Shown here: piece after piece, positions 1 to 64,000 of the stretch
Numbering within the stretch: position 1 is the stretch's first letter
Layout: the number at the start of each line of letters is the position of its first letter
NCBI GenBank assembly: GCA_964470695.1
Contig: CAYYDR010000001.1
Span: forward strand, 337,997-401,996
Source of the DNA: an uncultured Gammaproteobacteria bacterium
GTDB taxonomy: Bacteria; Patescibacteriota; Patescibacteriia; Patescibacteriales; UBA12465
DNA: 64,000 nt
Direction of reading: 5' to 3'
Made by a program: the position numbers and the translations under genes
The notes under the pieces: model-generated
Database searches by the model: none
What the model saw: the letters and a program-made list of their open reading frames with translations, nothing else
Told to the model about the DNA's origin: nothing

Positions 1-76
1 TGAGAGATTATCTAAGTTCCTTTTATTAAAAGCCGGATGTTGTACTAGCCGAAAAATTAATAGCACCACAATTTTA

Positions 77-346
77 ATGAACGCTTGTGGAAGCAATTGT
101 AATTTTAAGGAGGTAGACATCAAATATGATGTTGATAAAATAGGTTTCAAGCCTAATGAATTAGTGCAGTTTCCCGAAGAAGAGGGCGGCGGCATTGCCC
201 TATGCGTTGGGATATCGCTTAATGCCAAGGAGGTATATTTCATTCATGAAAAACACCCCCAAGGTTTGTCCTATTGGCCAGGATTAAATACGGCTGAACA
301 ATTTTTTCAAAAGGGATTTGCTAAGATCGGGACTTCGGCTGTCTGA
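77..346 (+). CDS. hypothetical small protein (89 aa)
   Basis: Intact ORF followed by a hairpin plus T-run. No motif recognised. Confidence 0.4.
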   Translation: MNACGSNCNFKEVDIKYDVDKIGFKPNELVQFPEEEGGGIALCVGISLNAKEVYFIHEKHPQGLSYWPGLNTAEQFFQKGFAKIGTSAV

Positions 347-362
347 TCTGGTAAATCTAAAA

Positions 363-390
363 GGCCCCTCTCCATGACGGGGCTTTTTTC
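363..390 (+). terminator. rho-independent terminator candidate
   Basis: GCCCC (364-368) pairs with GGGGC (379-383), followed by TTTTTT. Confidence 0.5.
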
Positions 391-453
391 ATTTTATTTT
401 CATTTGCTAAAAAATACGGGAAATAGTAAGATAAAAGCATAAAATATAACAAT

Positions 454-1743
454 ATGACCAAAGTTTTATCTAATCAAGAACCAAAAGGAACCCGGGATTG
501 GCTGCCGGAGGAGTTTTTGATTAGAAAATATATTTTTGATACCTGGCGCCGTGTTTGTCTCCGTTATGGCTTTGAGGAGTATCTGACGCCTTTAGTAGAG
601 AGCGCCGATATTTATCGGGCCAAATCTGGAGAAGATATAGGCGGAAAAGAGCTGGTTACTTTTACTGACTTAGGCGGGCGAGAGCTTTCCATTAGGCCAG
701 AGATGACTCCGTCAGTTACTCGTATGGTTACTAAAGTTTATGGCGCCAGCCCTAAACCTCTGAAATATTTTTCCATTGCTAATTTCATGCGCAATGAAAA
801 GCCGCAGCGAGGCCGTAATCGGGAATTTTGGCAACTCAATTGTGATATCTTCGGCTCGGACAATAAAAACGCTGATATTGAAATAATGCAATTGGCCCTA
901 GATTTAATGTTAGAGTTTGACGCCCCGCAAGATTCTTTTATTCTTTCCATTAATAACCGCAAACTAATTGACGCGGTTTTAGACTTAAGCGGGGCGGGGA
1001 AACTAGCTAAAGAGCAAAAGACGCTGGTGGTTAGGACCTTAGATAAATGGGCAAAATTAAGTCCAGAAGATATTAAGGAGCGTCTATCAGAGGCGGGCTT
1101 AAATGAGAAATCAGCCGAGATTATAAATAAATTCATGTCTAGCCGCAGCTTAGATGAGCTAGCGGAAAAATTACCTGAGCTAAAAGGCAATGAGGGGCTA
1201 GAAGAAACGGTTCAGGTCCTAGAGACGCTGGGCGATTTGGGCTATAGCGAGTTATTAGAGTTTAATCCGACGGTTATTCGCGGTTTTGATTATTATGATG
1301 GCTTAGTCTTTGAAGTCTTTGATAAGAATCCGGAAAATAATCGGGCGATGTTCGGCGGCGGACGCTATAACGGTTTAGCGGAAATTTTTGGTGAGAAGAA
1401 TTTTCCAGCCGTCGGCTTTGCGCCAGGCGACGAAACGACTAGATTATTTTTGGAAAGCTGGGGTTTATTAGGGCCGGTTTCTCAAGATACGCCTGATAGA
1501 TATTATTTGCCTTTATTAAATACTGATTTAGAAGTAGAGCTTAATAAGTTAGCTAAGGAATTAAGAGGGCAAGGTAAAAATGTTTTAGTCGGCTTTGAAG
1601 AGCAGAAAATAGGCAAGGCTCTAGAATTTGCCAATAAAAAAAATATTAACCAGGTTATTATTTTAGGCGAGGACGAAGCTAAGGCCGGAAAATATAAGAT
1701 AAAGAACATGAAGAGCGGGGAAGAAAGCGAGGGACAACTATAG
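454..1743 (+). CDS. hisS: histidyl-tRNA synthetase (class II)
   Basis: N-terminal GTRDWLPEE, RGFDYYDGLVFEVFD and GGGRYNGL motifs are typical of HisRS. The C-terminal anticodon-binding region is of normal length. Confidence 0.9.
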   Translation: MTKVLSNQEPKGTRDWLPEEFLIRKYIFDTWRRVCLRYGFEEYLTPLVESADIYRAKSGEDIGGKELVTFTDLGGRELSIRPEMTPSVTRMVTKVYGASPKPLKYFSIANFMRNEKPQRGRNREFWQLNCDIFGSDNKNADIEIMQLALDLMLEFDAPQDSFILSINNRKLIDAVLDLSGAGKLAKEQKTLVVRTLDKWAKLSPEDIKERLSEAGLNEKSAEIINKFMSSRSLDELAEKLPELKGNEGLEETVQVLETLGDLGYSELLEFNPTVIRGFDYYDGLVFEVFDKNPENNRAMFGGGRYNGLAEIFGEKNFPAVGFAPGDETTRLFLESWGLLGPVSQDTPDRYYLPLLNTDLEVELNKLAKELRGQGKNVLVGFEEQKIGKALEFANKKNINQVIILGEDEAKAGKYKIKNMKSGEESEGQL

Positions 1744-1774
1744 ATCAGATTTAGTAAATAAAGCGTTATAAATA

Positions 1775-1808
1775 AAAAATGGCTAGTAATAGCCATTTTT
1801 ATTTTTAT
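1775..1808 (+). terminator. rho-independent terminator
   Basis: Perfect 10-bp stem AAAAATGGCT/AGCCATTTTT with a 6-nt loop and a T-rich tail. Confidence 0.7.
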
Positions 1809-1897
1809 ACTATTGACTAGGAGCAAGTTTTGAGGTAATGTAGCTAAGGCTAATAATAAATATTTGTTTCATTCACAATTCAAAAAGGAGATTTAAA

Positions 1898-2341
1898 TTG
1901 AATAAAAACAAAACTTTAACGGTAGTTAGGTCCATTGTTTTTAGGGAGGACTTAATATTTGAACAAGTTAAAAAACACAGCCAAGATCTGGCTAAATTGT
2001 TTGAAAAAATCATTAAGGCCGATATCAATGTCACTTTTATTACTAGTGACATCCATAAGCTGTTAGTCGCTTTAAGCAATGTTAAAGTTAATGAGTTTAA
2101 AAAACTCGTTTTACTTAGCGACTTTGACGATGCGCGTCATAGTAAGAAGAAAAATCTGAAGAAGATTTTGCGCGAGGTTTTAGATAGTAGTGGCATTGAA
2201 GCATCGGAAACCATGGTCATCAGCAATTCTAAGGATGATATTCCGTATGCTAGCGTTTTGGACATGCAATTTGTACTAGTAAGTCACAAAAAAGTAGATA
2301 ATTATAAAAATGTGATTAATGTCTCAAATATTTCTCTTTAA
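1898..2341 (+). CDS. hypothetical protein, possibly a degenerate HAD-like fold
   Basis: TTG start 7 nt after AAGGAG. C-terminal VISNSKDDIPYA resembles HAD motif IV, but no DxD nucleophile motif is seen. Confidence 0.5.
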   Translation: MNKNKTLTVVRSIVFREDLIFEQVKKHSQDLAKLFEKIIKADINVTFITSDIHKLLVALSNVKVNEFKKLVLLSDFDDARHSKKKNLKKILREVLDSSGIEASETMVISNSKDDIPYASVLDMQFVLVSHKKVDNYKNVINVSNISL

Positions 2342-2376
2342 TCGTTTTAAGAAAGGGTTGAAAAAATTAGCTAGAC

Positions 2377-2406
2377 AGCGTCTTTATTAATAAGACGCTT
2401 TTTTAT
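2377..2406 (+). terminator. rho-independent terminator
   Basis: AGCGTCTT / AAGACGCT stem with a 7-nt loop and a T-run. Confidence 0.7.
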
Positions 2407-2413
2407 TTTTCGG

Positions 2414-2442
2414 TTGACTAAGGCTAGCAAAAATGGTTTAAT
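2414..2442 (+). promoter_or_regulatory. sigma70-type promoter candidate for the glycan locus
   Basis: TTGACT, 17-nt spacer, TGgTTTAAT (extended -10). Confidence 0.5.
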
Positions 2443-2502
2443 ATTGAAATAAATAGAGACTACCTAAAACAGCCATAATAAACTTATTCGGTTAAGGAAA
2501 AT

Positions 2503-3444
2503 ATGGAAAATAAGCCATTAATTTCTATAGTCGTACCGATTTATAATGAAGCGGAAAATATTCCGAATTTTTTTGTGTCTTTAGTAAAAATTTTGCTCGG
2601 TCTAGAGACAAAATATGATTGGGAAATAATATTTGTTGATGACGGTAGTCGCGATACTTCAGTTAGTGAATTAAGTAAAATAAATGATAATAGAGTTCGT
2701 GTTATAGAATTATCCCGTAATTTTGGTAAAGAGGCGGCACTGAGCGCCGGGCTTAGCCAGGCCAGAGGCGAGGCGGCGATAATGATAGATGCCGATTTCC
2801 AGCACCCCATGGAACTTATTCCAGAATTAGTTAAGAAATGGGAAGCGGGCGCTGAGGTTGTAGTCGGAGTGAGAAATAAAAATAAGAAGGCCGGCCTTAT
2901 TAAACGCGCCGGTTCTTTTGTTTTTTATAAAGTTATTAGTCATATCTCGGCTTTAGAAATGAAGCCTAACGAAACGGATTTTCGCTTGGTTAGTCGCGAG
3001 GTTATTAATGCTTTCAATAAGCTAACAGAAACGAACCGGATGACTAGAGCGCTTATTGATTGGCTCGGATTTAAGCGGGATTATCTTTATTTTGAGGCTA
3101 ATGAAAGGGCAGACGGCCATGCCGGCTATAGTATTCCTAAGTTGATTAGCTTGGCCCTTAATAGTTTTGTATCTTTAAGCTTGTTACCTCTTAAACTAGC
3201 GGGGTATCTCGGCATATTTATTACCATCACCATCGGACCATTCGGATTTTATGTCATGATAGGGAAATATATTTTTAATTGGGTCTATGCCTCTAGTTTT
3301 TCTGGGCCCGCTCAACTCGCCCTACTTATTACTTTTTTAGTCGGAGTAATTTTAAGCTCCTTAGGTTTAGTCGCTCTATATATAGCGCATATTCACCGCG
3401 AAGTTTTAGGGCGGCCGCTTTATATTATTAGATATAAGAAATAA
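2503..3444 (+). CDS. GT2 polyprenol-phosphate glycosyltransferase (GtrB/ArnC/DPM1-like)
   Basis: ISIVVPIYNEAENI...FVDDGSRDTS...IDADFQHP GT-A motifs, plus two C-terminal TM helices as in GtrB-type enzymes. Confidence 0.85.
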   Translation: MENKPLISIVVPIYNEAENIPNFFVSLVKILLGLETKYDWEIIFVDDGSRDTSVSELSKINDNRVRVIELSRNFGKEAALSAGLSQARGEAAIMIDADFQHPMELIPELVKKWEAGAEVVVGVRNKNKKAGLIKRAGSFVFYKVISHISALEMKPNETDFRLVSREVINAFNKLTETNRMTRALIDWLGFKRDYLYFEANERADGHAGYSIPKLISLALNSFVSLSLLPLKLAGYLGIFITITIGPFGFYVMIGKYIFNWVYASSFSGPAQLALLITFLVGVILSSLGLVALYIAHIHREVLGRPLYIIRYKK

Positions 3445-3454
3445 CCATAATTTT

Positions 3455-3748
3455 ATGTTTAATTATCATTTAGATGATCAAATAGGTAAAGACCATTTAG
3501 TTAACGAATCTAAGAATGAGTATAAAGAGCTAGAGGATAAAGACCCAGGTGACGATGATTTAAGCGAAGAGGAATTAATGAAGTTGCAGAGTGATCCAGA
3601 TAGAGGCCATTTAGAAGCAGAGAAAATTACCGAGGAACGCCGCTTGGCGGAGTTACAGGCTAAAAAAGATGAAGAAGAATTAGAAGAAATTCGCCGTAAC
3701 CGCGAGGAAGATATAGAACAAAATAGAAAAGATAATGTTCGTTTTTAG
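3455..3748 (+). CDS. hypothetical highly charged (Glu/Asp/Lys/Arg-rich) protein
   Basis: 97-aa ORF in the operon gap. Low-complexity acidic coiled-coil-like sequence. Confidence 0.45.
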   Translation: MFNYHLDDQIGKDHLVNESKNEYKELEDKDPGDDDLSEEELMKLQSDPDRGHLEAEKITEERRLAELQAKKDEEELEEIRRNREEDIEQNRKDNVRF

Positions 3749-3786
3749 ATTTTTAGAATTATTAAAAATTAATTTTTTATACTAGC

Positions 3787-4656
3787 ATGAGCAAGGCGAA
3801 AGCATTGGTCGGGTTTATCGGCCAGGGATTTATTGGAAAAAACATGGCGGATGATTTTGAGGCGAGAGGATATAAAATAGTTCGTTATGATAATGAAGGA
3901 TATAAGGCTAATAAAGATTTAATTAAGACCTGCGACTTTGTTTTTGTTGCTGTGCCGACACCCAGCACGCCTAAAGGTTTTGACGCTAGTATTTTGCGTG
4001 AAGTCTTGCGGCTAGTCGGAGATGGTAAGACGGCCGTTATTAAATCAACGATTAAAATCGGGACAACGGAAAAATTTCAGAAGCTATATCCGAAGAAATA
4101 TATTTTGCATTCCCCGGAATTTTTAACCGAAAAAAATGCCGTACGCGATACGAAATTCCCGCCCCGTAATATTATTGGTTATACCAAAAAGTCTAAAGTA
4201 AAAGCGGCCGAAGTTTTAAAATTATTGCCTAAGTCTCCTCATAACTTTTTAGTTAATAGTCGGGAAGCGGAATTAGTTAAGTACATGGGTAATAATTTTT
4301 TATTTTTAAAAGTAATTTTTGCTAATGTCGTTTATAATTTAGCGAAGCGAAATAAAGTTAACTATGATATTGTCGCTGATATTGTCGGGCATGATTCTCG
4401 CATCGGCCATAGCCATTTAGCCGTCACGCATCAGAGCGGACCGAAGACAAAAATGGGCCGTGGCGCCGGCGGACACTGTTTTCTTAAAGATATGTCGGCT
4501 TTTGTAGAAATGTTTAGAGAGGCAAAACTTAAGAGTAAGGAAGATAGAATTGCACTGGAGTTTTTAAATCAAGCCGTTAAGTTAAATAATCAGCTGCTCT
4601 TAGATACAGGGAAGGATTTAGACTTATTAAAAGGGGTTTATAGAATAAAAAAATAG
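3787..4656 (+). CDS. UDP-glucose/GDP-mannose dehydrogenase family protein, short form without the C-terminal domain
   Basis: GFIGQGFIGKNM Rossmann motif, SPEFLTEKNAVRD..P.RNIIG, and catalytic-Cys motif GGHCFLKD. The ORF stops about 55 aa after the Cys. Confidence 0.7.
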   Translation: MSKAKALVGFIGQGFIGKNMADDFEARGYKIVRYDNEGYKANKDLIKTCDFVFVAVPTPSTPKGFDASILREVLRLVGDGKTAVIKSTIKIGTTEKFQKLYPKKYILHSPEFLTEKNAVRDTKFPPRNIIGYTKKSKVKAAEVLKLLPKSPHNFLVNSREAELVKYMGNNFLFLKVIFANVVYNLAKRNKVNYDIVADIVGHDSRIGHSHLAVTHQSGPKTKMGRGAGGHCFLKDMSAFVEMFREAKLKSKEDRIALEFLNQAVKLNNQLLLDTGKDLDLLKGVYRIKK

Positions 4657-4659
4657 ATT

Positions 4660-5592
4660 ATGAGAATTCTTGTAACCGGCGGCGCTGGGTTCATTGGTTC
4701 ACATCTTTGCAAAAGACTTTTAGACGAAGGTCATGAAGTAATTTGTGTTGATAATTTTTTTACTGGTAATAAGGAAAATATTTTATCGCTTTTTAAAAAT
4801 CCAAAATTTGAAATTTTGCGCCATGATGTTACTATGCCACTATATGTAGAAGTTGATCAGATTTATAATCTAGCTTGCCCGGCTTCCCCGGTTCATTATC
4901 AATTTGATCCAGTTCAAACTACTAAGACCTCGGTCCACGGCGCTATTAATATGTTGGGACTGGCTAAGCGAACTAAGGCTACTATTCTTCAGACTTCCAC
5001 CTCTGAAGTGTATGGCGACCCTGAGGTTCACCCACAGTCGGAAACATATTGGGGTAAAGTTAATTGTATTGGTATTAGATCTTGCTATGACGAGGGGAAG
5101 CGTTGTGCAGAAACATTATTTTTTGATTATTACCGTCAGTATCAGGTTGATATCAGGGTGGTTAGAATTTTTAATACTTATGGCCCAAACATGCATCCGC
5201 ATGACGGTCGCGTCGTTTCTAATTTTATTGTTCAGGCTTTAAAAAATGAGAATATTACAATTTATGGTGATGGTTCGCAGACTCGGAGCTTCCAGTATGT
5301 TGATGATTTAATTGAGGCGCTAATTAAAATGATGAATAATCAGGGGAAATTTGTCGGGCCAGTTAATATCGGTAACCCAGGGGAATTTACCATTAAAGAA
5401 TTAGCGGATTTAGTTTTAAAATTAATTCCAGAGAGTACTAGTAAAATAGTTTATAAAGACTTACCGGCCGATGATCCAAGGCAGAGGAAACCTGATATAT
5501 CATTAGCGAAAGATAAATTAGACTGGGAACCGAAGATTAATTTAGAAGAAGGCTTAAAAAAGACAATTGAATATTTTAGAGGGAAGATATAA
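4660..5592 (+). CDS. uxs: UDP-glucuronate decarboxylase (UDP-xylose synthase)
   Basis: [40 protein letters not shown]: canonical UXS-type SDR. Confidence 0.9.
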
Positions 5593-5605
5593 ATAAAATT
5601 TTGTT

Positions 5606-6427
5606 ATGTCAGCTAGCCCCAAAGTTTCAGTATTAATGCCCGCTTATAATGCTGAGAAATATATTGGCGAGGCCATAGAAAGCATTTTAAATCAAACTTT
5701 TAAAGATTTTGAGTTTATTATAATTGATGACTGTTCTACGGATAATACATGGGGAATTATTCAGAAGTATGCCGAGAAAGATAATAGAATTGTTATTTTG
5801 AGAAATGAGAAAAATAGTAAAATACCGAAGACGCTTAATCGCGGGCTATCTATTAGTAGGGGAAAATATATAGCTAGAGTTGACGCTGATGATTGGAGTT
5901 ATCCATATCGTTTAGATAAGCAGATCAATTTTATGGAGTCTCATCCGGAAGTTGGTGTGAGTGGTGGAAACATGGAGGTTTGTGACGAAACCATGAATAA
6001 GATAGGTCTACGTCGGTATAATTTAGACGATGGAAAAATTAGAAAAAAAATTTTTCGGTATAGCCCATTTTCTCATCCTTTAATTATATTTAGAGCTGAT
6101 GTCGCCCAGAATCTCAGAGGTTACAACGAGGATTTATCTGACGCGGAAGATTATGATCTTTACTTTAGAATCGGCCGCTATTATAAGTTTTCTAATCTTG
6201 ATGATATTTTGCTCAAATATCGTGTGACTAAAAATTCTTTTTCTCATAGTCGTGTTAAAAAACAAGAATTGGTTACTTTATATGTGAGACTAAAAGCAAT
6301 AAAAGAGTATGGATATAAAATGGAGTTTGGAGATATTATTTATTTTATTTTTCAATTAGTTGGTATTTTTTTAACCCCCGGGTCGGTAAAAGTTTGGTTA
6401 TTTAATTTTTTTAGAAATGAATCTTAA
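5606..6427 (+). CDS. GT2 glycosyltransferase
   Basis: VSVLMPAYNAEKYIGEAIESILNQTFKDFEFIIIDDCSTDNT and VDADD motifs. Confidence 0.85.
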   Translation: MSASPKVSVLMPAYNAEKYIGEAIESILNQTFKDFEFIIIDDCSTDNTWGIIQKYAEKDNRIVILRNEKNSKIPKTLNRGLSISRGKYIARVDADDWSYPYRLDKQINFMESHPEVGVSGGNMEVCDETMNKIGLRRYNLDDGKIRKKIFRYSPFSHPLIIFRADVAQNLRGYNEDLSDAEDYDLYFRIGRYYKFSNLDDILLKYRVTKNSFSHSRVKKQELVTLYVRLKAIKEYGYKMEFGDIIYFIFQLVGIFLTPGSVKVWLFNFFRNES

Positions 6428-7580
6428 AGATAAAAAGATAGCTATATATACACATAATTCTGGCGGGACAGGTAATTATGACGATGAGCTGTATAGTTTC
6501 TTGATAAAGAATAGTTGTCGCAATATTTTAAAAGTTGATTTTCCTTTTGGCCAAAAATCAGTAAAATCAATTAGAGTTAAAGAGTTTAAAGATGGTAGAA
6601 CTGTAAAAGATTATCAATCTTTTATCAAGTTTTCTACGCCCATTTTGATTTCTTATTTTAAGGATTTTGTCTATGGTATGATTTTTGGTTTTTTTTCTTT
6701 ACGTAAAACAGATTTATTTTTTGGTATTGATAATTTATTAGTTTTTGTTGGCATACTATTTAAAAGAATAGGCTACGTTAAAAGGGTTGCTTACGTAGTC
6801 TATGATTATACCCCGAGACGTTATAATAATAAATTATTAAATTTAATTTATTGCAATTTAGATCGTTTTTGTCTTTATAATTCAGATTTCGTTTTGCCAT
6901 TAAATAAAGAAATGATTGAGGGGAGAATTAAAGATAGAGATTTAGATGGTTCAAAAATAAATTATATTGTCTGTCCATTTGGTAATAATTCTCTCGCGCC
7001 GATTGGAGGCATGACGACTGATAATTATGAGAGTCGAAAAATAGTTTATTTTGGCCAGGTTACTAAAGATAAAGGAGCCGAATTATTTGTGCCAATTGTT
7101 AAATCGTTATTGGAAAAAAATTTTATCGATTTCAAACTCGTTGTGATAGGTGGGGGAGATACTGAATATTTGAAGACTGAAGTGGCTAAAAATAACTTAG
7201 ATCTATACTTTAATATTCTAGGTAGGGTCAATGATGTTGAAAAAATAGAAAAAGAGTTGCGTTCCTGCTCCTTGGCTTTAGCCCCTTATTATCCGGAGGA
7301 TATGAATAATTTTTCCTATTATGCCGATCCGGGGAAGGTTAAGTTTTACTTAGGCTGTGGTTTGCCAATTATTATAACCGCCGTGCCACCTATAGCTAAA
7401 GTTTTAGAATCTAATGGTTCTGGCATTATCTCAAGGTATGATGCTGAAGAATATTCTATGCACATTTCAGATTTGCTGTCTAATCGGTTAGAATATTTGA
7501 AATTTAGAGATAGGGCAATTATTTTTGGCAAAGAGTTTGATTGGAATATAATTTTTGCTAATTTATTTAATAGAATATAA
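6417..7580 (+). CDS. GT4-like (GT-B) glycosyltransferase
   Basis: C-terminal half FGQVTKDKGAELF..VVIGGG has GT-B Glycos_transf_1-like organisation. Overlaps the upstream stop by 11 nt. Confidence 0.65.
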   Translation: MNLKDKKIAIYTHNSGGTGNYDDELYSFLIKNSCRNILKVDFPFGQKSVKSIRVKEFKDGRTVKDYQSFIKFSTPILISYFKDFVYGMIFGFFSLRKTDLFFGIDNLLVFVGILFKRIGYVKRVAYVVYDYTPRRYNNKLLNLIYCNLDRFCLYNSDFVLPLNKEMIEGRIKDRDLDGSKINYIVCPFGNNSLAPIGGMTTDNYESRKIVYFGQVTKDKGAELFVPIVKSLLEKNFIDFKLVVIGGGDTEYLKTEVAKNNLDLYFNILGRVNDVEKIEKELRSCSLALAPYYPEDMNNFSYYADPGKVKFYLGCGLPIIITAVPPIAKVLESNGSGIISRYDAEEYSMHISDLLSNRLEYLKFRDRAIIFGKEFDWNIIFANLFNRI

Positions 7581-8507
7581 ATGTTCAAAGATTTTTTAAA
7601 TTACATATGTTGTCCTGTTTGTAAAAGTGATTTACTGATTACGGAAAATATTTTGTCATGCCAAAAATGTTGTAAGGAGTATTTAGTAGATGATGGAATT
7701 ATTAAATTTGATAGCTCGTTATCTAGCGATCTATTACTATCTGCGGAGAAGTGGAATAAGCTTTATGACCATCAATTAATGAATGGTGGCTATATAAAAG
7801 AGTTTGATAATTATAACAAAACATATTCAGATAGTACAATAGGGCAAATTCTAGATGTGAAATCTAATAGGGAATCATATCTAGAAATAGGTTGTGGTCC
7901 GTTTTTTAATGGAGTAAGGCTGGGAAAAGAATTCAGTGTGATAATAGGCATAGATATTTGTTTAAGTTCTCTCGTTGTGGCAAAAAGAATATTTTTAGAA
8001 AACAACATTAAAAATTATATTCTGATACAGGGAGATATATTAAATATGCCAATTAAAGAAAATACAATTGATTTTATTTATGGCGGAGGTGTGATTGAGC
8101 ATTTTAAAAATACCATGCAATGCGTAAAAGAATTATATCGTTGTTTAAAAAACTCTGGTATTAGCATGAACACAATTCCATATCTTAATATAGGATCCTT
8201 AACTTATAGGCAGATTTGGGGAAATATCCCAAATTTTCCAATAATTAGGGAAATGGCTGAAATAGTCCATTTGAGGTTGCTGAGAGGTAAGCACATGACA
8301 TTTGGTTATGAATATTCTTTCACGATGTCTGGCATAAAGAGGGTGCATGTGTCGTCTGGTTTTAAAAAAAATAAAATAAAAGTTGAAAAACTAGAAGTTA
8401 ATTTAATTTTTGAATTTTTGCCAGCGCGGATAAGGTGTGCGGCAAGGTATTTAGCTAGTCACTCTAGATTATTTTGGCCAATGATAAAAATCATAGCTAT
8501 GAAATGA
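7581..8507 (+). CDS. class I SAM-dependent methyltransferase with N-terminal Trm112-like zinc ribbon
   Basis: CPVCKSDL..CQKC..DDGIIKF zinc ribbon, then motif I YLEIGCGPF. Confidence 0.75.
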   Translation: MFKDFLNYICCPVCKSDLLITENILSCQKCCKEYLVDDGIIKFDSSLSSDLLLSAEKWNKLYDHQLMNGGYIKEFDNYNKTYSDSTIGQILDVKSNRESYLEIGCGPFFNGVRLGKEFSVIIGIDICLSSLVVAKRIFLENNIKNYILIQGDILNMPIKENTIDFIYGGGVIEHFKNTMQCVKELYRCLKNSGISMNTIPYLNIGSLTYRQIWGNIPNFPIIREMAEIVHLRLLRGKHMTFGYEYSFTMSGIKRVHVSSGFKKNKIKVEKLEVNLIFEFLPARIRCAARYLASHSRLFWPMIKIIAMK

Positions 8508-8508
8508 T

Positions 8509-9063
8509 ATGAATATAATAACAAAAACTGTTAGTTATTTTTTTAATCAAATAGCACATTTATATTTTAGAAAAAAAATTATTTTTGGCTCAAATACTTT
8601 ATTTTATTATCCATTTTTTGCAATAGCAAAAAGAGGAAGAATTATTATAGGTAATAATTGTAAATTAAATTGCTACTTAGTGGTAGATGGGGATGGTCTT
8701 ATTAAGATTGGGAATAACTGCTCTATAGGGAAAAATACATCAATAAGATCTTCTAAATCTATAGAGATGGGTAATCATGTTTTAATTTCGGCGGAGGTTA
8801 TAGTTTTGGATAATAATAGTCATTCCTTAGATTATTTAGAAAGAAGAAAAGATATAGATTTTTCTAGATATGGTTACAAAACGGCACAATCAAAATCAAT
8901 CTTAATAGGAAATGATGTTTGGGTTGGTAGAAGAGCGTTGATACTAAAGGGTGTCAGAATTGGAGATAGATCGATTATTGCAGCGGGTAGCGTAGTCACT
9001 AAAGATGTGCCGGAAGATTGTGTTATGGCTGGGAATCCGGCAATAATTGTTAAACATTTATGA
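8509..9063 (+). CDS. hexapeptide-repeat (LbH) O-acetyltransferase
   Basis: IGNNC/IGKNT/IGNDVWVGRRALILKGVRIGDRSIIAAGSVVTKDVP..AGNPA repeats. Confidence 0.8.
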   Translation: MNIITKTVSYFFNQIAHLYFRKKIIFGSNTLFYYPFFAIAKRGRIIIGNNCKLNCYLVVDGDGLIKIGNNCSIGKNTSIRSSKSIEMGNHVLISAEVIVLDNNSHSLDYLERRKDIDFSRYGYKTAQSKSILIGNDVWVGRRALILKGVRIGDRSIIAAGSVVTKDVPEDCVMAGNPAIIVKHL

Positions 9064-10124
9064 AAATTTTGTATCATTTTCCATCGCCAGATACCACCAA
9101 TGCTTATAGAACAATATATAATGGTTTTAAAAACGCCTTTATTGATCTTGGTCATGAATTTTACGTTTTAACAGCCGATGGCAATTTAGAGAATATATTG
9201 CGCGATGTAAACCCGGATATATTTATAACTAGTAGCCATTTTTTTTATCAGAAATATCTGGATTATGATTTATTAAAAAAATATAGGGATCGGGGTATGA
9301 TTGTTTTTACAAAAATTGATTTTTGGAATTCACCATTTGGAGTGACCTCATTTAATGAGGCAAAAAGTTTAAAGAATGATTATAAGACCGTTTCTTTGAT
9401 AAAGAAAAATTTATTAGGCGACGTTTTTTTTCATGTGGTAGAGCAGGGCGATGAAAGAATGAGTGGGTTTAAAGAGGCAACTGGTTTCGATTATTATACT
9501 ATCCCGCTTGCTGCCGATAAAATAGTTTTAAAAAATGAATTTGATAGTAAATTTAAAGCTGATATTTCTTTCGTCGGGACATATTTATCTCAGAAAAAAT
9601 TATTTTTTGAGAATTACGTTTTTCCTTTAAAAGAAAAATATCGTCTTAAAATATATGGTCAAAATTGGTCCCGCTACGAAAGATTTGTTAACTTTATACA
9701 AAAGATTGGACAATATTTTAATATTCCATATTTAAAATCAGTTATCAAACCGAAACTAAGTTTAGAAGATGAAGGTAAAATATATAATTCTTCTTTAATC
9801 TCAATTAATGTCCATGAAGATTATCAAAAAAAATATGGTGGAGATTGTAATGAAAGAACTTTCAAAATTCCGCTTAGTGGTGGATTCGAAATTTGTGATG
9901 ATGTCGCTTGTATAAGAAAATATTTTAAAGAAGGTGAGGAGATTGTGATAGCTAAAGACAGAGAAGATTGGTTTAATAAGATAAAATATTATATTGAAAA
10001 TCCGAGGGAGAGGGATAATATTATTAAAAGAGGTATGGATCGAGTATTGTGTGATCATACCTATCATAATAGAGCTAAGCAAATTTTAGATATATATAGT
10101 CATGTAAAATATGGAAAAAATTAG
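9060..10124 (+). CDS. CgeB-family (Glyco_trans_1_2-like) glycosyltransferase
   Basis: C-terminal NERTFKIPLSGGFEICDD...ENPRER..I..G...VL.DHTYHNRA matches my memory of CgeB-like proteins. ATGA start/stop overlap with the upstream gene. Confidence 0.6.
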   Translation: MKILYHFPSPDTTNAYRTIYNGFKNAFIDLGHEFYVLTADGNLENILRDVNPDIFITSSHFFYQKYLDYDLLKKYRDRGMIVFTKIDFWNSPFGVTSFNEAKSLKNDYKTVSLIKKNLLGDVFFHVVEQGDERMSGFKEATGFDYYTIPLAADKIVLKNEFDSKFKADISFVGTYLSQKKLFFENYVFPLKEKYRLKIYGQNWSRYERFVNFIQKIGQYFNIPYLKSVIKPKLSLEDEGKIYNSSLISINVHEDYQKKYGGDCNERTFKIPLSGGFEICDDVACIRKYFKEGEEIVIAKDREDWFNKIKYYIENPRERDNIIKRGMDRVLCDHTYHNRAKQILDIYSHVKYGKN

Positions 10125-10938
10125 TTTAAATGAAGATGAAGCCAGGGAGGTCCGGATAAACCAGGACTTAGTTCTAGAAATTTCTTCTGAGGTTAGAGAT
10201 GATTATAATAAAAAATATGATAATTTTGTTTATGAGGACCATGACGGAGCCGCTTTTTTGTTTCTTCGTAAAATCAAGGCGATGATTGATGCCTTTTTAT
10301 TTGATATTAAATTTGGTAGAGTCAATAAGGAGCCTGGCAATATTTTGGATATCGGTTGCAGTACTGGCTTATTTTTGAAATATTTAAGCAGGAGATGGAA
10401 TAAACATGGAGTAGAAGTTAATAATAGGGCCGTAGAAATTGCCAAAGAAAAAAATGGGCTTGTTAATGTATATGAGTCTAGTTTTGAACATTTTAATACC
10501 GAATTAAAGTTTGATATTATTAGGGCTAATCATGTTTTAGAACATATTAAAAATTACGATATATTTTTTTCAAAAATATATAGTATGATGAATGATGGTG
10601 GAATTTTGATAATAGAGACCCCAAATTATAATAGTTTTTCCTTTTGGTTGTTTAAAAAAAATTGGGACGGTTTCCATGATAGAACTCATTATAATATATT
10701 TAGTATAAGAAGTTTTAAAGTTCTATGCGTTAAATATAATTTAAATATTATTTCTTATAGAACTAACTATTGTTGTTATTTTGGTGGCAGCATTCTTAGG
10801 TTATTTAATATAAATAATAATTTTTTAAGTTTGGTTATATATTTTTCTTTATATTTAATTTACTTTCCGATTTCACTAATCGAGTTATTATTGAATATGG
10901 GCGACTCTGTTAGCGTCGTATTAGAAAAGAAGCTATGA
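10111..10938 (+). CDS. class I SAM-dependent methyltransferase
   Basis: Motif I ILDIGCSTGLFL, then DIIRANHVLEHI and GGILIIETPN. Confidence 0.75.
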   Translation: MEKISLNEDEAREVRINQDLVLEISSEVRDDYNKKYDNFVYEDHDGAAFLFLRKIKAMIDAFLFDIKFGRVNKEPGNILDIGCSTGLFLKYLSRRWNKHGVEVNNRAVEIAKEKNGLVNVYESSFEHFNTELKFDIIRANHVLEHIKNYDIFFSKIYSMMNDGGILIIETPNYNSFSFWLFKKNWDGFHDRTHYNIFSIRSFKVLCVKYNLNIISYRTNYCCYFGGSILRLFNINNNFLSLVIYFSLYLIYFPISLIELLLNMGDSVSVVLEKKL

Positions 10939-12659
10939 AGTTTATAAAAAACAAGACAAACATTTTAATTTTTATTTTATATTTGTTAATATTCTTTGTT
11001 ATTTTTTATAATAGAATATTAAATATATATAACGGCTATGGGATGCCTGATGTCGATACGGACGGGACTCTATGGTATTATTGGGCGAGAGTATTTTTAG
11101 ATCAAAAAAATTTATTTTTTAATTTTAATGTGCCGATTGCTTACCCATTTGGATATGATGTTTCCCATATACCATATTTTAGCCTATTTTATGAATTTAT
11201 AGTTTTGATAGTAAGAAATATTGGCAATTCGTTTAATAATATAATATTAGTATCAAATATTTTATCTTTATCTAGCTATCCGATATCATCTTTTTGTGTT
11301 TATTTTTTATCTCTTTATTTATTAGAAGATAAAATAGCTAGCTTTTTTGCTGGCCTCATTTTTGGTTGTTCATTTTACTTTATTTTAATGAGTGGTGGGG
11401 CTTTGTCTAATAATCAGTTATTTTTAATTCCATTGTATTATATTACCCTTTTTTATTTTATTAAAAAGAGGAATTTAAGCTCTTTGATGGTGTCGGCTTT
11501 TTATTTTGGGATATTTTTTATGACTAATGTCTATTGGTCATTTTTCTCTATAGCATTTTCTTTACCTATTTTTTTATTCTATTATAACGATAGTTCCTGG
11601 CAGAAAAAAATGAAAAATATTTTTTTATATTATCTTACGGTTTTGAGTGTAACATTTTTTTTAAATATCGGGTTTATTTATCAGAATGTTTCAGATATAA
11701 ATAAGTATGGTAATGCTGTTAGAATAATAAACCAGCACGATCAATTAATCAACGTTCTTTCATATTTTACTCCATCTAAAAATAATTTTCTCTATCAAAA
11801 TTTTTTAGCTGGGTTTGGAGATAATTTTATGGGATATGGCTCCCTATTTATTTTGTTTTTAGGTCTTTTTACTATTTCAGATAAAGAATATCGAAAGACT
11901 TATAATGTTTTTTTGCTTTGTTTCTTGTTGGCCATTTTATTTTCGTGTAATATACCCGGTTTTACTTTTTTAAATGATATATACTTTAAAATATTTGGAA
12001 CGTTTAGGGCTGTTTCTAGATTAAATATATTTGCCTCTCTTTTTTTGTCTCTGATAGTCGGTGTAACAATAAAGTATTTTAATAACTATAAATTCAAATA
12101 TATTATTGGTAATAAAAGATATTATGCATATGCAGCGGCAATTTTTTTAGCTATTTTTATTATTTTTGAAGGCTTGAATATTGATTCTTGGAGAAATCAG
12201 ATTACCGGCGTAAAAGAGTTAGAAAATACTTATTTGCCAATAAAAAATAACAAGAGCATTAAAATTGTTGCCCAATACCCGGTTTGGCTCTCTAATGGAG
12301 TTGATGGGTTCCCACCGAGTTATCAATTAATCGCTCAGATTATTCATAATAAAAATTTAGTTTCAGGTGCCGATCCATTTAATAATGAATCAATTCAATA
12401 TTTTAATTCTATCAAAGATGTTTTAAATATAGATACTATAAATAATCTATCTAGATATAATGTTGATACAATAATTATAAATAAAAATCTTTACCCTAAT
12501 CCAGATGAGGTGGTAAATATTCTAAAAAAGGATAATAGGTTGTTGTATCTAGGTAATTATAAGGGTGAGTATGACAAGGACGGCTTTTTGTCTACTAACG
12601 AATTATCCCGAAACATTGAAGTTTTTCAAATAAAAAAAGTTTTAGAAAGAAATAAATAA
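10935..12659 (+). CDS. polytopic membrane protein, candidate GT-C glycosyltransferase or polymerase
   Basis: More than 10 predicted TM helices. DVDTDG acidic motif in the first extracytoplasmic loop and a soluble C-terminal domain. ATGA overlap with the upstream gene. Confidence 0.55.
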
Positions 12660-12664
12660 TATAT

Positions 12665-13705
12665 ATGAAAAGAGCATTAATCACCGGTATTACCGGTCAA
12701 GATGGATCGTATTTAGCGGAATTTTTATTAGAAAAAGGTTATGAGGTCCACGGGATAATCAGACGGTCGTCAAGTTTTAATACTTCGCGAGTTGATCATC
12801 TTTATATTGATCCCCATGGCACGGGCATAAAATTATTTTTACACCATGGCGATTTAGCGGATTCTGGTAACCTAGTAAGGATTATTGAGCATGTTAAGCC
12901 AGATGAAATTTACAATCTAGGCGCTCAAAGCCATGTCCGCGTTAGCTTTGATATTCCGGAGTATACCGGCAATATAGATGGCCTTGGAACGTTAAGAATG
13001 CTAGACGCTATTAGAGATGCGGGTATAAAAACTAAATTTTATCAGGCCTCATCTTCAGAAATGTTCGGCAAAGTTCAAGAAATCCCTCAGACGGAAAATA
13101 CGCCGTTTTATCCGCGCTCTCCTTACGGCTGTGCCAAAGTCTATGCCTATTGGTTAACGAAAAATTATCGGGAAAGTTACAATTTGTTTGCCTGTAACGG
13201 CGTGCTGTTTAATCATGAGTCGCCGCGCCGGGGACGGACTTTTGTAACTAGAAAAATTACTAGGGCCTTAGCTAAAATTAAGTTAGGGTTAGATGAGAAA
13301 TTATATTTAGGCAATTTAGATGCTAAGCGAGACTGGGGTTATGCTAAGGATTATGTTGAGGGGATGTGGCTTATGCTACAGCAAGATAAGCCAGATGACT
13401 ATGTGTTAGCTACTAATGAGACTCATTCAGTTAGAGAATTTGCCGAAGAGGTTTGTCGAGTTTTTGGCATGGATTTAGTTTGGGAAGGGGAAGGGTTGGA
13501 TGAAAAGGGGATAGATAAGAATACGGGGAAAGTTATTATTGAGATTGATCCTAAATATTTCCGTCCGGCCGAAGTTGATCTTTTGCAAGGGGACTATTCT
13601 AAGGCTAAGAGGGAATTGGGCTGGGAGCCAAGAGTTAAATTTAAAGAGTTAGTTAAAATAATGGCTGAGGCTGATTTGGAAAAAGAAAGATTAGCCAAAG
13701 TTTAA
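12665..13705 (+). CDS. gmd: GDP-mannose 4,6-dehydratase
   Basis: [41 protein letters not shown]; SSEMFG; NHESPRRG. Confidence 0.93.
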
Positions 13706-13724
13706 ATTATAAAGCTTAAATTAT

Positions 13725-14666
13725 ATGGAAAAGAATTCTAAAATATTTGTCGCTGGTCACCGCGGTTTAGTCGGTTCGGCGATCGTTAGAAAACTAGAAG
13801 AACTGGGATATAATAATTTAGTTTTAAAGACTCGGGCGGAGTTAGATTTAATGAGCCAGACAGCGGTGGCTGATTTTTTCAAGAGTGAAAATATTGATTA
13901 TGTTTTTTTAGCGGCCGCTAAAGTCGGCGGTATAGTCGCCAACCAGAAACAAAAGGCGGATTTTATTTATGAAAATTTACAGATTCAAAGTAATATCATT
14001 TTTAACGCTTATAAATATGGTGTTAAGAAATTATTATTTTTAGGATCGTCATGTATTTATCCGCGTAACTGTGCTCAGCCGATTAAGGAAGAGTATTTAA
14101 TGACCGGAGAACTAGAAAAGACCAATGACGCTTATGCTACGGCTAAAATCGCCGGCATTAAAATGTGCCAGAGTTTTAATGAGCAGTATGGCACGAATTT
14201 TATTTCGGTTATGCCGACCAATTTATATGGCCCTAATGATAATTTTGATTTAGTGAGTAGCCATGTTTTGCCGGCCTTAATCCGCAAGTTTTATGAGGCA
14301 AAAAATAATAGCTCTAGTCCGGTTGAATTATGGGGGACTGGAGCGGCCCAGAGAGAATTTTTACATGTTGATGATTTGGCTGACGCCGTCGTTTATTTAA
14401 TGAATAACTATAACGATTCGGCTATTGTTAACATTGGTACGGGCGAAGATTTAAGTATTAAGGAATTAGCCCTAAAGATTAAAGACATCGTCGGTTATCA
14501 GGGCGAGATTAAATGGGACTCCACTAAACCAGACGGCACGCCACGGAAATTATTAGATGTCTCTAAGTTAAATAGTTTGGGGTGGAAATATAAAATTAGT
14601 TTAGAAGAAGGTTTAAAAAATACTATAGAATGGTTTATTGAGAATTATAATAATATCAAAAAATAA
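13725..14666 (+). CDS. fcl: GDP-L-fucose synthase (GDP-4-keto-6-deoxymannose epimerase/reductase)
   Basis: IFVAGHRGLVGSAI, LGSSCIYP, YATAKIAG, PTNLYGPNDNF. Confidence 0.9.
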   Translation: MEKNSKIFVAGHRGLVGSAIVRKLEELGYNNLVLKTRAELDLMSQTAVADFFKSENIDYVFLAAAKVGGIVANQKQKADFIYENLQIQSNIIFNAYKYGVKKLLFLGSSCIYPRNCAQPIKEEYLMTGELEKTNDAYATAKIAGIKMCQSFNEQYGTNFISVMPTNLYGPNDNFDLVSSHVLPALIRKFYEAKNNSSSPVELWGTGAAQREFLHVDDLADAVVYLMNNYNDSAIVNIGTGEDLSIKELALKIKDIVGYQGEIKWDSTKPDGTPRKLLDVSKLNSLGWKYKISLEEGLKNTIEWFIENYNNIKK

Positions 14667-14670
14667 GGTG

Positions 14671-16377
14671 ATGGACTTAGTGAAAAAAATAAAATTAAAC
14701 CAGCTGCCCGTTTCTTTTTCGGCTTATCTTTTAGTGGTTCTGGCAATTGCGACGCCCTGGTTTCTGAAGCCCGGATATCTTTTTTTAACTGATAATATCT
14801 GGGGCCCTAATATTAGGCTGGATTGGACTAGCCCCTGGTTCCTATTTAATTTATTAGTTAAAGGTTTGTCTTTTATTTTTCCAGTTGATTTTATAGAGAA
14901 GGTTTTTATCGCCGGAGTTTTTATGCTTATTTTGTTAGGGGGGCGGATTTTGGTTGAATCAGTGCTGAAAAAATATAATGATTCGTCAATCGCCTCCGAG
15001 CCGTCTCGGAGCTTAGTTTTTGTTATCAGCCTTTTTGCTTTATTTAATCCCTTTGTTTACGATAGAGCCTTGTATGGGCAATTTGGCGCCCTAGTTTCCT
15101 ATGGTAGTTTATTATTTGTTGCCGCTTATTTATTTAGAGCCTGGGAGATTTTAGATTTTAGAAACATTTATTTAGCTGCCATATTCAGCGCGATCGCTTT
15201 ATTGTTTTCCGTCCATTTCATTTTTTTCTTATTTCCTTTTTATTTATTATTTTTGGCGGGATTATTAGCAAAGCGCCAGGAAATAAGGCGGGAAAATAAA
15301 TTCAAAAGACTTTTTTTAACTGGTATTTTTTCTTTATTAATTTTTCTAGTTATTAATGCTAATTGGCTGGCCGCGGTTGTTGTTAAAGCCTCGTCTCTCA
15401 CTAATTATATAGAAAAGGGGATTACCAGCCAGGATTTGGTTGCCTTCCAAACGGCCGGTGAAACTTCTTTAGAAACTTTTACTAATGTTTTAATGATGAG
15501 CGGTTTTTGGGGTAAGGACCAGCACCGCTACTTTGATCTTACGGATTTTAATGGTTGGCAAAGGAGCTTTATTTTTTTATTGCCGATAATATTTTATGGC
15601 GTATATTTAAGTTTTCGTGGCCGCAATCGCGAGACTAAGATACTTAGCCTAGCACTGATACTCATTTTCGGTTTAGCTGTTTTATTGGCAATAGGAAACA
15701 AGCTGTCTGTGACGCGCCCGTTAACGATATTTTTTTATAATTATCTCCCCTTGTATAAGGGGTTGCGAGAGCCGCAGAAATGGGTCGCGGTGGTAGTAAT
15801 GATTTATATTTTCTATTTAACTATCGGCTCTGGTCGTCTTTTTAAAAAAAATATTATTTCTAACAATCGCTTAGTGAGCGGCCTGATTATGATAGCAGTG
15901 ATTATTATGCAGGCCCCGTCTTTGCTTTGGGGATTTAACCGCCAAGCGAAGCCGATTTCATATCCTAAAGATTGGTATGAAGTAAATAGTTTATTGGTTA
16001 GCCGGTCTGATCAATCTCGCGGCTGCCATGATAAAATTTTATTTTTGCCTTGGCATGCCTACATGAGTTTTAATTGGTTAGGGAAAATTGTTGCTAGCCC
16101 AGCCCAAGTTTTTTTTACTTGCCCTGCTATTATAGGCACTAACATGGAGTGGGGCGGAATTTATGATAATAGCAGAAATCCTGATAGCATGATTATATCT
16201 GATTGGATCTCGGTTTGGGGGGCTAAAAATCCGCCCCTGGTTTCCGGGGCGCCTATTCGTTATATTATTCTAGCTAAGGAAATAGATTTTCCTTCCTATT
16301 TTTGGCTTAATAATTTATCCTATCTAAAATTGATTAGAGATACCGAAACATTGTTTGTTTATGAAATTAAATATTAG
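14671..16377 (+). CDS. polytopic membrane protein (candidate glycan polymerase or GT-C)
   Basis: Many TM helices plus a C-terminal soluble domain. ATG at 14671 is preferred over the TTG at 14638, which overlaps fcl. Confidence 0.55.
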   Translation: MDLVKKIKLNQLPVSFSAYLLVVLAIATPWFLKPGYLFLTDNIWGPNIRLDWTSPWFLFNLLVKGLSFIFPVDFIEKVFIAGVFMLILLGGRILVESVLKKYNDSSIASEPSRSLVFVISLFALFNPFVYDRALYGQFGALVSYGSLLFVAAYLFRAWEILDFRNIYLAAIFSAIALLFSVHFIFFLFPFYLLFLAGLLAKRQEIRRENKFKRLFLTGIFSLLIFLVINANWLAAVVVKASSLTNYIEKGITSQDLVAFQTAGETSLETFTNVLMMSGFWGKDQHRYFDLTDFNGWQRSFIFLLPIIFYGVYLSFRGRNRETKILSLALILIFGLAVLLAIGNKLSVTRPLTIFFYNYLPLYKGLREPQKWVAVVVMIYIFYLTIGSGRLFKKNIISNNRLVSGLIMIAVIIMQAPSLLWGFNRQAKPISYPKDWYEVNSLLVSRSDQSRGCHDKILFLPWHAYMSFNWLGKIVASPAQVFFTCPAIIGTNMEWGGIYDNSRNPDSMIISDWISVWGAKNPPLVSGAPIRYIILAKEIDFPSYFWLNNLSYLKLIRDTETLFVYEIKY

Positions 16378-17650
16378 AAATTTATTGCAAGATAAGTTTA
16401 TCCGCGGCACCTTTTTCTTAACGGCGGCTAGTTTTGGAAGCGCCTTTTTTAATTATTTAGTCCATCCAATTTTAACTAGGCATTTGTCGGTTTCCGCTTA
16501 TGGCGATTTTCAAGCCATTCTTTCCTTCATTATGATTCTGAGCGTTATTGCCTCGGTTATTAATACTACCTTAATAAGAGAGATAGCTGTCTTAGAAGCA
16601 AGCCGCCCAGGAGAAATAGACATTTTGAGAAGGCGAGCTGCCGCGCGCTTTTTTTGGCTCGGCGCCATCTCTTTTATTTTAATTGTCATTTTTATTCAGT
16701 TTTTTAATAATCTTTTTAAAATTAGCGAGAGGACTATTTTAATTATTGCCTCTTTAAATTTCCTTTACCTTTTCCCGCTAGTTGTTAATCGGGCTGTTTT
16801 AAGCGGTAGGCAAAATTTTTCCGGACTAGCCCTGAGCAATTTTCTTGATGCCTTTTCTCGTTTATTTTTTATCGTTATTTTAGTAGTTATTTGGCCATTA
16901 GGCTTAAGTGGCGCGGCCTGGGCAGTTGGTTTGACCGGATTAGCCGCCTTTCTGGCCAGTCTTTACCAGATTAAAAAATTAAAACTGCCGGCGCCATTAT
17001 CTGATTCGCGGCCTACTTTGCGTAATTTTTGGCGCTATTCTTTGCTTGTTCTATGGTTTATGGCACTCACTCAGTTTTTTTATAATTTTGACATGCTTTT
17101 GGTCAAATCTTATTTTAGCCCTGAAGAGGCTGGGTTGTATGGAGCTCTGCTTACTATTGGCAGAATAATTTATTTTGTGGGCGGTGTTATTCCTCTAGTT
17201 ATGTTTCCAGTAGTTGCTAATTTAAAAGAAGACCGCAGCTTGCGCCGCTATATTGTCTTAGGAAAATCTTTCTTATTAATGTCGGCCTTGGCCGTCCCGG
17301 CTTATTTAATAATTTCTTTTTGGCCTGAGTTTATTATTAAGGTTATAGTCGGGCCTAAATATTTATCCATTGCTCCTTATTTGCCAATCTTTGCTTTAGT
17401 TATGTTGGGCTTAACTTTATTAACCTTCCTGTCTAATTATTTTTTAGCTTTAGCCAGGCGGCGCAGTTTGCTCGTAATGACTATAGCCGCTTTAGCAGAA
17501 ATTATTTTATTAAACTTGTTCCATAATAATTTATGGCAAATCATTTATTCTCTCGGCGCAGTTTTCGGAATTACATTTATTTGCTTGTTGATTTTAGTTT
17601 GGCTTGAATATAATAAAACTCAGAATTCTCTTTATGACCAAGAAAATTAA
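16355..17650 (+). CDS. polysaccharide/oligosaccharide flippase (Wzx/MOP superfamily)
   Basis: About 12-14 TM helices with MOP-like organisation. Alternative ATG at 16361. Confidence 0.7.
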   Translation: MFMKLNIRNLLQDKFIRGTFFLTAASFGSAFFNYLVHPILTRHLSVSAYGDFQAILSFIMILSVIASVINTTLIREIAVLEASRPGEIDILRRRAAARFFWLGAISFILIVIFIQFFNNLFKISERTILIIASLNFLYLFPLVVNRAVLSGRQNFSGLALSNFLDAFSRLFFIVILVVIWPLGLSGAAWAVGLTGLAAFLASLYQIKKLKLPAPLSDSRPTLRNFWRYSLLVLWFMALTQFFYNFDMLLVKSYFSPEEAGLYGALLTIGRIIYFVGGVIPLVMFPVVANLKEDRSLRRYIVLGKSFLLMSALAVPAYLIISFWPEFIIKVIVGPKYLSIAPYLPIFALVMLGLTLLTFLSNYFLALARRRSLLVMTIAALAEIILLNLFHNNLWQIIYSLGAVFGITFICLLILVWLEYNKTQNSLYDQEN

Positions 17651-18290
17651 TTTAAAAGTATTAAAATCGGAGATTAGGTTGCGGGTTAAAGAATTTTATC
17701 CCTATTTTTTGGGTTTTTATTTTTTGTCTTTAGTTATCTCTTATTTTTCTAAAATTTGGTCCGGGTTTTTTTATTGGCCGGCTTTTCATGGTTCGGCGAT
17801 TTTCTTTAGTTTATTATTTATTTTGACTTTTGAATTTAATTTTAAATTTAGAGATATTAAAGATCATTTTGAGGCGGTTAAAAATTTTCGTCTTAAATTT
17901 GGTCTCCAGATATTTAGTTTGGTTAAAGCTTTGTGGCGCCATAGCCAATCCCAGTCGGCTTATTATTTTAAGCTTATCTATTTTAAATTATCCGGGCTTA
18001 GTTCGGATACTTGGCGCAAGATAAGCTTAATTGCTGTCATTTTATTTTCTTCGCTTTTTCTGGGAATTAGTCCATTAGGATTTTTAACATTATCTTATGC
18101 CCTAATTTCTTTTATCTTTATTTTAGATAGCCGCTGGTCGGCTAGTATCGCTATTATGTTTTTGGTTCTTTGTCCTATTTTATTATTTTTTAAGCAAGAT
18201 ATTTTAGCGGAGATAATGGCTATTTATGCTTATTATTTTTTACTTATTACGGTTTTAACTCAGATTAGAGAATTAAGGGAGGGGCTTTAA
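17634..18290 (+). CDS. hypothetical integral membrane protein
   Basis: Multi-TM ORF. ATG at 17634 is preferred over the TTG at 17604. Confidence 0.5.
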   Translation: MTKKINLKVLKSEIRLRVKEFYPYFLGFYFLSLVISYFSKIWSGFFYWPAFHGSAIFFSLLFILTFEFNFKFRDIKDHFEAVKNFRLKFGLQIFSLVKALWRHSQSQSAYYFKLIYFKLSGLSSDTWRKISLIAVILFSSLFLGISPLGFLTLSYALISFIFILDSRWSASIAIMFLVLCPILLFFKQDILAEIMAIYAYYFLLITVLTQIRELREGL

Positions 18291-18324
18291 ATAGTTACTT
18301 GTGGATAACTTCATTTTAGACCAT

Positions 18325-18353
18325 TTGTTGTTAAAGTTGTAAAGTGCTATAAT
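18325..18353 (+). promoter_or_regulatory. sigma70-type promoter candidate
   Basis: TTGTTG, 17-nt spacer, TATAAT. Implies an AT-rich leader of about 85 nt. Confidence 0.45.
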
Positions 18354-18443
18354 TTTATTATAAAGGTCGAATTAAAAATATTAATTTTTAAATAAATAAT
18401 CATAAAAATTACGTAATTTTATTATTATTTATTTCTACAAAAA

Positions 18444-19910
18444 ATGAACAAGATAAAAGGTTTTATCTTTTCGGAGAAGAGGCTGTCGGGGGCGATTTTT
18501 GGCTTTTTGGTCATCGCCGCTTTTGTTTTGGTGTTTGGTCCAAATATCCAAAACATTTACGCGCAATTCTCTCGTCAGGATGGTCCGACTGGCTGGGGCT
18601 ATGGTTACGGCTATGGTTACGGCTACGGCGGTGGTTTTGATGGAGGACTCATCTCTGGTTATCGTACTGACGGCAGTGCTAACCCGGATATCTATGAATA
18701 TGGTCATGGTTATGGTTATTTAGATAGTGGTGTTACTTATAGTGCTGGTAATGGCTATGAGGTTACTCCGTCTAATATGTCTAACCTAGTTCAGAGTGGC
18801 GTTATGGTTCCTAATGCAGGAAACATCAATTCTACTACGCAGGTCGCTTTCCAGGACAAGGTTACTATGACTGTAGCAGCTGGCACTACTATCGCTATTC
18901 CGAGCGGAACGACTTTCACGGCCGGTTCCACTGGCGACTTTAGCGCTTTAGCAGCCTCTGGCACAGTAGACACCAGTGCTTTAACTGGCGTTGATTTAGC
19001 TGGTTCAATATCTTTCGGTCTGCCTAACTTAGGTTTGACTGTTAGCCCGGCTATCACTATTTCTATAAATGTAGGGACTAGCCGTAATGGCCAGACTCTG
19101 AAGATTTATCGTAAAGACGCGGGTGGTTCTTGGGTGGAAAGTCCGGCTAATACCGACGCTACTTGTTTAGTAGCTTCTGGTATTTGTACTTTCACGACCA
19201 CTCATCTATCATCTTTCTCGGCCGGTAATAGTTCTGGCGGCGGTAGCGGCGGTAGTAGCGGTGGTGGCAGCAGTGTTAATGCCACGACTTGCGCTAACGT
19301 TGTTTATAGTGAGTACGAAACAGCTTGCTTTGCTGGTTACCAGTATCGCACCGTTGTTTCTCGCACTCCATCTAACTGCTCCATGACCGTTGCTCAGCAG
19401 GAAGCTACTAAACGCGCTTGCGTTAATACAGTGCCTCCTACGGTTGAAGAGCCAGTAGTAGTTGATACGAGCAATCTAAACACTAGCAACTTTATTGCTT
19501 TAGAGAGATCTTTAGTAAAGAAGATTAATAAGTTGCTGACTGGTCGTTTAGCGGGCCGCATCCTATTACAGGTTGAAGGTCAGGGTCAAGCTTGGTATGT
19601 TAATCCGGTTAATGGTTCTAAGTACTTCTTAGGCCGTCCGGCTGATGCGTTCGCCCTCATGCGTAAGTTGGCGTTAGGCGTCAGCAATAAGACTTGGGCA
19701 ACCTTTAAGAATGGCAAGGCCCCAGCTAAACTAGCTGGTCGCATCCTCCTTAAGGTTGAAGACAAGGGCATGGCTTACTATGTTAATCCAGTTGACTTAA
19801 AGTTGCATTACTTGGGCCGTCCGGCCGATGCTTTCTCAGTTATGAGAGGCGTTGGTCTAGGTATCAGCAATGCTAACTTGCGCCAGATTAGCGTAGGCGA
19901 AGTTAAGTAG
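18444..19910 (+). CDS. secreted/anchored repeat protein (GYGYGY tract, Gly-Ser linker, 4-Cys module, two C-terminal ~55-aa repeats)
   Basis: N-terminal hydrophobic helix; GWGYGYGYGYGYGGG; GNSSGGGSGGSSGGGSS. Duplicated LAGRILL.VE..G.A.YVNPV.....YLGRPADAF..MR...LG(V/I)SN. Confidence 0.75.
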   Translation: MNKIKGFIFSEKRLSGAIFGFLVIAAFVLVFGPNIQNIYAQFSRQDGPTGWGYGYGYGYGYGGGFDGGLISGYRTDGSANPDIYEYGHGYGYLDSGVTYSAGNGYEVTPSNMSNLVQSGVMVPNAGNINSTTQVAFQDKVTMTVAAGTTIAIPSGTTFTAGSTGDFSALAASGTVDTSALTGVDLAGSISFGLPNLGLTVSPAITISINVGTSRNGQTLKIYRKDAGGSWVESPANTDATCLVASGICTFTTTHLSSFSAGNSSGGGSGGSSGGGSSVNATTCANVVYSEYETACFAGYQYRTVVSRTPSNCSMTVAQQEATKRACVNTVPPTVEEPVVVDTSNLNTSNFIALERSLVKKINKLLTGRLAGRILLQVEGQGQAWYVNPVNGSKYFLGRPADAFALMRKLALGVSNKTWATFKNGKAPAKLAGRILLKVEDKGMAYYVNPVDLKLHYLGRPADAFSVMRGVGLGISNANLRQISVGEVK

Positions 19911-19936
19911 TTAAACTTTGTCGGATTGGGAATATA

Positions 19937-19960
19937 AAAGGCTCGTGTTAACGAGCCTTT
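19937..19960. terminator. bidirectional rho-independent terminator
   Basis: Perfect 10-bp stem AAAGGCTCGT/ACGAGCCTTT with a 4-nt loop. A-run upstream and T-run downstream, between convergent genes. Confidence 0.75.
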
Positions 19961-19974
19961 TATTTTTGTTTTTA

Positions 19975-20604
19975 CTATTTTTTTTCCATCATCTCCTTAA
20001 TCGGGCTGAAACTGAAGCGATGCAAAGGGCAGGGGCCTAATTCTTTTATTTTGGCGAAGTGTAGTTTGGTCCCGTAGCCCTTATGTTTATCAAATTCATA
20101 GGCTGGATATTTTTTAGCAATTTCGGACATCATCCAGTCCCGGCTGACTTTAGCGATAATAGAGGCGGCCGCGACTGTCCAGACCGTCGCGTCGCCTTTG
20201 ATAATCGCGGTTTGAGGTTTATCTAGTTTAGGAATTTTGAATTTGCCGTCTAAGATTATATAATCGGGGCTAACCTTAACTCCGCGTATGGCTCGCCGCA
20301 TCGCTAAAAAGCTGGCTTGCAGAATATTTATTTTATCAATTGCTAAATTATCAACTACGCCGATTTCAACGGCTAAAGCCTTAGATTTTATAACGCTAAA
20401 AAGATGTTCGCGTTTTTTAGCGGTTAATTTTTTAGAGTCGGCAATCAGTTTTAGATCCTCGTCATCAATTTTAAAATTGGCATCAATCACAACGCAGGCC
20501 GCGACTACTGGTCCGGCCAGTGGCCCGCGTCCGGCTTCGTCTACGCCGCCAATAAGCTTATAGCCGAGGTCAAAAAACTTTTTTTCTACTTTTAAGTCTA
20601 ACAT
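19975..20604 (-). CDS. rnhB: ribonuclease HII
   Basis: GVDEAGRGPLAGPVV and DSKKLT motifs. Confidence 0.9.
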   Translation of the reverse strand: MLDLKVEKKFFDLGYKLIGGVDEAGRGPLAGPVVAACVVIDANFKIDDEDLKLIADSKKLTAKKREHLFSVIKSKALAVEIGVVDNLAIDKINILQASFLAMRRAIRGVKVSPDYIILDGKFKIPKLDKPQTAIIKGDATVWTVAAASIIAKVSRDWMMSEIAKKYPAYEFDKHKGYGTKLHFAKIKELGPCPLHRFSFSPIKEMMEKK

Positions 20605-20726
20605 AGTTTTATTATATCATAAAAGCCAAAATTAGGCTTAAATTCGGTGGAAAAAGGGGTATTTACAAGTTCATATTTATATGGCAAACTATATTTCATA
20701 AAGAAACAGATTTTTAGAGTCTGTTC

Positions 20727-20810
20727 GCCTGGGTGGTGAAATTGGTAGACACACAGTGTTCAGAACGCTGCGGGAGCAATCCCATGGGGGTTCAAATCCC
20801 CCCTCAGGCA
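20727..20810 (+). tRNA. tRNA-Leu (anticodon CAG), class II with long variable arm
   Basis: Hand-folded: acceptor GCCTGGG/CTCAGGC, anticodon stem CAGTG/CGCTG, loop TTCAGAA, variable arm GGGA..TCCC, T-arm GGGGG-TTCAAAT-CCCCC. CCA is not encoded. Confidence 0.9.
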
Positions 20811-20879
20811 CTGTTCTCAGTTCTTTGAGAATGATAAACAAATAATCAAATTCACAAACAAAAAGTGTGAGGATCTATT

Positions 20880-21368
20880 ATGATTACTACCGTACCCACC
20901 GAACCGTTTTTATTAGACGGAACTCGAAATCTCTATTTGGAGAATCTTCTCTTTGATAATCCAGACGCTGCTCTTAAGTGGATGGATGAAAGTTCGCCGG
21001 CTTTAGAAAATCATCTAAATTTTTTATTGGAAGCAGGCGAAGATATTGAGGCAATTCCATATTGCCCATACTGCAAAAAGAATAAGGTTAAGAGTTTCGT
21101 CTTTGTTGGCGGCGTAGCTAGTTACGAATTAACCAGCTGCAATAGCAGAGAGTGTCGCAGACAGCTATTTAAAAATAGCCCGAGTGGCGTCGTGTTCCCA
21201 ATCAGCACATCTACACTATTCCTTTTTGCTGATCAGCCGGAGTACAAGCGTAGAATAGGAAAATTGATAAAGGATATGCTTGGCTTGGGTCGCGAAGCCT
21301 CGGCGGACAAGATACTTAGCAAGATGGTTGAGAATTATCGTAATCGTTCGGTGTTGTTGGCTTCATAG
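20880..21368 (+). CDS. zinc-ribbon protein, paralog 1 of 3
   Basis: CPYCKKNKVKSF...CNSRECRRQ. Shares N-terminal LY motif, (F/Y)P.S and C-terminal helix with the next two ORFs. Confidence 0.6.
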   Translation: MITTVPTEPFLLDGTRNLYLENLLFDNPDAALKWMDESSPALENHLNFLLEAGEDIEAIPYCPYCKKNKVKSFVFVGGVASYELTSCNSRECRRQLFKNSPSGVVFPISTSTLFLFADQPEYKRRIGKLIKDMLGLGREASADKILSKMVENYRNRSVLLAS

Positions 21369-21407
21369 TTTAGATTTTGTTTATTTTAAAACGGCCTTTT
21401 GGCCAGT

Positions 21408-21436
21408 AAAGCCCCGTTCTAGCAGCGGGGTTTTTT
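21408..21436 (+). terminator. rho-independent terminator
   Basis: CCCCG/CGGGG stem plus flanking A/U pairs, then TTTTTTATTGC. Near-identical tail to the terminator at 22665. Confidence 0.7.
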
Positions 21437-21580
21437 ATTGCCCTAGCCCTTGTATTTTTATTTTTTTGGTATAGAATGAAATTATTGAATTTTATTGGTT
21501 TTTAGCCCCTATTAAAGTAGTCCTTTGAAAATATAATTAACCCATATAAAACATTTCAGAACTAATTAGGAGAGTACAGA

Positions 21581-22066
21581 ATGAGCAGCAGAAACGGTTC
21601 CGGTAGTAATGGCTCCTCGTCTTTAAGCGCGCCCGCTTATGAGGTGAGTTTCGGTCATTTGTATACTTTGGGCTTGTGTAATTTTCCGGCCTTGGTAAAG
21701 ACTCAGAAAAATGTTGATAATTATGATCGCAACAAAGCTAAACATGTTAACTTTATCCTAGCTGTCGCGCCCATCAATTTGCCGACGAAAGTCTCCTGTC
21801 CCCATTGTCATCAGAAAACCGTCAAGTATTTTTCTCTGAAAGATGATAAGTTGACCGCCTGCTGCGATAATCCTAAATGCCGTCAGAGATGTCAGTGCGG
21901 AACAGATGAACTATTCCCGTTTTCTCTAGAAACTTTTAATCACAGCAAGTTTAAGAATAGGAGCCAAGAATTAGCCTTATTCTTTAAATCCTGCTTCGGT
22001 TTTAATAATAACCTTCGCGCCGAGGAAGTCTATAATTTTTTCAAGAAAAGCTGTTGTTCTAATTAG
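21581..22066 (+). CDS. zinc-ribbon protein, paralog 2 of 3
   Basis: CPHCHQKTVKYF...CCDNPKCRQRC; C-terminal AEEVYNFF. GGAGAG Shine-Dalgarno upstream. Confidence 0.6.
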   Translation: MSSRNGSGSNGSSSLSAPAYEVSFGHLYTLGLCNFPALVKTQKNVDNYDRNKAKHVNFILAVAPINLPTKVSCPHCHQKTVKYFSLKDDKLTACCDNPKCRQRCQCGTDELFPFSLETFNHSKFKNRSQELALFFKSCFGFNNNLRAEEVYNFFKKSCCSN

Positions 22067-22101
22067 TTAAAATCAAAAACCATAATTGGTTGGGAGAAAA
22101 A

Positions 22102-22608
22102 ATGGATACAAAAAGCAGAAGGCCCAAGCGGCCACGGAAGAAAGTAGTCCTAATTCCTAAATTCAACCCTATGTTTGGGGATCTGTACCTTACCGCTCTG
22201 GAAAATTTCGCTCAGATTATCTGGGCGAAGCAATCTATCGGTAAACCTGGCGCTATCGGTCCCACTTCAGGAAAAATTGAACATATTAAGTTTTTGGCTT
22301 CATTTGAAGCTTTTCAGCTACAAACGGACTGGCCCTGCGAAGTCTGCGGGCGGATGGTTTGTAAGTATTTTGGTCGTCTTAACGAAAAAGACTTAAATGC
22401 TTGCTGCGAAGGCTTTAAGCGTAATAGTCATGAAGGCACGGTATTGTATCCTCTGTCTTTGGGCGTATTCTTGAGGAAGGAATTTTCCTCCTCTTCGGCC
22501 CAAAAAGAATTGAGCAACTTTTTCAAGAGAATCTTTAATCTTGAAAAAGCGTCGGCTGAGGATATCTATAATTTCTTAGTATCTCAGTGCAGTCCAAAAA
22601 ATGTTTAG
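22102..22608 (+). CDS. zinc-ribbon protein, paralog 3 of 3
   Basis: CEVCGRMVCKYF...CCEGFK; C-terminal AEDIYNFL. ATG 22102 follows GGGAG; alternative TTG at 22090. Confidence 0.6.
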   Translation: MDTKSRRPKRPRKKVVLIPKFNPMFGDLYLTALENFAQIIWAKQSIGKPGAIGPTSGKIEHIKFLASFEAFQLQTDWPCEVCGRMVCKYFGRLNEKDLNACCEGFKRNSHEGTVLYPLSLGVFLRKEFSSSSAQKELSNFFKRIFNLEKASAEDIYNFLVSQCSPKNV

Positions 22609-22664
22609 CTCACCCCCTCCTGGCTCTATACATACGGATGCCCTCCCCGTATGCGTTGTGTGTG

Positions 22665-22694
22665 GCCCCGTCTGCTTTATGGCGGGGTTTTTTA
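22665..22694 (+). terminator. rho-independent terminator
   Basis: CCCCG/CGGGG stem then TTTTTTATTGC. Preceded by a second hairpin, CATACGG..CCGTATG. Confidence 0.65.
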
Positions 22695-22773
22695 TTGCTT
22701 AATTTTTGCCTTTTAGATTATAATCTATAATATAATAGACTGGCCGCGTTAATATTTATCGGTCAGCCTTAAC

Positions 22774-22850
22774 GGTCGTTTGGCTCAGCTGGTTAGAGCG
22801 CCGCGTTCACATCGCGGAGGTCAGTGGTTCAAATCCACTAACGACCACCA
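22774..22850 (+). tRNA. tRNA-Val (anticodon CAC), CCA encoded
   Basis: Hand-folded: acceptor GGTCGTT/AACGACC, D-arm GCTC..GAGC, anticodon stem CCGCG/CGCGG, loop TTCACAT, T-arm AGTGG-TTCAAAT-CCACT, then ACCA. Confidence 0.9.
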
Positions 22851-22851
22851 T

Positions 22852-23694
22852 ATGAATTTTTCCATTCTTGATTGGAATATCCAGGGGACTAGATATTATA
22901 CTAGTACCAGCCTAGCTGAAGTTACTCCTGACTTAGAGAAGTCTGGCGCGGATATTTTTTGTTTACAAGAAGCGCAGGAAGTTAGAGAGAAGAGACCGGG
23001 TTTTATTGAGCAGCAGAAACTTAATTGCATTTTTTCTGAAGACAAGGAAAATCGTAATGTTATTCTTAGTAAATTTCCAATTATCGCTAGCGGGGAATTA
23101 GCTTTTCCACCCTTCAAAGACCCTAAAGATAGCCAGAACTCTTCGTTTATAAAAACTGTCTGGTCAAACATTAAATATTTTTTGCCGCCCTATACCGGCC
23201 TCGCGCCCGAGAAAGCTCTTTGGGCGGATATTAAAATTAGCTCAGAAGTTATTAGAATTTATAATTGCCATTTTGAGATAGTCGGGGTTGGCCCCAAAGA
23301 AAGAGTTAATCAGCTTAAGTTAGTTATGGCCGATGCTAAAAGCCATCGGGGGCCAGTTATTATTTGCGGTGATTTTAATACTACTATTCCGGCGGCCGGA
23401 TTCGGTAGAAAATTTATTCAGTTATTTCATTTAGAATCAAATAGGAGTCTAGTAGTAGATGAAAAGCGATCCCCGGATGATGAAAGATATACTATAGTTA
23501 AGGTGGCCGAAGAGGCCGGGTTTTATGACGCTTTGGATATTACTAAGTCCACCTGGTGTATTATGCCGTTTAAATGGGAAATATTCAGCCTTAAATTAGA
23601 TTGGTTTTTAGTGCGCGGCCTTAAAATGCCGCAAATTACTTTAGGTGAATATATTTCCGACCATCGGTCAGTTTTAGCTAAATTCTTAATTTAG
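22852..23694 (+). CDS. endonuclease/exonuclease/phosphatase (EEP) family protein
   Basis: SILDWNIQG first strand, FCLQE, GDFN, SDHRSV terminal motif. The longer track ORF from 22780 runs through tRNA-Val and is rejected. Confidence 0.8.
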   Translation: MNFSILDWNIQGTRYYTSTSLAEVTPDLEKSGADIFCLQEAQEVREKRPGFIEQQKLNCIFSEDKENRNVILSKFPIIASGELAFPPFKDPKDSQNSSFIKTVWSNIKYFLPPYTGLAPEKALWADIKISSEVIRIYNCHFEIVGVGPKERVNQLKLVMADAKSHRGPVIICGDFNTTIPAAGFGRKFIQLFHLESNRSLVVDEKRSPDDERYTIVKVAEEAGFYDALDITKSTWCIMPFKWEIFSLKLDWFLVRGLKMPQITLGEYISDHRSVLAKFLI

Positions 23695-23817
23695 AGCCTA
23701 TTTTGGAATAAATTTGTGTGTGTAATATAGTAGCTATAATGGCTATTTTTTTATTAAAAAAGTGGTTTTTTTCTTTAAAATATGTTAAAATATATCCATA
23801 ATTAAATAAATAATCAT

Positions 23818-24180
23818 ATGAAATTTATTATTCGTTTGTTAATAAATGCTTTATTTTTGTTGGTCGCGCCCTTTATTATTAGCGGTGTAGTTATCTCTGG
23901 ATTTTGGACGGCGGTTATAACCGCTTTATTTTTGGGTATTGTTAATGCAATTATCCGACCGCTTTTGATAATTCTGACTTTACCGATTAATATTTTAACT
24001 TTAGGGCTGTTTACTTTAGTAATTAATGGCCTGCTCGTCTTACTGGTCTCTAGTGTGGTCAAAGGTTTCTATGTTGACGGTTTATGGAGTGCCATTGGCC
24101 TGTCTCTCTTGCTCTGGATAGTATCTTGGCTTAGTAATGATTTTATCGGCGGGGAACGATCTAAAGTAAATCGTTTTTAG
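23818..24180 (+). CDS. small 4-TM membrane protein, phage-holin-4-like (DUF360/YvlD family)
   Basis: GFWTA..TALFLGIVNAIIRPLLIILTLPINILTLGLFTLVINGL matches my memory of the family signature. Confidence 0.7.
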   Translation: MKFIIRLLINALFLLVAPFIISGVVISGFWTAVITALFLGIVNAIIRPLLIILTLPINILTLGLFTLVINGLLVLLVSSVVKGFYVDGLWSAIGLSLLLWIVSWLSNDFIGGERSKVNRF

Positions 24181-24224
24181 ATTATTATTTTTCAAAATAG
24201 GCGGATAATTTTTGCACAAAAAAT

Positions 24225-25847
24225 ATGATTAATCAACAGCTGCTAGATTACATTAAGCATCAAACTCAGCAGGCGGGCATTAACAATGACGAAGTTAAAA
24301 AGACTTTAATATCCGCTGGCTGGCAGGCAGTAGATATTGATGAGGCTTTTAAATCTTTAACCCCCTCGGCGCAAATAAGTAGCCAGCCGCTAGTAGTTAC
24401 TAAACAGCCGGTTGCTTCTATTGCTTCCGCTACCTCTGCTCAGACGGCAGCTTCTTTCGGCCAAAAATCCGAGGCCAAATCCTCGGTATTCACTGGCCAA
24501 GTTAAGGCCGCTAACCCCGTCTCTTCACCGGCGTCCGTGACCGCCTCATCTCAAAAATTTAAGTTAGATAAAAAAGTAATTATTGTAGTCGTCGCGGTAG
24601 TCGCCGGCCTGTTGCTACTTGGCGGCGGCGTTTTTGCTTATTTTTCCTATTCCCAGTCGCCGGAGAAAATCGCCCAACAGATGTTTGAAAAGATATTTGC
24701 TGTTAAATCTTTGGAATATGCGGGTGATGTTGAGTTTGATTTAGAGATGGACGTGTCTGGGTTGTTGGGTAATAATCTCAGTTTTTTTAACGGCGGGAAT
24801 AATTCTTTGCCAGCAACAGCAACTTCCACAATTAAAAAAACCGGCAGTATCTCGTTAAATTTTAATGGCGCTTCTGATTGGCAAAACTCCGCCGCGAAAG
24901 GTTTATTTGCCTTTACAGTTAAAGTAGATGCTCCGACTTTAGGCGAATTCTCACTTGGCTCAGAGGTTAGGACCGTCAATAGAAATATCTATGCTAAGCT
25001 GAGTAAAGCTCCAAATTTAATGATCTTTGATTTAAGCTCTTTGGAGAATCAGTGGGTAAATTTTGGCTCAGTGGCTTTTGACGACCTGGATGAAGAGAAG
25101 AAAAATTTTTCCGATGAGGAAGTAGCTCAAATAAAAGACGCTTTTAAACGGGCTAATATTTTTAAAATTGTTGCAAAGCTGCCCAGCGAAAAAATTGATG
25201 GCCTAAATGCCTACCACTATAAGTTTATAGTTGATAAAGAAAATTTGAAAAATTTTCTTATTAAGCTTGATGAGATTTCAGCGGAAATTTCCTTAACAGT
25301 TAAGGAAAGAGAAGACTTTGAAAAAGAGTATGCTAAATTTATTGCTCCAGAAGGGGAAATTTGGATAGGCAAAGATGATTTATTGCCTTATAAAATTTCT
25401 TTGAATTTTGTGATACCGGAAACCGGAGATTCAAAAGCTTCTGGTAATATTAGTATTGTGCTATCAGCTAAAAATTATAATAAGCCCGTTGCGGTAGAAG
25501 TTCCTGCGCCGGTTAAGACGACTGAAGAAATTATGTCGGGATTCATGCGCGGCTTGGGAGGATTTGATTCTGGCAACACTCCTCCATCTCCAGCATCAAT
25601 CGGCTTAGAGCAGGAGCTTGGTAATGGCCCGAGTCTTGATACAAGCTCCTCATCTCCGGTAGTAGAGCCAGTAATAGATCCTAACCAGAATTTAGATTCT
25701 GATAATGACGGGCTTAATAATTCTGAAGAAATTTCGCAGTATAAGACTGATCCTAATAATCCTGATACCGACGGTGACGGCTTTAAGGACGGCGATGAAG
25801 TAAAAAATGGCTATAACCCTAATGGTTCAGGGAAGTTACTGCAATAA
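24225..25847 (+). CDS. membrane-anchored extracellular protein with C-terminal thrombospondin-type-3-like Ca-binding repeats
   Basis: Cytoplasmic N-domain, Ser/Ala/Pro linker, one TM (VIIVVVAVVAGLLLLGGGVFAYF), C-terminal DSDNDGLNNSEE..DPNNPDTDGDGFKDGDE. Confidence 0.6.
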   Translation: MINQQLLDYIKHQTQQAGINNDEVKKTLISAGWQAVDIDEAFKSLTPSAQISSQPLVVTKQPVASIASATSAQTAASFGQKSEAKSSVFTGQVKAANPVSSPASVTASSQKFKLDKKVIIVVVAVVAGLLLLGGGVFAYFSYSQSPEKIAQQMFEKIFAVKSLEYAGDVEFDLEMDVSGLLGNNLSFFNGGNNSLPATATSTIKKTGSISLNFNGASDWQNSAAKGLFAFTVKVDAPTLGEFSLGSEVRTVNRNIYAKLSKAPNLMIFDLSSLENQWVNFGSVAFDDLDEEKKNFSDEEVAQIKDAFKRANIFKIVAKLPSEKIDGLNAYHYKFIVDKENLKNFLIKLDEISAEISLTVKEREDFEKEYAKFIAPEGEIWIGKDDLLPYKISLNFVIPETGDSKASGNISIVLSAKNYNKPVAVEVPAPVKTTEEIMSGFMRGLGGFDSGNTPPSPASIGLEQELGNGPSLDTSSSSPVVEPVIDPNQNLDSDNDGLNNSEEISQYKTDPNNPDTDGDGFKDGDEVKNGYNPNGSGKLLQ

Positions 25848-25851
25848 TTTT

Positions 25852-26739
25852 ATGTATAGCGAAAAGTTGCCAGGTTTAAAAATAATGGGCAAAGTTGATT
25901 TGGCCGAGGAAACCGCTAAAGAGGGGAGTGATTTTAAGGCGGAAAAATCCAGAGATCCCCGCCTAGAAGAATATTTACCGGATTTAAAAATGAGCTTAAT
26001 GTCTATAGCGGCGCGCTTCAGCACTGAATATGGAAATTTTTTTAATGCCGAAGCTCAGATAACTATAGATGGTCCGGACGGGGAATATGATAAAAAAATA
26101 GTGGCGGATAAAGAATTAGAGTTTGCGACTGATTGCCAAAAAACGCCAGCCGCCTGGCGGGCTAGTAGAGAAAAAAATCCTTCCCATATTACGGAATTAG
26201 CCTTAACGGTCTTGTTTAATAAAATTTTAAAGGGTAAATTTATTATTGTTCGCGCTTCCGATTACGATGACTATGAGAATGGCGCCGATATGTTTATTGT
26301 TGATACCGACACCGGCGCGGTTATTTGCGGCGTAGACGACGTTATCCGCTACGACGGGGATGATGTTGATAAGGATAGTAAAACCGGTAAAAAGCCTAAG
26401 GCCGAAAAAATAAAAGAAAAAATGGAGCATGGCGGCGCTTCTATTAAATATGGCGCAACCTTTGTTGACGGCCAGCTGGCTAGAAAAAGTTTGGAGCATA
26501 TCCCGTTATTTTATTTTTCTATCAATAAAAAGGATTTGGATGATTTATTAGTAGATTTAACGGAAAGGCGCCAGAAAATAAATCCTAAAGAAAAAGAAGT
26601 CTTTGCCGAATTAGTTAATTCTTTAGCTGATCAGTTTTCCCAGTTTTCTCAAGACAAGAACCTTAATTCCAGTCTAAAAAATAATTTGCGGAATTTTAAG
26701 CCGTCTTTAGAAAAGATGGTAACTTGTTCTAAGGCATAA
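25852..26739 (+). CDS. hypothetical protein
   Basis: ORF with ATG 25852 just after the upstream stop. The track start at 25807 overlaps the upstream gene. No motif recognised. Confidence 0.5.
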   Translation: MYSEKLPGLKIMGKVDLAEETAKEGSDFKAEKSRDPRLEEYLPDLKMSLMSIAARFSTEYGNFFNAEAQITIDGPDGEYDKKIVADKELEFATDCQKTPAAWRASREKNPSHITELALTVLFNKILKGKFIIVRASDYDDYENGADMFIVDTDTGAVICGVDDVIRYDGDDVDKDSKTGKKPKAEKIKEKMEHGGASIKYGATFVDGQLARKSLEHIPLFYFSINKKDLDDLLVDLTERRQKINPKEKEVFAELVNSLADQFSQFSQDKNLNSSLKNNLRNFKPSLEKMVTCSKA

Positions 26740-26758
26740 TAATTAATTATTATATTTT

Positions 26759-27229
26759 ATGAAAGCTTTAGTTGTTTATTATTCTCGGACCGGCTTAACT
26801 AGGAAGGTCGCCGATAAATTGGCGGTCGAGCTAGGCGCTGATAAAGAGGAAATAATTGATAAGACTAATCGGATGGGGGTCATGGGTTATATAAGAAGCG
26901 GCAAAGAAGCCTACCAGAAAATTTTAGCTGATATTGAGGCCCCAAAAATTAATCCGTCTAATTATGATTTGGTCATTGTCGGTACGCCGGTCTGGGCGGC
27001 GACCATGTCTTCGCCAGTGCGCGCCTATTTAACAGCTCAAAAAGATAAAATAAAGCGCGCTGCTTTTTTTGCTACCCAAGGCGGTAGTAGCGATTGTAAG
27101 GCCTTGAACCACATGGCTGATCTAGCCGGTCTTAAGTCTAGCGGTTCGTTTGTTGCATCAAGTAAAGAGGTTGTTAAGGATGACTATCGGGCCAAGTTAA
27201 GCCAGTTTGTAAAAATCATTAGAGAATAA
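26759..27229 (+). CDS. flavodoxin-like fold protein
   Basis: MKALVVYYSRTGLTRKVA N-terminus and ..VGTPVW typical of flavodoxin-family proteins. Confidence 0.7.
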   Translation: MKALVVYYSRTGLTRKVADKLAVELGADKEEIIDKTNRMGVMGYIRSGKEAYQKILADIEAPKINPSNYDLVIVGTPVWAATMSSPVRAYLTAQKDKIKRAAFFATQGGSSDCKALNHMADLAGLKSSGSFVASSKEVVKDDYRAKLSQFVKIIRE

Positions 27230-27252
27230 TAAATATTAAAGTCTTATAATTT

Positions 27253-28659
27253 ATGTCACCCTTGTTTTTATATAATACTTTGTCTCTCAAAAAAGAAGAA
27301 TTTCAGCCGATTATGGCTAGTTCGGTTGGTCTCTATACCTGCGGACCGACGGTTTATAATTACGCGCATATCGGTAATCTGCGGACTTATTTATTTGAAG
27401 ATCTTTTGGTACGTGTTTTAAAATATAATGGATATAAAGTAAATCGCGTCATGAATATTACTGATGTTGGCCATTTAACTGGCGACATGGATATGGGCGA
27501 GGACAAGATGGAGAAAGGAGCGGCGCGAGAAGGGAAAAGCGCCTGGGATATTGCCGCTTTATATACGGCTTCTTTTAAAAAAGATTTAGCGATTTTAAAT
27601 ATTTTAGAACCAGATGTCTGGTGTAAGGCGACTGATAATATTCCCGAACAGGTTAAGATGATTCAGGATTTGGAGGCAAAAAATTATACTTATCGGACGA
27701 GTGATGGCATTTATTTTGATACTGCTAAAGTTAAAGACTATAATAAATTAAGCCACCTGCCGTTAGAAGAATTAAAAGAAGGGGCGCGCGTGGAGAAAAA
27801 TGAGGAAAAGAAAAATTTAACAGACTTCGCCCTTTGGAAATTTTCCCCAGCCGGAGTTAAGCGTCAGATGGAATGGGAATCGCCTTGGGGGATTGGTTTT
27901 CCGGGCTGGCATATTGAATGTTCAGCTATGAGTTTGAAATTTTTAGGCGAGCAGTTAGATATCCATTGCGGCGGCATTGACCATATTAATATTCATCATA
28001 CTAATGAAATAGCGCAAAGTGAGTCCGCTACCGGTCAGAAGTTTTTTAATTACTGGATGCATGGCGCTTTCTTAAATATTAAAGGCGGCAAGAAAATGGC
28101 TAAGGCCACGGATAATTTTTTAACTATTGATAACGCTTTTAATAAGAAGGGGATTAATCCCTTGGCTTATCGTTTTTCGGCTTTGCAGGTGAATTATCGT
28201 AAACCAATGGAATATAGCGAGGAGGGAATTAAGCAGGCGGAAGACGGCTTAAATAGCCTATTAAGCCAAGTTGCGGCCCTGGGAGATGAAATCGGTTCCA
28301 TTAGCGTTGATTTTAAAAATAAATTTTTAGAGGTTATTAATAATGATTTGAATCTGCCTAAGGCTCTAGCCCTTATTGCTTCCGTTTTGAAATCAAAATT
28401 AAGCGCGGCCGATAAATTAGCCACGATTATAGATTTTGATCAGGTCCTGGGTCTAGGCTTAAATAAGGCTAGAGATATCATAGCTAAAGATTTGGATTTA
28501 AGTATTTTACCTGTTAATGTAAAAAACTTAGTGGATGCCCGCCAAGAAGCCAGAGCCGCTAAAGATTGGAGCGAATCGGATCGGCTTAGAAAAGAGATTG
28601 ATAATCTCGGGTATATAATGGAAGATACTAAAGACGGTTATAAGCTGAGTAAGAAATAG
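27253..28659 (+). CDS. cysS: cysteinyl-tRNA synthetase
   Basis: [15 protein letters not shown] (HIGH), [14 protein letters not shown] (KMSKS variant). Confidence 0.92.
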
Positions 28660-28666
28660 GAGTAAT

Positions 28667-29626
28667 ATGTCTGTAAATTTTTGGGTTAAACTAAAAAAGA
28701 GTAAAAAGCCGATTTTAGCTTTGGCGCCTCTAGCCGGTTTTACGGATTCGGCCTTTCGCCAAATTTGTAAAAAATATGGCGCGAATGTTTTATACAGCGA
28801 GATGGCTTCGGCCACCGCGCTTTTTTATACGGCGGGAAAGATTGATAAGGATAACACGACTTTAGGGTTATTGAAATTTAATCGTCCTAAGGAGAAATAT
28901 TATGTCGTACAATTATTCGGCCCTAACCCTGATCATTTCGCGGTAGCGGCGCGAATAATTACTGATAAGATAAAGCCGGACGGGATTGATATTAATTTTG
29001 GTTGCCCCGTGCCAAAAATAGTGAAGCAAGGAGCTGGTAGCGGTCTCATGAAAGACCTTAAGCGTTCTCGGGCGGTTATTGAAGCAGTGCTCGCTAACAC
29101 TGATTTACCGGTGTCTATAAAAATAAGGGCTAAGGCCGGAGAGGTTGATGCTTTAAAATTTTTAAAAAATATTTCTGATTTACCGGTTGCTGCCGTTATG
29201 ATTCATGGCCGGACTTTAAATGAGGGCTTTGCCGGACCAGCTAATTGGCAATTGATAAAAGAAGCGCGCCAATATTTTAAAGGCGTTATTTTAGCTAATG
29301 GCGGAATTAATAGCTTAGACGACGCTCAGAAGGCTCTTAAGGCTAGCGGAGCGGATGGTTTAGGGCTAGCGCGCGGCGTTTTAGGCCGCCCCTGGCTTTT
29401 TAAAGAGATTAAAACTAATAAACAGATAAATAAAAAACCGAAGCAGATTTTTAAAATTGCCGTTGATCATGCGACCTTAGTTAATAAGCTAAAAGGGAAG
29501 ATTGGTTTAGTGGAGCTACGAAAGCATTTAGTTTGGTATGTGGCTGGTCTGACTGGTGCAGCGAAGATAAGGGAGAAGTTGGTAAAAGTTAATAGCTTAA
29601 AAGATGTTAAAGATATTTTAAAATAA
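28667..29626 (+). CDS. dus: tRNA-dihydrouridine synthase
   Basis: LAPLAGFTDSAFR, DINFGCP, HGRT motifs. Confidence 0.88.
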   Translation: MSVNFWVKLKKSKKPILALAPLAGFTDSAFRQICKKYGANVLYSEMASATALFYTAGKIDKDNTTLGLLKFNRPKEKYYVVQLFGPNPDHFAVAARIITDKIKPDGIDINFGCPVPKIVKQGAGSGLMKDLKRSRAVIEAVLANTDLPVSIKIRAKAGEVDALKFLKNISDLPVAAVMIHGRTLNEGFAGPANWQLIKEARQYFKGVILANGGINSLDDAQKALKASGADGLGLARGVLGRPWLFKEIKTNKQINKKPKQIFKIAVDHATLVNKLKGKIGLVELRKHLVWYVAGLTGAAKIREKLVKVNSLKDVKDILK

Positions 29627-29630
29627 TTAT

Positions 29631-30017
29631 ATGACCCTCTATATTAATACTGCTTCCTATGATCAGATAATCATTGCCCTAAGAAAAGGGAAGGTGGATT
29701 TGGTAAAAAAAGTTATTAAGGTTAAAAATAATCAAGCCGAAAAATTAATGCCGGCCATTGAAGCTTTGCTTAAGTCTAAAAAAATAAAATTAAGCGTTCT
29801 GAAAAAAATCGTTGTCGCTAATCGCGGCGGTAGTTTCACTTCGCTGCGCATAGGAGTAATTAGTGCGAATGCCTTAGCCTATGCTTTGAATATTCCAGTT
29901 GAGGGAGAAGAAAAACCTCTGAAAAAGAACAAAAAATTCGGTCGTTATAGTTTAGTAGAACCGATTTATGATAGGGAGCCTAACATCGGCCAGCCTAAAA
30001 AATCTCTTTTAGGCTAA
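29631..30017 (+). CDS. TsaB-like (t6A N-terminal ASKHA) mini-protein
   Basis: 128 aa. GGSFTSLRIGVISANALAYALNIPV resembles the GPGSFTGLRIG motif of TsaB, but the protein is about half the usual length. Confidence 0.5.
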   Translation: MTLYINTASYDQIIIALRKGKVDLVKKVIKVKNNQAEKLMPAIEALLKSKKIKLSVLKKIVVANRGGSFTSLRIGVISANALAYALNIPVEGEEKPLKKNKKFGRYSLVEPIYDREPNIGQPKKSLLG

Positions 30018-30083
30018 TTTAGCCCCTGTGCGTTAGTTGTTGAAAACTCTGGTATATTTTTAATAAAATATTTTTAATTTTTG

Positions 30084-30110
30084 AAGCCACTTGTTAACAA
30101 GTGGCTTTTT
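30084..30110 (+). terminator. rho-independent terminator
   Basis: AAGCCACTTG-TTAA-CAAGTGGCTT perfect stem plus T-run. Confidence 0.8.
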
Positions 30111-30148
30111 GTTTCATTTTTTAGCTTATTTTAGAAGAAAGACTAGTG

Positions 30149-30177
30149 TTGACCCTAGGTGACAAGTGGTGTATAAT
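30149..30177 (+). promoter_or_regulatory. sigma70-type promoter of the dcw block
   Basis: TTGACC, 17-nt spacer, TATAAT. Confidence 0.6.
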
Positions 30178-30210
30178 TAAACTCATAAGGTGAATTGTGG
30201 GGTAGAGTGG
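30166..30210 (+). promoter_or_regulatory. candidate MraZ operator (GTGG repeats)
   Basis: GTGG at 30166, 30197 and 30207 and GGTG at 30189, overlapping and downstream of the -10 box. Two copies are 10 nt apart. Confidence 0.3.
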
Positions 30211-30251
30211 TGAAACTTTGCTTGTCATCACCGCTCTACTCAACAACTTTT

Positions 30252-30683
30252 ATGTTTATTGGTGAATACAATCACAATTTAGATGACAAAGGACGTTTAG
30301 CTATTCCGGCTAAATTTCGCGCCATCTTAAAAAAAGGAGCAGTCGTTACTAAGGGTTTAGATAACTGCTTGTTTTTGTATTCTAAAGAGCAGTTTGCGAA
30401 AATGGCGGCTAAGTTCGCCGCTTTGCCGATTAATCAATCTAATGCCCGCGCTTTTTCTCGCCATATGCTGGCTGGCGCCATGGATTTAGAATTTGATAAT
30501 CAGGGCCGCATTACTTTGCCGGAATATTTACGGACTTTTTCTGGTTTGAAAAAAAGCATTATTATTGCCGGCTTGTATAATCATCTGGAAATTTGGGACG
30601 AAACAGCCTGGAGCCAATATAAGGCGGAATCGGAAAGAAATAGCAACGCTATCGCGGAGGGAATGGGTGATTTAGGAATTTAG
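30252..30683 (+). CDS. mraZ: transcriptional regulator MraZ
   Basis: MFIGEYNHNLDDKGRLAIPAKFR plus a second DNQGRITLP repeat. The TTG at 30195 is rejected. Confidence 0.9.
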   Translation: MFIGEYNHNLDDKGRLAIPAKFRAILKKGAVVTKGLDNCLFLYSKEQFAKMAAKFAALPINQSNARAFSRHMLAGAMDLEFDNQGRITLPEYLRTFSGLKKSIIIAGLYNHLEIWDETAWSQYKAESERNSNAIAEGMGDLGI

Positions 30684-30686
30684 TTT

Positions 30687-31577
30687 ATGTATTCGCACGT
30701 CCCGGTCATGCTTGAAGAAGTGCTGGAATATTTATTACCAAAGCCCGGACAGAAATTCATAGATTGTACTTTAGGCGGAGCAGGGTATACCTTGGCTCTA
30801 GCGGAAAAAGTCGGGCCAAGCGGTAAAGTTATCGGCATTGATTTAGATGAGCTAGCTATTAAAAATGCCGAAGGAGAAATAAGTTTGCGTCAGTTTAAGA
30901 ATATTGTTCTTGTCCAAGATAATTTTCAGAATTTAGAAAACATTGCGGCTAAGGTGGCGCCGGGTGATAAGTTTGATGGAATAGTTATGGATCTAGGCCT
31001 TTCCTCCGCCCAATTAGCGGATGAAGCCCGTGGCTTCTCCTTTAAAGGAGAGCGCCCACTGGATATGGCTTTCGGTCCGGCCAATAATCTTTCCACGGTG
31101 GCCATTGTTAATCAATATCCGCTTTTAGAATTAACCAGGATTTTTAAAGAATATGGTGAGGAGAGACAGGCCTACCGAATCGCTAAAGCGATAGTAGAAG
31201 CGCGCCGGCACAAGAAGCTAGAGACAACGGCTGATTTAGTGGCGGTTATAGAGAGTGTCATCCCATTTCGATTTCGGTCCAAGATTCATCCCGCGACCAG
31301 AATCTTTCAGGCCCTGCGCATGGAAACAAATCAGGAGTTAAAAGTTTTGGAGAACGTTTTGCCAGTTGCCGCTAAACTTTTGAAACCAGGCGGACGCCTA
31401 GTAACAGTATCTTTCCATAGCGGGGAAGACAGGATAGTAAAAAGATTTTTTAAAGCTAGCAGTGATTTAGAAATATTAACTAAGAGACCCTTAGTTCCCT
31501 CCGATACAGAAGTCGCTGATAATGCCCGGGCCCGGAGCGCTAAACTCCGCGCGGCCTCCAAAATAAATAATTTTTAA
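30687..31577 (+). CDS. rsmH: 16S rRNA (cytosine1402-N4)-methyltransferase
   Basis: HVPVMLEEV, DCTLGGAGY, DLGLSS.Q, SFHSGEDRIVK. Confidence 0.92.
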   Translation: MYSHVPVMLEEVLEYLLPKPGQKFIDCTLGGAGYTLALAEKVGPSGKVIGIDLDELAIKNAEGEISLRQFKNIVLVQDNFQNLENIAAKVAPGDKFDGIVMDLGLSSAQLADEARGFSFKGERPLDMAFGPANNLSTVAIVNQYPLLELTRIFKEYGEERQAYRIAKAIVEARRHKKLETTADLVAVIESVIPFRFRSKIHPATRIFQALRMETNQELKVLENVLPVAAKLLKPGGRLVTVSFHSGEDRIVKRFFKASSDLEILTKRPLVPSDTEVADNARARSAKLRAASKINNF

Positions 31578-31602
31578 ATAAATATATATTTTGCTTAATG
31601 CT

Positions 31603-31944
31603 ATGACCAAAATAGCTAACGGACATGTTTCCGCGCTCGGCCAAGCTGCGACCGGCTGGCGTTTAGACTTGAAATATTTCAATGTCGGCTTATTGTCCAT
31701 AATTACTATCTTAGGGGCGATTTATCTGGTTAATATCAGTGATTTAACGGTTCAGGGTTTTGTGCTCAGAGATTTGAAATCAAGAGTAGCGACCATAGCC
31801 AGTGAAAAGATGGAGAATGAGGAAGCGGTCAATGCAGCTCAATCCTATTACTCGCTCAGCACCAGAACCAAGAGCTTAAATATGGTCGCCATCGGTAATG
31901 TTGAATATCTATCAAATAGCGGAGTAGCCGTTGCCAAGAAGTAG
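31603..31944 (+). CDS. FtsL-like single-TM cell-division protein (by position)
   Basis: Small bitopic protein between rsmH and ftsI. The call rests on synteny. Alternative TTG at 31591. Confidence 0.5.
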   Translation: MTKIANGHVSALGQAATGWRLDLKYFNVGLLSIITILGAIYLVNISDLTVQGFVLRDLKSRVATIASEKMENEEAVNAAQSYYSLSTRTKSLNMVAIGNVEYLSNSGVAVAKK

Positions 31945-32008
31945 CCTAGTTAGACAGGCACTTCATTTTTTTATCCGAAATTACGTTAAGGCCCTAAATT
32001 AGTTGTGT

Positions 32009-33982
32009 ATGTGGAGTAAATTTAAAAATTCTTCCCGGCCAGTCATGAGCCGAATTAGTAGTAGTCGCTGGCGCTTAGTCGTAGCGATTATTTTTTTATT
32101 GTCTGGTTCTCTGATTTATAAATTATTTAGTCTGCAAATTAAACAGTGCGATTTATATACCGCCATGGCGGCGGGGCAGCAGCAGGTATCAAGCAAATTA
32201 AAGCCCGAGAGAGGTAAGATATTTTTTACCGAAACCCTCAATAAGCAGGAGAAACTTTATCCCGTGGCGACTAATAAAGATTTAGCCGCTCTTTATGCTA
32301 TTCCCAAGGATGTGGCTGATCCGCGTTCTTTGGCAGAAAAGTTTTTTGAATTCTTTGATAAGCCAAAATTAGAGAAAGCTTTAAGAGAAAAAGCCACTGC
32401 TACCAGCACCCCGATTCAAATCGCGACCAGTACTAAAGAGGAAATTATTACCGATTATTTAAGGCATCTTGATAAGCCGGGCAGTCTTTACGACCCGCTT
32501 TATAATCGTAAATTAGATAATGAAACTCTTTTAAGCCTTTATGCTTTTTTAGCCAGTAGCCCCACTTCAACTCCGGTCAGCGCCTCGGATTTAGAAATAA
32601 AAAATTATCAGGTCTATTTTAAAAATAGTGTTTCCAGTACTACCCCCAGCACGACACCGAAAATACTAAAAATACCGGGCATTGATTTCAATATTGAAAA
32701 TTCCCGCTATTATCCTGAAAATGAAATCGGCTCCCATCTGTTAGGTTTTGTCAGCTATGCTTCCGGTGACGGTCAAGGGAAGTATGGGTTGGAAGAATTT
32801 TTTAATGATGAGCTTTTCGGACAATATGGCTCGCTTAAGTCAGAAAAAGGCGGGAAGGCTAATGTTATTATTGTTAACGATCGAGAATATGTTAAGCCCA
32901 TTAAGGGTTCTGATTTAGTTTTAACTATTGATAGAAATGTGGAGTTTATCGCTTGCCAGAAATTAGCGGAAGCAGTTAAGAAGCATGGCGCGACTGGCGG
33001 CACTGTTATAGTCATGAATGCTAAAACGGCTGCTATTATTGCGATGTGTTCATTGCCCGATTTTAATCCTAATAGTTATAAAGAAGTTAATGATATCAGT
33101 GTTTATAACAATCCCGCTCTTTTATATCAGTATGAACCAGGATCAGTATTCAAGACCGTAACCATGTCTATCGCGCTTGATCAGAATAAAGTTTCGCCAT
33201 CTACGACATACAAGGATGATGGGCAGATAATGATTAAAGGTTGGCCGAAGCCGATTAAGAATTCTGATTTTTCTACTCATGGCGCGCATGGTGTGGTTGA
33301 TATGAATTTTGTCTTAGAAAATTCTCTTAACACGGGAGCGATTTTTGCGATGCGCCAGGTCGGTCCGAAAATTTTTTCCGACTATGTTAAGAATTATGGC
33401 TTCGGAGAAAAAACCGGCGTTGAATTGGGAGCTGAGTCTAGCGGTGAGATTGGCAACTTATTAGTTAAAAAAGTTAAAGAGATAGATGCTGCGACCGCTT
33501 CTTTCGGCCAGGGTATCGCCGCCACGCCGCTTCAGATGATTATGCCTTACCAAGCAATTGCTAACGGCGGCGTTTTAATGAAGCCCTATGTCGTTAAAGC
33601 GATTATTAAAGGCGATAAGCGGGAAGAGATAATGCCTAAGCAATTGCGCCGCGTGATTAGCACTAAAACAGCGGCCACCGTTTCGGCCATGCTTGTTAAT
33701 GTCGTTGAAAATGGCCACTCTAAAAAAGCCTATATCCCCGGCTACTATATTGGCGGTAAGACCGGTACGGCCCAAGTGGCTGTTGGCGGAGGATACAGTG
33801 CCGATAACTATATTCATACTTTTATTGGAATTGCGCCTATTGATGAACCGGCTTTCGTAATGTTGACTAAGATAGATGCTCCCAAAGATGTTCAGTATGC
33901 GGAAGGGTCAGCTCTGCCTCTTTGGACGGAGATTGCCGACTTCATGTTGAAATATTATCAAGTCCCTAAAACTAGAAAATAA
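32009..33982 (+). CDS. ftsI: penicillin-binding protein 2/3-type transpeptidase
   Basis: N-terminal TM helix; SVFK (SxxK), SLN (SxN), KTGT motifs. Alternative TTG at 32003. Confidence 0.85.
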   Translation: MWSKFKNSSRPVMSRISSSRWRLVVAIIFLLSGSLIYKLFSLQIKQCDLYTAMAAGQQQVSSKLKPERGKIFFTETLNKQEKLYPVATNKDLAALYAIPKDVADPRSLAEKFFEFFDKPKLEKALREKATATSTPIQIATSTKEEIITDYLRHLDKPGSLYDPLYNRKLDNETLLSLYAFLASSPTSTPVSASDLEIKNYQVYFKNSVSSTTPSTTPKILKIPGIDFNIENSRYYPENEIGSHLLGFVSYASGDGQGKYGLEEFFNDELFGQYGSLKSEKGGKANVIIVNDREYVKPIKGSDLVLTIDRNVEFIACQKLAEAVKKHGATGGTVIVMNAKTAAIIAMCSLPDFNPNSYKEVNDISVYNNPALLYQYEPGSVFKTVTMSIALDQNKVSPSTTYKDDGQIMIKGWPKPIKNSDFSTHGAHGVVDMNFVLENSLNTGAIFAMRQVGPKIFSDYVKNYGFGEKTGVELGAESSGEIGNLLVKKVKEIDAATASFGQGIAATPLQMIMPYQAIANGGVLMKPYVVKAIIKGDKREEIMPKQLRRVISTKTAATVSAMLVNVVENGHSKKAYIPGYYIGGKTGTAQVAVGGGYSADNYIHTFIGIAPIDEPAFVMLTKIDAPKDVQYAEGSALPLWTEIADFMLKYYQVPKTRK

Positions 33983-33984
33983 GT

Positions 33985-35274
33985 ATGAGGGATATAATCC
34001 AGTTAAAATTAAAATTTTTAGCTCAGCTGATTTTAAAAAAATATCAGCCGGTTATTATTGGTATTACCGGATCAATCGGTAAAACTAGCACTAAGGAGGC
34101 AGTTTATGCCGTTTTGAAAGATAAAATGGCTGTGCGGATGAGCCAGAAGAATTATAATAATGAAATCGGCCTACCCCTAACTATTATCGGCATTGAATCA
34201 GGCGGGCACAGTTTAATGGAGTGGCTTAAAATATTTTTTTACGCTTTGCGTTTAGTGGTATTTAAAGACAATAAATATCCGCGCGCTTTGATTTTAGAAA
34301 TGGGCGTTGACCATCCAGGCGATATGGCTTATTTAACTGCTATTGCTCCGCCCATGGTCGGCTTAGTCACGTCTGTTAGTTATTCTCATTTAGAATCTTT
34401 TGGCAACGTAGAAAATATTAAAAAAGAGAAGCAAGTTTTAATTGAAAATCTTGATAATAAAGGTTTGGCTATTTTAAATTATGACAATGAGCTAACTAGA
34501 GAGATGGCTGGAGCCAGCCGAGCTAAAGTTCTGACCTACGGCTTGCGGGATGGCGCCAATCTCCAGGCTCAGGATATTATTTTTAACTTTGCTAAAGGCA
34601 CTTATGAATTGTCGGGTCTTAATTTTAAGATGAATCATAATGGTGCGGTTGTGCCGGTTTTTATGCCAGGAGTGATGACTGAGAGCGCTCTGTATGCCGC
34701 ACTAGGAGCGGCCGCTGTCGGCCTCTATTTTGACATGAATTTAATTGAGATTGCCCAGGCTCTCAGTGGCTTCCATTTACCTAAAGGACGGATGAATATC
34801 CTGCCCGGTATTAAACATACTTTTATTATTGATGATACTTATAATTCGTCGCCGGAAGCAGCTATGGCGGCCTTGGATATTCTGCGGCGCATTAAAGTTG
34901 ATGAATCAGCCGAAAAATATGCGGTGTTAGGGGAGATGCTGGAGCTCGGCGCTTATACAGAAGAAGGACATCGCCTGGTCGGTGAAAAATTAGTTCAGAG
35001 CGGTATTAGCAATTTAATAGCCGTGGGCGAAAGAGCGCGTGATATTATTAGCGGTGCGACCGCTGCCGGCATGGCTGATGATTATATTTTTTATTTTGAC
35101 AGCGCTATTGAGGCGGGGCGTTTTTTGCAGAATCGCATTAAGGCGGGCGATATAATTTTGATTAAGGGATCGCAGGGGATTAGAATGGAAAGAGCGGTTA
35201 AAGAAATAATGGCTGAGCCGGAGAGGGCAGAAGAATTGCTGGTTAGACAGGGTAAGGAATGGGAGGGGAAGTAG
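33985..35274 (+). CDS. murF: UDP-MurNAc-tripeptide--D-Ala-D-Ala ligase
   Basis: IGITGSIGKTSTKE P-loop; Mur ligase central and C-terminal motifs (DDTYNSSPEA). Confidence 0.88.
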   Translation: MRDIIQLKLKFLAQLILKKYQPVIIGITGSIGKTSTKEAVYAVLKDKMAVRMSQKNYNNEIGLPLTIIGIESGGHSLMEWLKIFFYALRLVVFKDNKYPRALILEMGVDHPGDMAYLTAIAPPMVGLVTSVSYSHLESFGNVENIKKEKQVLIENLDNKGLAILNYDNELTREMAGASRAKVLTYGLRDGANLQAQDIIFNFAKGTYELSGLNFKMNHNGAVVPVFMPGVMTESALYAALGAAAVGLYFDMNLIEIAQALSGFHLPKGRMNILPGIKHTFIIDDTYNSSPEAAMAALDILRRIKVDESAEKYAVLGEMLELGAYTEEGHRLVGEKLVQSGISNLIAVGERARDIISGATAAGMADDYIFYFDSAIEAGRFLQNRIKAGDIILIKGSQGIRMERAVKEIMAEPERAEELLVRQGKEWEGK

Positions 35275-35311
35275 GACGGAGCTTGCAACCTAATTTATTT
35301 TTTAATAATGA

Positions 35312-35339
35312 AAAAGGCCGCTGTTTAGGCGACCTTTTT
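35312..35339. terminator. bidirectional terminator candidate
   Basis: AAAAGGCCGC / GCGACCTTTT stem with one mismatch, between convergent murF and pyrEF. Confidence 0.55.
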
Positions 35340-35359
35340 GGTTTGTGTTTCTTTTTTAA

Positions 35360-36670
35360 TTATAGAATAATTCCTAATTCTTCAGTGAGCACTCTTTTTA
35401 CCTCAGCAACTGCATTAGGCGAATTAAGTAGCTGGCGACCCATTACTAGTTTAGTGGCGCCATTTTTTTTCGCTTTAGCCGGAGTATCAACTCTTTTTTG
35501 GTCATTCTTTTCTGCTCCTTCAGAACGAACTCCCGGAACGACGAATTCTTTGCCCGGAAAAGCCTTTTTTAACATTTTTACTTCTTCAGCAGAACAAACA
35601 AAGCCATCCGCTCCAGCATCTACTGCAATTTTTGCTAATTTCATGACCTGTCTTCTTGGCAGGCGGCTGTAGATTTCTTGGCAACTTTCTTTGTCTATGG
35701 ATGTTAACACCGTTACAGCCAGAACTTTAGTGTTTGTTCCTGTTAGCATTGAACTAGCCGCCCTTATCATTTCTGCCCCGCCGGAAGCGTGAACTGTAAC
35801 TGCCCAGGGATTATATCGGCGTAGTCTGCGACAGACATTACTTACCGTGTTGGGGATGTCATGTGATTTTAAATCAGCCATGACGCGGCCGTAGATAGAA
35901 AGATTTGGCAGTAATTGTTCCATGCCTCTTTCAAATAAGGCATCGTTAACTTTTAAAATACAGCCGGTTGTTCTTAGTTGGTCTATGATTGGCAGCATTT
36001 CATCCCAGTCTTTATTGTCTAAGGCAACAATAATAGGATTTTTTTCTTCCATATCTGGATTGCAGCTCTGCATCAAGCCAAGCTCAATTAACTGGCGTCT
36101 TACATCATGAAGAGTAAGACCAGGCCAAACATTCATTGGCGTATTGTGAATCATTAGATTTTTTTCCCAGCCCTGTTGTCTATCCACCAGGACAACTAAG
36201 GCTTGAGTGTTGAGTTTGAGACGTTTACATTCCTGATGAGGCGCTATTTTGCTAGCTCCGTCTGTAATAACATCATCAATAATGCAAATACTTTCCCCTT
36301 CTGAACATTTACCGATTATTTTTGCATCGGTGGCGCGGCCTTCTTTTGCTTGTTCGCGTATTGTTAGATAGGGGATGTTTGTTTCAACTGATAGAAGGCC
36401 GGCGAAGCAAGACACTGAATCTGGTATTTCCACAAAACGATCCGGTTGCAATCGTTTAATGGGAATAGCAAAGAGTTCAGATAAAAACAAGATAGCTTCC
36501 GGGTTATTTCTGGCGTCTCTTAGATTAATATAAACGTCAGTCTGTCCGCCGCTTTTTAAAGGTAACGATCTGTCATTGCTGAATTTTATCAATCCCAGCT
36601 TGAACAGTTTCTCTACTACTTCTCTGTGCTCTTCTGGGAAGAGCCAAGGTGTTGATAGAACAGTTTTCAT
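35360..36670 (-). CDS. fused orotate phosphoribosyltransferase / OMP decarboxylase (UMP-synthase-like)
   Basis: N-terminal half: LKSGGQTDVYINLRD and ICIIDDVITDGASK (PRTase). C-terminal half: IIVALD, ILKVND, ADLKSHDIPNTV (OMPdecase). Confidence 0.8.
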   Translation of the reverse strand: MKTVLSTPWLFPEEHREVVEKLFKLGLIKFSNDRSLPLKSGGQTDVYINLRDARNNPEAILFLSELFAIPIKRLQPDRFVEIPDSVSCFAGLLSVETNIPYLTIREQAKEGRATDAKIIGKCSEGESICIIDDVITDGASKIAPHQECKRLKLNTQALVVLVDRQQGWEKNLMIHNTPMNVWPGLTLHDVRRQLIELGLMQSCNPDMEEKNPIIVALDNKDWDEMLPIIDQLRTTGCILKVNDALFERGMEQLLPNLSIYGRVMADLKSHDIPNTVSNVCRRLRRYNPWAVTVHASGGAEMIRAASSMLTGTNTKVLAVTVLTSIDKESCQEIYSRLPRRQVMKLAKIAVDAGADGFVCSAEEVKMLKKAFPGKEFVVPGVRSEGAEKNDQKRVDTPAKAKKNGATKLVMGRQLLNSPNAVAEVKRVLTEELGIIL

Positions 36671-36758
36671 TGTTCCTCCTTATTAGGATGGTTTTTGTTT
36701 AGTGGAGCATGAAGAAAATAATGGTTTAGATTGTTAAAATACTATTGATTAATTAATA

Positions 36759-36788
36759 AAAATACCATATTTAATCTTTATTTGTCAA
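36759..36788 (-). promoter_or_regulatory. sigma70-type promoter candidate for pyrEF
   Basis: Minus-strand TTGACA, 18-nt spacer, TGgTATTTT. Implies a leader of about 85 nt. Confidence 0.5.
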
Positions 36789-36839
36789 TTATTTTTGTTT
36801 CCTCTTTTTTATCTTCAAAATCTGATATAATATAAATAT

Positions 36840-37697
36840 ATGACTATTTTAATCTTGGGCGGCCGCGGAAATCTCGGGACGCAATTAACTAAAATATTAT
36901 CAACCGACTACGAAACCGTTTCCTGGGACAGGGAAGAGCTAGATGTTTTGGATTTTCCTTTATTAGCCGAGAAGGTTAGAGAGTTAAGGCCGGGCTTAAT
37001 AATCAATACCGTCGCCTATAATGCCGTAGACCGTTGCGAAGACAAAGCTGAATATGTTTTAGCTACGAAATTGAATAGTGATTTACCGGGCGCTTTAGCC
37101 GATCTAGCCCTAGAAATAAAGGCGGTTTTAATCCATTACTCTTCAGACTATGTTTTTAGTGGGACTGAAGATAAACAGATATTTGCAGAAAGTGATACGC
37201 CTAATCCTATTAATAAGTATGGTGAAAGCAAGTATCGCGGCGAGCAGGAAATTATTAAAAGAGAGGCGCGCGGCCTACAATATTATCTGATTAGAACTTC
37301 AAAGCTTTTTGGCCCTCTTGGCGCAAGCGCGCAGGCTAAGCCCAGTTTTTTTGACATAATGCTTAATTTAGCCCAGAATAATAAAGAATTGACCGTAGTT
37401 AATGAAGAACTCAGCTGCTTTACTTATACGGTTGATTTAGCTGAGGCTACTAAGCGTCTCTGGGAATTAGAAGTTCCTTTTGGTTTATATCATTTGGTTA
37501 ATGAGGGGCCAGTAACCTGGTACGGAGCGGTTTTAGAACTATTTCGTCTGAGCAAACTAAAAATAAATGTCCGGCCTCTGCGCAGCGAAGATTTATTAAG
37601 GGCCGCCCGGCGGCCGAAATTTTCCGCCCTCCAGAATACTAAAGTAAAAAAGTTACGGCGCTGGGAATTAGCGCTTAAAGAATATTTAAATAATTAG
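36840..37697 (+). CDS. rfbD: dTDP-4-dehydrorhamnose reductase
   Basis: ILILGGRGNLG, INTVAYNAVDRCE, YSSDYVFSG, YGESKYRGE. Confidence 0.88.
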   Translation: MTILILGGRGNLGTQLTKILSTDYETVSWDREELDVLDFPLLAEKVRELRPGLIINTVAYNAVDRCEDKAEYVLATKLNSDLPGALADLALEIKAVLIHYSSDYVFSGTEDKQIFAESDTPNPINKYGESKYRGEQEIIKREARGLQYYLIRTSKLFGPLGASAQAKPSFFDIMLNLAQNNKELTVVNEELSCFTYTVDLAEATKRLWELEVPFGLYHLVNEGPVTWYGAVLELFRLSKLKINVRPLRSEDLLRAARRPKFSALQNTKVKKLRRWELALKEYLNN

Positions 37698-37735
37698 TCG
37701 CCTATTTTTTGGGCATTATAAAACTATATAAAATT

Positions 37736-38461
37736 ATGCGAGGAATAATTCTTTCCGGCGGTTCTGGCACTCGCCTTAAGCCGCTTACTAAAATTACTAG
37801 CAAACAGCTGTTGCCGATTTATGATCGGCCCATGATTTACTACCCTTTAAATACGCTGGTTAAGGCCGGCATTAAGGAGATATTAATAATTGTGGCCCCA
37901 GAAAGAGCGGGGGACTATTTAAACTTATTAGGATCGGGTAAGGAATTCGGAGTTAAATTCACTTACGAGATTCAGGATCATCCGGAGGGGATTGCCCAGG
38001 CTTTTTTAATCGGTGAAAATTTTATTGATAAGGAAGATGTGGCTTTAATTTTAGGAGACAATATCTTTGAAGATGATTTTGTGGAGGATATTAAAAATTT
38101 TAAGAGTGGGGCCAAGGTGTTTGCTAAAAAGGTATCTGATCCGGAACGTTTCGGTGTTGTCCGCTTTGATGATAAAATGCGCGCCCAGGAAATAGTGGAG
38201 AAGCCTAAAGAACATATTAGTGATTACGCGGTGACTGGTTTATATCTTTATGACAAGCGCGTCGTGGAATGCGCTCGGAGCATGAAACCGTCCGCGCGCG
38301 GCGAATTAGAGATTACGGATGTTAATAATTGGTATTTACAGAAAGGGGAACTGGAAGTCGCTCTCGTTAATGGAGAATGGCTTGATACTGGAACCTTTGA
38401 CAGCCTTTTAAAGGCGCAGAATTTTGCTAAAGAAAAGATGGCTGGCAAGATGGCCGTTTAA
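37736..38461 (+). CDS. glucose-1-phosphate thymidylyl/nucleotidyltransferase (short form)
   Basis: MRGIILSGGSGTRLKPLT..KQLLPIYD.PMIYYPL. ATG 37736 is preferred over the TTG at 37709. Confidence 0.85.
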   Translation: MRGIILSGGSGTRLKPLTKITSKQLLPIYDRPMIYYPLNTLVKAGIKEILIIVAPERAGDYLNLLGSGKEFGVKFTYEIQDHPEGIAQAFLIGENFIDKEDVALILGDNIFEDDFVEDIKNFKSGAKVFAKKVSDPERFGVVRFDDKMRAQEIVEKPKEHISDYAVTGLYLYDKRVVECARSMKPSARGELEITDVNNWYLQKGELEVALVNGEWLDTGTFDSLLKAQNFAKEKMAGKMAV

Positions 38462-38462
38462 T

Positions 38463-39488
38463 ATGAAATTAGTCGTAGGATTTTTAACTTATCAAGAACT
38501 GAGCGCCAAGTATTTGACGGATTTTTTGCCGAGCTTAGAGGCGGCTTTAGGTTTTTTGTCTCCAGATGACTATCGGGTTCTAGTTTTTGATAATAGTCCG
38601 TCTGATGATCAATCTAATATTTCTATTTTAGAAAAATTCAATGCGGGAGAATTGATTACTAATGATAATCGTTGCGCATCAATCCCCAGAGTAATATTCC
38701 AGCATCAGACAGTTGGCCAAAATATTGGTTTTAGCCGCGCTTATAACATTTTAATTAGGTCTGCCTTATCGCTTCAGGCGGAATATTTTTTAATCATTAA
38801 TCCTGATACGTTTATTGAGCCTGGTGCCATCCAAAAATTAGTAGCTGCTTTAGATAATAACGCTTCTTTAGGTTCCGCTGCTCCAAAAATTAGACGCTGG
38901 GATTTCGTTCATAAAATTAAAACTAATTTTATTGATTCCGCCGGTTTAATTCTGAAACCGGGTTTAAAGTTTTTTGATTTGGGCCAAGGCGAAGAAGATA
39001 AGGGACAATTTGATAAAGCTTCTATCATCGGTCCCTCTGGTGCGGCCGGCTTATTCCGTCTGAGCGCTTTATCTGAAATAGGGGAGAGGGGCGACAGAGA
39101 AGCTGATTGGCAATATTTTGATGAGCACTTTTTTATGTATAAGGAGGATTGTGATCTGAATTATAGATTATTTTCCGTGGGTTATTTTAGCTGTTTAGTC
39201 CCCGAGGCTCTAGTTTTTCATGATAGGACCGCGGCTTCCTCAGGACAGTCCTTGCCTTCAATTCTGCTTGATAGGCGGAAAAAAAGCCGGCAAGTACGTA
39301 TTTGGTCCTTTGTCAATCAGCACCTTCTTTTCGTTAAACATTGGAAAAAACAGAATTTTGCCGTTCGTATGATTATTATCTATCGTATTCTGGTAATGTT
39401 TGTATTTTCGCTTATATTAGAGCAATATTTGTTGAAATCTTATTGGTCAATATCTAGGCTTTCCGGGGGGTTGACTAATATAAAATAA
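38463..39488 (+). CDS. GT2 glycosyltransferase (rhamnosyltransferase-like) with C-terminal TM segment
   Basis: VVGFLTYQE, VFDNSPSDD, GFSRAYN, IINPDT, PSGAAGLFR. ATG lies 1 nt after the upstream stop. Confidence 0.75.
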   Translation: MKLVVGFLTYQELSAKYLTDFLPSLEAALGFLSPDDYRVLVFDNSPSDDQSNISILEKFNAGELITNDNRCASIPRVIFQHQTVGQNIGFSRAYNILIRSALSLQAEYFLIINPDTFIEPGAIQKLVAALDNNASLGSAAPKIRRWDFVHKIKTNFIDSAGLILKPGLKFFDLGQGEEDKGQFDKASIIGPSGAAGLFRLSALSEIGERGDREADWQYFDEHFFMYKEDCDLNYRLFSVGYFSCLVPEALVFHDRTAASSGQSLPSILLDRRKKSRQVRIWSFVNQHLLFVKHWKKQNFAVRMIIIYRILVMFVFSLILEQYLLKSYWSISRLSGGLTNIK

Positions 39489-39539
39489 TATGATAAATTA
39501 GGTGGTAATTACTAGATTTATTGGTTTTATTTTTTTTAT

Positions 39540-40571
39540 ATGGCTAACTTACTAGAAAAAATGATTCAGGAAAAAAAGGCTGAAGAGCTGACTCGCCTAG
39601 ACGCGATTAGTATCGTTGATTCTTTATTTTCCGAACTATTAGACCGAGAAAGAGATATCTTATCTCGTCGTTTTGGTTTAAAAGGCGATAAGGGTGAGAC
39701 TCTAGAAAAAATTGGCAGTCTGCATAAATTAACCAGAGAAAGAGTGCGCCAGATTGAATCAGCCAGCATTAAAAAAATTAAAAAATTAGAGAAATTAGAG
39801 AGTTCTGTTTCTTTATTGAAAGAGGTTGTCCAGGGTTTACTTGAAGAACATGGCGGTCTTATTCGCCGTGATTATTTGCTTGATATCTTAACGGTTATCT
39901 CCTTGGAGATTAACGGCTCTGATTCCGGCGATAAAGAAGTGAATCGTCAGTCTTATCGCAACCACTTCAACTTTTTAATTTCTAAATTGATGAATGATGA
40001 TTTGGAATTAGTTGATGAATCAGAAGATTTTAACCCTTCTTTCAAGAAGAAAAATGATAATGTTGACCATTTAGCTGGCTTAGCCAAGGATTTAATGTCT
40101 AAAGTTGATGGTCTTAAGAAAACATTGACAACTGAAGAATTGTTAGATTTATTAAAGCAGTTAGACTCTTATAGCCAAAATCAAGGCAGTTTTAGCCGGG
40201 AAAATAGTGCTGATTTTACCCCTGTCTTTAAGAGCCAGATTTTTCCAGATAAGGCGGAAGTAATCAATAGCAATAAAATTCTGTACTCTTTAATGCAGGC
40301 CGTTAAGAATTTGGAGCAGAATAAGTATGGCGAATGGGGTGTTGCTCATTGGGGCGAGGTTAAGCCTAAGACCGTCAATGATAAGATTTATCTAATCCTG
40401 AAGCATGCCGGAGCTCCTTTGCATTTTACGGATATTGCCAAAAAGATTAATGAGATGAAGTTTGATAAGAAAACGGCTAACGCCGCTACCGTCCATAATG
40501 AGTTAATTCTTGATGACCGTTACGTATTGGTCAGCCGAGGTACTTATGGCCTTAAAGAGTGGTCAAAATAA
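39540..40571 (+). CDS. sigma-70 region-4-like HTH fused to a C-terminal HARE-HTH-like domain
   Basis: RERDILSRRFGL..ETLEKIG....TRERVRQIE..AIKKI (region 4). C-terminal IYLILKHAGAPLHFTDIAKKI...TVHNELILDDRYVLVSRGTYGLKEW. Confidence 0.65.
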   Translation: MANLLEKMIQEKKAEELTRLDAISIVDSLFSELLDRERDILSRRFGLKGDKGETLEKIGSLHKLTRERVRQIESASIKKIKKLEKLESSVSLLKEVVQGLLEEHGGLIRRDYLLDILTVISLEINGSDSGDKEVNRQSYRNHFNFLISKLMNDDLELVDESEDFNPSFKKKNDNVDHLAGLAKDLMSKVDGLKKTLTTEELLDLLKQLDSYSQNQGSFSRENSADFTPVFKSQIFPDKAEVINSNKILYSLMQAVKNLEQNKYGEWGVAHWGEVKPKTVNDKIYLILKHAGAPLHFTDIAKKINEMKFDKKTANAATVHNELILDDRYVLVSRGTYGLKEWSK

Positions 40572-40604
40572 AATTTAGCTAGTTATATTATCGCTTAGAT
40601 ATAT

Positions 40605-40640
40605 AAAATCCGATTAGTCAAATCGGATTTTATTTTTTTA
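40605..40640 (+). terminator. rho-independent terminator
   Basis: AAAATCCGATT-AGTCA-AATCGGATTTT then a T-run. Confidence 0.75.
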
Positions 40641-40695
40641 GTAGAGTATGGTAAAATAATTACTGTTAAGACCTTAGTAATTAGCGATTTTTTCC

Positions 40696-42162
40696 ATGGA
40701 TATTGTTGTCAATACATCCCGTATTGATCAATTCTTAAATTTACCGGCCGACCAGATGGTTTGGGTCTTTTTTATTAATTTTGGCTGGCTTATTCCGGCC
40801 TTTATTTATCTTTACGGCGCATTGCAGCTTTATCTTTTTTGGTTGAGAAATCAATGGGAAAAGAGCCATAAAAATATTTTGTTAGCTGTTGATATCCCCC
40901 GCGGCAACGAACAGTCACCTAAGGCGGTTGAGAATATTTTTACTTATTTAGCTGGGGCGCATGGTTCAATTAATTTTTTTGAAAAATGGTTTGAGGGCAA
41001 ATTCCAAAAAGCCTTTAGTTTTGAAATAGTGAGTCTGGAAGGCTATACCCAGTTTTTGATTTACACGCCCGCCGAATTTCGCAATTTAGTAGAATCAGGC
41101 GTTTATTCTCAGTATCCTGACGCCGAAATATCTGAAGTTGATGATTATACGACCGCTTTACCGCGCCATTTGCCCGATGAAGAGTATGATGTTTGGGGAT
41201 CTGAGTTTGTTCAGAAAGACTCCTGGGTTTATCCTATAAAATGCTATCAGGAATTTGAGCATACTATGGGGCCGAGCGAAACACAGTTTAAAGACCCGAT
41301 GGCAAGTTTAATGGATCTCTGTGGTTCCTTGCGGCAAGGGGAGCAGTTGTGGCTGCAGATTATAATAATTCCGACTGGTTTTGACTGGGTTAAGGATTCT
41401 AAAAAAGAAATTGATAAGATAATGGGCCGCAAAGCCAAGACTAAGCCGGGGCTAGGCATGAGAGGGGTGGAACTATTAGGAGAGGCGAGCGAAATGGTTT
41501 ACTCAATTTGGGGGGATATTGAAGCTAGTAAGAAGGAGGAGAAGGCTAGGACTATGATGGATTTGACTCCTGGCGAAAAAAGAAAGGTGGAAGGAATTCA
41601 GCTTAAAGCTGGTAAATTAGGATTTGAAGCTAAAATCAGGGTTGTTTATGTAGCCAAGAAAGATTCAATGAATAAAGCTAAAGTGGCGAATGGTGTTGTT
41701 GGCTATATGAAACAGTTTGCCTCTTTAGATCAAAATAATTTGAAACCGGATATTGACATGACTTTTACTAAAACGACCTACTTTTTTACCGAGGCGCGGC
41801 TTTTGGAAAAAAAGCGTAAAATTTATACGGCCTATATTAAACGTTCTGATAATAGAGGTCGCCGCCCAGGTTTATATAACATTGAAGAGCTAGCGACTTT
41901 ATGGCATTTCCCAATTGAAGCTAATGTTAAGGCGGCGATGATGCAAAAAGCACCCGGCCGCAAGGCTGACGCCCCCGCCTCATTGCCTATAGAGGAAAAG
42001 AAAGCTCAGCCACTGCCAGATATTTTTAAAGCGCCGGCTAAACAGCCCCCAGTGGTGAATGAATATACCAATAATTCAGTCGCTTCGGAACCGCCCAGGC
42101 CAGGCTCTGAAGATTTGTCTGTTTCCGAGCCGCTGCCACCAGATAATTTGCCGTTTATTTAA
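40696..42162 (+). CDS. hypothetical membrane protein (2 N-terminal TM helices plus a large soluble domain, Pro-rich tail)
   Basis: Intact 488-aa ORF. No catalytic motif recognised. Confidence 0.55.
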   Translation: MDIVVNTSRIDQFLNLPADQMVWVFFINFGWLIPAFIYLYGALQLYLFWLRNQWEKSHKNILLAVDIPRGNEQSPKAVENIFTYLAGAHGSINFFEKWFEGKFQKAFSFEIVSLEGYTQFLIYTPAEFRNLVESGVYSQYPDAEISEVDDYTTALPRHLPDEEYDVWGSEFVQKDSWVYPIKCYQEFEHTMGPSETQFKDPMASLMDLCGSLRQGEQLWLQIIIIPTGFDWVKDSKKEIDKIMGRKAKTKPGLGMRGVELLGEASEMVYSIWGDIEASKKEEKARTMMDLTPGEKRKVEGIQLKAGKLGFEAKIRVVYVAKKDSMNKAKVANGVVGYMKQFASLDQNNLKPDIDMTFTKTTYFFTEARLLEKKRKIYTAYIKRSDNRGRRPGLYNIEELATLWHFPIEANVKAAMMQKAPGRKADAPASLPIEEKKAQPLPDIFKAPAKQPPVVNEYTNNSVASEPPRPGSEDLSVSEPLPPDNLPFI

Positions 42163-42172
42163 ATTTAATAGA

Positions 42173-43351
42173 ATGAAAATAGGGATTGACGCCCGCTTCT
42201 ATGGCCCGATCGGTAAAGGTTTAGGGCGATATACTCAGGAAGTGGTAGATAACATAATTAAAATTAATAGCGCTAGTGGCGACGAAGCTTTTGATTATGT
42301 TATTTTTCTTGGCCCGGCTAATTTTGATGAATTTAATATTGACGAACCGCATGTTAAAAAAGTTCTAATTGATTGTCCCTGGTATGGCTGGAAAGAGCAG
42401 ATATTATTCCCTTATTATTTATGGCGGGAAAAATTAGATTTAGTTCATTTCCCGCATTTCAATGTACCGATTCTAACTCCGGCCAGATTCGTCGTTACTA
42501 TTCATGATCTAATTTTAACCCATTTCCCGACGGTCAGGGCGACGACTAAAAGTCATGTTTTATATTATTTTAAAAATTTTGCTTATCGTTTAGTAATTTT
42601 TTCCGCTCTGTGGCGCGCCCGGCAGATAATTACCGTTTCCGAATTTACTAAAACCGATATCATTAATAAGTTTAAAATTAGCCCCGATAAAATACTGGTT
42701 ACTTATGAGGGGGTGGCTAATTTAGCTAAAGGGCGCGATTCTTTATTTGTCTCAAAACTTAACAGCCAAGAAATTCTAGATCAGTATCATATTCCGCATG
42801 ATTTTTTATTGTACGTCGGCAATGCCTACCCGCATAAGAATTTAGAAGCTTTACTGAAAGTATTTAGTAAGCTGCATGCCGAAAAGCCGGAAAGACGTTT
42901 AGTTTTAGTCGGCAAGGCAGACTATTTCTATGAGCGGGTCCAGGAGGTAGCGCGCGTTTTAAATCTTTGGCAGAAAGGCAATGCTAATAGCGTGGTTATT
43001 TTTCCTGGCTATGTTCCCGACTCCCAGTTAGAAATACTTTATTCTGAAGCTAAAGTCTATGTTTTTCCGTCTTTATATGAAGGCTTTGGTTTGCCGCCCT
43101 TAGAGGCGATGGCTAATGGCTGTCCGGTTGTTAGTTCCGACCGCGCCTCTTTACCGGAGATTTTAGCAGAGGCGGCCATTTATTTTAATCCGGAAGATGA
43201 GGCGGATATGTTAGCTAAAATTCGTTTTGTTTTGGATAATAATGATAAGCGCTCTGATTTGATTAGCCGCGGTTTGGCACAGGTTAAAAAATATAATTGG
43301 TGGGAGTGCGCGAATAAGACCATGGCTGTTTATAAAAAAGCTTTATTGTAA
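42173..43351 (+). CDS. GT4 (GT-B) glycosyltransferase
   Basis: MKIGIDARF N-terminus; FPSLYEGFGLPPLEAMA.G.PV..S EX7E motif. The track start at 42059 overlaps the upstream gene. Confidence 0.85.
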   Translation: MKIGIDARFYGPIGKGLGRYTQEVVDNIIKINSASGDEAFDYVIFLGPANFDEFNIDEPHVKKVLIDCPWYGWKEQILFPYYLWREKLDLVHFPHFNVPILTPARFVVTIHDLILTHFPTVRATTKSHVLYYFKNFAYRLVIFSALWRARQIITVSEFTKTDIINKFKISPDKILVTYEGVANLAKGRDSLFVSKLNSQEILDQYHIPHDFLLYVGNAYPHKNLEALLKVFSKLHAEKPERRLVLVGKADYFYERVQEVARVLNLWQKGNANSVVIFPGYVPDSQLEILYSEAKVYVFPSLYEGFGLPPLEAMANGCPVVSSDRASLPEILAEAAIYFNPEDEADMLAKIRFVLDNNDKRSDLISRGLAQVKKYNWWECANKTMAVYKKALL

Positions 43352-43357
43352 TTTTAG

Positions 43358-45886
43358 ATGTTTAATAAAAATCTTAATAGATCTAATAGCCAGGCGCAAA
43401 GGGAAAGATTCTCTAATTTTGTTGTTGATTTGCGCCAGGCGGCCGCTAACGTTAGTTCTACTCATCCGGCTAAAATTCCGGCCACGACTAAGTTTAAATC
43501 GCGGTGGAATAATATCAGTAGCGCGGTTAAGAAAATTAGGCCTAATCTTCTTCCTAGAGAGAAAAGAAATATTTTTGCTTTTTTAAAATTTAAAAAGACT
43601 AAAGTAAGTTTTTGGGAGAAATTTAATAAATGGCAGCCCGATTTATCTTGGGCCTGGTTTAAGCCGGCCCCACGCTCTCCTTGGCAGAAATTTGTTAGAT
43701 CGCAAGAAAAAATCTTTGACTCTTGGTCACCCGCTCGTTTGAAAAAGAAAAGCGGCCGCCGGGAAATTAGAGAAGAGAGGCCGTTTATTTGGTACAAGTC
43801 GCTGTTATCTTTTATCTTTCTTTTAATAATTATTATCATTCCTTTTAAGTTGCTAGCCTATTTTCAATTATTTGACCTATCAGCTTTAGAATCCCGGATT
43901 ATTAAGCGTTCGGAGCTAGCTATTAATAACTTAATGGCCGCGGCCGACTCCGTCTCCCATCAGGATTTTAAAGGGGCTGATTCGGAATTTCAGGCGGCCG
44001 GCCTTAATTTTTTAGCCGCTCAGGAAGAGCTAGGACAGATTAATGACTCTATTTTATCCCTAGCCTCCTTATCTGATGATCCTAAAATAAAATTAGCCGC
44101 GGAGAGCAAGAAATTTTTAACCGCCGGCGCAATTGCTGCTTCTTTAGGGCGCAATTTAGTTTTAGCAACCGATAGTTTGTTTAACAGTGATAAAAGAGAT
44201 TTCTCCCAAACTCTGGATAATTTTTTGTCTCATGGTAATTTGGCTGTCAGCGACGCGCAAAGCCTGGAAAAAAAGATTAAGGCGATTGATCAGTCTAATT
44301 TGCCAGTCGCTTATAGAGCTAAATTTGAGTCTTTGAGTAAAAAGGCTAGTTTGCTGGCAGATAATTTACGTAATTTCATTTCTACTGGCGAGAAATTTAA
44401 AGAGGTTCTCGGCTTAAGCCGTGATAAAAGGTATCTTTTAATTTTTCAGAATAATTCAGAATTGCGCGGTAGCGGAGGTTTTTTAGGCAGCTATGCCATA
44501 GTTGATTTTAGGGACGGCAAGATACGTAATCTAGAAGTACCGGGAGGGGGTTCCTATGACACTGAGGGTGGCATGAGAGTTTCGGTGGCGGCACCGCCGC
44601 CGCTTTGGTTAGTTAATCCGACGTGGCATTTCTGGGACGCTAATTGGTGGCCGGATTGGCCGACTACGGCTCAGAATTTAATGTGGTTTTTAGAGAAAAG
44701 CGACGGACCGAGCGTTGACGGAGTCATTGCTGTCACCCCGACAGTCGTTGAGCGCCTTTTGGAAATTACCGGCCCGATTGATTTAAGCCTGGAATATGGC
44801 TTAGTCATTGATTCCAATAATTTCTGGGAGACAGTCCAAAAAATTACCGAGCAAAAAAACTTAAATAAAAGCAATCCGGACGCAGTTTCTCATTTACCTA
44901 ATAATTCCGTTCCGGTTAAATCAGATTTGCCGCTTAAACAAGGACTAGAGGTTAACTCAGCCAATAAGCCAAAAAAAATTATCGGTGATTTAATGGCTAA
45001 GATTTTAGAGGTTCTGCCTAAAAAGTTAAATCAAGCTAATTTAGTAAAAATAATTGCCGCCTTTGAGGAAAACATGGCAGAGAAGCAAATTCTTCTTTAT
45101 TTTACTGATCCGGCTTTACAGGCTGAAGTGGCTAGCCGTAATTGGGCGGGGGAACTCAAGGATACGGATAAAGATTATTTAATGGTTGTTAACACTAATA
45201 TTGCCGGCCAGAAGTCTGATCGTTTAATGACGGAAAAAATAGAGCAGTGGAGCGAAGTGGAGAGTGATGGGACAATTATTAATACGGTTAATATAACCCG
45301 GACACATACGGGCGTAAAAAATGAGCCGCTTACCGGGGTTCGTAATGTTGATTGGTTGCGTGTCTATGTGCCTAAAGGCAGTGAATTTTTAGGCGCTGAT
45401 GGTTTTAGGGCGCCCGATCCCGAGTACTTGCTTGATAGGCCAGAAGCTAGCGCTCAGATTTTACCGGTTCTCCAGGCGGAAATGGCCGCTCGGATTGACG
45501 AGACAACCGGCACTAAAATATATGACGAAAACAATAAGACCGTTTTCGCTAATTGGTTGATGGTTGACCCGGGAGAGAGTGCGTTTATTACTATTAGATA
45601 TCGTTTACCTTTTAATTTCTTAGCTTACCCAGCTAGCAATAACTGGTTGGAACGCCTTAACTCTTGGCTTAACCCGGAGGCTGAAAAGTTACGACCTTAC
45701 TCTCTCTTAGTGCAAAAACAGCCGGGAGCTAAGCCGAGTTCCTTTAGCAGCCATTTGATTATGCCTAAGGAATTTAAAATTTTTTGGCGTTATCCTGAAA
45801 ATTTGGCTGGCGATCAGGGCTGGGAAATAAATTCCGCTTTAAATAGTGATAAATATTGGTCAGTTTTGCTTGAAAAAAATAAATAA
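43358..45886 (+). CDS. DUF4012-like large membrane-anchored protein
   Basis: One TM helix. FQNNSELRGSGGFLGSYAIVDFRDGKI matches my memory of the DUF4012 signature. Confidence 0.65.
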   Translation: MFNKNLNRSNSQAQRERFSNFVVDLRQAAANVSSTHPAKIPATTKFKSRWNNISSAVKKIRPNLLPREKRNIFAFLKFKKTKVSFWEKFNKWQPDLSWAWFKPAPRSPWQKFVRSQEKIFDSWSPARLKKKSGRREIREERPFIWYKSLLSFIFLLIIIIIPFKLLAYFQLFDLSALESRIIKRSELAINNLMAAADSVSHQDFKGADSEFQAAGLNFLAAQEELGQINDSILSLASLSDDPKIKLAAESKKFLTAGAIAASLGRNLVLATDSLFNSDKRDFSQTLDNFLSHGNLAVSDAQSLEKKIKAIDQSNLPVAYRAKFESLSKKASLLADNLRNFISTGEKFKEVLGLSRDKRYLLIFQNNSELRGSGGFLGSYAIVDFRDGKIRNLEVPGGGSYDTEGGMRVSVAAPPPLWLVNPTWHFWDANWWPDWPTTAQNLMWFLEKSDGPSVDGVIAVTPTVVERLLEITGPIDLSLEYGLVIDSNNFWETVQKITEQKNLNKSNPDAVSHLPNNSVPVKSDLPLKQGLEVNSANKPKKIIGDLMAKILEVLPKKLNQANLVKIIAAFEENMAEKQILLYFTDPALQAEVASRNWAGELKDTDKDYLMVVNTNIAGQKSDRLMTEKIEQWSEVESDGTIINTVNITRTHTGVKNEPLTGVRNVDWLRVYVPKGSEFLGADGFRAPDPEYLLDRPEASAQILPVLQAEMAARIDETTGTKIYDENNKTVFANWLMVDPGESAFITIRYRLPFNFLAYPASNNWLERLNSWLNPEAEKLRPYSLLVQKQPGAKPSSFSSHLIMPKEFKIFWRYPENLAGDQGWEINSALNSDKYWSVLLEKNK

Positions 45887-45893
45887 TAAAAAT

Positions 45894-47921
45894 ATGGCAG
45901 AAATAAAAAAAATCAAGCGGGTGCTACGGGTGGGGCGAGCTGAAGATTCCAGTTTGTCATCTTTTGTGGAGCGTCCCGTGCCGACGGAAAAAGAAGTAGC
46001 CACTTTTGAGCGCGTGGTTGGCCGAGAAGTGCATGAACAGGAAATAGATTCTAATCTTTCCGAGATATATAGCGATAAACATGGCAAAAAAGTTGATGTC
46101 GGCCGAGTTGAAGCTAAAAAGAAACCCTTTTTTCTGGTTCGTTTGTTTCGCCGCTTGCTAGCTTTGATTTTAGTCGGTTTAGTTGCTTACGGTTTATATT
46201 TTTATTTTTTTGAAAGTAATAATGATGTTAGTGGTTTAGATTTTAGCCTAACTGCTCCCGAGAAGATTATGGCCGGTGAAGAATTTTCTTACCAAATCAG
46301 TTATCATAACCCGACTAAATTTCCTTTGAGTCATTTGCGCTTAGAATTGCAGTATCCTGAGAATTTTGTTTTTAGTTCGGCCACTCTTGCGCCTACTAGC
46401 GGTAACTATGGCTGGGATTTATCTAATTTAGCGCCAGGCGAGAATGCTAGCATTACGGTAGTTGGACGTTTAATCGGCCAGCCGGACTCGGTTAATGTTA
46501 TTATGGGGCACTTGAGTTATTTACCAGGAAGCTTCACCAGTGAGTTTAAAAAAGAAGCCTCTGCCTCCACATTAATCAGCGGTTCTGGCTTTAGAATTGA
46601 TTTGAGCTATTCGGGCACAGCTTTTCTTAATCAGGATAATGACATGTATTTAGTTCTGTCCGATATCCAAAATAATTATTTAGGGGATTTTAATATTACT
46701 TTCACTTTGCCGAATGAAGCGAACGCGGCGGTGGTCATCTCTGGTGATGGGAAAACAGCTACTAGCAGCCAGCCAGCCGCTACTAGCAGCCCGGTAGCAA
46801 CGGCTACTAGCAGTAGAAATATTATTGTTACTAAGACTGGTGGCAATGTCTGGCAGGTGACTGGACTAAACCCCGCACTCGGAAGACAAGAAATACCTAT
46901 GACTTATAAAATAAAACAGAAATCGGATAATTTAGAAATAAAAGTGCGCTTAGAGAAGAAAATGGAGAACGGCGAATCTTATATTTTCTGGGAAAAAGCT
47001 TTCCGACCCGAGCTAGTTAACAGTGATTTAAATTTAACCCTACTACTTAATGGCTCTAAGAATGATGGGGCAGTTGATTTTGGTCAGCCTCTCAATTATT
47101 CCTTAACTTATTCTAATCGCGGTATTAATACCTACAAAGATGTCGTAATTATGGCCGCCCTATCTAGTGATTTTTTGGACTGGGGATCTTTGAAGGATGA
47201 GAATAAAGGAGATGTCCAAAGCGGCACTATAATTTGGACCAAGAATGAGATACCGGCTTTAGCGGAAATAAAACCGGGGACAGAGGGAAATATTGATTTT
47301 TCCATTAAGCTACGCGGCTATAAAGAAAGCGATTTAGGCAAAAGCATGTCTGTTTTATCTTATGGCCAGTATGGGATAAATAATAAACCAACTAAAGGAG
47401 AGGAGAATAAGAGCAATACCATCACTAGTAAGATAAATAGTGATTTGTCCTTATCAGAGCAGATTCGTTATTTTAATGATGATAATTTGCCAGTGGGCTC
47501 TGGGCCTTTGCCGCCGCGCGTTGGCGAAACGACTAGCGTTAAAGTCTATTGGACAGTTAAAAATAATTTACATGAGCTGACTGACACTAGAGTAGTTTTT
47601 GCTTTACCAAGTTATGTCACCTGGAATAAAGGCAATACTACTAATGTTGGAACTTTATATTACGATGAGACTAGTCGCCAGGTGATTTGGGAAATAGGCC
47701 GATTGCCTCTATCTGTTTATCGGGTTGATTCTGAATTTAGCCTTAGCCTTACTCCGTCGGAAACAGATCGCAATAAGATATTAGTTTTATCGCCTGGTTC
47801 GGTCGTCAGCGCTACTGATACAGAAACAAAAAATACGATTACTAAAAAAATAGGATCAAAAACCACGAGACTAGAAGATGATGATATCGCCGGCTTAAAT
47901 AATTCCGGTATTGTCCAATAA
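45894..47921 (+). CDS. membrane-anchored extracellular protein with CARDB/DUF11-like beta-sandwich repeats
   Basis: TM helix, then AGEEFSYQISYHNPTKF.L..L.L...P..F.F and GQPLNYSLTYSNRG.....V.I patterns. ATG 45894 is preferred. Confidence 0.6.
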   Translation: MAEIKKIKRVLRVGRAEDSSLSSFVERPVPTEKEVATFERVVGREVHEQEIDSNLSEIYSDKHGKKVDVGRVEAKKKPFFLVRLFRRLLALILVGLVAYGLYFYFFESNNDVSGLDFSLTAPEKIMAGEEFSYQISYHNPTKFPLSHLRLELQYPENFVFSSATLAPTSGNYGWDLSNLAPGENASITVVGRLIGQPDSVNVIMGHLSYLPGSFTSEFKKEASASTLISGSGFRIDLSYSGTAFLNQDNDMYLVLSDIQNNYLGDFNITFTLPNEANAAVVISGDGKTATSSQPAATSSPVATATSSRNIIVTKTGGNVWQVTGLNPALGRQEIPMTYKIKQKSDNLEIKVRLEKKMENGESYIFWEKAFRPELVNSDLNLTLLLNGSKNDGAVDFGQPLNYSLTYSNRGINTYKDVVIMAALSSDFLDWGSLKDENKGDVQSGTIIWTKNEIPALAEIKPGTEGNIDFSIKLRGYKESDLGKSMSVLSYGQYGINNKPTKGEENKSNTITSKINSDLSLSEQIRYFNDDNLPVGSGPLPPRVGETTSVKVYWTVKNNLHELTDTRVVFALPSYVTWNKGNTTNVGTLYYDETSRQVIWEIGRLPLSVYRVDSEFSLSLTPSETDRNKILVLSPGSVVSATDTETKNTITKKIGSKTTRLEDDDIAGLNNSGIVQ

Positions 47922-47965
47922 ATTGTTTCGGGTAAATTGAGTAGCTATTTTAGTTGTTAAGATTT

Positions 47966-49075
47966 ATGTTTAAATTATTAAAAACTACCAAGCAGGGAAT
48001 ACGCCAGGGCCGTTTACAAACGGCCCATGGTTTTTTACGGACGCCTTTTTATATGCCCGACGCCACGCGCGGTTTTGTTAAATTAACCGATAATGAAGCG
48101 GTCAAAAGAACTGGGACAGAAGCCATGGTGGTTAACACCTTTCATCTTTATTTGCAGCCGGGACTGGAGATAATAAAAAAAGCCGGCGGTATTCATAAAT
48201 TTATGAATTGGTCCGGCCCCTTATTATCAGATTCCGGCGGTTTTCAGGTTTTTTCTTTAATCCATAAAAATAAACAGTTGGGTAAGATTACTGACGATAA
48301 AGTAATTTTTAAATCCCCTTTGGATGGCTCAACTCATGAATTGACGCCAGAAAAATCTATCCAAATTCAATTCGCTCTCGGCGTTGATATGATGGTTTGT
48401 CTTGATGATTGTCCGCCTAACGAATTCTCCCGTCCGGATTTGGAAAAAGCTGTTGCGAGAACTATCGCCTGGGCCAAGAGATGTAAGATAGAATATGATA
48501 AGCAAATTAAAAAAAGACGTCTAGTTGGCGCTAAACGTCCGCTGCTATTTTCCGTTATCCAAGGTGGCGCGGAAATTGATTTGCGGGAACATTGCGCTAG
48601 AGAGCTCGCTAAAATTGGTTTTGATGGCTATGGGTTCGGGGCGCGACCGGTTGATAAAGAGGGAAATTTTTTAGGCGATGTTTTAAAAAAGACGGCTGAT
48701 TTTATTCCGCGCGATGCTTTGCGTTTTGCGCTTGGCATTGGTACGCCAGAGGATATTGTCCGCTGCGCTAAAATGGGCTGGGATATGTTTGACTGCGTTA
48801 TTCCGACCAGAGAGGGAAGGCACGGAAAATTGTTTTCTTTGGGTTCGGGTTCATTAGGCTCAGGGTTTAAATATAAAACTTTTAATATTAATAACGCTAA
48901 ATTTGCCAAGGACTTCACGGCAATTAATAAATCTAGCCATTTAGTTGAGTTAAAAAATAATTCTCGCGCTTATCTTCATCATCTGTTTCGTCTTAATGAA
49001 CCACTCGGTCATAAATTAGCTAGTTTGAATAATTTAGAATTTTATCAGAGTATAATTCGCGCTCTTTATAAATAA
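47966..49075 (+). CDS. tgt: tRNA-guanine transglycosylase-like protein lacking zinc ligands
   Basis: LSDSGGFQVFSL, GIGTPEDI, FDCVIPTR, SRAYLHHL. The CxCxxC...H zinc site reads S.L..L...N. Confidence 0.8.
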   Translation: MFKLLKTTKQGIRQGRLQTAHGFLRTPFYMPDATRGFVKLTDNEAVKRTGTEAMVVNTFHLYLQPGLEIIKKAGGIHKFMNWSGPLLSDSGGFQVFSLIHKNKQLGKITDDKVIFKSPLDGSTHELTPEKSIQIQFALGVDMMVCLDDCPPNEFSRPDLEKAVARTIAWAKRCKIEYDKQIKKRRLVGAKRPLLFSVIQGGAEIDLREHCARELAKIGFDGYGFGARPVDKEGNFLGDVLKKTADFIPRDALRFALGIGTPEDIVRCAKMGWDMFDCVIPTREGRHGKLFSLGSGSLGSGFKYKTFNINNAKFAKDFTAINKSSHLVELKNNSRAYLHHLFRLNEPLGHKLASLNNLEFYQSIIRALYK

Positions 49076-49091
49076 TCTCGGCCAATAAAAA

Positions 49092-49114
49092 AGACCAAGC
49101 TTGGGGCTTGGTCT
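49092..49114. terminator. terminator hairpin (T-run on the minus strand)
   Basis: AGACCAAGC / GCTTGGTCT stem. The A-run upstream on + gives a U-run for the minus-strand gene. Confidence 0.6.
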
Positions 49115-49191
49115 CCTTGGGGCACTTAGGGGGTGATATGAGGTTTAAATTTTTTTGGAGAGGACTAAATTTTGATGATTAGGGCTCTACT

Positions 49192-49695
49192 TTAAAGAGA
49201 AATATCCAGTTTTCCATCAGTAGAGAAGAGTATTTCAATCATTCCTATGATGGGGATGCCTTCATCAACAATAGTAATTTTTATTAATTGGCCTTCTTTG
49301 GCCTCATTGTAGCCGAGACCAAGTAAGAATGGTCGTCCGCCTATTACTAGTGACTTATCCTCTAGGCCGTATAGAAAATTGTGGGTGTTAGGGATAATCC
49401 ATTGTTCCAACGGAAATGTAGTGCCATCTGCTAATAAGGCAACTTTTTTTCCGTCCTTGATGTCAGAAGAATCGGGCGAACCGCAGATCGGACTATAGGA
49501 ATCAGCTGTTAAATCCAGATATTTCATTGTTTCCAGGTGGCGTTTTCCGGTGCCACAGATTACTTTAGAAATTTCAGCTGAAACTTTAGTCGCCGCCATT
49601 TGTTCTATTTGCATCATACCCTTAACCGTTAGGCCTGGGTTAGGTATATTGGGGTGTTTTTCCCCGTGGGTGATCACATAAATCACTTTTTCCAT
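49192..49695 (-). CDS. histidine-phosphatase-superfamily-like mini-protein (RHG replaced by THG)
   Basis: VITHGEK..PGLTVKGMMQIEQMA..CGTGKRHLETM follows the RHGE / LSxxGxxQA / SxxxRAxxT spacing. 167 aa; the second catalytic His is not evident. Confidence 0.5.
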   Translation of the reverse strand: MEKVIYVITHGEKHPNIPNPGLTVKGMMQIEQMAATKVSAEISKVICGTGKRHLETMKYLDLTADSYSPICGSPDSSDIKDGKKVALLADGTTFPLEQWIIPNTHNFLYGLEDKSLVIGGRPFLLGLGYNEAKEGQLIKITIVDEGIPIIGMIEILFSTDGKLDISL

Positions 49696-49709
49696 TAGAT
49701 GTTCCTTTG

Positions 49710-49724
49710 TTTAATGAACGATTG
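49710..49724 (-). promoter_or_regulatory. conserved 5'-leader motif, copy 1 (sense CAATCGTTCATTAAA)
   Basis: 15/15 identical to 57589-57603. Lies 1 nt upstream of the AAAGGA Shine-Dalgarno. Confidence 0.45.
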
Positions 49725-49768
49725 TCGGTTAATTATCAACTAAACCATTATACCACAATATATATTAT

Positions 49769-51199
49769 ATGTCAAGAGATAAATATTTGATAATGCGTGA
49801 CAGGACCACCCGGCTTAACCCGGTTTATTTGAATGGAGTTAGCGAAAATTCTGCTTTGAGCAAGAAAATTTATGGTCGTAATGTCCGCCAGGTTTTTGCC
49901 TTATTAGAGGAGGGGCGGAATTTGTTTTTTTTCTTTAAAAAAGATTGGGATGAAACAGCGGAGTATATTGCTAAGCGATTTTTGAAAGATCAGTCTTATT
50001 ACCCTCGTATTGCTAGTCATATTAAGACGGCCGAGGAAAGGATGGAAAAATTTATTAAGGCAGCCAAGGTAATAAAATTTTCTGAACTACCTTCAGCGGA
50101 GTTGATAAGCTGGACTAGTCGTTTTTGCCGCGAATGGGTTAATCTTGATGCCGCTAATACTTTGAGCTGGTATGTTGCTGGCGATCGTTTTCTATATTTA
50201 GCTAAAGAAAAGCTCGGCTTAAGCGATGAAGAATTTGACCTGGTCTCTTTGCCGACTCAGCTAACTAGAGCGAGCCAGATGGATATTGAATTAGATGAAC
50301 TGGCAATTAAAGTAAAATCCGGTCGCTCTAAAATTAAATCAGCCGCCCAACTTTTAACTAATAAATATGGCTGGCTGCCCTTTGGTTATGACGGCCCTGA
50401 TTATTGGGATGGGGATTATTTTTTAAAGCAAATTACTGAGAGAATAAAAAACTGCCAAAAAATTTCTCGCGCCCTCGCGGAACAGAAGAAAAATAAAGAT
50501 ATTATAAGCCGTAAGCGCCGAATGATAATGAGGAAGCTAAGTTCAGAAAATAAGCGACTGGTTGAGATTGCCCATCACTTAGCTATTTGGACTGATGATA
50601 GAAAATATTATCACTTTAGATTGCACTATCATTACGCACGGCTGATGCAAGAAATAGCCCAACGTTTCTCTTTGGACTATTGGCATTTGAAATTGTTGTT
50701 TGATTATGAAATGCCTTTATTAATTAAGGATTTTTCTAAAGCTAAAAAAATTATCTCGCAGCGTTTAGCTAAAACTACAATCGCTTCTTTTAAATCGGGT
50801 CAGATTAAAATATTGTCTTCGTCTCAGACCAGTAAAATAGTTAAGTATATTGCTCAGCAGCAAACCGGCAAGATTATTAAGGGGACGGTCGTTAGCCGGG
50901 GTAGCCAAGAAAAATATCGCGGTTCAGTTAGGGTAGTTCTTCAGGCTCGTGATAGTCATAAAGTTAAACCCGGTGAAATACTGGTCGCCACCATGACCAC
51001 TCCTGATTATATTATTGGCATGCAAAAAGCCATTGCTTTCGTAACTGATGAAGGTGGACTAACCTGTCATGCTGCAATTGTCGCCCGAGAAATGAAGAAG
51101 CCTTGTATTGTTGCCTCTCGCTTTGCTACTAAAATGTTAAAAGATGGCGACAGAGTAGAAATTGATATAAAACAGGGAACGGTTAAATTCGTGAAATAA
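49769..51199 (+). CDS. PEP-utilising-enzyme mobile (swivel phospho-His) domain protein with an uncharacterised helical N-terminal region
   Basis: C-terminal GEILVATMTTPDY......AFVTDEGGLTCHAAIVAREMKKPCIV. No ATP-grasp or PEP/pyruvate-binding motif recognised in the first ~370 aa. Confidence 0.7.
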   Translation: MSRDKYLIMRDRTTRLNPVYLNGVSENSALSKKIYGRNVRQVFALLEEGRNLFFFFKKDWDETAEYIAKRFLKDQSYYPRIASHIKTAEERMEKFIKAAKVIKFSELPSAELISWTSRFCREWVNLDAANTLSWYVAGDRFLYLAKEKLGLSDEEFDLVSLPTQLTRASQMDIELDELAIKVKSGRSKIKSAAQLLTNKYGWLPFGYDGPDYWDGDYFLKQITERIKNCQKISRALAEQKKNKDIISRKRRMIMRKLSSENKRLVEIAHHLAIWTDDRKYYHFRLHYHYARLMQEIAQRFSLDYWHLKLLFDYEMPLLIKDFSKAKKIISQRLAKTTIASFKSGQIKILSSSQTSKIVKYIAQQQTGKIIKGTVVSRGSQEKYRGSVRVVLQARDSHKVKPGEILVATMTTPDYIIGMQKAIAFVTDEGGLTCHAAIVAREMKKPCIVASRFATKMLKDGDRVEIDIKQGTVKFVK

Positions 51200-51203
51200 A
51201 AAA

Positions 51204-51227
51204 GAGGTCGCGTGTGTATACGACCTC
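51204..51227. terminator. hairpin between convergent genes
   Basis: GAGGTCG / CGACCTC stem with a 10-nt loop. Confidence 0.5.
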
Positions 51228-51277
51228 CTCTGTTGCTGTGATGCAGTAACAACCGCCTACCAAGCGATTCGTAGAAA

Positions 51278-51733
51278 TTAAAATTGATTGAAGACCGGTT
51301 CCCCAGAGAAAAGAACTACATAGTCTCCAGCTGTTTTGCTTAGCGGCCAGTCATAGCCTTTAGCCGGATCAATGTTTACTTCCAGCAAAACACCATTGTA
51401 GGTTGTTGGAGAAACAAAATTCGGCTCAACAATTAAGAGGCTGTTGTCGTCTAAGCTACCTATTAATTCTTGGATGGCTCTGTAATTTAAATCTGCGCCA
51501 CCGCAGATTTCTGTTATTTGACCTGGCTGAATTTGGAGACCGAGCGCCTCAGCCGTTTCACTATAAGCTTTCCCCTTGCCGATGAAGATTGTCTCGGGTT
51601 TCTGGAGTTTACTCCACTCGTCAGAGATAAAAATTTCGTTGGCTTGATAAAGGCCATTTGGCGAGAGACCACGGTCGCTTAAACCATCATTTTCGGCTGG
51701 TTCGCCGATTGTAACAATAACTATTTTTTTCAT
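51278..51733 (-). CDS. histidine-phosphatase-like mini-protein lacking the nucleophile His (RHG replaced by TIG)
   Basis: VTIGEP...GLSPNGLYQANEI...GKGKAYSETAEAL has the same spacing as the 49192 gene. 151 aa. Confidence 0.45.
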   Translation of the reverse strand: MKKIVIVTIGEPAENDGLSDRGLSPNGLYQANEIFISDEWSKLQKPETIFIGKGKAYSETAEALGLQIQPGQITEICGGADLNYRAIQELIGSLDDNSLLIVEPNFVSPTTYNGVLLEVNIDPAKGYDWPLSKTAGDYVVLFSGEPVFNQF

Positions 51734-51755
51734 TCAGCACCTTCCTTTGGTTTGA

Positions 51756-51763
51756 AATGAACG
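51756..51763 (-). promoter_or_regulatory. conserved 5'-leader motif, degenerate copy (sense core CGTTCATT)
   Basis: 8-nt core shared with the other two copies. CAATC is present 8 nt further upstream, and AAAGGA lies 7 nt downstream. Confidence 0.35.
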
Positions 51764-51861
51764 TTAAAAATGATTGCTTTAATTGAAGTTATTTATGCCG
51801 TTACTTTATAATTAATTTTAATATTTGTCAAATAAGCAACACCTCCAAGACCTTTTTCAAC

Positions 51862-51890
51862 TTGGCAAAATTTAACTTTTCCTTTATAAT
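51862..51890 (+). promoter_or_regulatory. sigma70-type promoter candidate for pyk-eno
   Basis: TTGGCA, 17-nt spacer, TATAAT. Confidence 0.55.
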
Positions 51891-51958
51891 AAGGTTGGCC
51901 ATTTAGGCCGTTTATTTAAGGGGCGTCAATCAAGATGTCTTTATTTTATTAGTTTATT

Positions 51959-52987
51959 ATGAGTACTAAAATTATTGCCACCATTGGCCCAAAAACCGAG
52001 AGTCCTAAAAATCTTTTAGCTATTTTTAAGGCCGGAGTTGATATTGTCAGAGTTAATTTTTCCCATGCCACTTATGACCAGTATAAGGGTATTAAGAAAA
52101 CTATTGATGACTTCAATCGTCATTCCGACCGAAAGGTATCTTTAATGCTTGATCTTCAGGGTCCGCGCATTAGAGTCGGTATTATGCCAGAGGATGGGCT
52201 TAATCTAAAAGAGAAAGAGGTTTACCAATTCGCTTACTCTAAATTACCGTATAAAAATGGCGGTATCATTCCGATCAATAGTCCTGATCTTTATTTGGAT
52301 ATTAAAAAAGATGAGCCTTTATTTTTATGTAATGGGGCGATTGAGCTTTTAGTTAAAGATATAAAGAGAAAAGTTATTACCGCTCAAGTTGTGACTGGCG
52401 GCCTCTTGAGCTCTAAAAAAGGGATTAATGTTCCTTATACTCACATTAAAAAGGGCGGCTTAACCGCCAAAGATATCCAGGATGTTAAGTTTGGTTTAAA
52501 GGCGGGCATGGATTATGTGGCTCTGTCTTTTGTCCAGACGGAAGAGGATGTTATTCGTTTGCGCCGCTTGTTAGGAAAAAATAGTAAAGTTAAAATAATT
52601 TCTAAAATTGAGCGCGCCATTGCTTTAAAAAATATTGATAAAGTTATTAGCGCCTCTGATGTAATAATGGTTGCCCGCGGTGACCTGGGCATTGAAGTAC
52701 CGATTGAAGATTTGCCAATTGTCCAGAAAAATTTAGTTAGGCACGCCCATTGGCATGATAAGCCGGCTATTATTGCTACCCAGGTTATGACCTCTATGAT
52801 TAAGAATCCTCATCCGACCAGAGCGGAAATTTCTGATATTGCTAATGCCGTTTTTGATGGAGCGGATATGGTTATGTTATCTGATGAGACAGCGGTCGGC
52901 GATTACCCAGTTGAAGCTATTAAAACTTTACGCAAGGTTTTAGATAGATCAGAAAAATATATTTATAAGTCCAACGTCATTAACTAG
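51959..52987 (+). CDS. pyk: pyruvate kinase, short form (no C-terminal regulatory domain)
   Basis: KIIATIGP, VRVNFSHA, MVARGDLGIE, SDETA. 342 aa. Confidence 0.88.
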   Translation: MSTKIIATIGPKTESPKNLLAIFKAGVDIVRVNFSHATYDQYKGIKKTIDDFNRHSDRKVSLMLDLQGPRIRVGIMPEDGLNLKEKEVYQFAYSKLPYKNGGIIPINSPDLYLDIKKDEPLFLCNGAIELLVKDIKRKVITAQVVTGGLLSSKKGINVPYTHIKKGGLTAKDIQDVKFGLKAGMDYVALSFVQTEEDVIRLRRLLGKNSKVKIISKIERAIALKNIDKVISASDVIMVARGDLGIEVPIEDLPIVQKNLVRHAHWHDKPAIIATQVMTSMIKNPHPTRAEISDIANAVFDGADMVMLSDETAVGDYPVEAIKTLRKVLDRSEKYIYKSNVIN

Positions 52988-53013
52988 TAATAAAATAATT
53001 AGCAATTAAAATT

Positions 53014-54300
53014 ATGAAAATAAAAGATATTACCGCTTTAGAAATATTGGATTCGCGTGGCAACCCGACTGTTTCGGTTACGGTTACTTTAAATAATGGC
53101 GCGATTGGTACGGCCATGGTTCCTAGCGGCGCCTCCACTGGTAGCTATGAAGCGGTAGAACTTCGCGATAACGATACTAAACGTTACAACGGCTTAGGAG
53201 TCTTGACGGCTATTAAAAATATTAAAGACAAAATAAATCCCGCTTTAATTGGTTTAAATCCAGAAGATCAGGAGGATATTGACGATAGAATGATTAAGTT
53301 AGACGGAACGGAAAATAAAGCTAAGTTAGGCGCTAACGCTATTTTAGCTGTGTCTTTAGCGGTTGCTAAAGCGGCGGCAGCTGGTTTAAAAATGCCGTTA
53401 TATGAGTATTTAGCCAAATTCAATCCAGACTTTAACAAGGAATATATCATGCCGGTTCCGATGATGAATGTTTTAAATGGCGGCAAGCATGCTAATTGGG
53501 CAACTGATATTCAAGAATATATGATACTGCCTATCGGTGCTAAAACTATTGCTGAAGCGGTCAGAACTTGCGCGGAAATTTATCAAACCTTGAAAAAGGT
53601 TTTGAAGAAGCGCGGCTATAATATTACAATTGGCGATGAGGGCGGTTTTGCGCCGGCCGTGGCGAGCAATGAAGAGGCTTTTGTTTTATTATCAGAAGCT
53701 GTATCAGAGGCGGGCTATACTTTAGGCAAAGATATAATTTTTGGTATTGATGCGGCTGCTACGGAATTTTTCAAGGACGGCTCTTATCATCTTCATAAAG
53801 AGAATAAGGTTTTAAGCGGCGCCGAATTAATTAACTTTTATCGCGATTTACAATCTAAGCATCCGATTTATTCTTTTGAAGATATTTTTGCGGAGGATGA
53901 TTGGAATAATTTTCGTGAATTTACGGCTCTTAATGATAATAAGGTCCAAGTGGTCGGCGATGACTTATATGTGACTAATGTTGAACGGTTAGAAAAGGGA
54001 ATTGAGACTAAGGCTAGCAACTCCATTTTAATTAAACTCAATCAAATTGGCACCCTGACCGAAACTATTAAGACTATTCTGCTCGCTAAAAGAAATGGCT
54101 TAACCTCAGTTATTTCCCATCGTAGTGGTGAAACTGAAGATACTTTTATTGCTGATTTAGTTGTTGCTATGGGCACGGGACAGATTAAGACCGGCGCGCC
54201 CGCTCGCTCGGAAAGAACCGCTAAATATAATCGCTTGATAGCTATTGAAGCGGAGCTAGGCGATAAGTCTAGTTACGCTGGTTTTCCCTTTATTAAATAA
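53014..54300 (+). CDS. eno: enolase
   Basis: ILDSRGNPT, SGASTG..EA.ELRD, VGDDL, IKLNQIGT.TET, SHRSGETED. Confidence 0.95.
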   Translation: MKIKDITALEILDSRGNPTVSVTVTLNNGAIGTAMVPSGASTGSYEAVELRDNDTKRYNGLGVLTAIKNIKDKINPALIGLNPEDQEDIDDRMIKLDGTENKAKLGANAILAVSLAVAKAAAAGLKMPLYEYLAKFNPDFNKEYIMPVPMMNVLNGGKHANWATDIQEYMILPIGAKTIAEAVRTCAEIYQTLKKVLKKRGYNITIGDEGGFAPAVASNEEAFVLLSEAVSEAGYTLGKDIIFGIDAAATEFFKDGSYHLHKENKVLSGAELINFYRDLQSKHPIYSFEDIFAEDDWNNFREFTALNDNKVQVVGDDLYVTNVERLEKGIETKASNSILIKLNQIGTLTETIKTILLAKRNGLTSVISHRSGETEDTFIADLVVAMGTGQIKTGAPARSERTAKYNRLIAIEAELGDKSSYAGFPFIK

Positions 54301-54340
54301 TCTTGGCCAGTCTCTGGCTTATAGATAACAGATAGTTGAT

Positions 54341-55450
54341 ATGATGCAGCTTGTATTTTTTGCCAGCTCTCTCATCGCCCTATTAGGCGGCCATGCTTTA
54401 TTTTGGTTTATTTTTATTAAGTTCTTTCATATTACCGCTAGCTCTGATCAGACAGTCGCCGGTATTATTATTGGTATTTTATTTGTAGGGTTTATTCTAT
54501 CTTCATATTTAATACATAAATGGGATAATTTTTTTACTAGGGTTTATTACATTTTCTCCGGCTTATGGATCGGCTTGTTTATGAACCTTTGTTTAATGGC
54601 CTTCCTCATAATATTAATTAAGCTGGCTGGTCCGCATTGGGGTTTTTATTTAGAGGAAAATTATCTGCGCTTGATATTTTTTGGCGGGTCATTGCTTATA
54701 TCAATTGTTGGTATATATAATGCGATAGTGCCTAAAGTGACCGAATATGAGGTCAAAATTAAAGATTTGCCTGAAGCCTGGGACAATAAAACCGTAGTCC
54801 AGATTTCTGATGTCCATCTCGGCCCGGTTTATCGTAAGGAATTTTTTTATAATTTAATTAAACAAGTTAATAAATTAAATCCGGAAGCGGTTTTTATCAC
54901 GGGCGATCTGTTTGATGGAATGGAGGCGGAATTTTCTTGGATGAATCATCCTTTTAATAACTTGCACGCCCCGCGCGGCACTTATTATAGCTATGGCAAT
55001 CATGACTTATATCTCGGCTATAGGCGGGTAAGGAGCCTATTAGAAGGTAATCCAGTTACGATTCTTAATAATAAAATGGAAGTGGTGGATGGCTTGCAGA
55101 TAATTGGTATTAATTATTCTTTTAATAATGACTTTGATTTAGAGGAAGCAATTTTAAAGCAGGTAGATTATGACTCCAGTAAACCTAGCATTCTTTTATT
55201 TCATGCGCCCCGTAATATAAATTTAGCCAGAAAAGTCGGTATTGATTTGCAGCTATCTGGGCATACTCATGACGGCCAAATGTTCCCTTATAATATTTTG
55301 ACTAAATGGGCACATGGCGGCTATGGCTATGGGTTTTTCCAGAAAGGTGATTTTAATTTGATTGTGTCAGCCGGAGTTGGTTCTTGGGGGCCGCCGATGC
55401 GGACCTCGGCGCGTAGCGAGATTGTTAAAATAATTCTTAAGAAAAAATAG
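54341..55450 (+). CDS. membrane-anchored calcineurin-like metallophosphoesterase
   Basis: 4-5 N-terminal TM helices, then ISDVHLG, TGDLFDG, GNHD, GHTHDGQ. Confidence 0.8.
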   Translation: MMQLVFFASSLIALLGGHALFWFIFIKFFHITASSDQTVAGIIIGILFVGFILSSYLIHKWDNFFTRVYYIFSGLWIGLFMNLCLMAFLIILIKLAGPHWGFYLEENYLRLIFFGGSLLISIVGIYNAIVPKVTEYEVKIKDLPEAWDNKTVVQISDVHLGPVYRKEFFYNLIKQVNKLNPEAVFITGDLFDGMEAEFSWMNHPFNNLHAPRGTYYSYGNHDLYLGYRRVRSLLEGNPVTILNNKMEVVDGLQIIGINYSFNNDFDLEEAILKQVDYDSSKPSILLFHAPRNINLARKVGIDLQLSGHTHDGQMFPYNILTKWAHGGYGYGFFQKGDFNLIVSAGVGSWGPPMRTSARSEIVKIILKKK

Positions 55451-55473
55451 TTTAAAAATATAAATATTATAAA

Positions 55474-56490
55474 ATGAATATTTCCGATTTAAGCAAAATT
55501 TTAGCCGCTGAACCAAAGTATCGTTACGCTCAGATTAATCAGGCCTTATGGCAAGATTATATTTCTGATTGGAGTGAAGCCTCAAGTTTGCCTAAAGCTT
55601 TGCGGGAAAAATTAGCCCAGTCATGCTCCTTGGAAATTAAGGCGGAATTGCTTAAGGCGGCTAATACTAAGAAAAGTGAAAAAGCGATTATCACAATGGC
55701 TGATGGGGAAGCGATTGAAACTGTTCTTATCCGTCAGAAAGATGGGCGCAATACCGTGTGTGTTTCCTCCCAGGCTGGCTGTCCCTTGGGCTGTGCTTTT
55801 TGCGCGACCGGCATGAATGGTTTCGGACGTAATTTACAGGCAGAAGAAATAGTGGAACAAGTAGTATTTTGGGCGCGTCAGCTAGTTAAAGAAGGGCGGG
55901 GCGAAAAAGTTGATAATATTGTTTTCATGGGCATGGGCGAACCTTTTCTTAATTATGAGGAGTTTATTAAAGCGGTAAAATTTTTGAATAATCCGGAAAC
56001 TTTAAATATTGGCGCCCGCCGCATGTCAGTTTCTACGGTCGGAATTACCGAGGGAATTAAGCGCTTAGCCGGAGAAAAGCTACAGATTAATTTAGCTATA
56101 TCTCTCCATGCCCCTGATGATGGCTTGCGAATGTCTTTAATTCCGGTGGCTAAAAAATATCCGCTGCGAGAAATTTTTAAAGCCGTGGATAATTATATTA
56201 CTAAGACTAGCCGCCGCGTGATGTTTGAATATTTAATGATTAAGGGAATTAATGACAGAGACCAGGATGCCGAAGAACTTTTAGAGCTCATGAAAAAACC
56301 CTTATATATGGTTAACCTTATTCCTTATAATCCAACCGGCAAATTCAAAGCTTCTAGCCGAGAGAGAATAGAGGCCTTTAAGGATATTTTAGAGAGGGGC
56401 GGCGTGCCAGCCACCATTCGCTTGAGCTTTGGATCAGATATTTCTGCCGCTTGCGGACAGTTAAGAGGCAAGAGAAAGCCCCGCGTTTAA
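55474..56490 (+). CDS. rlmN: 23S rRNA/tRNA (adenine-C2)-methyltransferase, radical SAM
   Basis: CVSSQAGCPLGCAFCATG, MGMGEP, C-terminal GSDISAACGQL. Confidence 0.92.
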   Translation: MNISDLSKILAAEPKYRYAQINQALWQDYISDWSEASSLPKALREKLAQSCSLEIKAELLKAANTKKSEKAIITMADGEAIETVLIRQKDGRNTVCVSSQAGCPLGCAFCATGMNGFGRNLQAEEIVEQVVFWARQLVKEGRGEKVDNIVFMGMGEPFLNYEEFIKAVKFLNNPETLNIGARRMSVSTVGITEGIKRLAGEKLQINLAISLHAPDDGLRMSLIPVAKKYPLREIFKAVDNYITKTSRRVMFEYLMIKGINDRDQDAEELLELMKKPLYMVNLIPYNPTGKFKASSRERIEAFKDILERGGVPATIRLSFGSDISAACGQLRGKRKPRV

Positions 56491-56541
56491 CGGCGCTCTT
56501 CGGTGGCCGCGCTTTTAAGCCAAGAAATTTATTTTAGAAAT

Positions 56542-56572
56542 AAAAAACCCGGCTGATTAAGTCGGGTTTTTT
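56542..56572. terminator. bidirectional rho-independent terminator
   Basis: AACCCGGC / GTCGGGTT stem, A-run upstream and T-run downstream, between convergent genes. Confidence 0.75.
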
Positions 56573-56589
56573 AGGTTCAAGATATGAAC

Positions 56590-57573
56590 CTAAGCGTTTA
56601 CAAAACTGCGGATTATTTCCGCGTTAATGCATTTAAGAACGTTATCCTTGCTCAGGTTTAGCTGGAAATAATAATTGAGTATATCATCAATGTCTATTTC
56701 CTTAGATCGGCCGGATAAATATTCTTTTCCTTTAATACTGTAATCCAGTATAACTAGCCATGGGAATTTTTTTATTCCTTCTTCTAGTATCCCAGTTATA
56801 TCAGTATATTCGCCAACCTCGCCCAGTTTTAGATAACCGACTGGGCGTTTAACTAGTTTAGCTTCGGCAAAGTGAGGAGAGTCATCTGATAGGCGGTTTA
56901 TAGCCTCCTCTGCCTCCTGGCGTGCCAATAAGCCTAAGTCAGCTAAACAGCTGATTTCCGCGTTATTTTTGCCATCAGCTATTTCCTGGACTATGTTCCA
57001 GAAAGTCTGGACATAATAGTTATTATCAAGGTGTTGATCCATGGTCCAGCTCACTTCAAGAGACAAAAAATATCTCTTAGCAGTTGGATTCTCAAAGATT
57101 GTTGCTTCCTTTTTTGAGCTCAATGATTTCTCCACCATCTGCCAGCTTATTGGTATTGGATACCAATTTTTGAGTGCCATCATTGCGCCTATTGCCGATA
57201 AATCATATCTTTTCATCAGGCAATACTTCCTAGCTTGTTCCCAGCCAGATTTGCTCCAGGAGTGGTTATCTAGACAGAAAACAACTGAGCCTTGATGTCT
57301 TTCCAAAAAAGTAAGCATGAATTCTTCCTCATCTTGATTTTTTGGGCCTATGCCAAGAATGTATATTTTTTCTTCATTTTGGCTATCCATGACCCCTGGC
57401 ATTGGCAAATCATAAACGATATTCTGGACGCTCTTCTCATTGTTGATGTTGCTTGGTATAGCGGGAATGAAGACGCTTATTTCTTCGCGGCCTATTTTAT
57501 TGAGGATAGCGGCGACAAGATATACAAGGCCTGGTTGGTAAGCATCAAAAAAAATCTTATGGATTGTTCTCAT
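56590..57573 (-). CDS. hypothetical protein, weakly DHH/DHHA1-like with degenerate motifs
   Basis: 327 aa, NrnA-like length. HKIFFDAYQPG..AAIL, VVFCLDNHSW, and LSGRSKEIDIDDI sit where the DHH motifs I and III and the DHHA1 S.RS motif would lie. GGGH is absent. Confidence 0.5.
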   Translation of the reverse strand: MRTIHKIFFDAYQPGLVYLVAAILNKIGREEISVFIPAIPSNINNEKSVQNIVYDLPMPGVMDSQNEEKIYILGIGPKNQDEEEFMLTFLERHQGSVVFCLDNHSWSKSGWEQARKYCLMKRYDLSAIGAMMALKNWYPIPISWQMVEKSLSSKKEATIFENPTAKRYFLSLEVSWTMDQHLDNNYYVQTFWNIVQEIADGKNNAEISCLADLGLLARQEAEEAINRLSDDSPHFAEAKLVKRPVGYLKLGEVGEYTDITGILEEGIKKFPWLVILDYSIKGKEYLSGRSKEIDIDDILNYYFQLNLSKDNVLKCINAEIIRSFVNA

Positions 57574-57588
57574 TGTCCCATCCTTTAT

Positions 57589-57603
57589 TTTAATGAACGA
57601 TTG
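57589..57603 (-). promoter_or_regulatory. conserved 5'-leader motif, copy 2 (sense CAATCGTTCATTAAA)
   Basis: Identical 15-mer to 49710-49724, 2 nt upstream of AAAGGA. Confidence 0.45.
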
Positions 57604-57625
57604 ACAGCATTAATTAGTAGTATTA

Positions 57626-57654
57626 ATAATAAAACGATTTGTTGATAATGTCAA
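57626..57654 (-). promoter_or_regulatory. sigma70-type promoter candidate
   Basis: Minus-strand TTGACA, 17-nt spacer, TATTAT. Confidence 0.5.
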
Positions 57655-57733
57655 TTACTATTGGCAAAAAATTGGTAAAATGGTGTATAATATAAATAAG
57701 ATATTTCTAGGTAAATATTTTAAAATTAAAAAT

Positions 57734-58174
57734 ATGAAAACTAAAAAGCGGAAAGCCCTGCCTGTTAAAGGTCGGTTTAAGCTTAAAACGACTGAGGCTC
57801 TGACCATAGTCGTGACCGTTTTATTTTTAGAGGCTATTATTCTTGGTGTTAATTTTTATTTGAGCCATACGTCTCAAAATAGCCATGGCCAATTGTCTTC
57901 TATTGCTGGCATAAAAATAGCTGAAGCCGCTCCGGCTAATATAGATGTTTATGCAATTGAAGAAATAACTAATTCTAGCTGCCGCCAGGATGTTGATTGC
58001 CAGGTTCCGGGAGAATACTTAATTCAATCTCGTTGCCAATTCGCCTCAAAATGTTTAGGTAGCTATTGTGCGATAGTCTGCCCAGGATTAAACAATTTGA
58101 CTTGGAATGAAGCCCTAAAAATTATTAATAATGGAGATCAGAGGCCAATAATGCTTAGGCCGCACCAGCTCTAA
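57734..58174 (+). CDS. small membrane-anchored Cys-rich extracytoplasmic protein
   Basis: Basic N-terminus plus one TM helix, and 6 Cys in about 45 aa. The ATG at 57680 lies inside a TATAAT box and is rejected. Confidence 0.5.
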   Translation: MKTKKRKALPVKGRFKLKTTEALTIVVTVLFLEAIILGVNFYLSHTSQNSHGQLSSIAGIKIAEAAPANIDVYAIEEITNSSCRQDVDCQVPGEYLIQSRCQFASKCLGSYCAIVCPGLNNLTWNEALKIINNGDQRPIMLRPHQL

Positions 58175-58177
58175 GTT

Positions 58178-58732
58178 ATGACTCACGAAACTAAAATAAA
58201 AGTTACTCTAGGCGATATTACTAAGATAAAAGCCCAGGCTATTGTTAATGCTGCTAACCGTGATTTATCAGGCGGCGGCGGTGTTGATGGTGCTATTCAT
58301 GCGGCGGCTGGGCCGGAATTAGCTGAAGAGTGCCGCGGCCTAGGCGGCTGCGAAACTGGCCACGCTAAGATTACCAAAGCTTATAAATTACCCGCTAAAT
58401 ATGTTATTCATACCGTCGGGCCAGTTTATGGCCACGAAGAAGGGCGGGAAGAATATCTATTATCCTCTTGCTATCGTAATAGTTTAATTTTGGCGAAGGA
58501 ACACGGAGCCAGGAGTATCTCTTTCCCTTGTATTTCTGCTGGTATTTTTAAGTTTCCTCATGATCAGGCCGCCGAAATAGCTGTTAGGACTGTTACGGAA
58601 TTTGTTGGAAAATACCCCGAGGCCTTTGATCAAATTATTTTTGTTACCTATGAAGAAGACGACTATCAGCTATATGAGGCGGCTATAGCCAAAGAGCGTT
58701 TCAATAAGCTAAAAGCTATTTGCGAAGCTTAG
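58178..58732 (+). CDS. macro-domain protein (O-acetyl-ADP-ribose deacetylase, YmdB-like)
   Basis: GDITKIKAQAIVNAAN..L.GGGGVDGAIH.AAG, HTVGP, SFP.ISAG.F. Confidence 0.88.
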   Translation: MTHETKIKVTLGDITKIKAQAIVNAANRDLSGGGGVDGAIHAAAGPELAEECRGLGGCETGHAKITKAYKLPAKYVIHTVGPVYGHEEGREEYLLSSCYRNSLILAKEHGARSISFPCISAGIFKFPHDQAAEIAVRTVTEFVGKYPEAFDQIIFVTYEEDDYQLYEAAIAKERFNKLKAICEA

Positions 58733-58789
58733 CCTAGTCTCTTGACTATTGTTTAAAAAAAAGTTATTATATTGTTGACCTAATTAAAG

Positions 58790-58817
58790 AAATTACGTCA
58801 GATACGTAATTTTTTTA
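58790..58817 (+). terminator. rho-independent terminator
   Basis: AAATTACGT-CAGAT-ACGTAATTT then a T-run. Confidence 0.75.
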
Positions 58818-58859
58818 TTTACCCCTTAAATTAATTTTATTACTGTTTAATCTTATACT

Positions 58860-60644
58860 ATGGATATTCGCAATATTGCCATTATCGCTCATGTTGACCA
58901 TGGCAAAACAACCCTAACTGACGCCTTAATGCGCCAGACGGGCATGTCTGACGCTAGTGTTAGCATGGACTCTAATGATTTAGAAAAAGAGCGAGGAATT
59001 ACGATTTATTCTAAGAATACTTCGGTCTTTTATCGTGATACTAAAATTAACATTGTTGATACCCCTGGCCACGCTGACTTCAGTTCTGAAGTTGAGCGTA
59101 TTCTGCGTTCCATTGACTGTGTTTTGCTATTAGTTGATGCTCAGGAGGGGCCTATGCCTCAGACTAAGTTTGTTTTAAAGAAATCTCTGGAGCTTGGCAT
59201 TAAGCCAATTGTGGTTATTAATAAAATTGATAAGCCCGCCGCTCGCCCTGAAGTTGTCGGCGAGATGGTCTATGAATTATTTTTAGACTTAGGAGCGAGT
59301 GACGAACAGTTAGATTTCCCGGTTATTTACGCGATATCTAAGCAGGGTATTGCTAAAAAGAACTTAGCTGATGAATCAACGAATCTTGATCCGCTTTTAG
59401 ATTTAATTTTAGAACATGTCAGTCCGGCTTCCAGTATTGAGTCAGAATCTAAACCACTTTTAGCCCAGCCTTTTAATCTCGCCTATGATAATTTTTTAGG
59501 TCGCTTAGCTATCTGCCGTATTTATCAGGGCCGAGTAAAAGCTGGCCAGACCGTTTATATTGAAAATTTAAACGGCGAAACTAGGCAGGGTAAAATTACT
59601 AAATTATTTACTTTTTCCGGTTTGGCTCGCAAGGAAGCGGTTGAAGCAACTGCTGGCGATATCGTAATGGTAGCTGGCCTGCCGGATATTTATATTGGTG
59701 AAACTATTGCGGAAGCGGCTGATCAATCGCCGCTACCAGCTATTAAAATTGATGAGCCGACTATTTCTTTGGGATTTTTGGTTAATAACTCGCCTTTTGC
59801 CGGCCGCGAAGGGAAGTTTGTTACCAACCGCCAGATTAAGGAGCGGTTAGAGAAAGAATTAGAAGTTAACGTTGGTCTGCGTATTGATTTTTCTGATATG
59901 AATTTTTATAGAGTCTATGGACGCGGCGAATTACATATTGCAATATTGCTAGAGAATCTGCGCCGGGAGAATTATGAATTACAGGTTTCCCAACCCCAGG
60001 TAATCATTAAAGAGGAAAACGGAGTGAAGTTAGAGCCGTTTGAAGAAGTAACAATTGATATTCCGGAAAATATGACTGGCGTTGTTATGGAAAAAGTTTC
60101 CGGCCGCAAGGGTTTACTTAAAGATTTGAAAACTCATAATGGTCAATCGCGTTTGATTTTTGATGTTCCGACTCGCGGCTTGTTAGGCTATCGCAATGAA
60201 TTTATTGTTGATACGCGCGGCGAGGGCATTCTTTGTACTCATTTCGCGGGCTTTCGCCCTTTCGTCGGCAATATTGAAAGAAATAGGTTAGGGTCAATGA
60301 TTTCTATGATTAGCGGCAAGGCCTTGGCTTTCTCTCTCTGGAATCTTCAGGACCGAGGAGTTTTATATATTTCCCCAAATGTAGAGGTTTATGAGGGCAT
60401 GGTTATCGGTAATGTCGCCAAAGGTAATGACATGGCCGTTAATCCGATTAAAGGTAAACAGTTAACTAATGTTCGCGCCTCTGGTTCTGATGAGGCAATT
60501 ATTTTGACTCCGCCTTGGGATTTGAGCCTAGAAAGAGGGCTCAGCATTATGAATGATGATGAGTATTTGGAAATAACTCCTAAAAATATACGCTTGCGCA
60601 AGCAGCTCTTAACCGAGAACGACCGCGTTAGAGCGAAGAGATAA
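58860..60644 (+). CDS. typA: translational GTPase TypA/BipA
   Basis: IRNIAIIAHVDHGKTTL, DTPGHADF, NKID. The C-terminal domain is typical of BipA. Confidence 0.93.
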   Translation: MDIRNIAIIAHVDHGKTTLTDALMRQTGMSDASVSMDSNDLEKERGITIYSKNTSVFYRDTKINIVDTPGHADFSSEVERILRSIDCVLLLVDAQEGPMPQTKFVLKKSLELGIKPIVVINKIDKPAARPEVVGEMVYELFLDLGASDEQLDFPVIYAISKQGIAKKNLADESTNLDPLLDLILEHVSPASSIESESKPLLAQPFNLAYDNFLGRLAICRIYQGRVKAGQTVYIENLNGETRQGKITKLFTFSGLARKEAVEATAGDIVMVAGLPDIYIGETIAEAADQSPLPAIKIDEPTISLGFLVNNSPFAGREGKFVTNRQIKERLEKELEVNVGLRIDFSDMNFYRVYGRGELHIAILLENLRRENYELQVSQPQVIIKEENGVKLEPFEEVTIDIPENMTGVVMEKVSGRKGLLKDLKTHNGQSRLIFDVPTRGLLGYRNEFIVDTRGEGILCTHFAGFRPFVGNIERNRLGSMISMISGKALAFSLWNLQDRGVLYISPNVEVYEGMVIGNVAKGNDMAVNPIKGKQLTNVRASGSDEAIILTPPWDLSLERGLSIMNDDEYLEITPKNIRLRKQLLTENDRVRAKR

Positions 60645-60669
60645 AAAATGGATATTTTACAATATCCCT

Positions 60670-61464
60670 ATGTTACTTTCTAAAAACCAAATAAAAATAG
60701 TTGTTTTTCTGACCGCCTTAGGCGGTCTTTTTGGCTTGATTTTAAATAATCGTCCGGCCTTAGCGGACAACACGGCCAAACCTTTTTCGGAAAAAGTGCC
60801 GGTTTTGATGTACCATTACATATCTGCTGCTCCAGCCACCACGACCTTGCCCGGCCTTTATCTTGACCCTAAAATATTTTCTAATCAACTAGCAGAATTA
60901 AAAAAAGACGGCTATAAAACTATTTTTGTGTCTGATTTAGCCATTAGCCTAAGAGCGGAGGAAAAGTTGGCTGATAAGCCGATTGTGTTAACTTTTGATG
61001 ATGGTTATGAAGATTTTTATACCCAAGCTTACCCTATTTTAAAAGAGTACGGATTTAAAGCAACTCTTTATGTTATTATTAATCGTTTAGATACGCCCGG
61101 TTATTTAACAAAAGAGCAGGTTAAGGAATTGGCGAGTGGCGGTATGGTGGAAATTGGTTCCCATACTTTTAATCATCCCGACTTAAGGACATTGAAAAAC
61201 CGGGCGGCTGGGTTTGAAATAAAAGACAGCCGAGCGGCCTTATCTAAAATATCCGGAGCATCCATTTTAACCTTTGCTTATCCTTTTGGCTATCAAACGC
61301 CGGCGGACTGGGCAATGGTTTCCTCAGCTGATTATTTAGGGGCAGTAGGGACTCAGCCGGGCGTTTGCCAGTCAATGAGTGATATTTGGCTTATTAAACG
61401 TTTGCGGCCAGATAATCGTCAGGGGCCAGTATTTTCTAAATGGCTCGCGGATTGGTTAAAATAG
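60670..61464 (+). CDS. polysaccharide deacetylase (NodB homology domain), secreted
   Basis: Signal/anchor helix; LTFDDGYEDFY; GSHTFNHPDL. Confidence 0.85.
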   Translation: MLLSKNQIKIVVFLTALGGLFGLILNNRPALADNTAKPFSEKVPVLMYHYISAAPATTTLPGLYLDPKIFSNQLAELKKDGYKTIFVSDLAISLRAEEKLADKPIVLTFDDGYEDFYTQAYPILKEYGFKATLYVIINRLDTPGYLTKEQVKELASGGMVEIGSHTFNHPDLRTLKNRAAGFEIKDSRAALSKISGASILTFAYPFGYQTPADWAMVSSADYLGAVGTQPGVCQSMSDIWLIKRLRPDNRQGPVFSKWLADWLK

Positions 61465-61540
61465 ACCGGTTAGAACGCTCAAATTATTTTGTTTTAAAGG
61501 TTTTTTGTGGTATAATAATAAAAATTAATTTAAAAAAAAT

Positions 61541-62110
61541 ATGAAAAAAACAATTTGGATCGTTATTATCGCGCTGGTTGTTTTAGTCGGCGCTTGGTTT
61601 TGGTCTTCTTACAATCGCCTAGTAACTGCTAGCGAGATGGTGGACGGGCAGTGGGCTCAAGTAGAGACCCAGTATCAAAGACGTTTTGATCTTATCCCTA
61701 ACTTAGTTTCATCAGTTAAAGGGGCGATGGGTCAGGAACAACAGGTTTTCGGCGATTTAGCTAAAGCGCGTGAGAATTACAGTGGCGCTAAGACTGTTAA
61801 TGATAAGGCGGCGGCAGCTAGCGAAGTAGAGGGAGCTCTAGGACGTTTGTTGGTAATAATGGAAAATTATCCACAGCTTAAATCTATTGATACTGTTAAT
61901 ACCCTGATGGCTCAACTGGAAGGAACGGAAAATCGTATTAGTGTTGAACGCGGACGGTTTAATGATGAAGTCAGAGGTTTTAATGTAATGATTAAGCGTT
62001 TCCCGATGAACATGATGTCTGGTGTCTTTAATTTTTCCGAGAAGACTTATTTCCAGATAGAAGAAGCGGCAGCTAAGGCTCCGACGGTCAACCTGGAGTT
62101 AAATAAATAA
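61541..62110 (+). CDS. lemA: LemA family protein
   Basis: N-terminal TM helix, YN.LV......QWAQVETQYQRR.DLIPNLV. Confidence 0.88.
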   Translation: MKKTIWIVIIALVVLVGAWFWSSYNRLVTASEMVDGQWAQVETQYQRRFDLIPNLVSSVKGAMGQEQQVFGDLAKARENYSGAKTVNDKAAAASEVEGALGRLLVIMENYPQLKSIDTVNTLMAQLEGTENRISVERGRFNDEVRGFNVMIKRFPMNMMSGVFNFSEKTYFQIEEAAAKAPTVNLELNK

Positions 62111-62125
62111 AATAGCGATAATTAG

Positions 62126-63046
62126 ATGCGGCGCTTATTAGTATTTTTTAGCCTAATTTTGTTTTTATTATTTGGATATTCTGTCCATGCCTATTCTAAC
62201 CCAGGAGAGCCGACTGGTTTTGTTAATGACTATGCGGCTCTTTTGTCATCCGAACAAAAATCAAACTTGGAGGCCAAGTTAAAAAAATTTAGCGAGGAGT
62301 CTAGTAATAAAATTTCTATAGTTACTATTAAAAGTTTAGATGGCGACTATATTGAAAATTATGCGGTTAAGCTTTTTAAGGATTGGGGCATAGGGAAAGC
62401 TAAGCAGGATAATGGTGTTTTATTGCTAGTGGCGCTAGAAGATAGAAAAATGCGGATAGAGACTGGCTACGGTTTAGAAGGGGCTTTGCCAGACGCAACG
62501 GCTAGCGAAATCATTACTAAAACTTTACGACCGGCTTTTCAAGCTGGAGACTATTATCAGGGCATTGATAGGGCAACAGATAAGATAATTGACGCAACAA
62601 GAGGAGAATATAAGGCCGACATGTCTCTTCCGTCAAATATCACTAATATCTTCAAATTTAATTTAGAGTCGCTTTTTTGGATAGGCCTATTTATTTTTTA
62701 TGCTTTAGGTTCTCTCTGGCGGCGCTTAGCGAAGAGTAAGGCTTGGTGGGAAGGAGGAATAATTGGCCTGGTTATAGGTTTAATAATTGCTTTAATATTT
62801 TTTAGAGCCCTATTAACAATTATTATTCTGCCTTTAATTCTAGGGGGATTTGGTTTATTGCTAGATTTCTTAGTTTCTAATATATTACCTAAACCTCCCG
62901 TTCCTGGTAAGAGAAAAAATCATTTTTGGTTTTTGGGCGGACCGGGTGGTTTTGGCGGACATTCAGGGGGCGGTTTTGGCGGCGGAGGATTTGGCGGTTT
63001 TGGCGGCGGCTCATCGGGCGGCGGCGGATCTTCCGGCAGCTGGTAG
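62126..63046 (+). CDS. TPM-domain (YgcG-like) membrane protein with Gly-rich tail
   Basis: GFVNDYAALLS..Q...LE..L......S...I.IVT..SL; GVLLLVALEDRKMRIETGYGLEG.LPD; TM helices; GGFGGGGFGGFGGGSSGGGGSSGSW. Confidence 0.8.
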   Translation: MRRLLVFFSLILFLLFGYSVHAYSNPGEPTGFVNDYAALLSSEQKSNLEAKLKKFSEESSNKISIVTIKSLDGDYIENYAVKLFKDWGIGKAKQDNGVLLLVALEDRKMRIETGYGLEGALPDATASEIITKTLRPAFQAGDYYQGIDRATDKIIDATRGEYKADMSLPSNITNIFKFNLESLFWIGLFIFYALGSLWRRLAKSKAWWEGGIIGLVIGLIIALIFFRALLTIIILPLILGGFGLLLDFLVSNILPKPPVPGKRKNHFWFLGGPGGFGGHSGGGFGGGGFGGFGGGSSGGGGSSGSW

Positions 63047-63095
63047 ATAAGAGACTAGCAGCCAGAAAAAAATATTAAAATATTTAGCCAATGAA

Positions 63096-63124
63096 AAAAG
63101 CACTTGTTTATGACAAGTGCTTTT
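63096..63124. terminator. bidirectional rho-independent terminator
   Basis: AAAAGCACTTGT / ACAAGTGCTTTT perfect 12-bp stem between convergent genes. Confidence 0.75.
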
Positions 63125-63148
63125 GTAAACCTAAAATCAAGAGGCCCA

Positions 63149-63937
63149 TTAAATTATCTTCTGTAAATCAGGATCATTTGCCATATCAATATTGATAGGT
63201 TCGTTAAAACGTCGGTAGGAATCAACCATAACCCTAATTAGCCAGCCTATAAATCCGAGGCCTATGTAAAGACCAAAGAATAACCAAACAGCTCCGGCTT
63301 GTTGGCTGAATAAGCCGAATTTAAAACCGGCTACCATCCCCATACCCATATTTACTATTAAGCTCACAGCTATTGTTACTATAATTTCCATAGCTTCTAT
63401 TTTAGCATCGGCGGCACTATTTACTATTACCAATATTGCGGCGATGCTAGCCATAGATGCTAAAGATCCGAAAACTCCGACAGCCGTTATTTCGTAGACC
63501 CCAGATAAGGATATTATTATCCAGTTTATGAAATATATCAGCATCATGGATATGGTCAGGATTATTGCCGAAGTCAGGGAGAAGGCACCAACAGCCTTGG
63601 TTTTTTCTTTTTTCTTCATACCCCTTAGGGTCCAGAATAAAGCTAGAAATATGATAGTGTCAGCGATTATAGTTATAGTATATCCGTCGTCGCCGTCATA
63701 TTCAATTCGCTTCCTATCCCTTACAAGCTTACCTGACTTTAGGGAGTAGTAATCATTGTAAGCAATTTCCAAGGTTCCGAATAAGGGGTAGGTTATGTTA
63801 GGAGCACTGCCGATTGCTTCGCGCCGGAAAATTTTCCAGCCCTTGAAGAGATTGTCTATCTCTTGGTCGGAAAAATGAGAGACGGTCTGTCCGCCGTCAA
63901 AACTGGCGTCAAATTGATCCAGTATTTTTGTTTGCAT
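63149..63937 (-). CDS. hypothetical polytopic membrane protein
   Basis: Soluble N-domain plus about 5 TM helices. The reading frame stays open upstream of the ATG at 63937 to the window edge, so the true start may lie outside. Alternatively, a separate upstream gene ends at TAA 63941-63943 in another frame. Confidence 0.5.
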   Translation of the reverse strand: MQTKILDQFDASFDGGQTVSHFSDQEIDNLFKGWKIFRREAIGSAPNITYPLFGTLEIAYNDYYSLKSGKLVRDRKRIEYDGDDGYTITIIADTIIFLALFWTLRGMKKKEKTKAVGAFSLTSAIILTISMMLIYFINWIIISLSGVYEITAVGVFGSLASMASIAAILVIVNSAADAKIEAMEIIVTIAVSLIVNMGMGMVAGFKFGLFSQQAGAVWLFFGLYIGLGFIGWLIRVMVDSYRRFNEPINIDMANDPDLQKII

Positions 63938-64000
63938 TCTTACCGCCGTCCCGTCCTGGCGAACAATAACGGTATCTCTTGTGTCCTGCGCGGATGCGGT

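Follow-up and report, generated by a model that had tools for sequence, protein, structure and literature searches.

A Conserved Leader Motif Shared by Two Lineage-Specific Gene Families of Falkowbacteria-like Patescibacteria

Introduction

Bacteria of the Candidate Phyla Radiation are not growable alone and have very few recognisable regulators, and their gene regulation is almost unknown. A search of the literature yielded no work dealing with promoters or leaders of Patescibacteria or Falkowbacteria. The described systems that come closest to the element reported here are the regulons of small RNAs (sRNAs) and RNA-binding proteins, such as sRNA seed targets and CsrA GGA sites, the repressor operators located at or just after a transcription start site, and the leaders that sequester the Shine-Dalgarno (SD) sequence, including the RNA thermometers of the ROSE and fourU types. 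With regard to the gene products, the nearest described group is the histidine phosphatase superfamily (SixA/CobC/PGAM). The locus analysed here resembles each of these in part, while its motif, CGUUCAUU, to our knowledge matches no described recognition sequence, and we know of no Hfq- or CsrA-type factor shown for this lineage.

Results and Discussion

The Motif in the Window

The window, i.e., the whole stretch of DNA that was analysed, is 64 kb long and represents 9% of a 678-kb genome. An earlier note on this DNA had reported a 15-mer common to the leaders of two minus-strand genes, orfA and orfC, along with its core in the leader of a third, orfB. The 15-mer is indeed identical at both sites, and the core, the CAATC upstream of it and the AAAGGA of the orfB leader were all found as described (Table 1). 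In the orfA leader, the 15-mer is followed by a C, AAAGGA, 7 nt and the ATG, and in the orfC leader by AT, AAAGGA, 7 nt and the ATG; in both, the motif lies 26 nt from the −10 box and has TAATTAA 4–6 nt upstream. The degenerate half-copy of the orfB leader is contained in a 14-nt insertion that the orthologous leader of the related genome L085 does not have. The three genes, each a predicted monocistronic unit, run in the direction opposite to that of the housekeeping operons, and the promoter of the form TTGACA-17-TAnnnT that had been proposed ahead of all three is present in each case. Since every one of these genes appears, judging by the promoter consensus, to be driven by such a near-consensus promoter, the motif is expected to be transcribed into every such mRNA. 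The leaders of the pyrEF-like (35360–36670) and RNase HII (rnhB, 19975–20604) genes do not carry the motif, as the note had also stated.

Table 1. Features of the 64-kb window associated with the leader motif.
Feature	Position	Strand	Description
Leader motif copy 1, CAATCGTTCATTAAA	49710–49724; core CGTTCATT 49713–49720	minus	5' leader of orfA; model R1 match 49706–49726, E 0.002
Leader motif copy 2, CAATCGTTCATTAAA	57589–57603; core CGTTCATT 57592–57599	minus	5' leader of orfC; model R1 match 57585–57607, E 6e-4; orthologous sites in L085/L086
Leader motif copy 3, CGTTCATTTCAAA	51751–51763; core CGTTCATT 51756–51763	minus	5' leader of orfB; model R1 match 51749–51770, E 0.001
CAATC in orfB leader	51772–51776	minus	8 nt upstream of core; part of degenerate second half-copy GCAATCATTTTTAA
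One-mismatch copy, CAAGCGTTCATTAAA	73–87	minus	Antisense within plus-strand ORF, outside leaders
Predicted orfA promoter, TTGACA-17-TATAAT	49775–49747	minus	12/12 matches to sigma-70-type; TG extension
Predicted orfC promoter, TTGACA-17-TATTAT	57654–57626	minus	11/12 matches to sigma-70-type; conserved in L085/L086
Predicted orfB promoter, TTGACA-17-TAAAGT	51831–51803	minus	10/12 matches to sigma-70-type; conserved in L085
orfA SD, AAAGGA	49703–49708	minus	7 nt before ATG 49695
orfC SD, AAAGGA	57581–57586	minus	7 nt before ATG 57573
orfB SD, AAAGGA(AGG)	51743–51748	minus	9 nt before ATG 51733
orfA	49192–49695	minus	167 aa; predicted histidine-phosphatase-fold protein, THG replaces RHG; very few homologues
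orfB	51278–51733	minus	151 aa; divergent orfA paralogue without catalytic His
orfC	56590–57573	minus	327 aa; uncharacterised family (78 clusters at 50% identity); unrelated to orfA/orfB

The argument of the note that a 15/15 match is not expected by chance requires a qualification. The window contains 60 repeated 15-mers, in about 38 pairs, and an exact match of this length somewhere in it is therefore ordinary. What makes the motif non-random is its position in leaders and its conservation, not the bare repeat. Comparing the 60-nt leaders of the window with each other gives 276 pairs, in which the longest common word typically measures 6–7 nt, and words of at least 13 nt are limited to the orfA/orfC 15-mer and a low-complexity A/T 16-mer. 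A first-order Markov simulation gave 0.018 expected copies with no more than one mismatch per window, compared with three observed. The 64 kb were also scanned with a sequence model (R1) derived from the six close sites. The three orphan leaders were the only significant matches (E 6e-4 to 2e-3), the next one having an E-value of 0.13.

The antisense copy at 73–87 is probably not part of the leader-motif system. A candidate partner did not emerge: the complement AATGAACG is present only once in the 97 kb of the close clade that were covered, at 76–83 inside an ORF, and is missing from L085 and L086.

The Three Genes and Their Products

The gene families of orfA/orfB and of orfC are lineage-specific, fast-evolving families of Falkowbacteria-like Patescibacteria, and both adjoin genes for pyruvate kinase, enolase and a PEP-utilising enzyme. 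The products of orfA and orfB share 22% identity. The earlier note had regarded all three products as degenerate phosphoesterase folds, which is supported for two of them. A histidine-phosphatase fold of the orfA and orfB products is supported by a structure model (pLDDT 84.5), for which Foldseek returned CobC, PGM, SixA and PGAM5 (E ~4e-6, TM ~0.5–0.6; PDB matches include 6e4b, 1v37, 4hbz and 3o0t). In this family, Thr is invariant at the Arg position of RHG, and the catalytic His is not conserved, being absent from orfB and P0009. Neither Pfam His_Phos nor any other Pfam or NCBIfam entry matched orfA or orfB.

The DHH-like assignment of orfC found no support. No Pfam, NCBIfam or PDB match was obtained even with a 54-sequence profile, the PDB profile search returned no DHH chain, Pfam gave no match for orfC or 53 members of its family, and the structure model (pLDDT 39) is unusable. 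PADLOC did not match any of the three proteins, and the PHROGs search likewise found nothing significant, its two marginal matches, to entries of unknown function, being on distant orfC relatives (E ~0.08–0.09).

Conservation in Related Genomes

Among the representative genomes searched, the closest relative is 69% identical. The core CGTTCATT is invariant in six of six leaders of three genomes (the window, L085 and L086) and tolerates 14-nt indels on either side; it is present ahead of the orthologues in both L085 and L086. The 13-mer CGTTCATTTCAAA of the orfB leader in the window recurs unchanged in the orfC leaders of both L085 and L086. In comparison with L085, housekeeping proteins are 85–90% identical and third-codon positions only 43–49%; the orthologues of orfC and orfB are 60% and 32% identical, respectively. 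Since orthologous intergenic regions are 83% identical overall, the motif does not stand out among close relatives as the only conserved island. Its retention upstream of relatives in other genomes indicates a real, selectively maintained control signal.

The repeated sequence could also be without function, either a chance match or a relic of a promoter–leader cassette that was duplicated or gene-converted long ago. The abundance of 15-mer repeats in the window, the paralogy of orfA and orfB, and the TAATTAA and the 26-nt −10 distance shared by the orfA and orfC leaders, as copied cassettes would share them, are all compatible with such an origin. However, the core is invariant between genomes in which neutral sites are near saturation, and an unselected leader would have decayed, because orfA and orfB are only 22% identical. 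In addition, the motif recurs in many genomes ahead of members of the orfC family, which is unrelated to orfA/orfB, and shows enrichment relative to control leaders. An origin of this kind is thus considered quite improbable.

The Family-Wide Motif and Its Position

De novo EM analysis of 18 leaders of both gene families produced the motif TCGTTCTTTA / CGTTCTTTAAAAA, with a site in each of the 18; a metagenome scan for orfC relatives gave six loci. Leave-one-out scores of these leaders exceeded those of 88 control leaders (Mann–Whitney p ~1e-6), and an edit-distance test that compared nine distant family leaders with 85 control leaders yielded p-values from 9e-5 to 3e-3; these p-values are optimistic, since the leaders of related genomes are non-independent samples. 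While the core of the window clade is CGTTCATT, the family-wide form reads [TC][CA]GT[TC]C(A)TT[TA].AA. The idea of a small gene set with a common signal near the ribosome-binding site is supported, and a broader version of the motif is found in all 18 known leaders of both families. The gap of 1–2 nt between motif and SD applies to two genes of the window genome and is not fixed in the relatives, where the distance from core to start codon is 17–61 nt.

In all 18 leaders, the motif is on the sense strand, and it always lies between the predicted −10 box (8–39 nt downstream of it) and the start codon (17–61 nt), with free spacing. In L001, L094, L095, L005, L007 and L019, it begins 7–11 nt past the −10 box, where transcription is predicted to start, and in seven other leaders 17–39 nt past this box, including all six of the window clade (25–39 nt). 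Inspection of the 18 leaders revealed no dyad and no inverted or direct-repeat half-site at a consistent spacing.

This geometry also suits a DNA operator, i.e., a site at which a transcription factor, probably a repressor, would bind the duplex just past the promoter and block initiation or early elongation. The motif never leaves the interval between the −10 box and the SD, it covers the predicted start site, the classical operator position, in six distant leaders (about half), and all members have very strong promoters of constitutive type that would need repression; furthermore, neither an RNA structure nor an RNA partner was found. On the other hand, the site is asymmetric, has a short invariant core, keeps a single orientation in 18/18 leaders, and in the window clade is situated well past the −10 box, with 14-nt indels tolerated between promoter and motif. 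No regulator gene is linked to the motif within the window, and the divergent neighbour of orfC encodes a membrane-anchored Cys-rich protein. A DNA operator, although a close rival to a site on the RNA, is on balance unlikely. LexA, Fur and Zur-like boxes, as well as a mimic of a tRNA T-loop or anticodon loop, presumably do not apply, as the half-site arrangement or the flanking stems do not fit.

Leader Structure, Repeats and Small ORFs

The leaders revealed no conserved RNA structure. RNAalifold on 11 leaders returned zero consensus pairs and no covariation, and the stability of leader folds relative to shuffled sequences ranged from z −1.1 to +1.3 (mean ~−0.25), the orfA leader being less structured than random. 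Rfam at the gathering threshold detected two tRNAs only in the whole window, and an E-value scan of 49000–58500 detected nothing at the leaders. The complementarity of the motif to the translation-initiation region weakly exceeds that of the remaining 11-mers in each leader (mean percentile 0.22; 0.30 when compared with shuffled motifs).

These data bear on a purely cis-acting mechanism, in which UUC(A)UUU would pair with AAAGGAA or AAUGRA and a weak hairpin would throttle translation, possibly as an RNA thermometer. In minimum free energy folds, the partner of the motif is often the SD or the start codon (UUCAUUA:UAAUGGA in orfA, GUUCAUUUC:GAAGUGAAU in L086). In 6 of 14 leaders, no 11-mer pairs better with the translation-initiation region than the motif does, and the variants GUCCUUU and GUUCUUU are still pyrimidine runs complementary to an SD. 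Nevertheless, the folds are no stabler than shuffled ones, the pairing register varies between orthologues with no consensus structure in RNAalifold, Rfam has no matching thermometer, the L093 leader carries the motif and no SD, and SD pairing does not account for the strictly conserved C-G with which the core begins on its 5' side. A mechanism acting in cis alone is, therefore, rather improbable. Complementarity to the 5' region of 16S rRNA is, in our assumption, structurally implausible.

The motif could also derive from a dispersed repeat, from a mobile element or from a small ORF, whether upstream or antisense. Its reverse complement looks like the beginning of a gene (A ATG AAC G), the plus strand allows mini-ORFs such as MND*, and the orfC leader contains ATG CTG TCA ATC GTT CAT TAA. 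Yet the identity ends at 15 nt, where the flanks diverge, and scans of the window and of 340 kb from related DNA gave no other significant copies, save the orphan-gene leaders of L085 and L086, which disposes of the dispersed repeat that the note had listed as a possible refutation. The mini-ORFs share neither frame nor length, have no ribosome-binding site and, on inspection, are missing from the distant leaders; an ATG-initiated one occurs in the orfC leader only, the frames differing in orfA and orfB. We consider such an origin very improbable.

Two further candidates were rejected. A plus-strand TTGACA at 57601, which would make the motif part of a divergent promoter, reaches into the flank of the motif at the orfC region of the window alone and is missing in L085 and L086 and at the other two regions of the window. 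An ECF-type −35 box (TGAAC) on the plus strand has, on inspection, no matching −10 box at 16–17 nt.

Proposed Function and Significance

The motif is most plausibly, if still tentatively, explained as a maintained cis-regulatory leader element that would serve as a linear mRNA site for one shared putative trans-acting factor. The data show that the motif exists, how specific and how conserved it is, and what its geometry is; the nature of the factor is a proposal, and we infer an action on RNA rather than on DNA from the confinement to the sense strand, the constant placement between the −10 box and the start codon with free spacing, the lack of symmetry, and the complementarity to the initiation region. 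The factor, which may be the seed of a small RNA or an RNA-binding protein, would recognise the motif in linear, single-stranded form on the mRNA and would tune the translation or stability of the orfA/orfB/orfC set jointly. Some weak pairing with the SD/AUG region may also come from the pyrimidine run UUC(A)UU. In a bolder version, which seems to us somewhat doubtful, the motif would be the common target of a so far undescribed post-transcriptional regulator, be it an RNA-binding protein or the seed of an sRNA, and the set would be the first such regulon of Patescibacteria. Under the same doubtful version, the 14/15-complementary stretch at 73–87 could even belong to the trans-acting RNA partner.

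The claim is limited to one small regulon. Its interest lies in a signal that outlasts neutral saturation and the divergence of the proteins to 32–60% identity, and that thereby offers a testable handle on the co-regulation of lineage-specific genes. The motif ties two uncharacterised protein families functionally together, and their neighbourhood of pyruvate kinase, enolase and PEP-utilising enzyme helps to frame hypotheses on the role of both. Under the bolder, somewhat doubtful version, the post-transcriptional regulator would co-control fast-evolving lineage-specific proteins, perhaps host-interaction or metabolic-switch factors, wedged into a glycolytic gene cluster.

Comparison with Known Systems

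The likeness to the histidine phosphatase superfamily is restricted to the predicted fold of the orfA and orfB products, which differ from it in the missing Pfam His_Phos match, in THG instead of RHG, and in the loss of the catalytic His from orfB-type members. With SD-sequestering leaders and RNA thermometers, the leaders have in common a pyrimidine-rich stretch upstream of the SD and a weak, mismatched complementarity; unlike ROSE and fourU elements, they show no stable or conserved hairpin, covariation or Rfam match, and one member has no SD. Repressor operators at or just after the start site are alike in the position between −10 box and SD, the strong sigma-70-type promoters and the small gene set, whereas the motif described here is asymmetric, strictly of one orientation and placed at a variable 8–39 nt from the promoter. 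From the regulons of sRNAs and RNA-binding proteins, the leaders differ in that the motif of some of them lies right at the 5' end, a long way from the SD, but they are similar in the short conserved motif of single-stranded type in unrelated mRNA leaders, its restriction to the sense strand, the variable spacing to the SD and the lack of a conserved fold.

Motif Copies and Leader Architecture

Two exact copies of the 15-mer CAATCGTTCATTAAA are found on the minus strand of the window, in the leaders of the orphan genes orfA and orfC, and the leader of a third orphan gene, orfB, retains the 8-nt core of the motif (see table). All three leaders are preceded by sigma-70-type promoters (TTGACA-17-TATAAT, TTGACA-17-TATTAT and TTGACA-17-TAAAGT). 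The leaders of the remaining minus-strand genes, a pyrE/pyrF-like gene and that for RNase HII, lack the motif. The earlier note had described the motif accurately with regard to its coordinates, AAAGGA spacing, promoters and these motif-free leaders. Each of the 13 tabulated leaders combines a perfect TTGACA with a TAnnnT -10 box across a 17-nt spacer; the core starts 8–39 nt past the -10 box and ends 17–61 nt ahead of the start codon, and the motif is always in the sense orientation. No dyad or repeat within the motif was detected in the leaders examined.

With their long leaders and clear Shine-Dalgarno (SD) sequences, orfA, orfB and orfC differ from several SD-less genes of the window. At 36840 and 20604 (minus strand), TATAAT is located only 6–8 nt before the ATG, which, together with the lack of an SD, suggests leaderless mRNAs; at 61541, likewise SD-less, it lies ~23 nt upstream.

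Coordinates of the leader motif, the orphan genes and other features (window positions unless a related locus is named)
Feature	Position	Strand	Remark
CAATCGTTCATTAAA, copy 1	49710–49724	minus	followed by C, AAAGGA, 7 nt, ATG of orfA
CAATCGTTCATTAAA, copy 2	57589–57603	minus	followed by AT, AAAGGA, 7 nt, ATG of orfC
Core CGTTCATT, orfB leader	51756–51763	minus	CAATC 8 nt upstream, AAAGGA downstream
CAAGCGTTCATTAAA, copy with one mismatch	73–87	minus	antisense within plus-strand ORF
orfA	49192–49695	minus	167 aa
orfB	51278–51733	minus	151 aa
orfC	56590–57573	minus	327 aa
orfB orthologue	L085 15790–16230		compared with the window
orfC orthologue	L085 10001–10981		compared with the window
476-aa protein gene	49769–51199	plus	between orfA and orfB
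SD-less gene start	36820–36842		TATAAT near ATG
SD-less gene start	20604–20625	minus	TATAAT near ATG
SD-less gene start	61515–61543		TATAAT near ATG
TTAAATAAATAATCAT	18388–18405 and 23802–23819	plus	16-mer in upstream regions
GCAATAAAAAACCCCGC	21425–21441 and 22682–22698		17-mer at two terminator-like sites
AAGCCACTTGTTAACAAGTGGCTT	30084–30107		perfect 24-nt palindrome
12-nt tandem repeat	18597–18625		inside a gene
CCGCCGCCAAAACCG	62969–63009		repeat of 24-nt period

Statistical Evaluation of the Motif

The earlier claim that a 15/15 match is not expected by chance does not hold for the match as such, as the window contains 60 repeated 15-mers (~38 pairs), many of them of normal complexity; it is the leader context that makes the orfA/orfC pair exceptional. 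Pairwise comparison of 60-nt leaders of genes having an upstream gap (276 pairs) revealed that the longest common word is typically 6–7 nt, and the only words of at least 13 nt are the orfA/orfC 15-mer and one A/T-only 16-mer. According to a Markov simulation, 0.018 copies with at most one mismatch are expected per window, whereas three are present, the third being the antisense copy at 73–87. When the 64-kb window of the 677,688-bp contig was scanned with a model based on the sequences of six sites alone, the three leaders scored E-values of 6 × 10−4 to 2 × 10−3, and the next-best match (E-value, 0.13) fell inside a gene. The 16-mer TTAAATAAATAATCAT, found upstream of both the gene at 18444 and that at 23818, is low-complexity A/T sequence and so may be coincidental.

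Conservation in Related Genomes

Orthologues were identified in L085 and L086/L087, loci from closer genomes, with amino acid identities of 60% and 57% for orfC and 32% for orfB. Comparison of the window with L085 shows 85–90% identity for housekeeping proteins, and the orphan proteins (32% for orfB, 60% for orfC) evolve far faster. Third-codon positions share only 43–49% identity, which indicates that neutral sites are close to saturation. The core CGTTCATT is invariant in six of the six leaders from the window, L085 and L086, and it is quite improbable that the motif has no function. The orfC leaders differ by a 14-nt indel between motif and SD, and the orfB leaders by a second 14-nt indel, between promoter and motif. 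The 13-mer CGTTCATTTCAAA of the window orfB leader recurs unchanged in L085 and L086, there in the leader of orfC, and is thus common to non-homologous genes and several genomes. Within 97 kb of the three genomes, the 8-mer occurs seven times, six of them in the six leaders; that the motif is a repeat or part of an upstream ORF is very hard to credit. The 8-mer is missing from a further opposite-strand gene (299 aa) of L085/L086. The element is selectively maintained, specific to this gene set and located on the sense strand of a predicted transcribed leader.

The intergenic regions upstream of orfB and orfC are 83% identical to those of L085, which exceeds the 73–78% nucleotide identity seen for the neighbouring housekeeping genes and, by far, the identity of third-codon positions. 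Set against the orphan protein identities, this comparison of sequences indicates that the expression signals are under more constraint than the proteins themselves.

More distant family members carry motif variants at the equivalent leader position. In the orfC family, these are GGTTCTTTTTTCAA (L099), AGTCCTTT(T)AA (L100, L102), TGTTCTTAAATAA (L005), AGTTCTTAAA (L007), AGTTCTCAAATAA (L006) and AGTTCTTTAATAA (L093), and upstream of orfA-like genes, TCGTACTTAAATAA (L094), TCGTAATTAAATAA (L001), TCGTTATTTAAC (L002) and AGTTATTTCAA (L095). Unsupervised EM ranked TCGTTCTTTA / CGTTCTTTAAAAA first, and a site was present in 18 of the 18 leaders. Leave-one-out scores exceeded those of 88 control leaders of the same genomes (p ~1 × 10−6), and an edit-distance test gave p-values from 9 × 10−5 to 3 × 10−3, both being optimistic in that relatedness is ignored. 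In L019, an unrelated hypothetical gene (116 aa, 16400–16814) shows the layout of the motif genes, TTGACA-17-TATCAT-7-CGTTCTTTTTAAA, and may extend the motif set to a more distant genome.

Possible Mode of Action

Leader folding z-scores ranged from -1.1 to +1.3, i.e., no stability beyond that of shuffled sequences, with the orfA leader showing less structure than random sequence. RNAalifold predicted no consensus pairs, and no Rfam match was obtained for the leaders. The pyrimidine run of the motif is able to pair with the SD or AUG and, compared with other 11-mers from its leader, does so somewhat better (mean percentile, 0.22; 0.30 against shuffled motifs). However, orthologues differ in the pairing register, and an SD is absent from the L093 leader; a purely cis-acting anti-SD hairpin appears improbable. 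The location of the motif right at the predicted start site in six distant leaders makes a DNA operator plausible, although on balance rather unlikely. Asymmetry, single orientation, unconstrained distances to promoter and SD, and lack of structure point to the mRNA, on which the motif may, as our tentative first choice, serve as a linear site bound by one shared factor, be it an sRNA (through its seed) or a protein.

A candidate sRNA partner would carry AAUGAACG (extended, UUUAAUGAACGAUUG). No partner for the motif was found, the core complement AATGAACG having its sole occurrence, within the 97 kb of the three genomes, at 76–83. This lies within the single-mismatch copy at 73–87, where the plus strand reads TTTA ATG AAC GCT and an ATG at 77 is a possible start, in a plus-strand ORF that stays open from the beginning of the window up to 346. 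RNA transcribed from the plus strand of this site would be complementary to 11 contiguous nt of the orfA and orfC leaders; by chance, ~0.02 copies with no more than one mismatch are expected per window.

Orphan Genes and Their Surroundings

The proteins encoded by orfA and orfB are distant paralogues (22% identity) from a family with only seven members among 5.8 billion proteins. Their histidine-phosphatase-like fold, as proposed in the earlier note, is supported by an AlphaFold model (pLDDT 84.5) resembling CobC, PGM TTHB049, SixA and PGAM5; in this family, an invariant Thr replaces the Arg of the RHG motif, and the His is not conserved. The "DHH-like" assignment of orfC, on the other hand, found no support: its uncharacterised family (78 clusters at 50% identity) has no relatives in Pfam, NCBIfam, PADLOC or PDB, the structure model was unusable, and PHROG matches were marginal (E-value ~0.09, two distant members only).

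The motif-bearing genes are opposite-strand insertions into a tight plus-strand array (TGT, pyruvate kinase, enolase, metallophosphoesterase, RlmN-like), whose order is conserved in 15 related loci. Relatives of the metallophosphoesterase belong to MAGs labelled Candidatus Falkowbacteria or Patescibacteria. Genes of orfA/orfB type are located between TGT and pyruvate kinase (window, L085, L008), and those of orfC type after RlmN or metallophosphoesterase (window, L085, L086, L005–L007, L099, L100, L102). The sole domain of the 476-aa protein encoded between orfA and orfB is the PEP-utilizers mobile domain at its C-terminus (PEP synthase-like, residues ~350–475); relatives lack this gene and have TGT, one orphan and then pyruvate kinase. 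In a distant genome, an orfA-like gene adjoins a ParE-family toxin gene (L095 2857–3111 / L096 1477–1731), a setting unlike the glycolytic cluster.

The listed start (57680; region 57680–57740) of a plus-strand gene overlaps a conserved TATAAT (57686–57691), and the true start is more likely the ATG at 57734. The predicted product, for which no family match was obtained, combines a basic N-terminus with a single TM helix and a Cys-rich domain. The region 6000–12000, within a long plus-strand operon and including a glycosyltransferase region, has a G+C content of 26–30% (~39–42% elsewhere).

Comparison with Known Systems

No described family matches the motif, which has no Rfam counterpart, and literature searches brought up no study of promoters or leaders from these bacteria. 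The motif is genuine and conserved within a group for which regulation has hardly been charted; it can be regarded as a lineage-specific cis-regulatory leader motif, and the genes that carry it would constitute a small regulon. In its behavior, the orphan-gene leader motif resembles the target site in a small regulon, either post-transcriptional or repressor-based.
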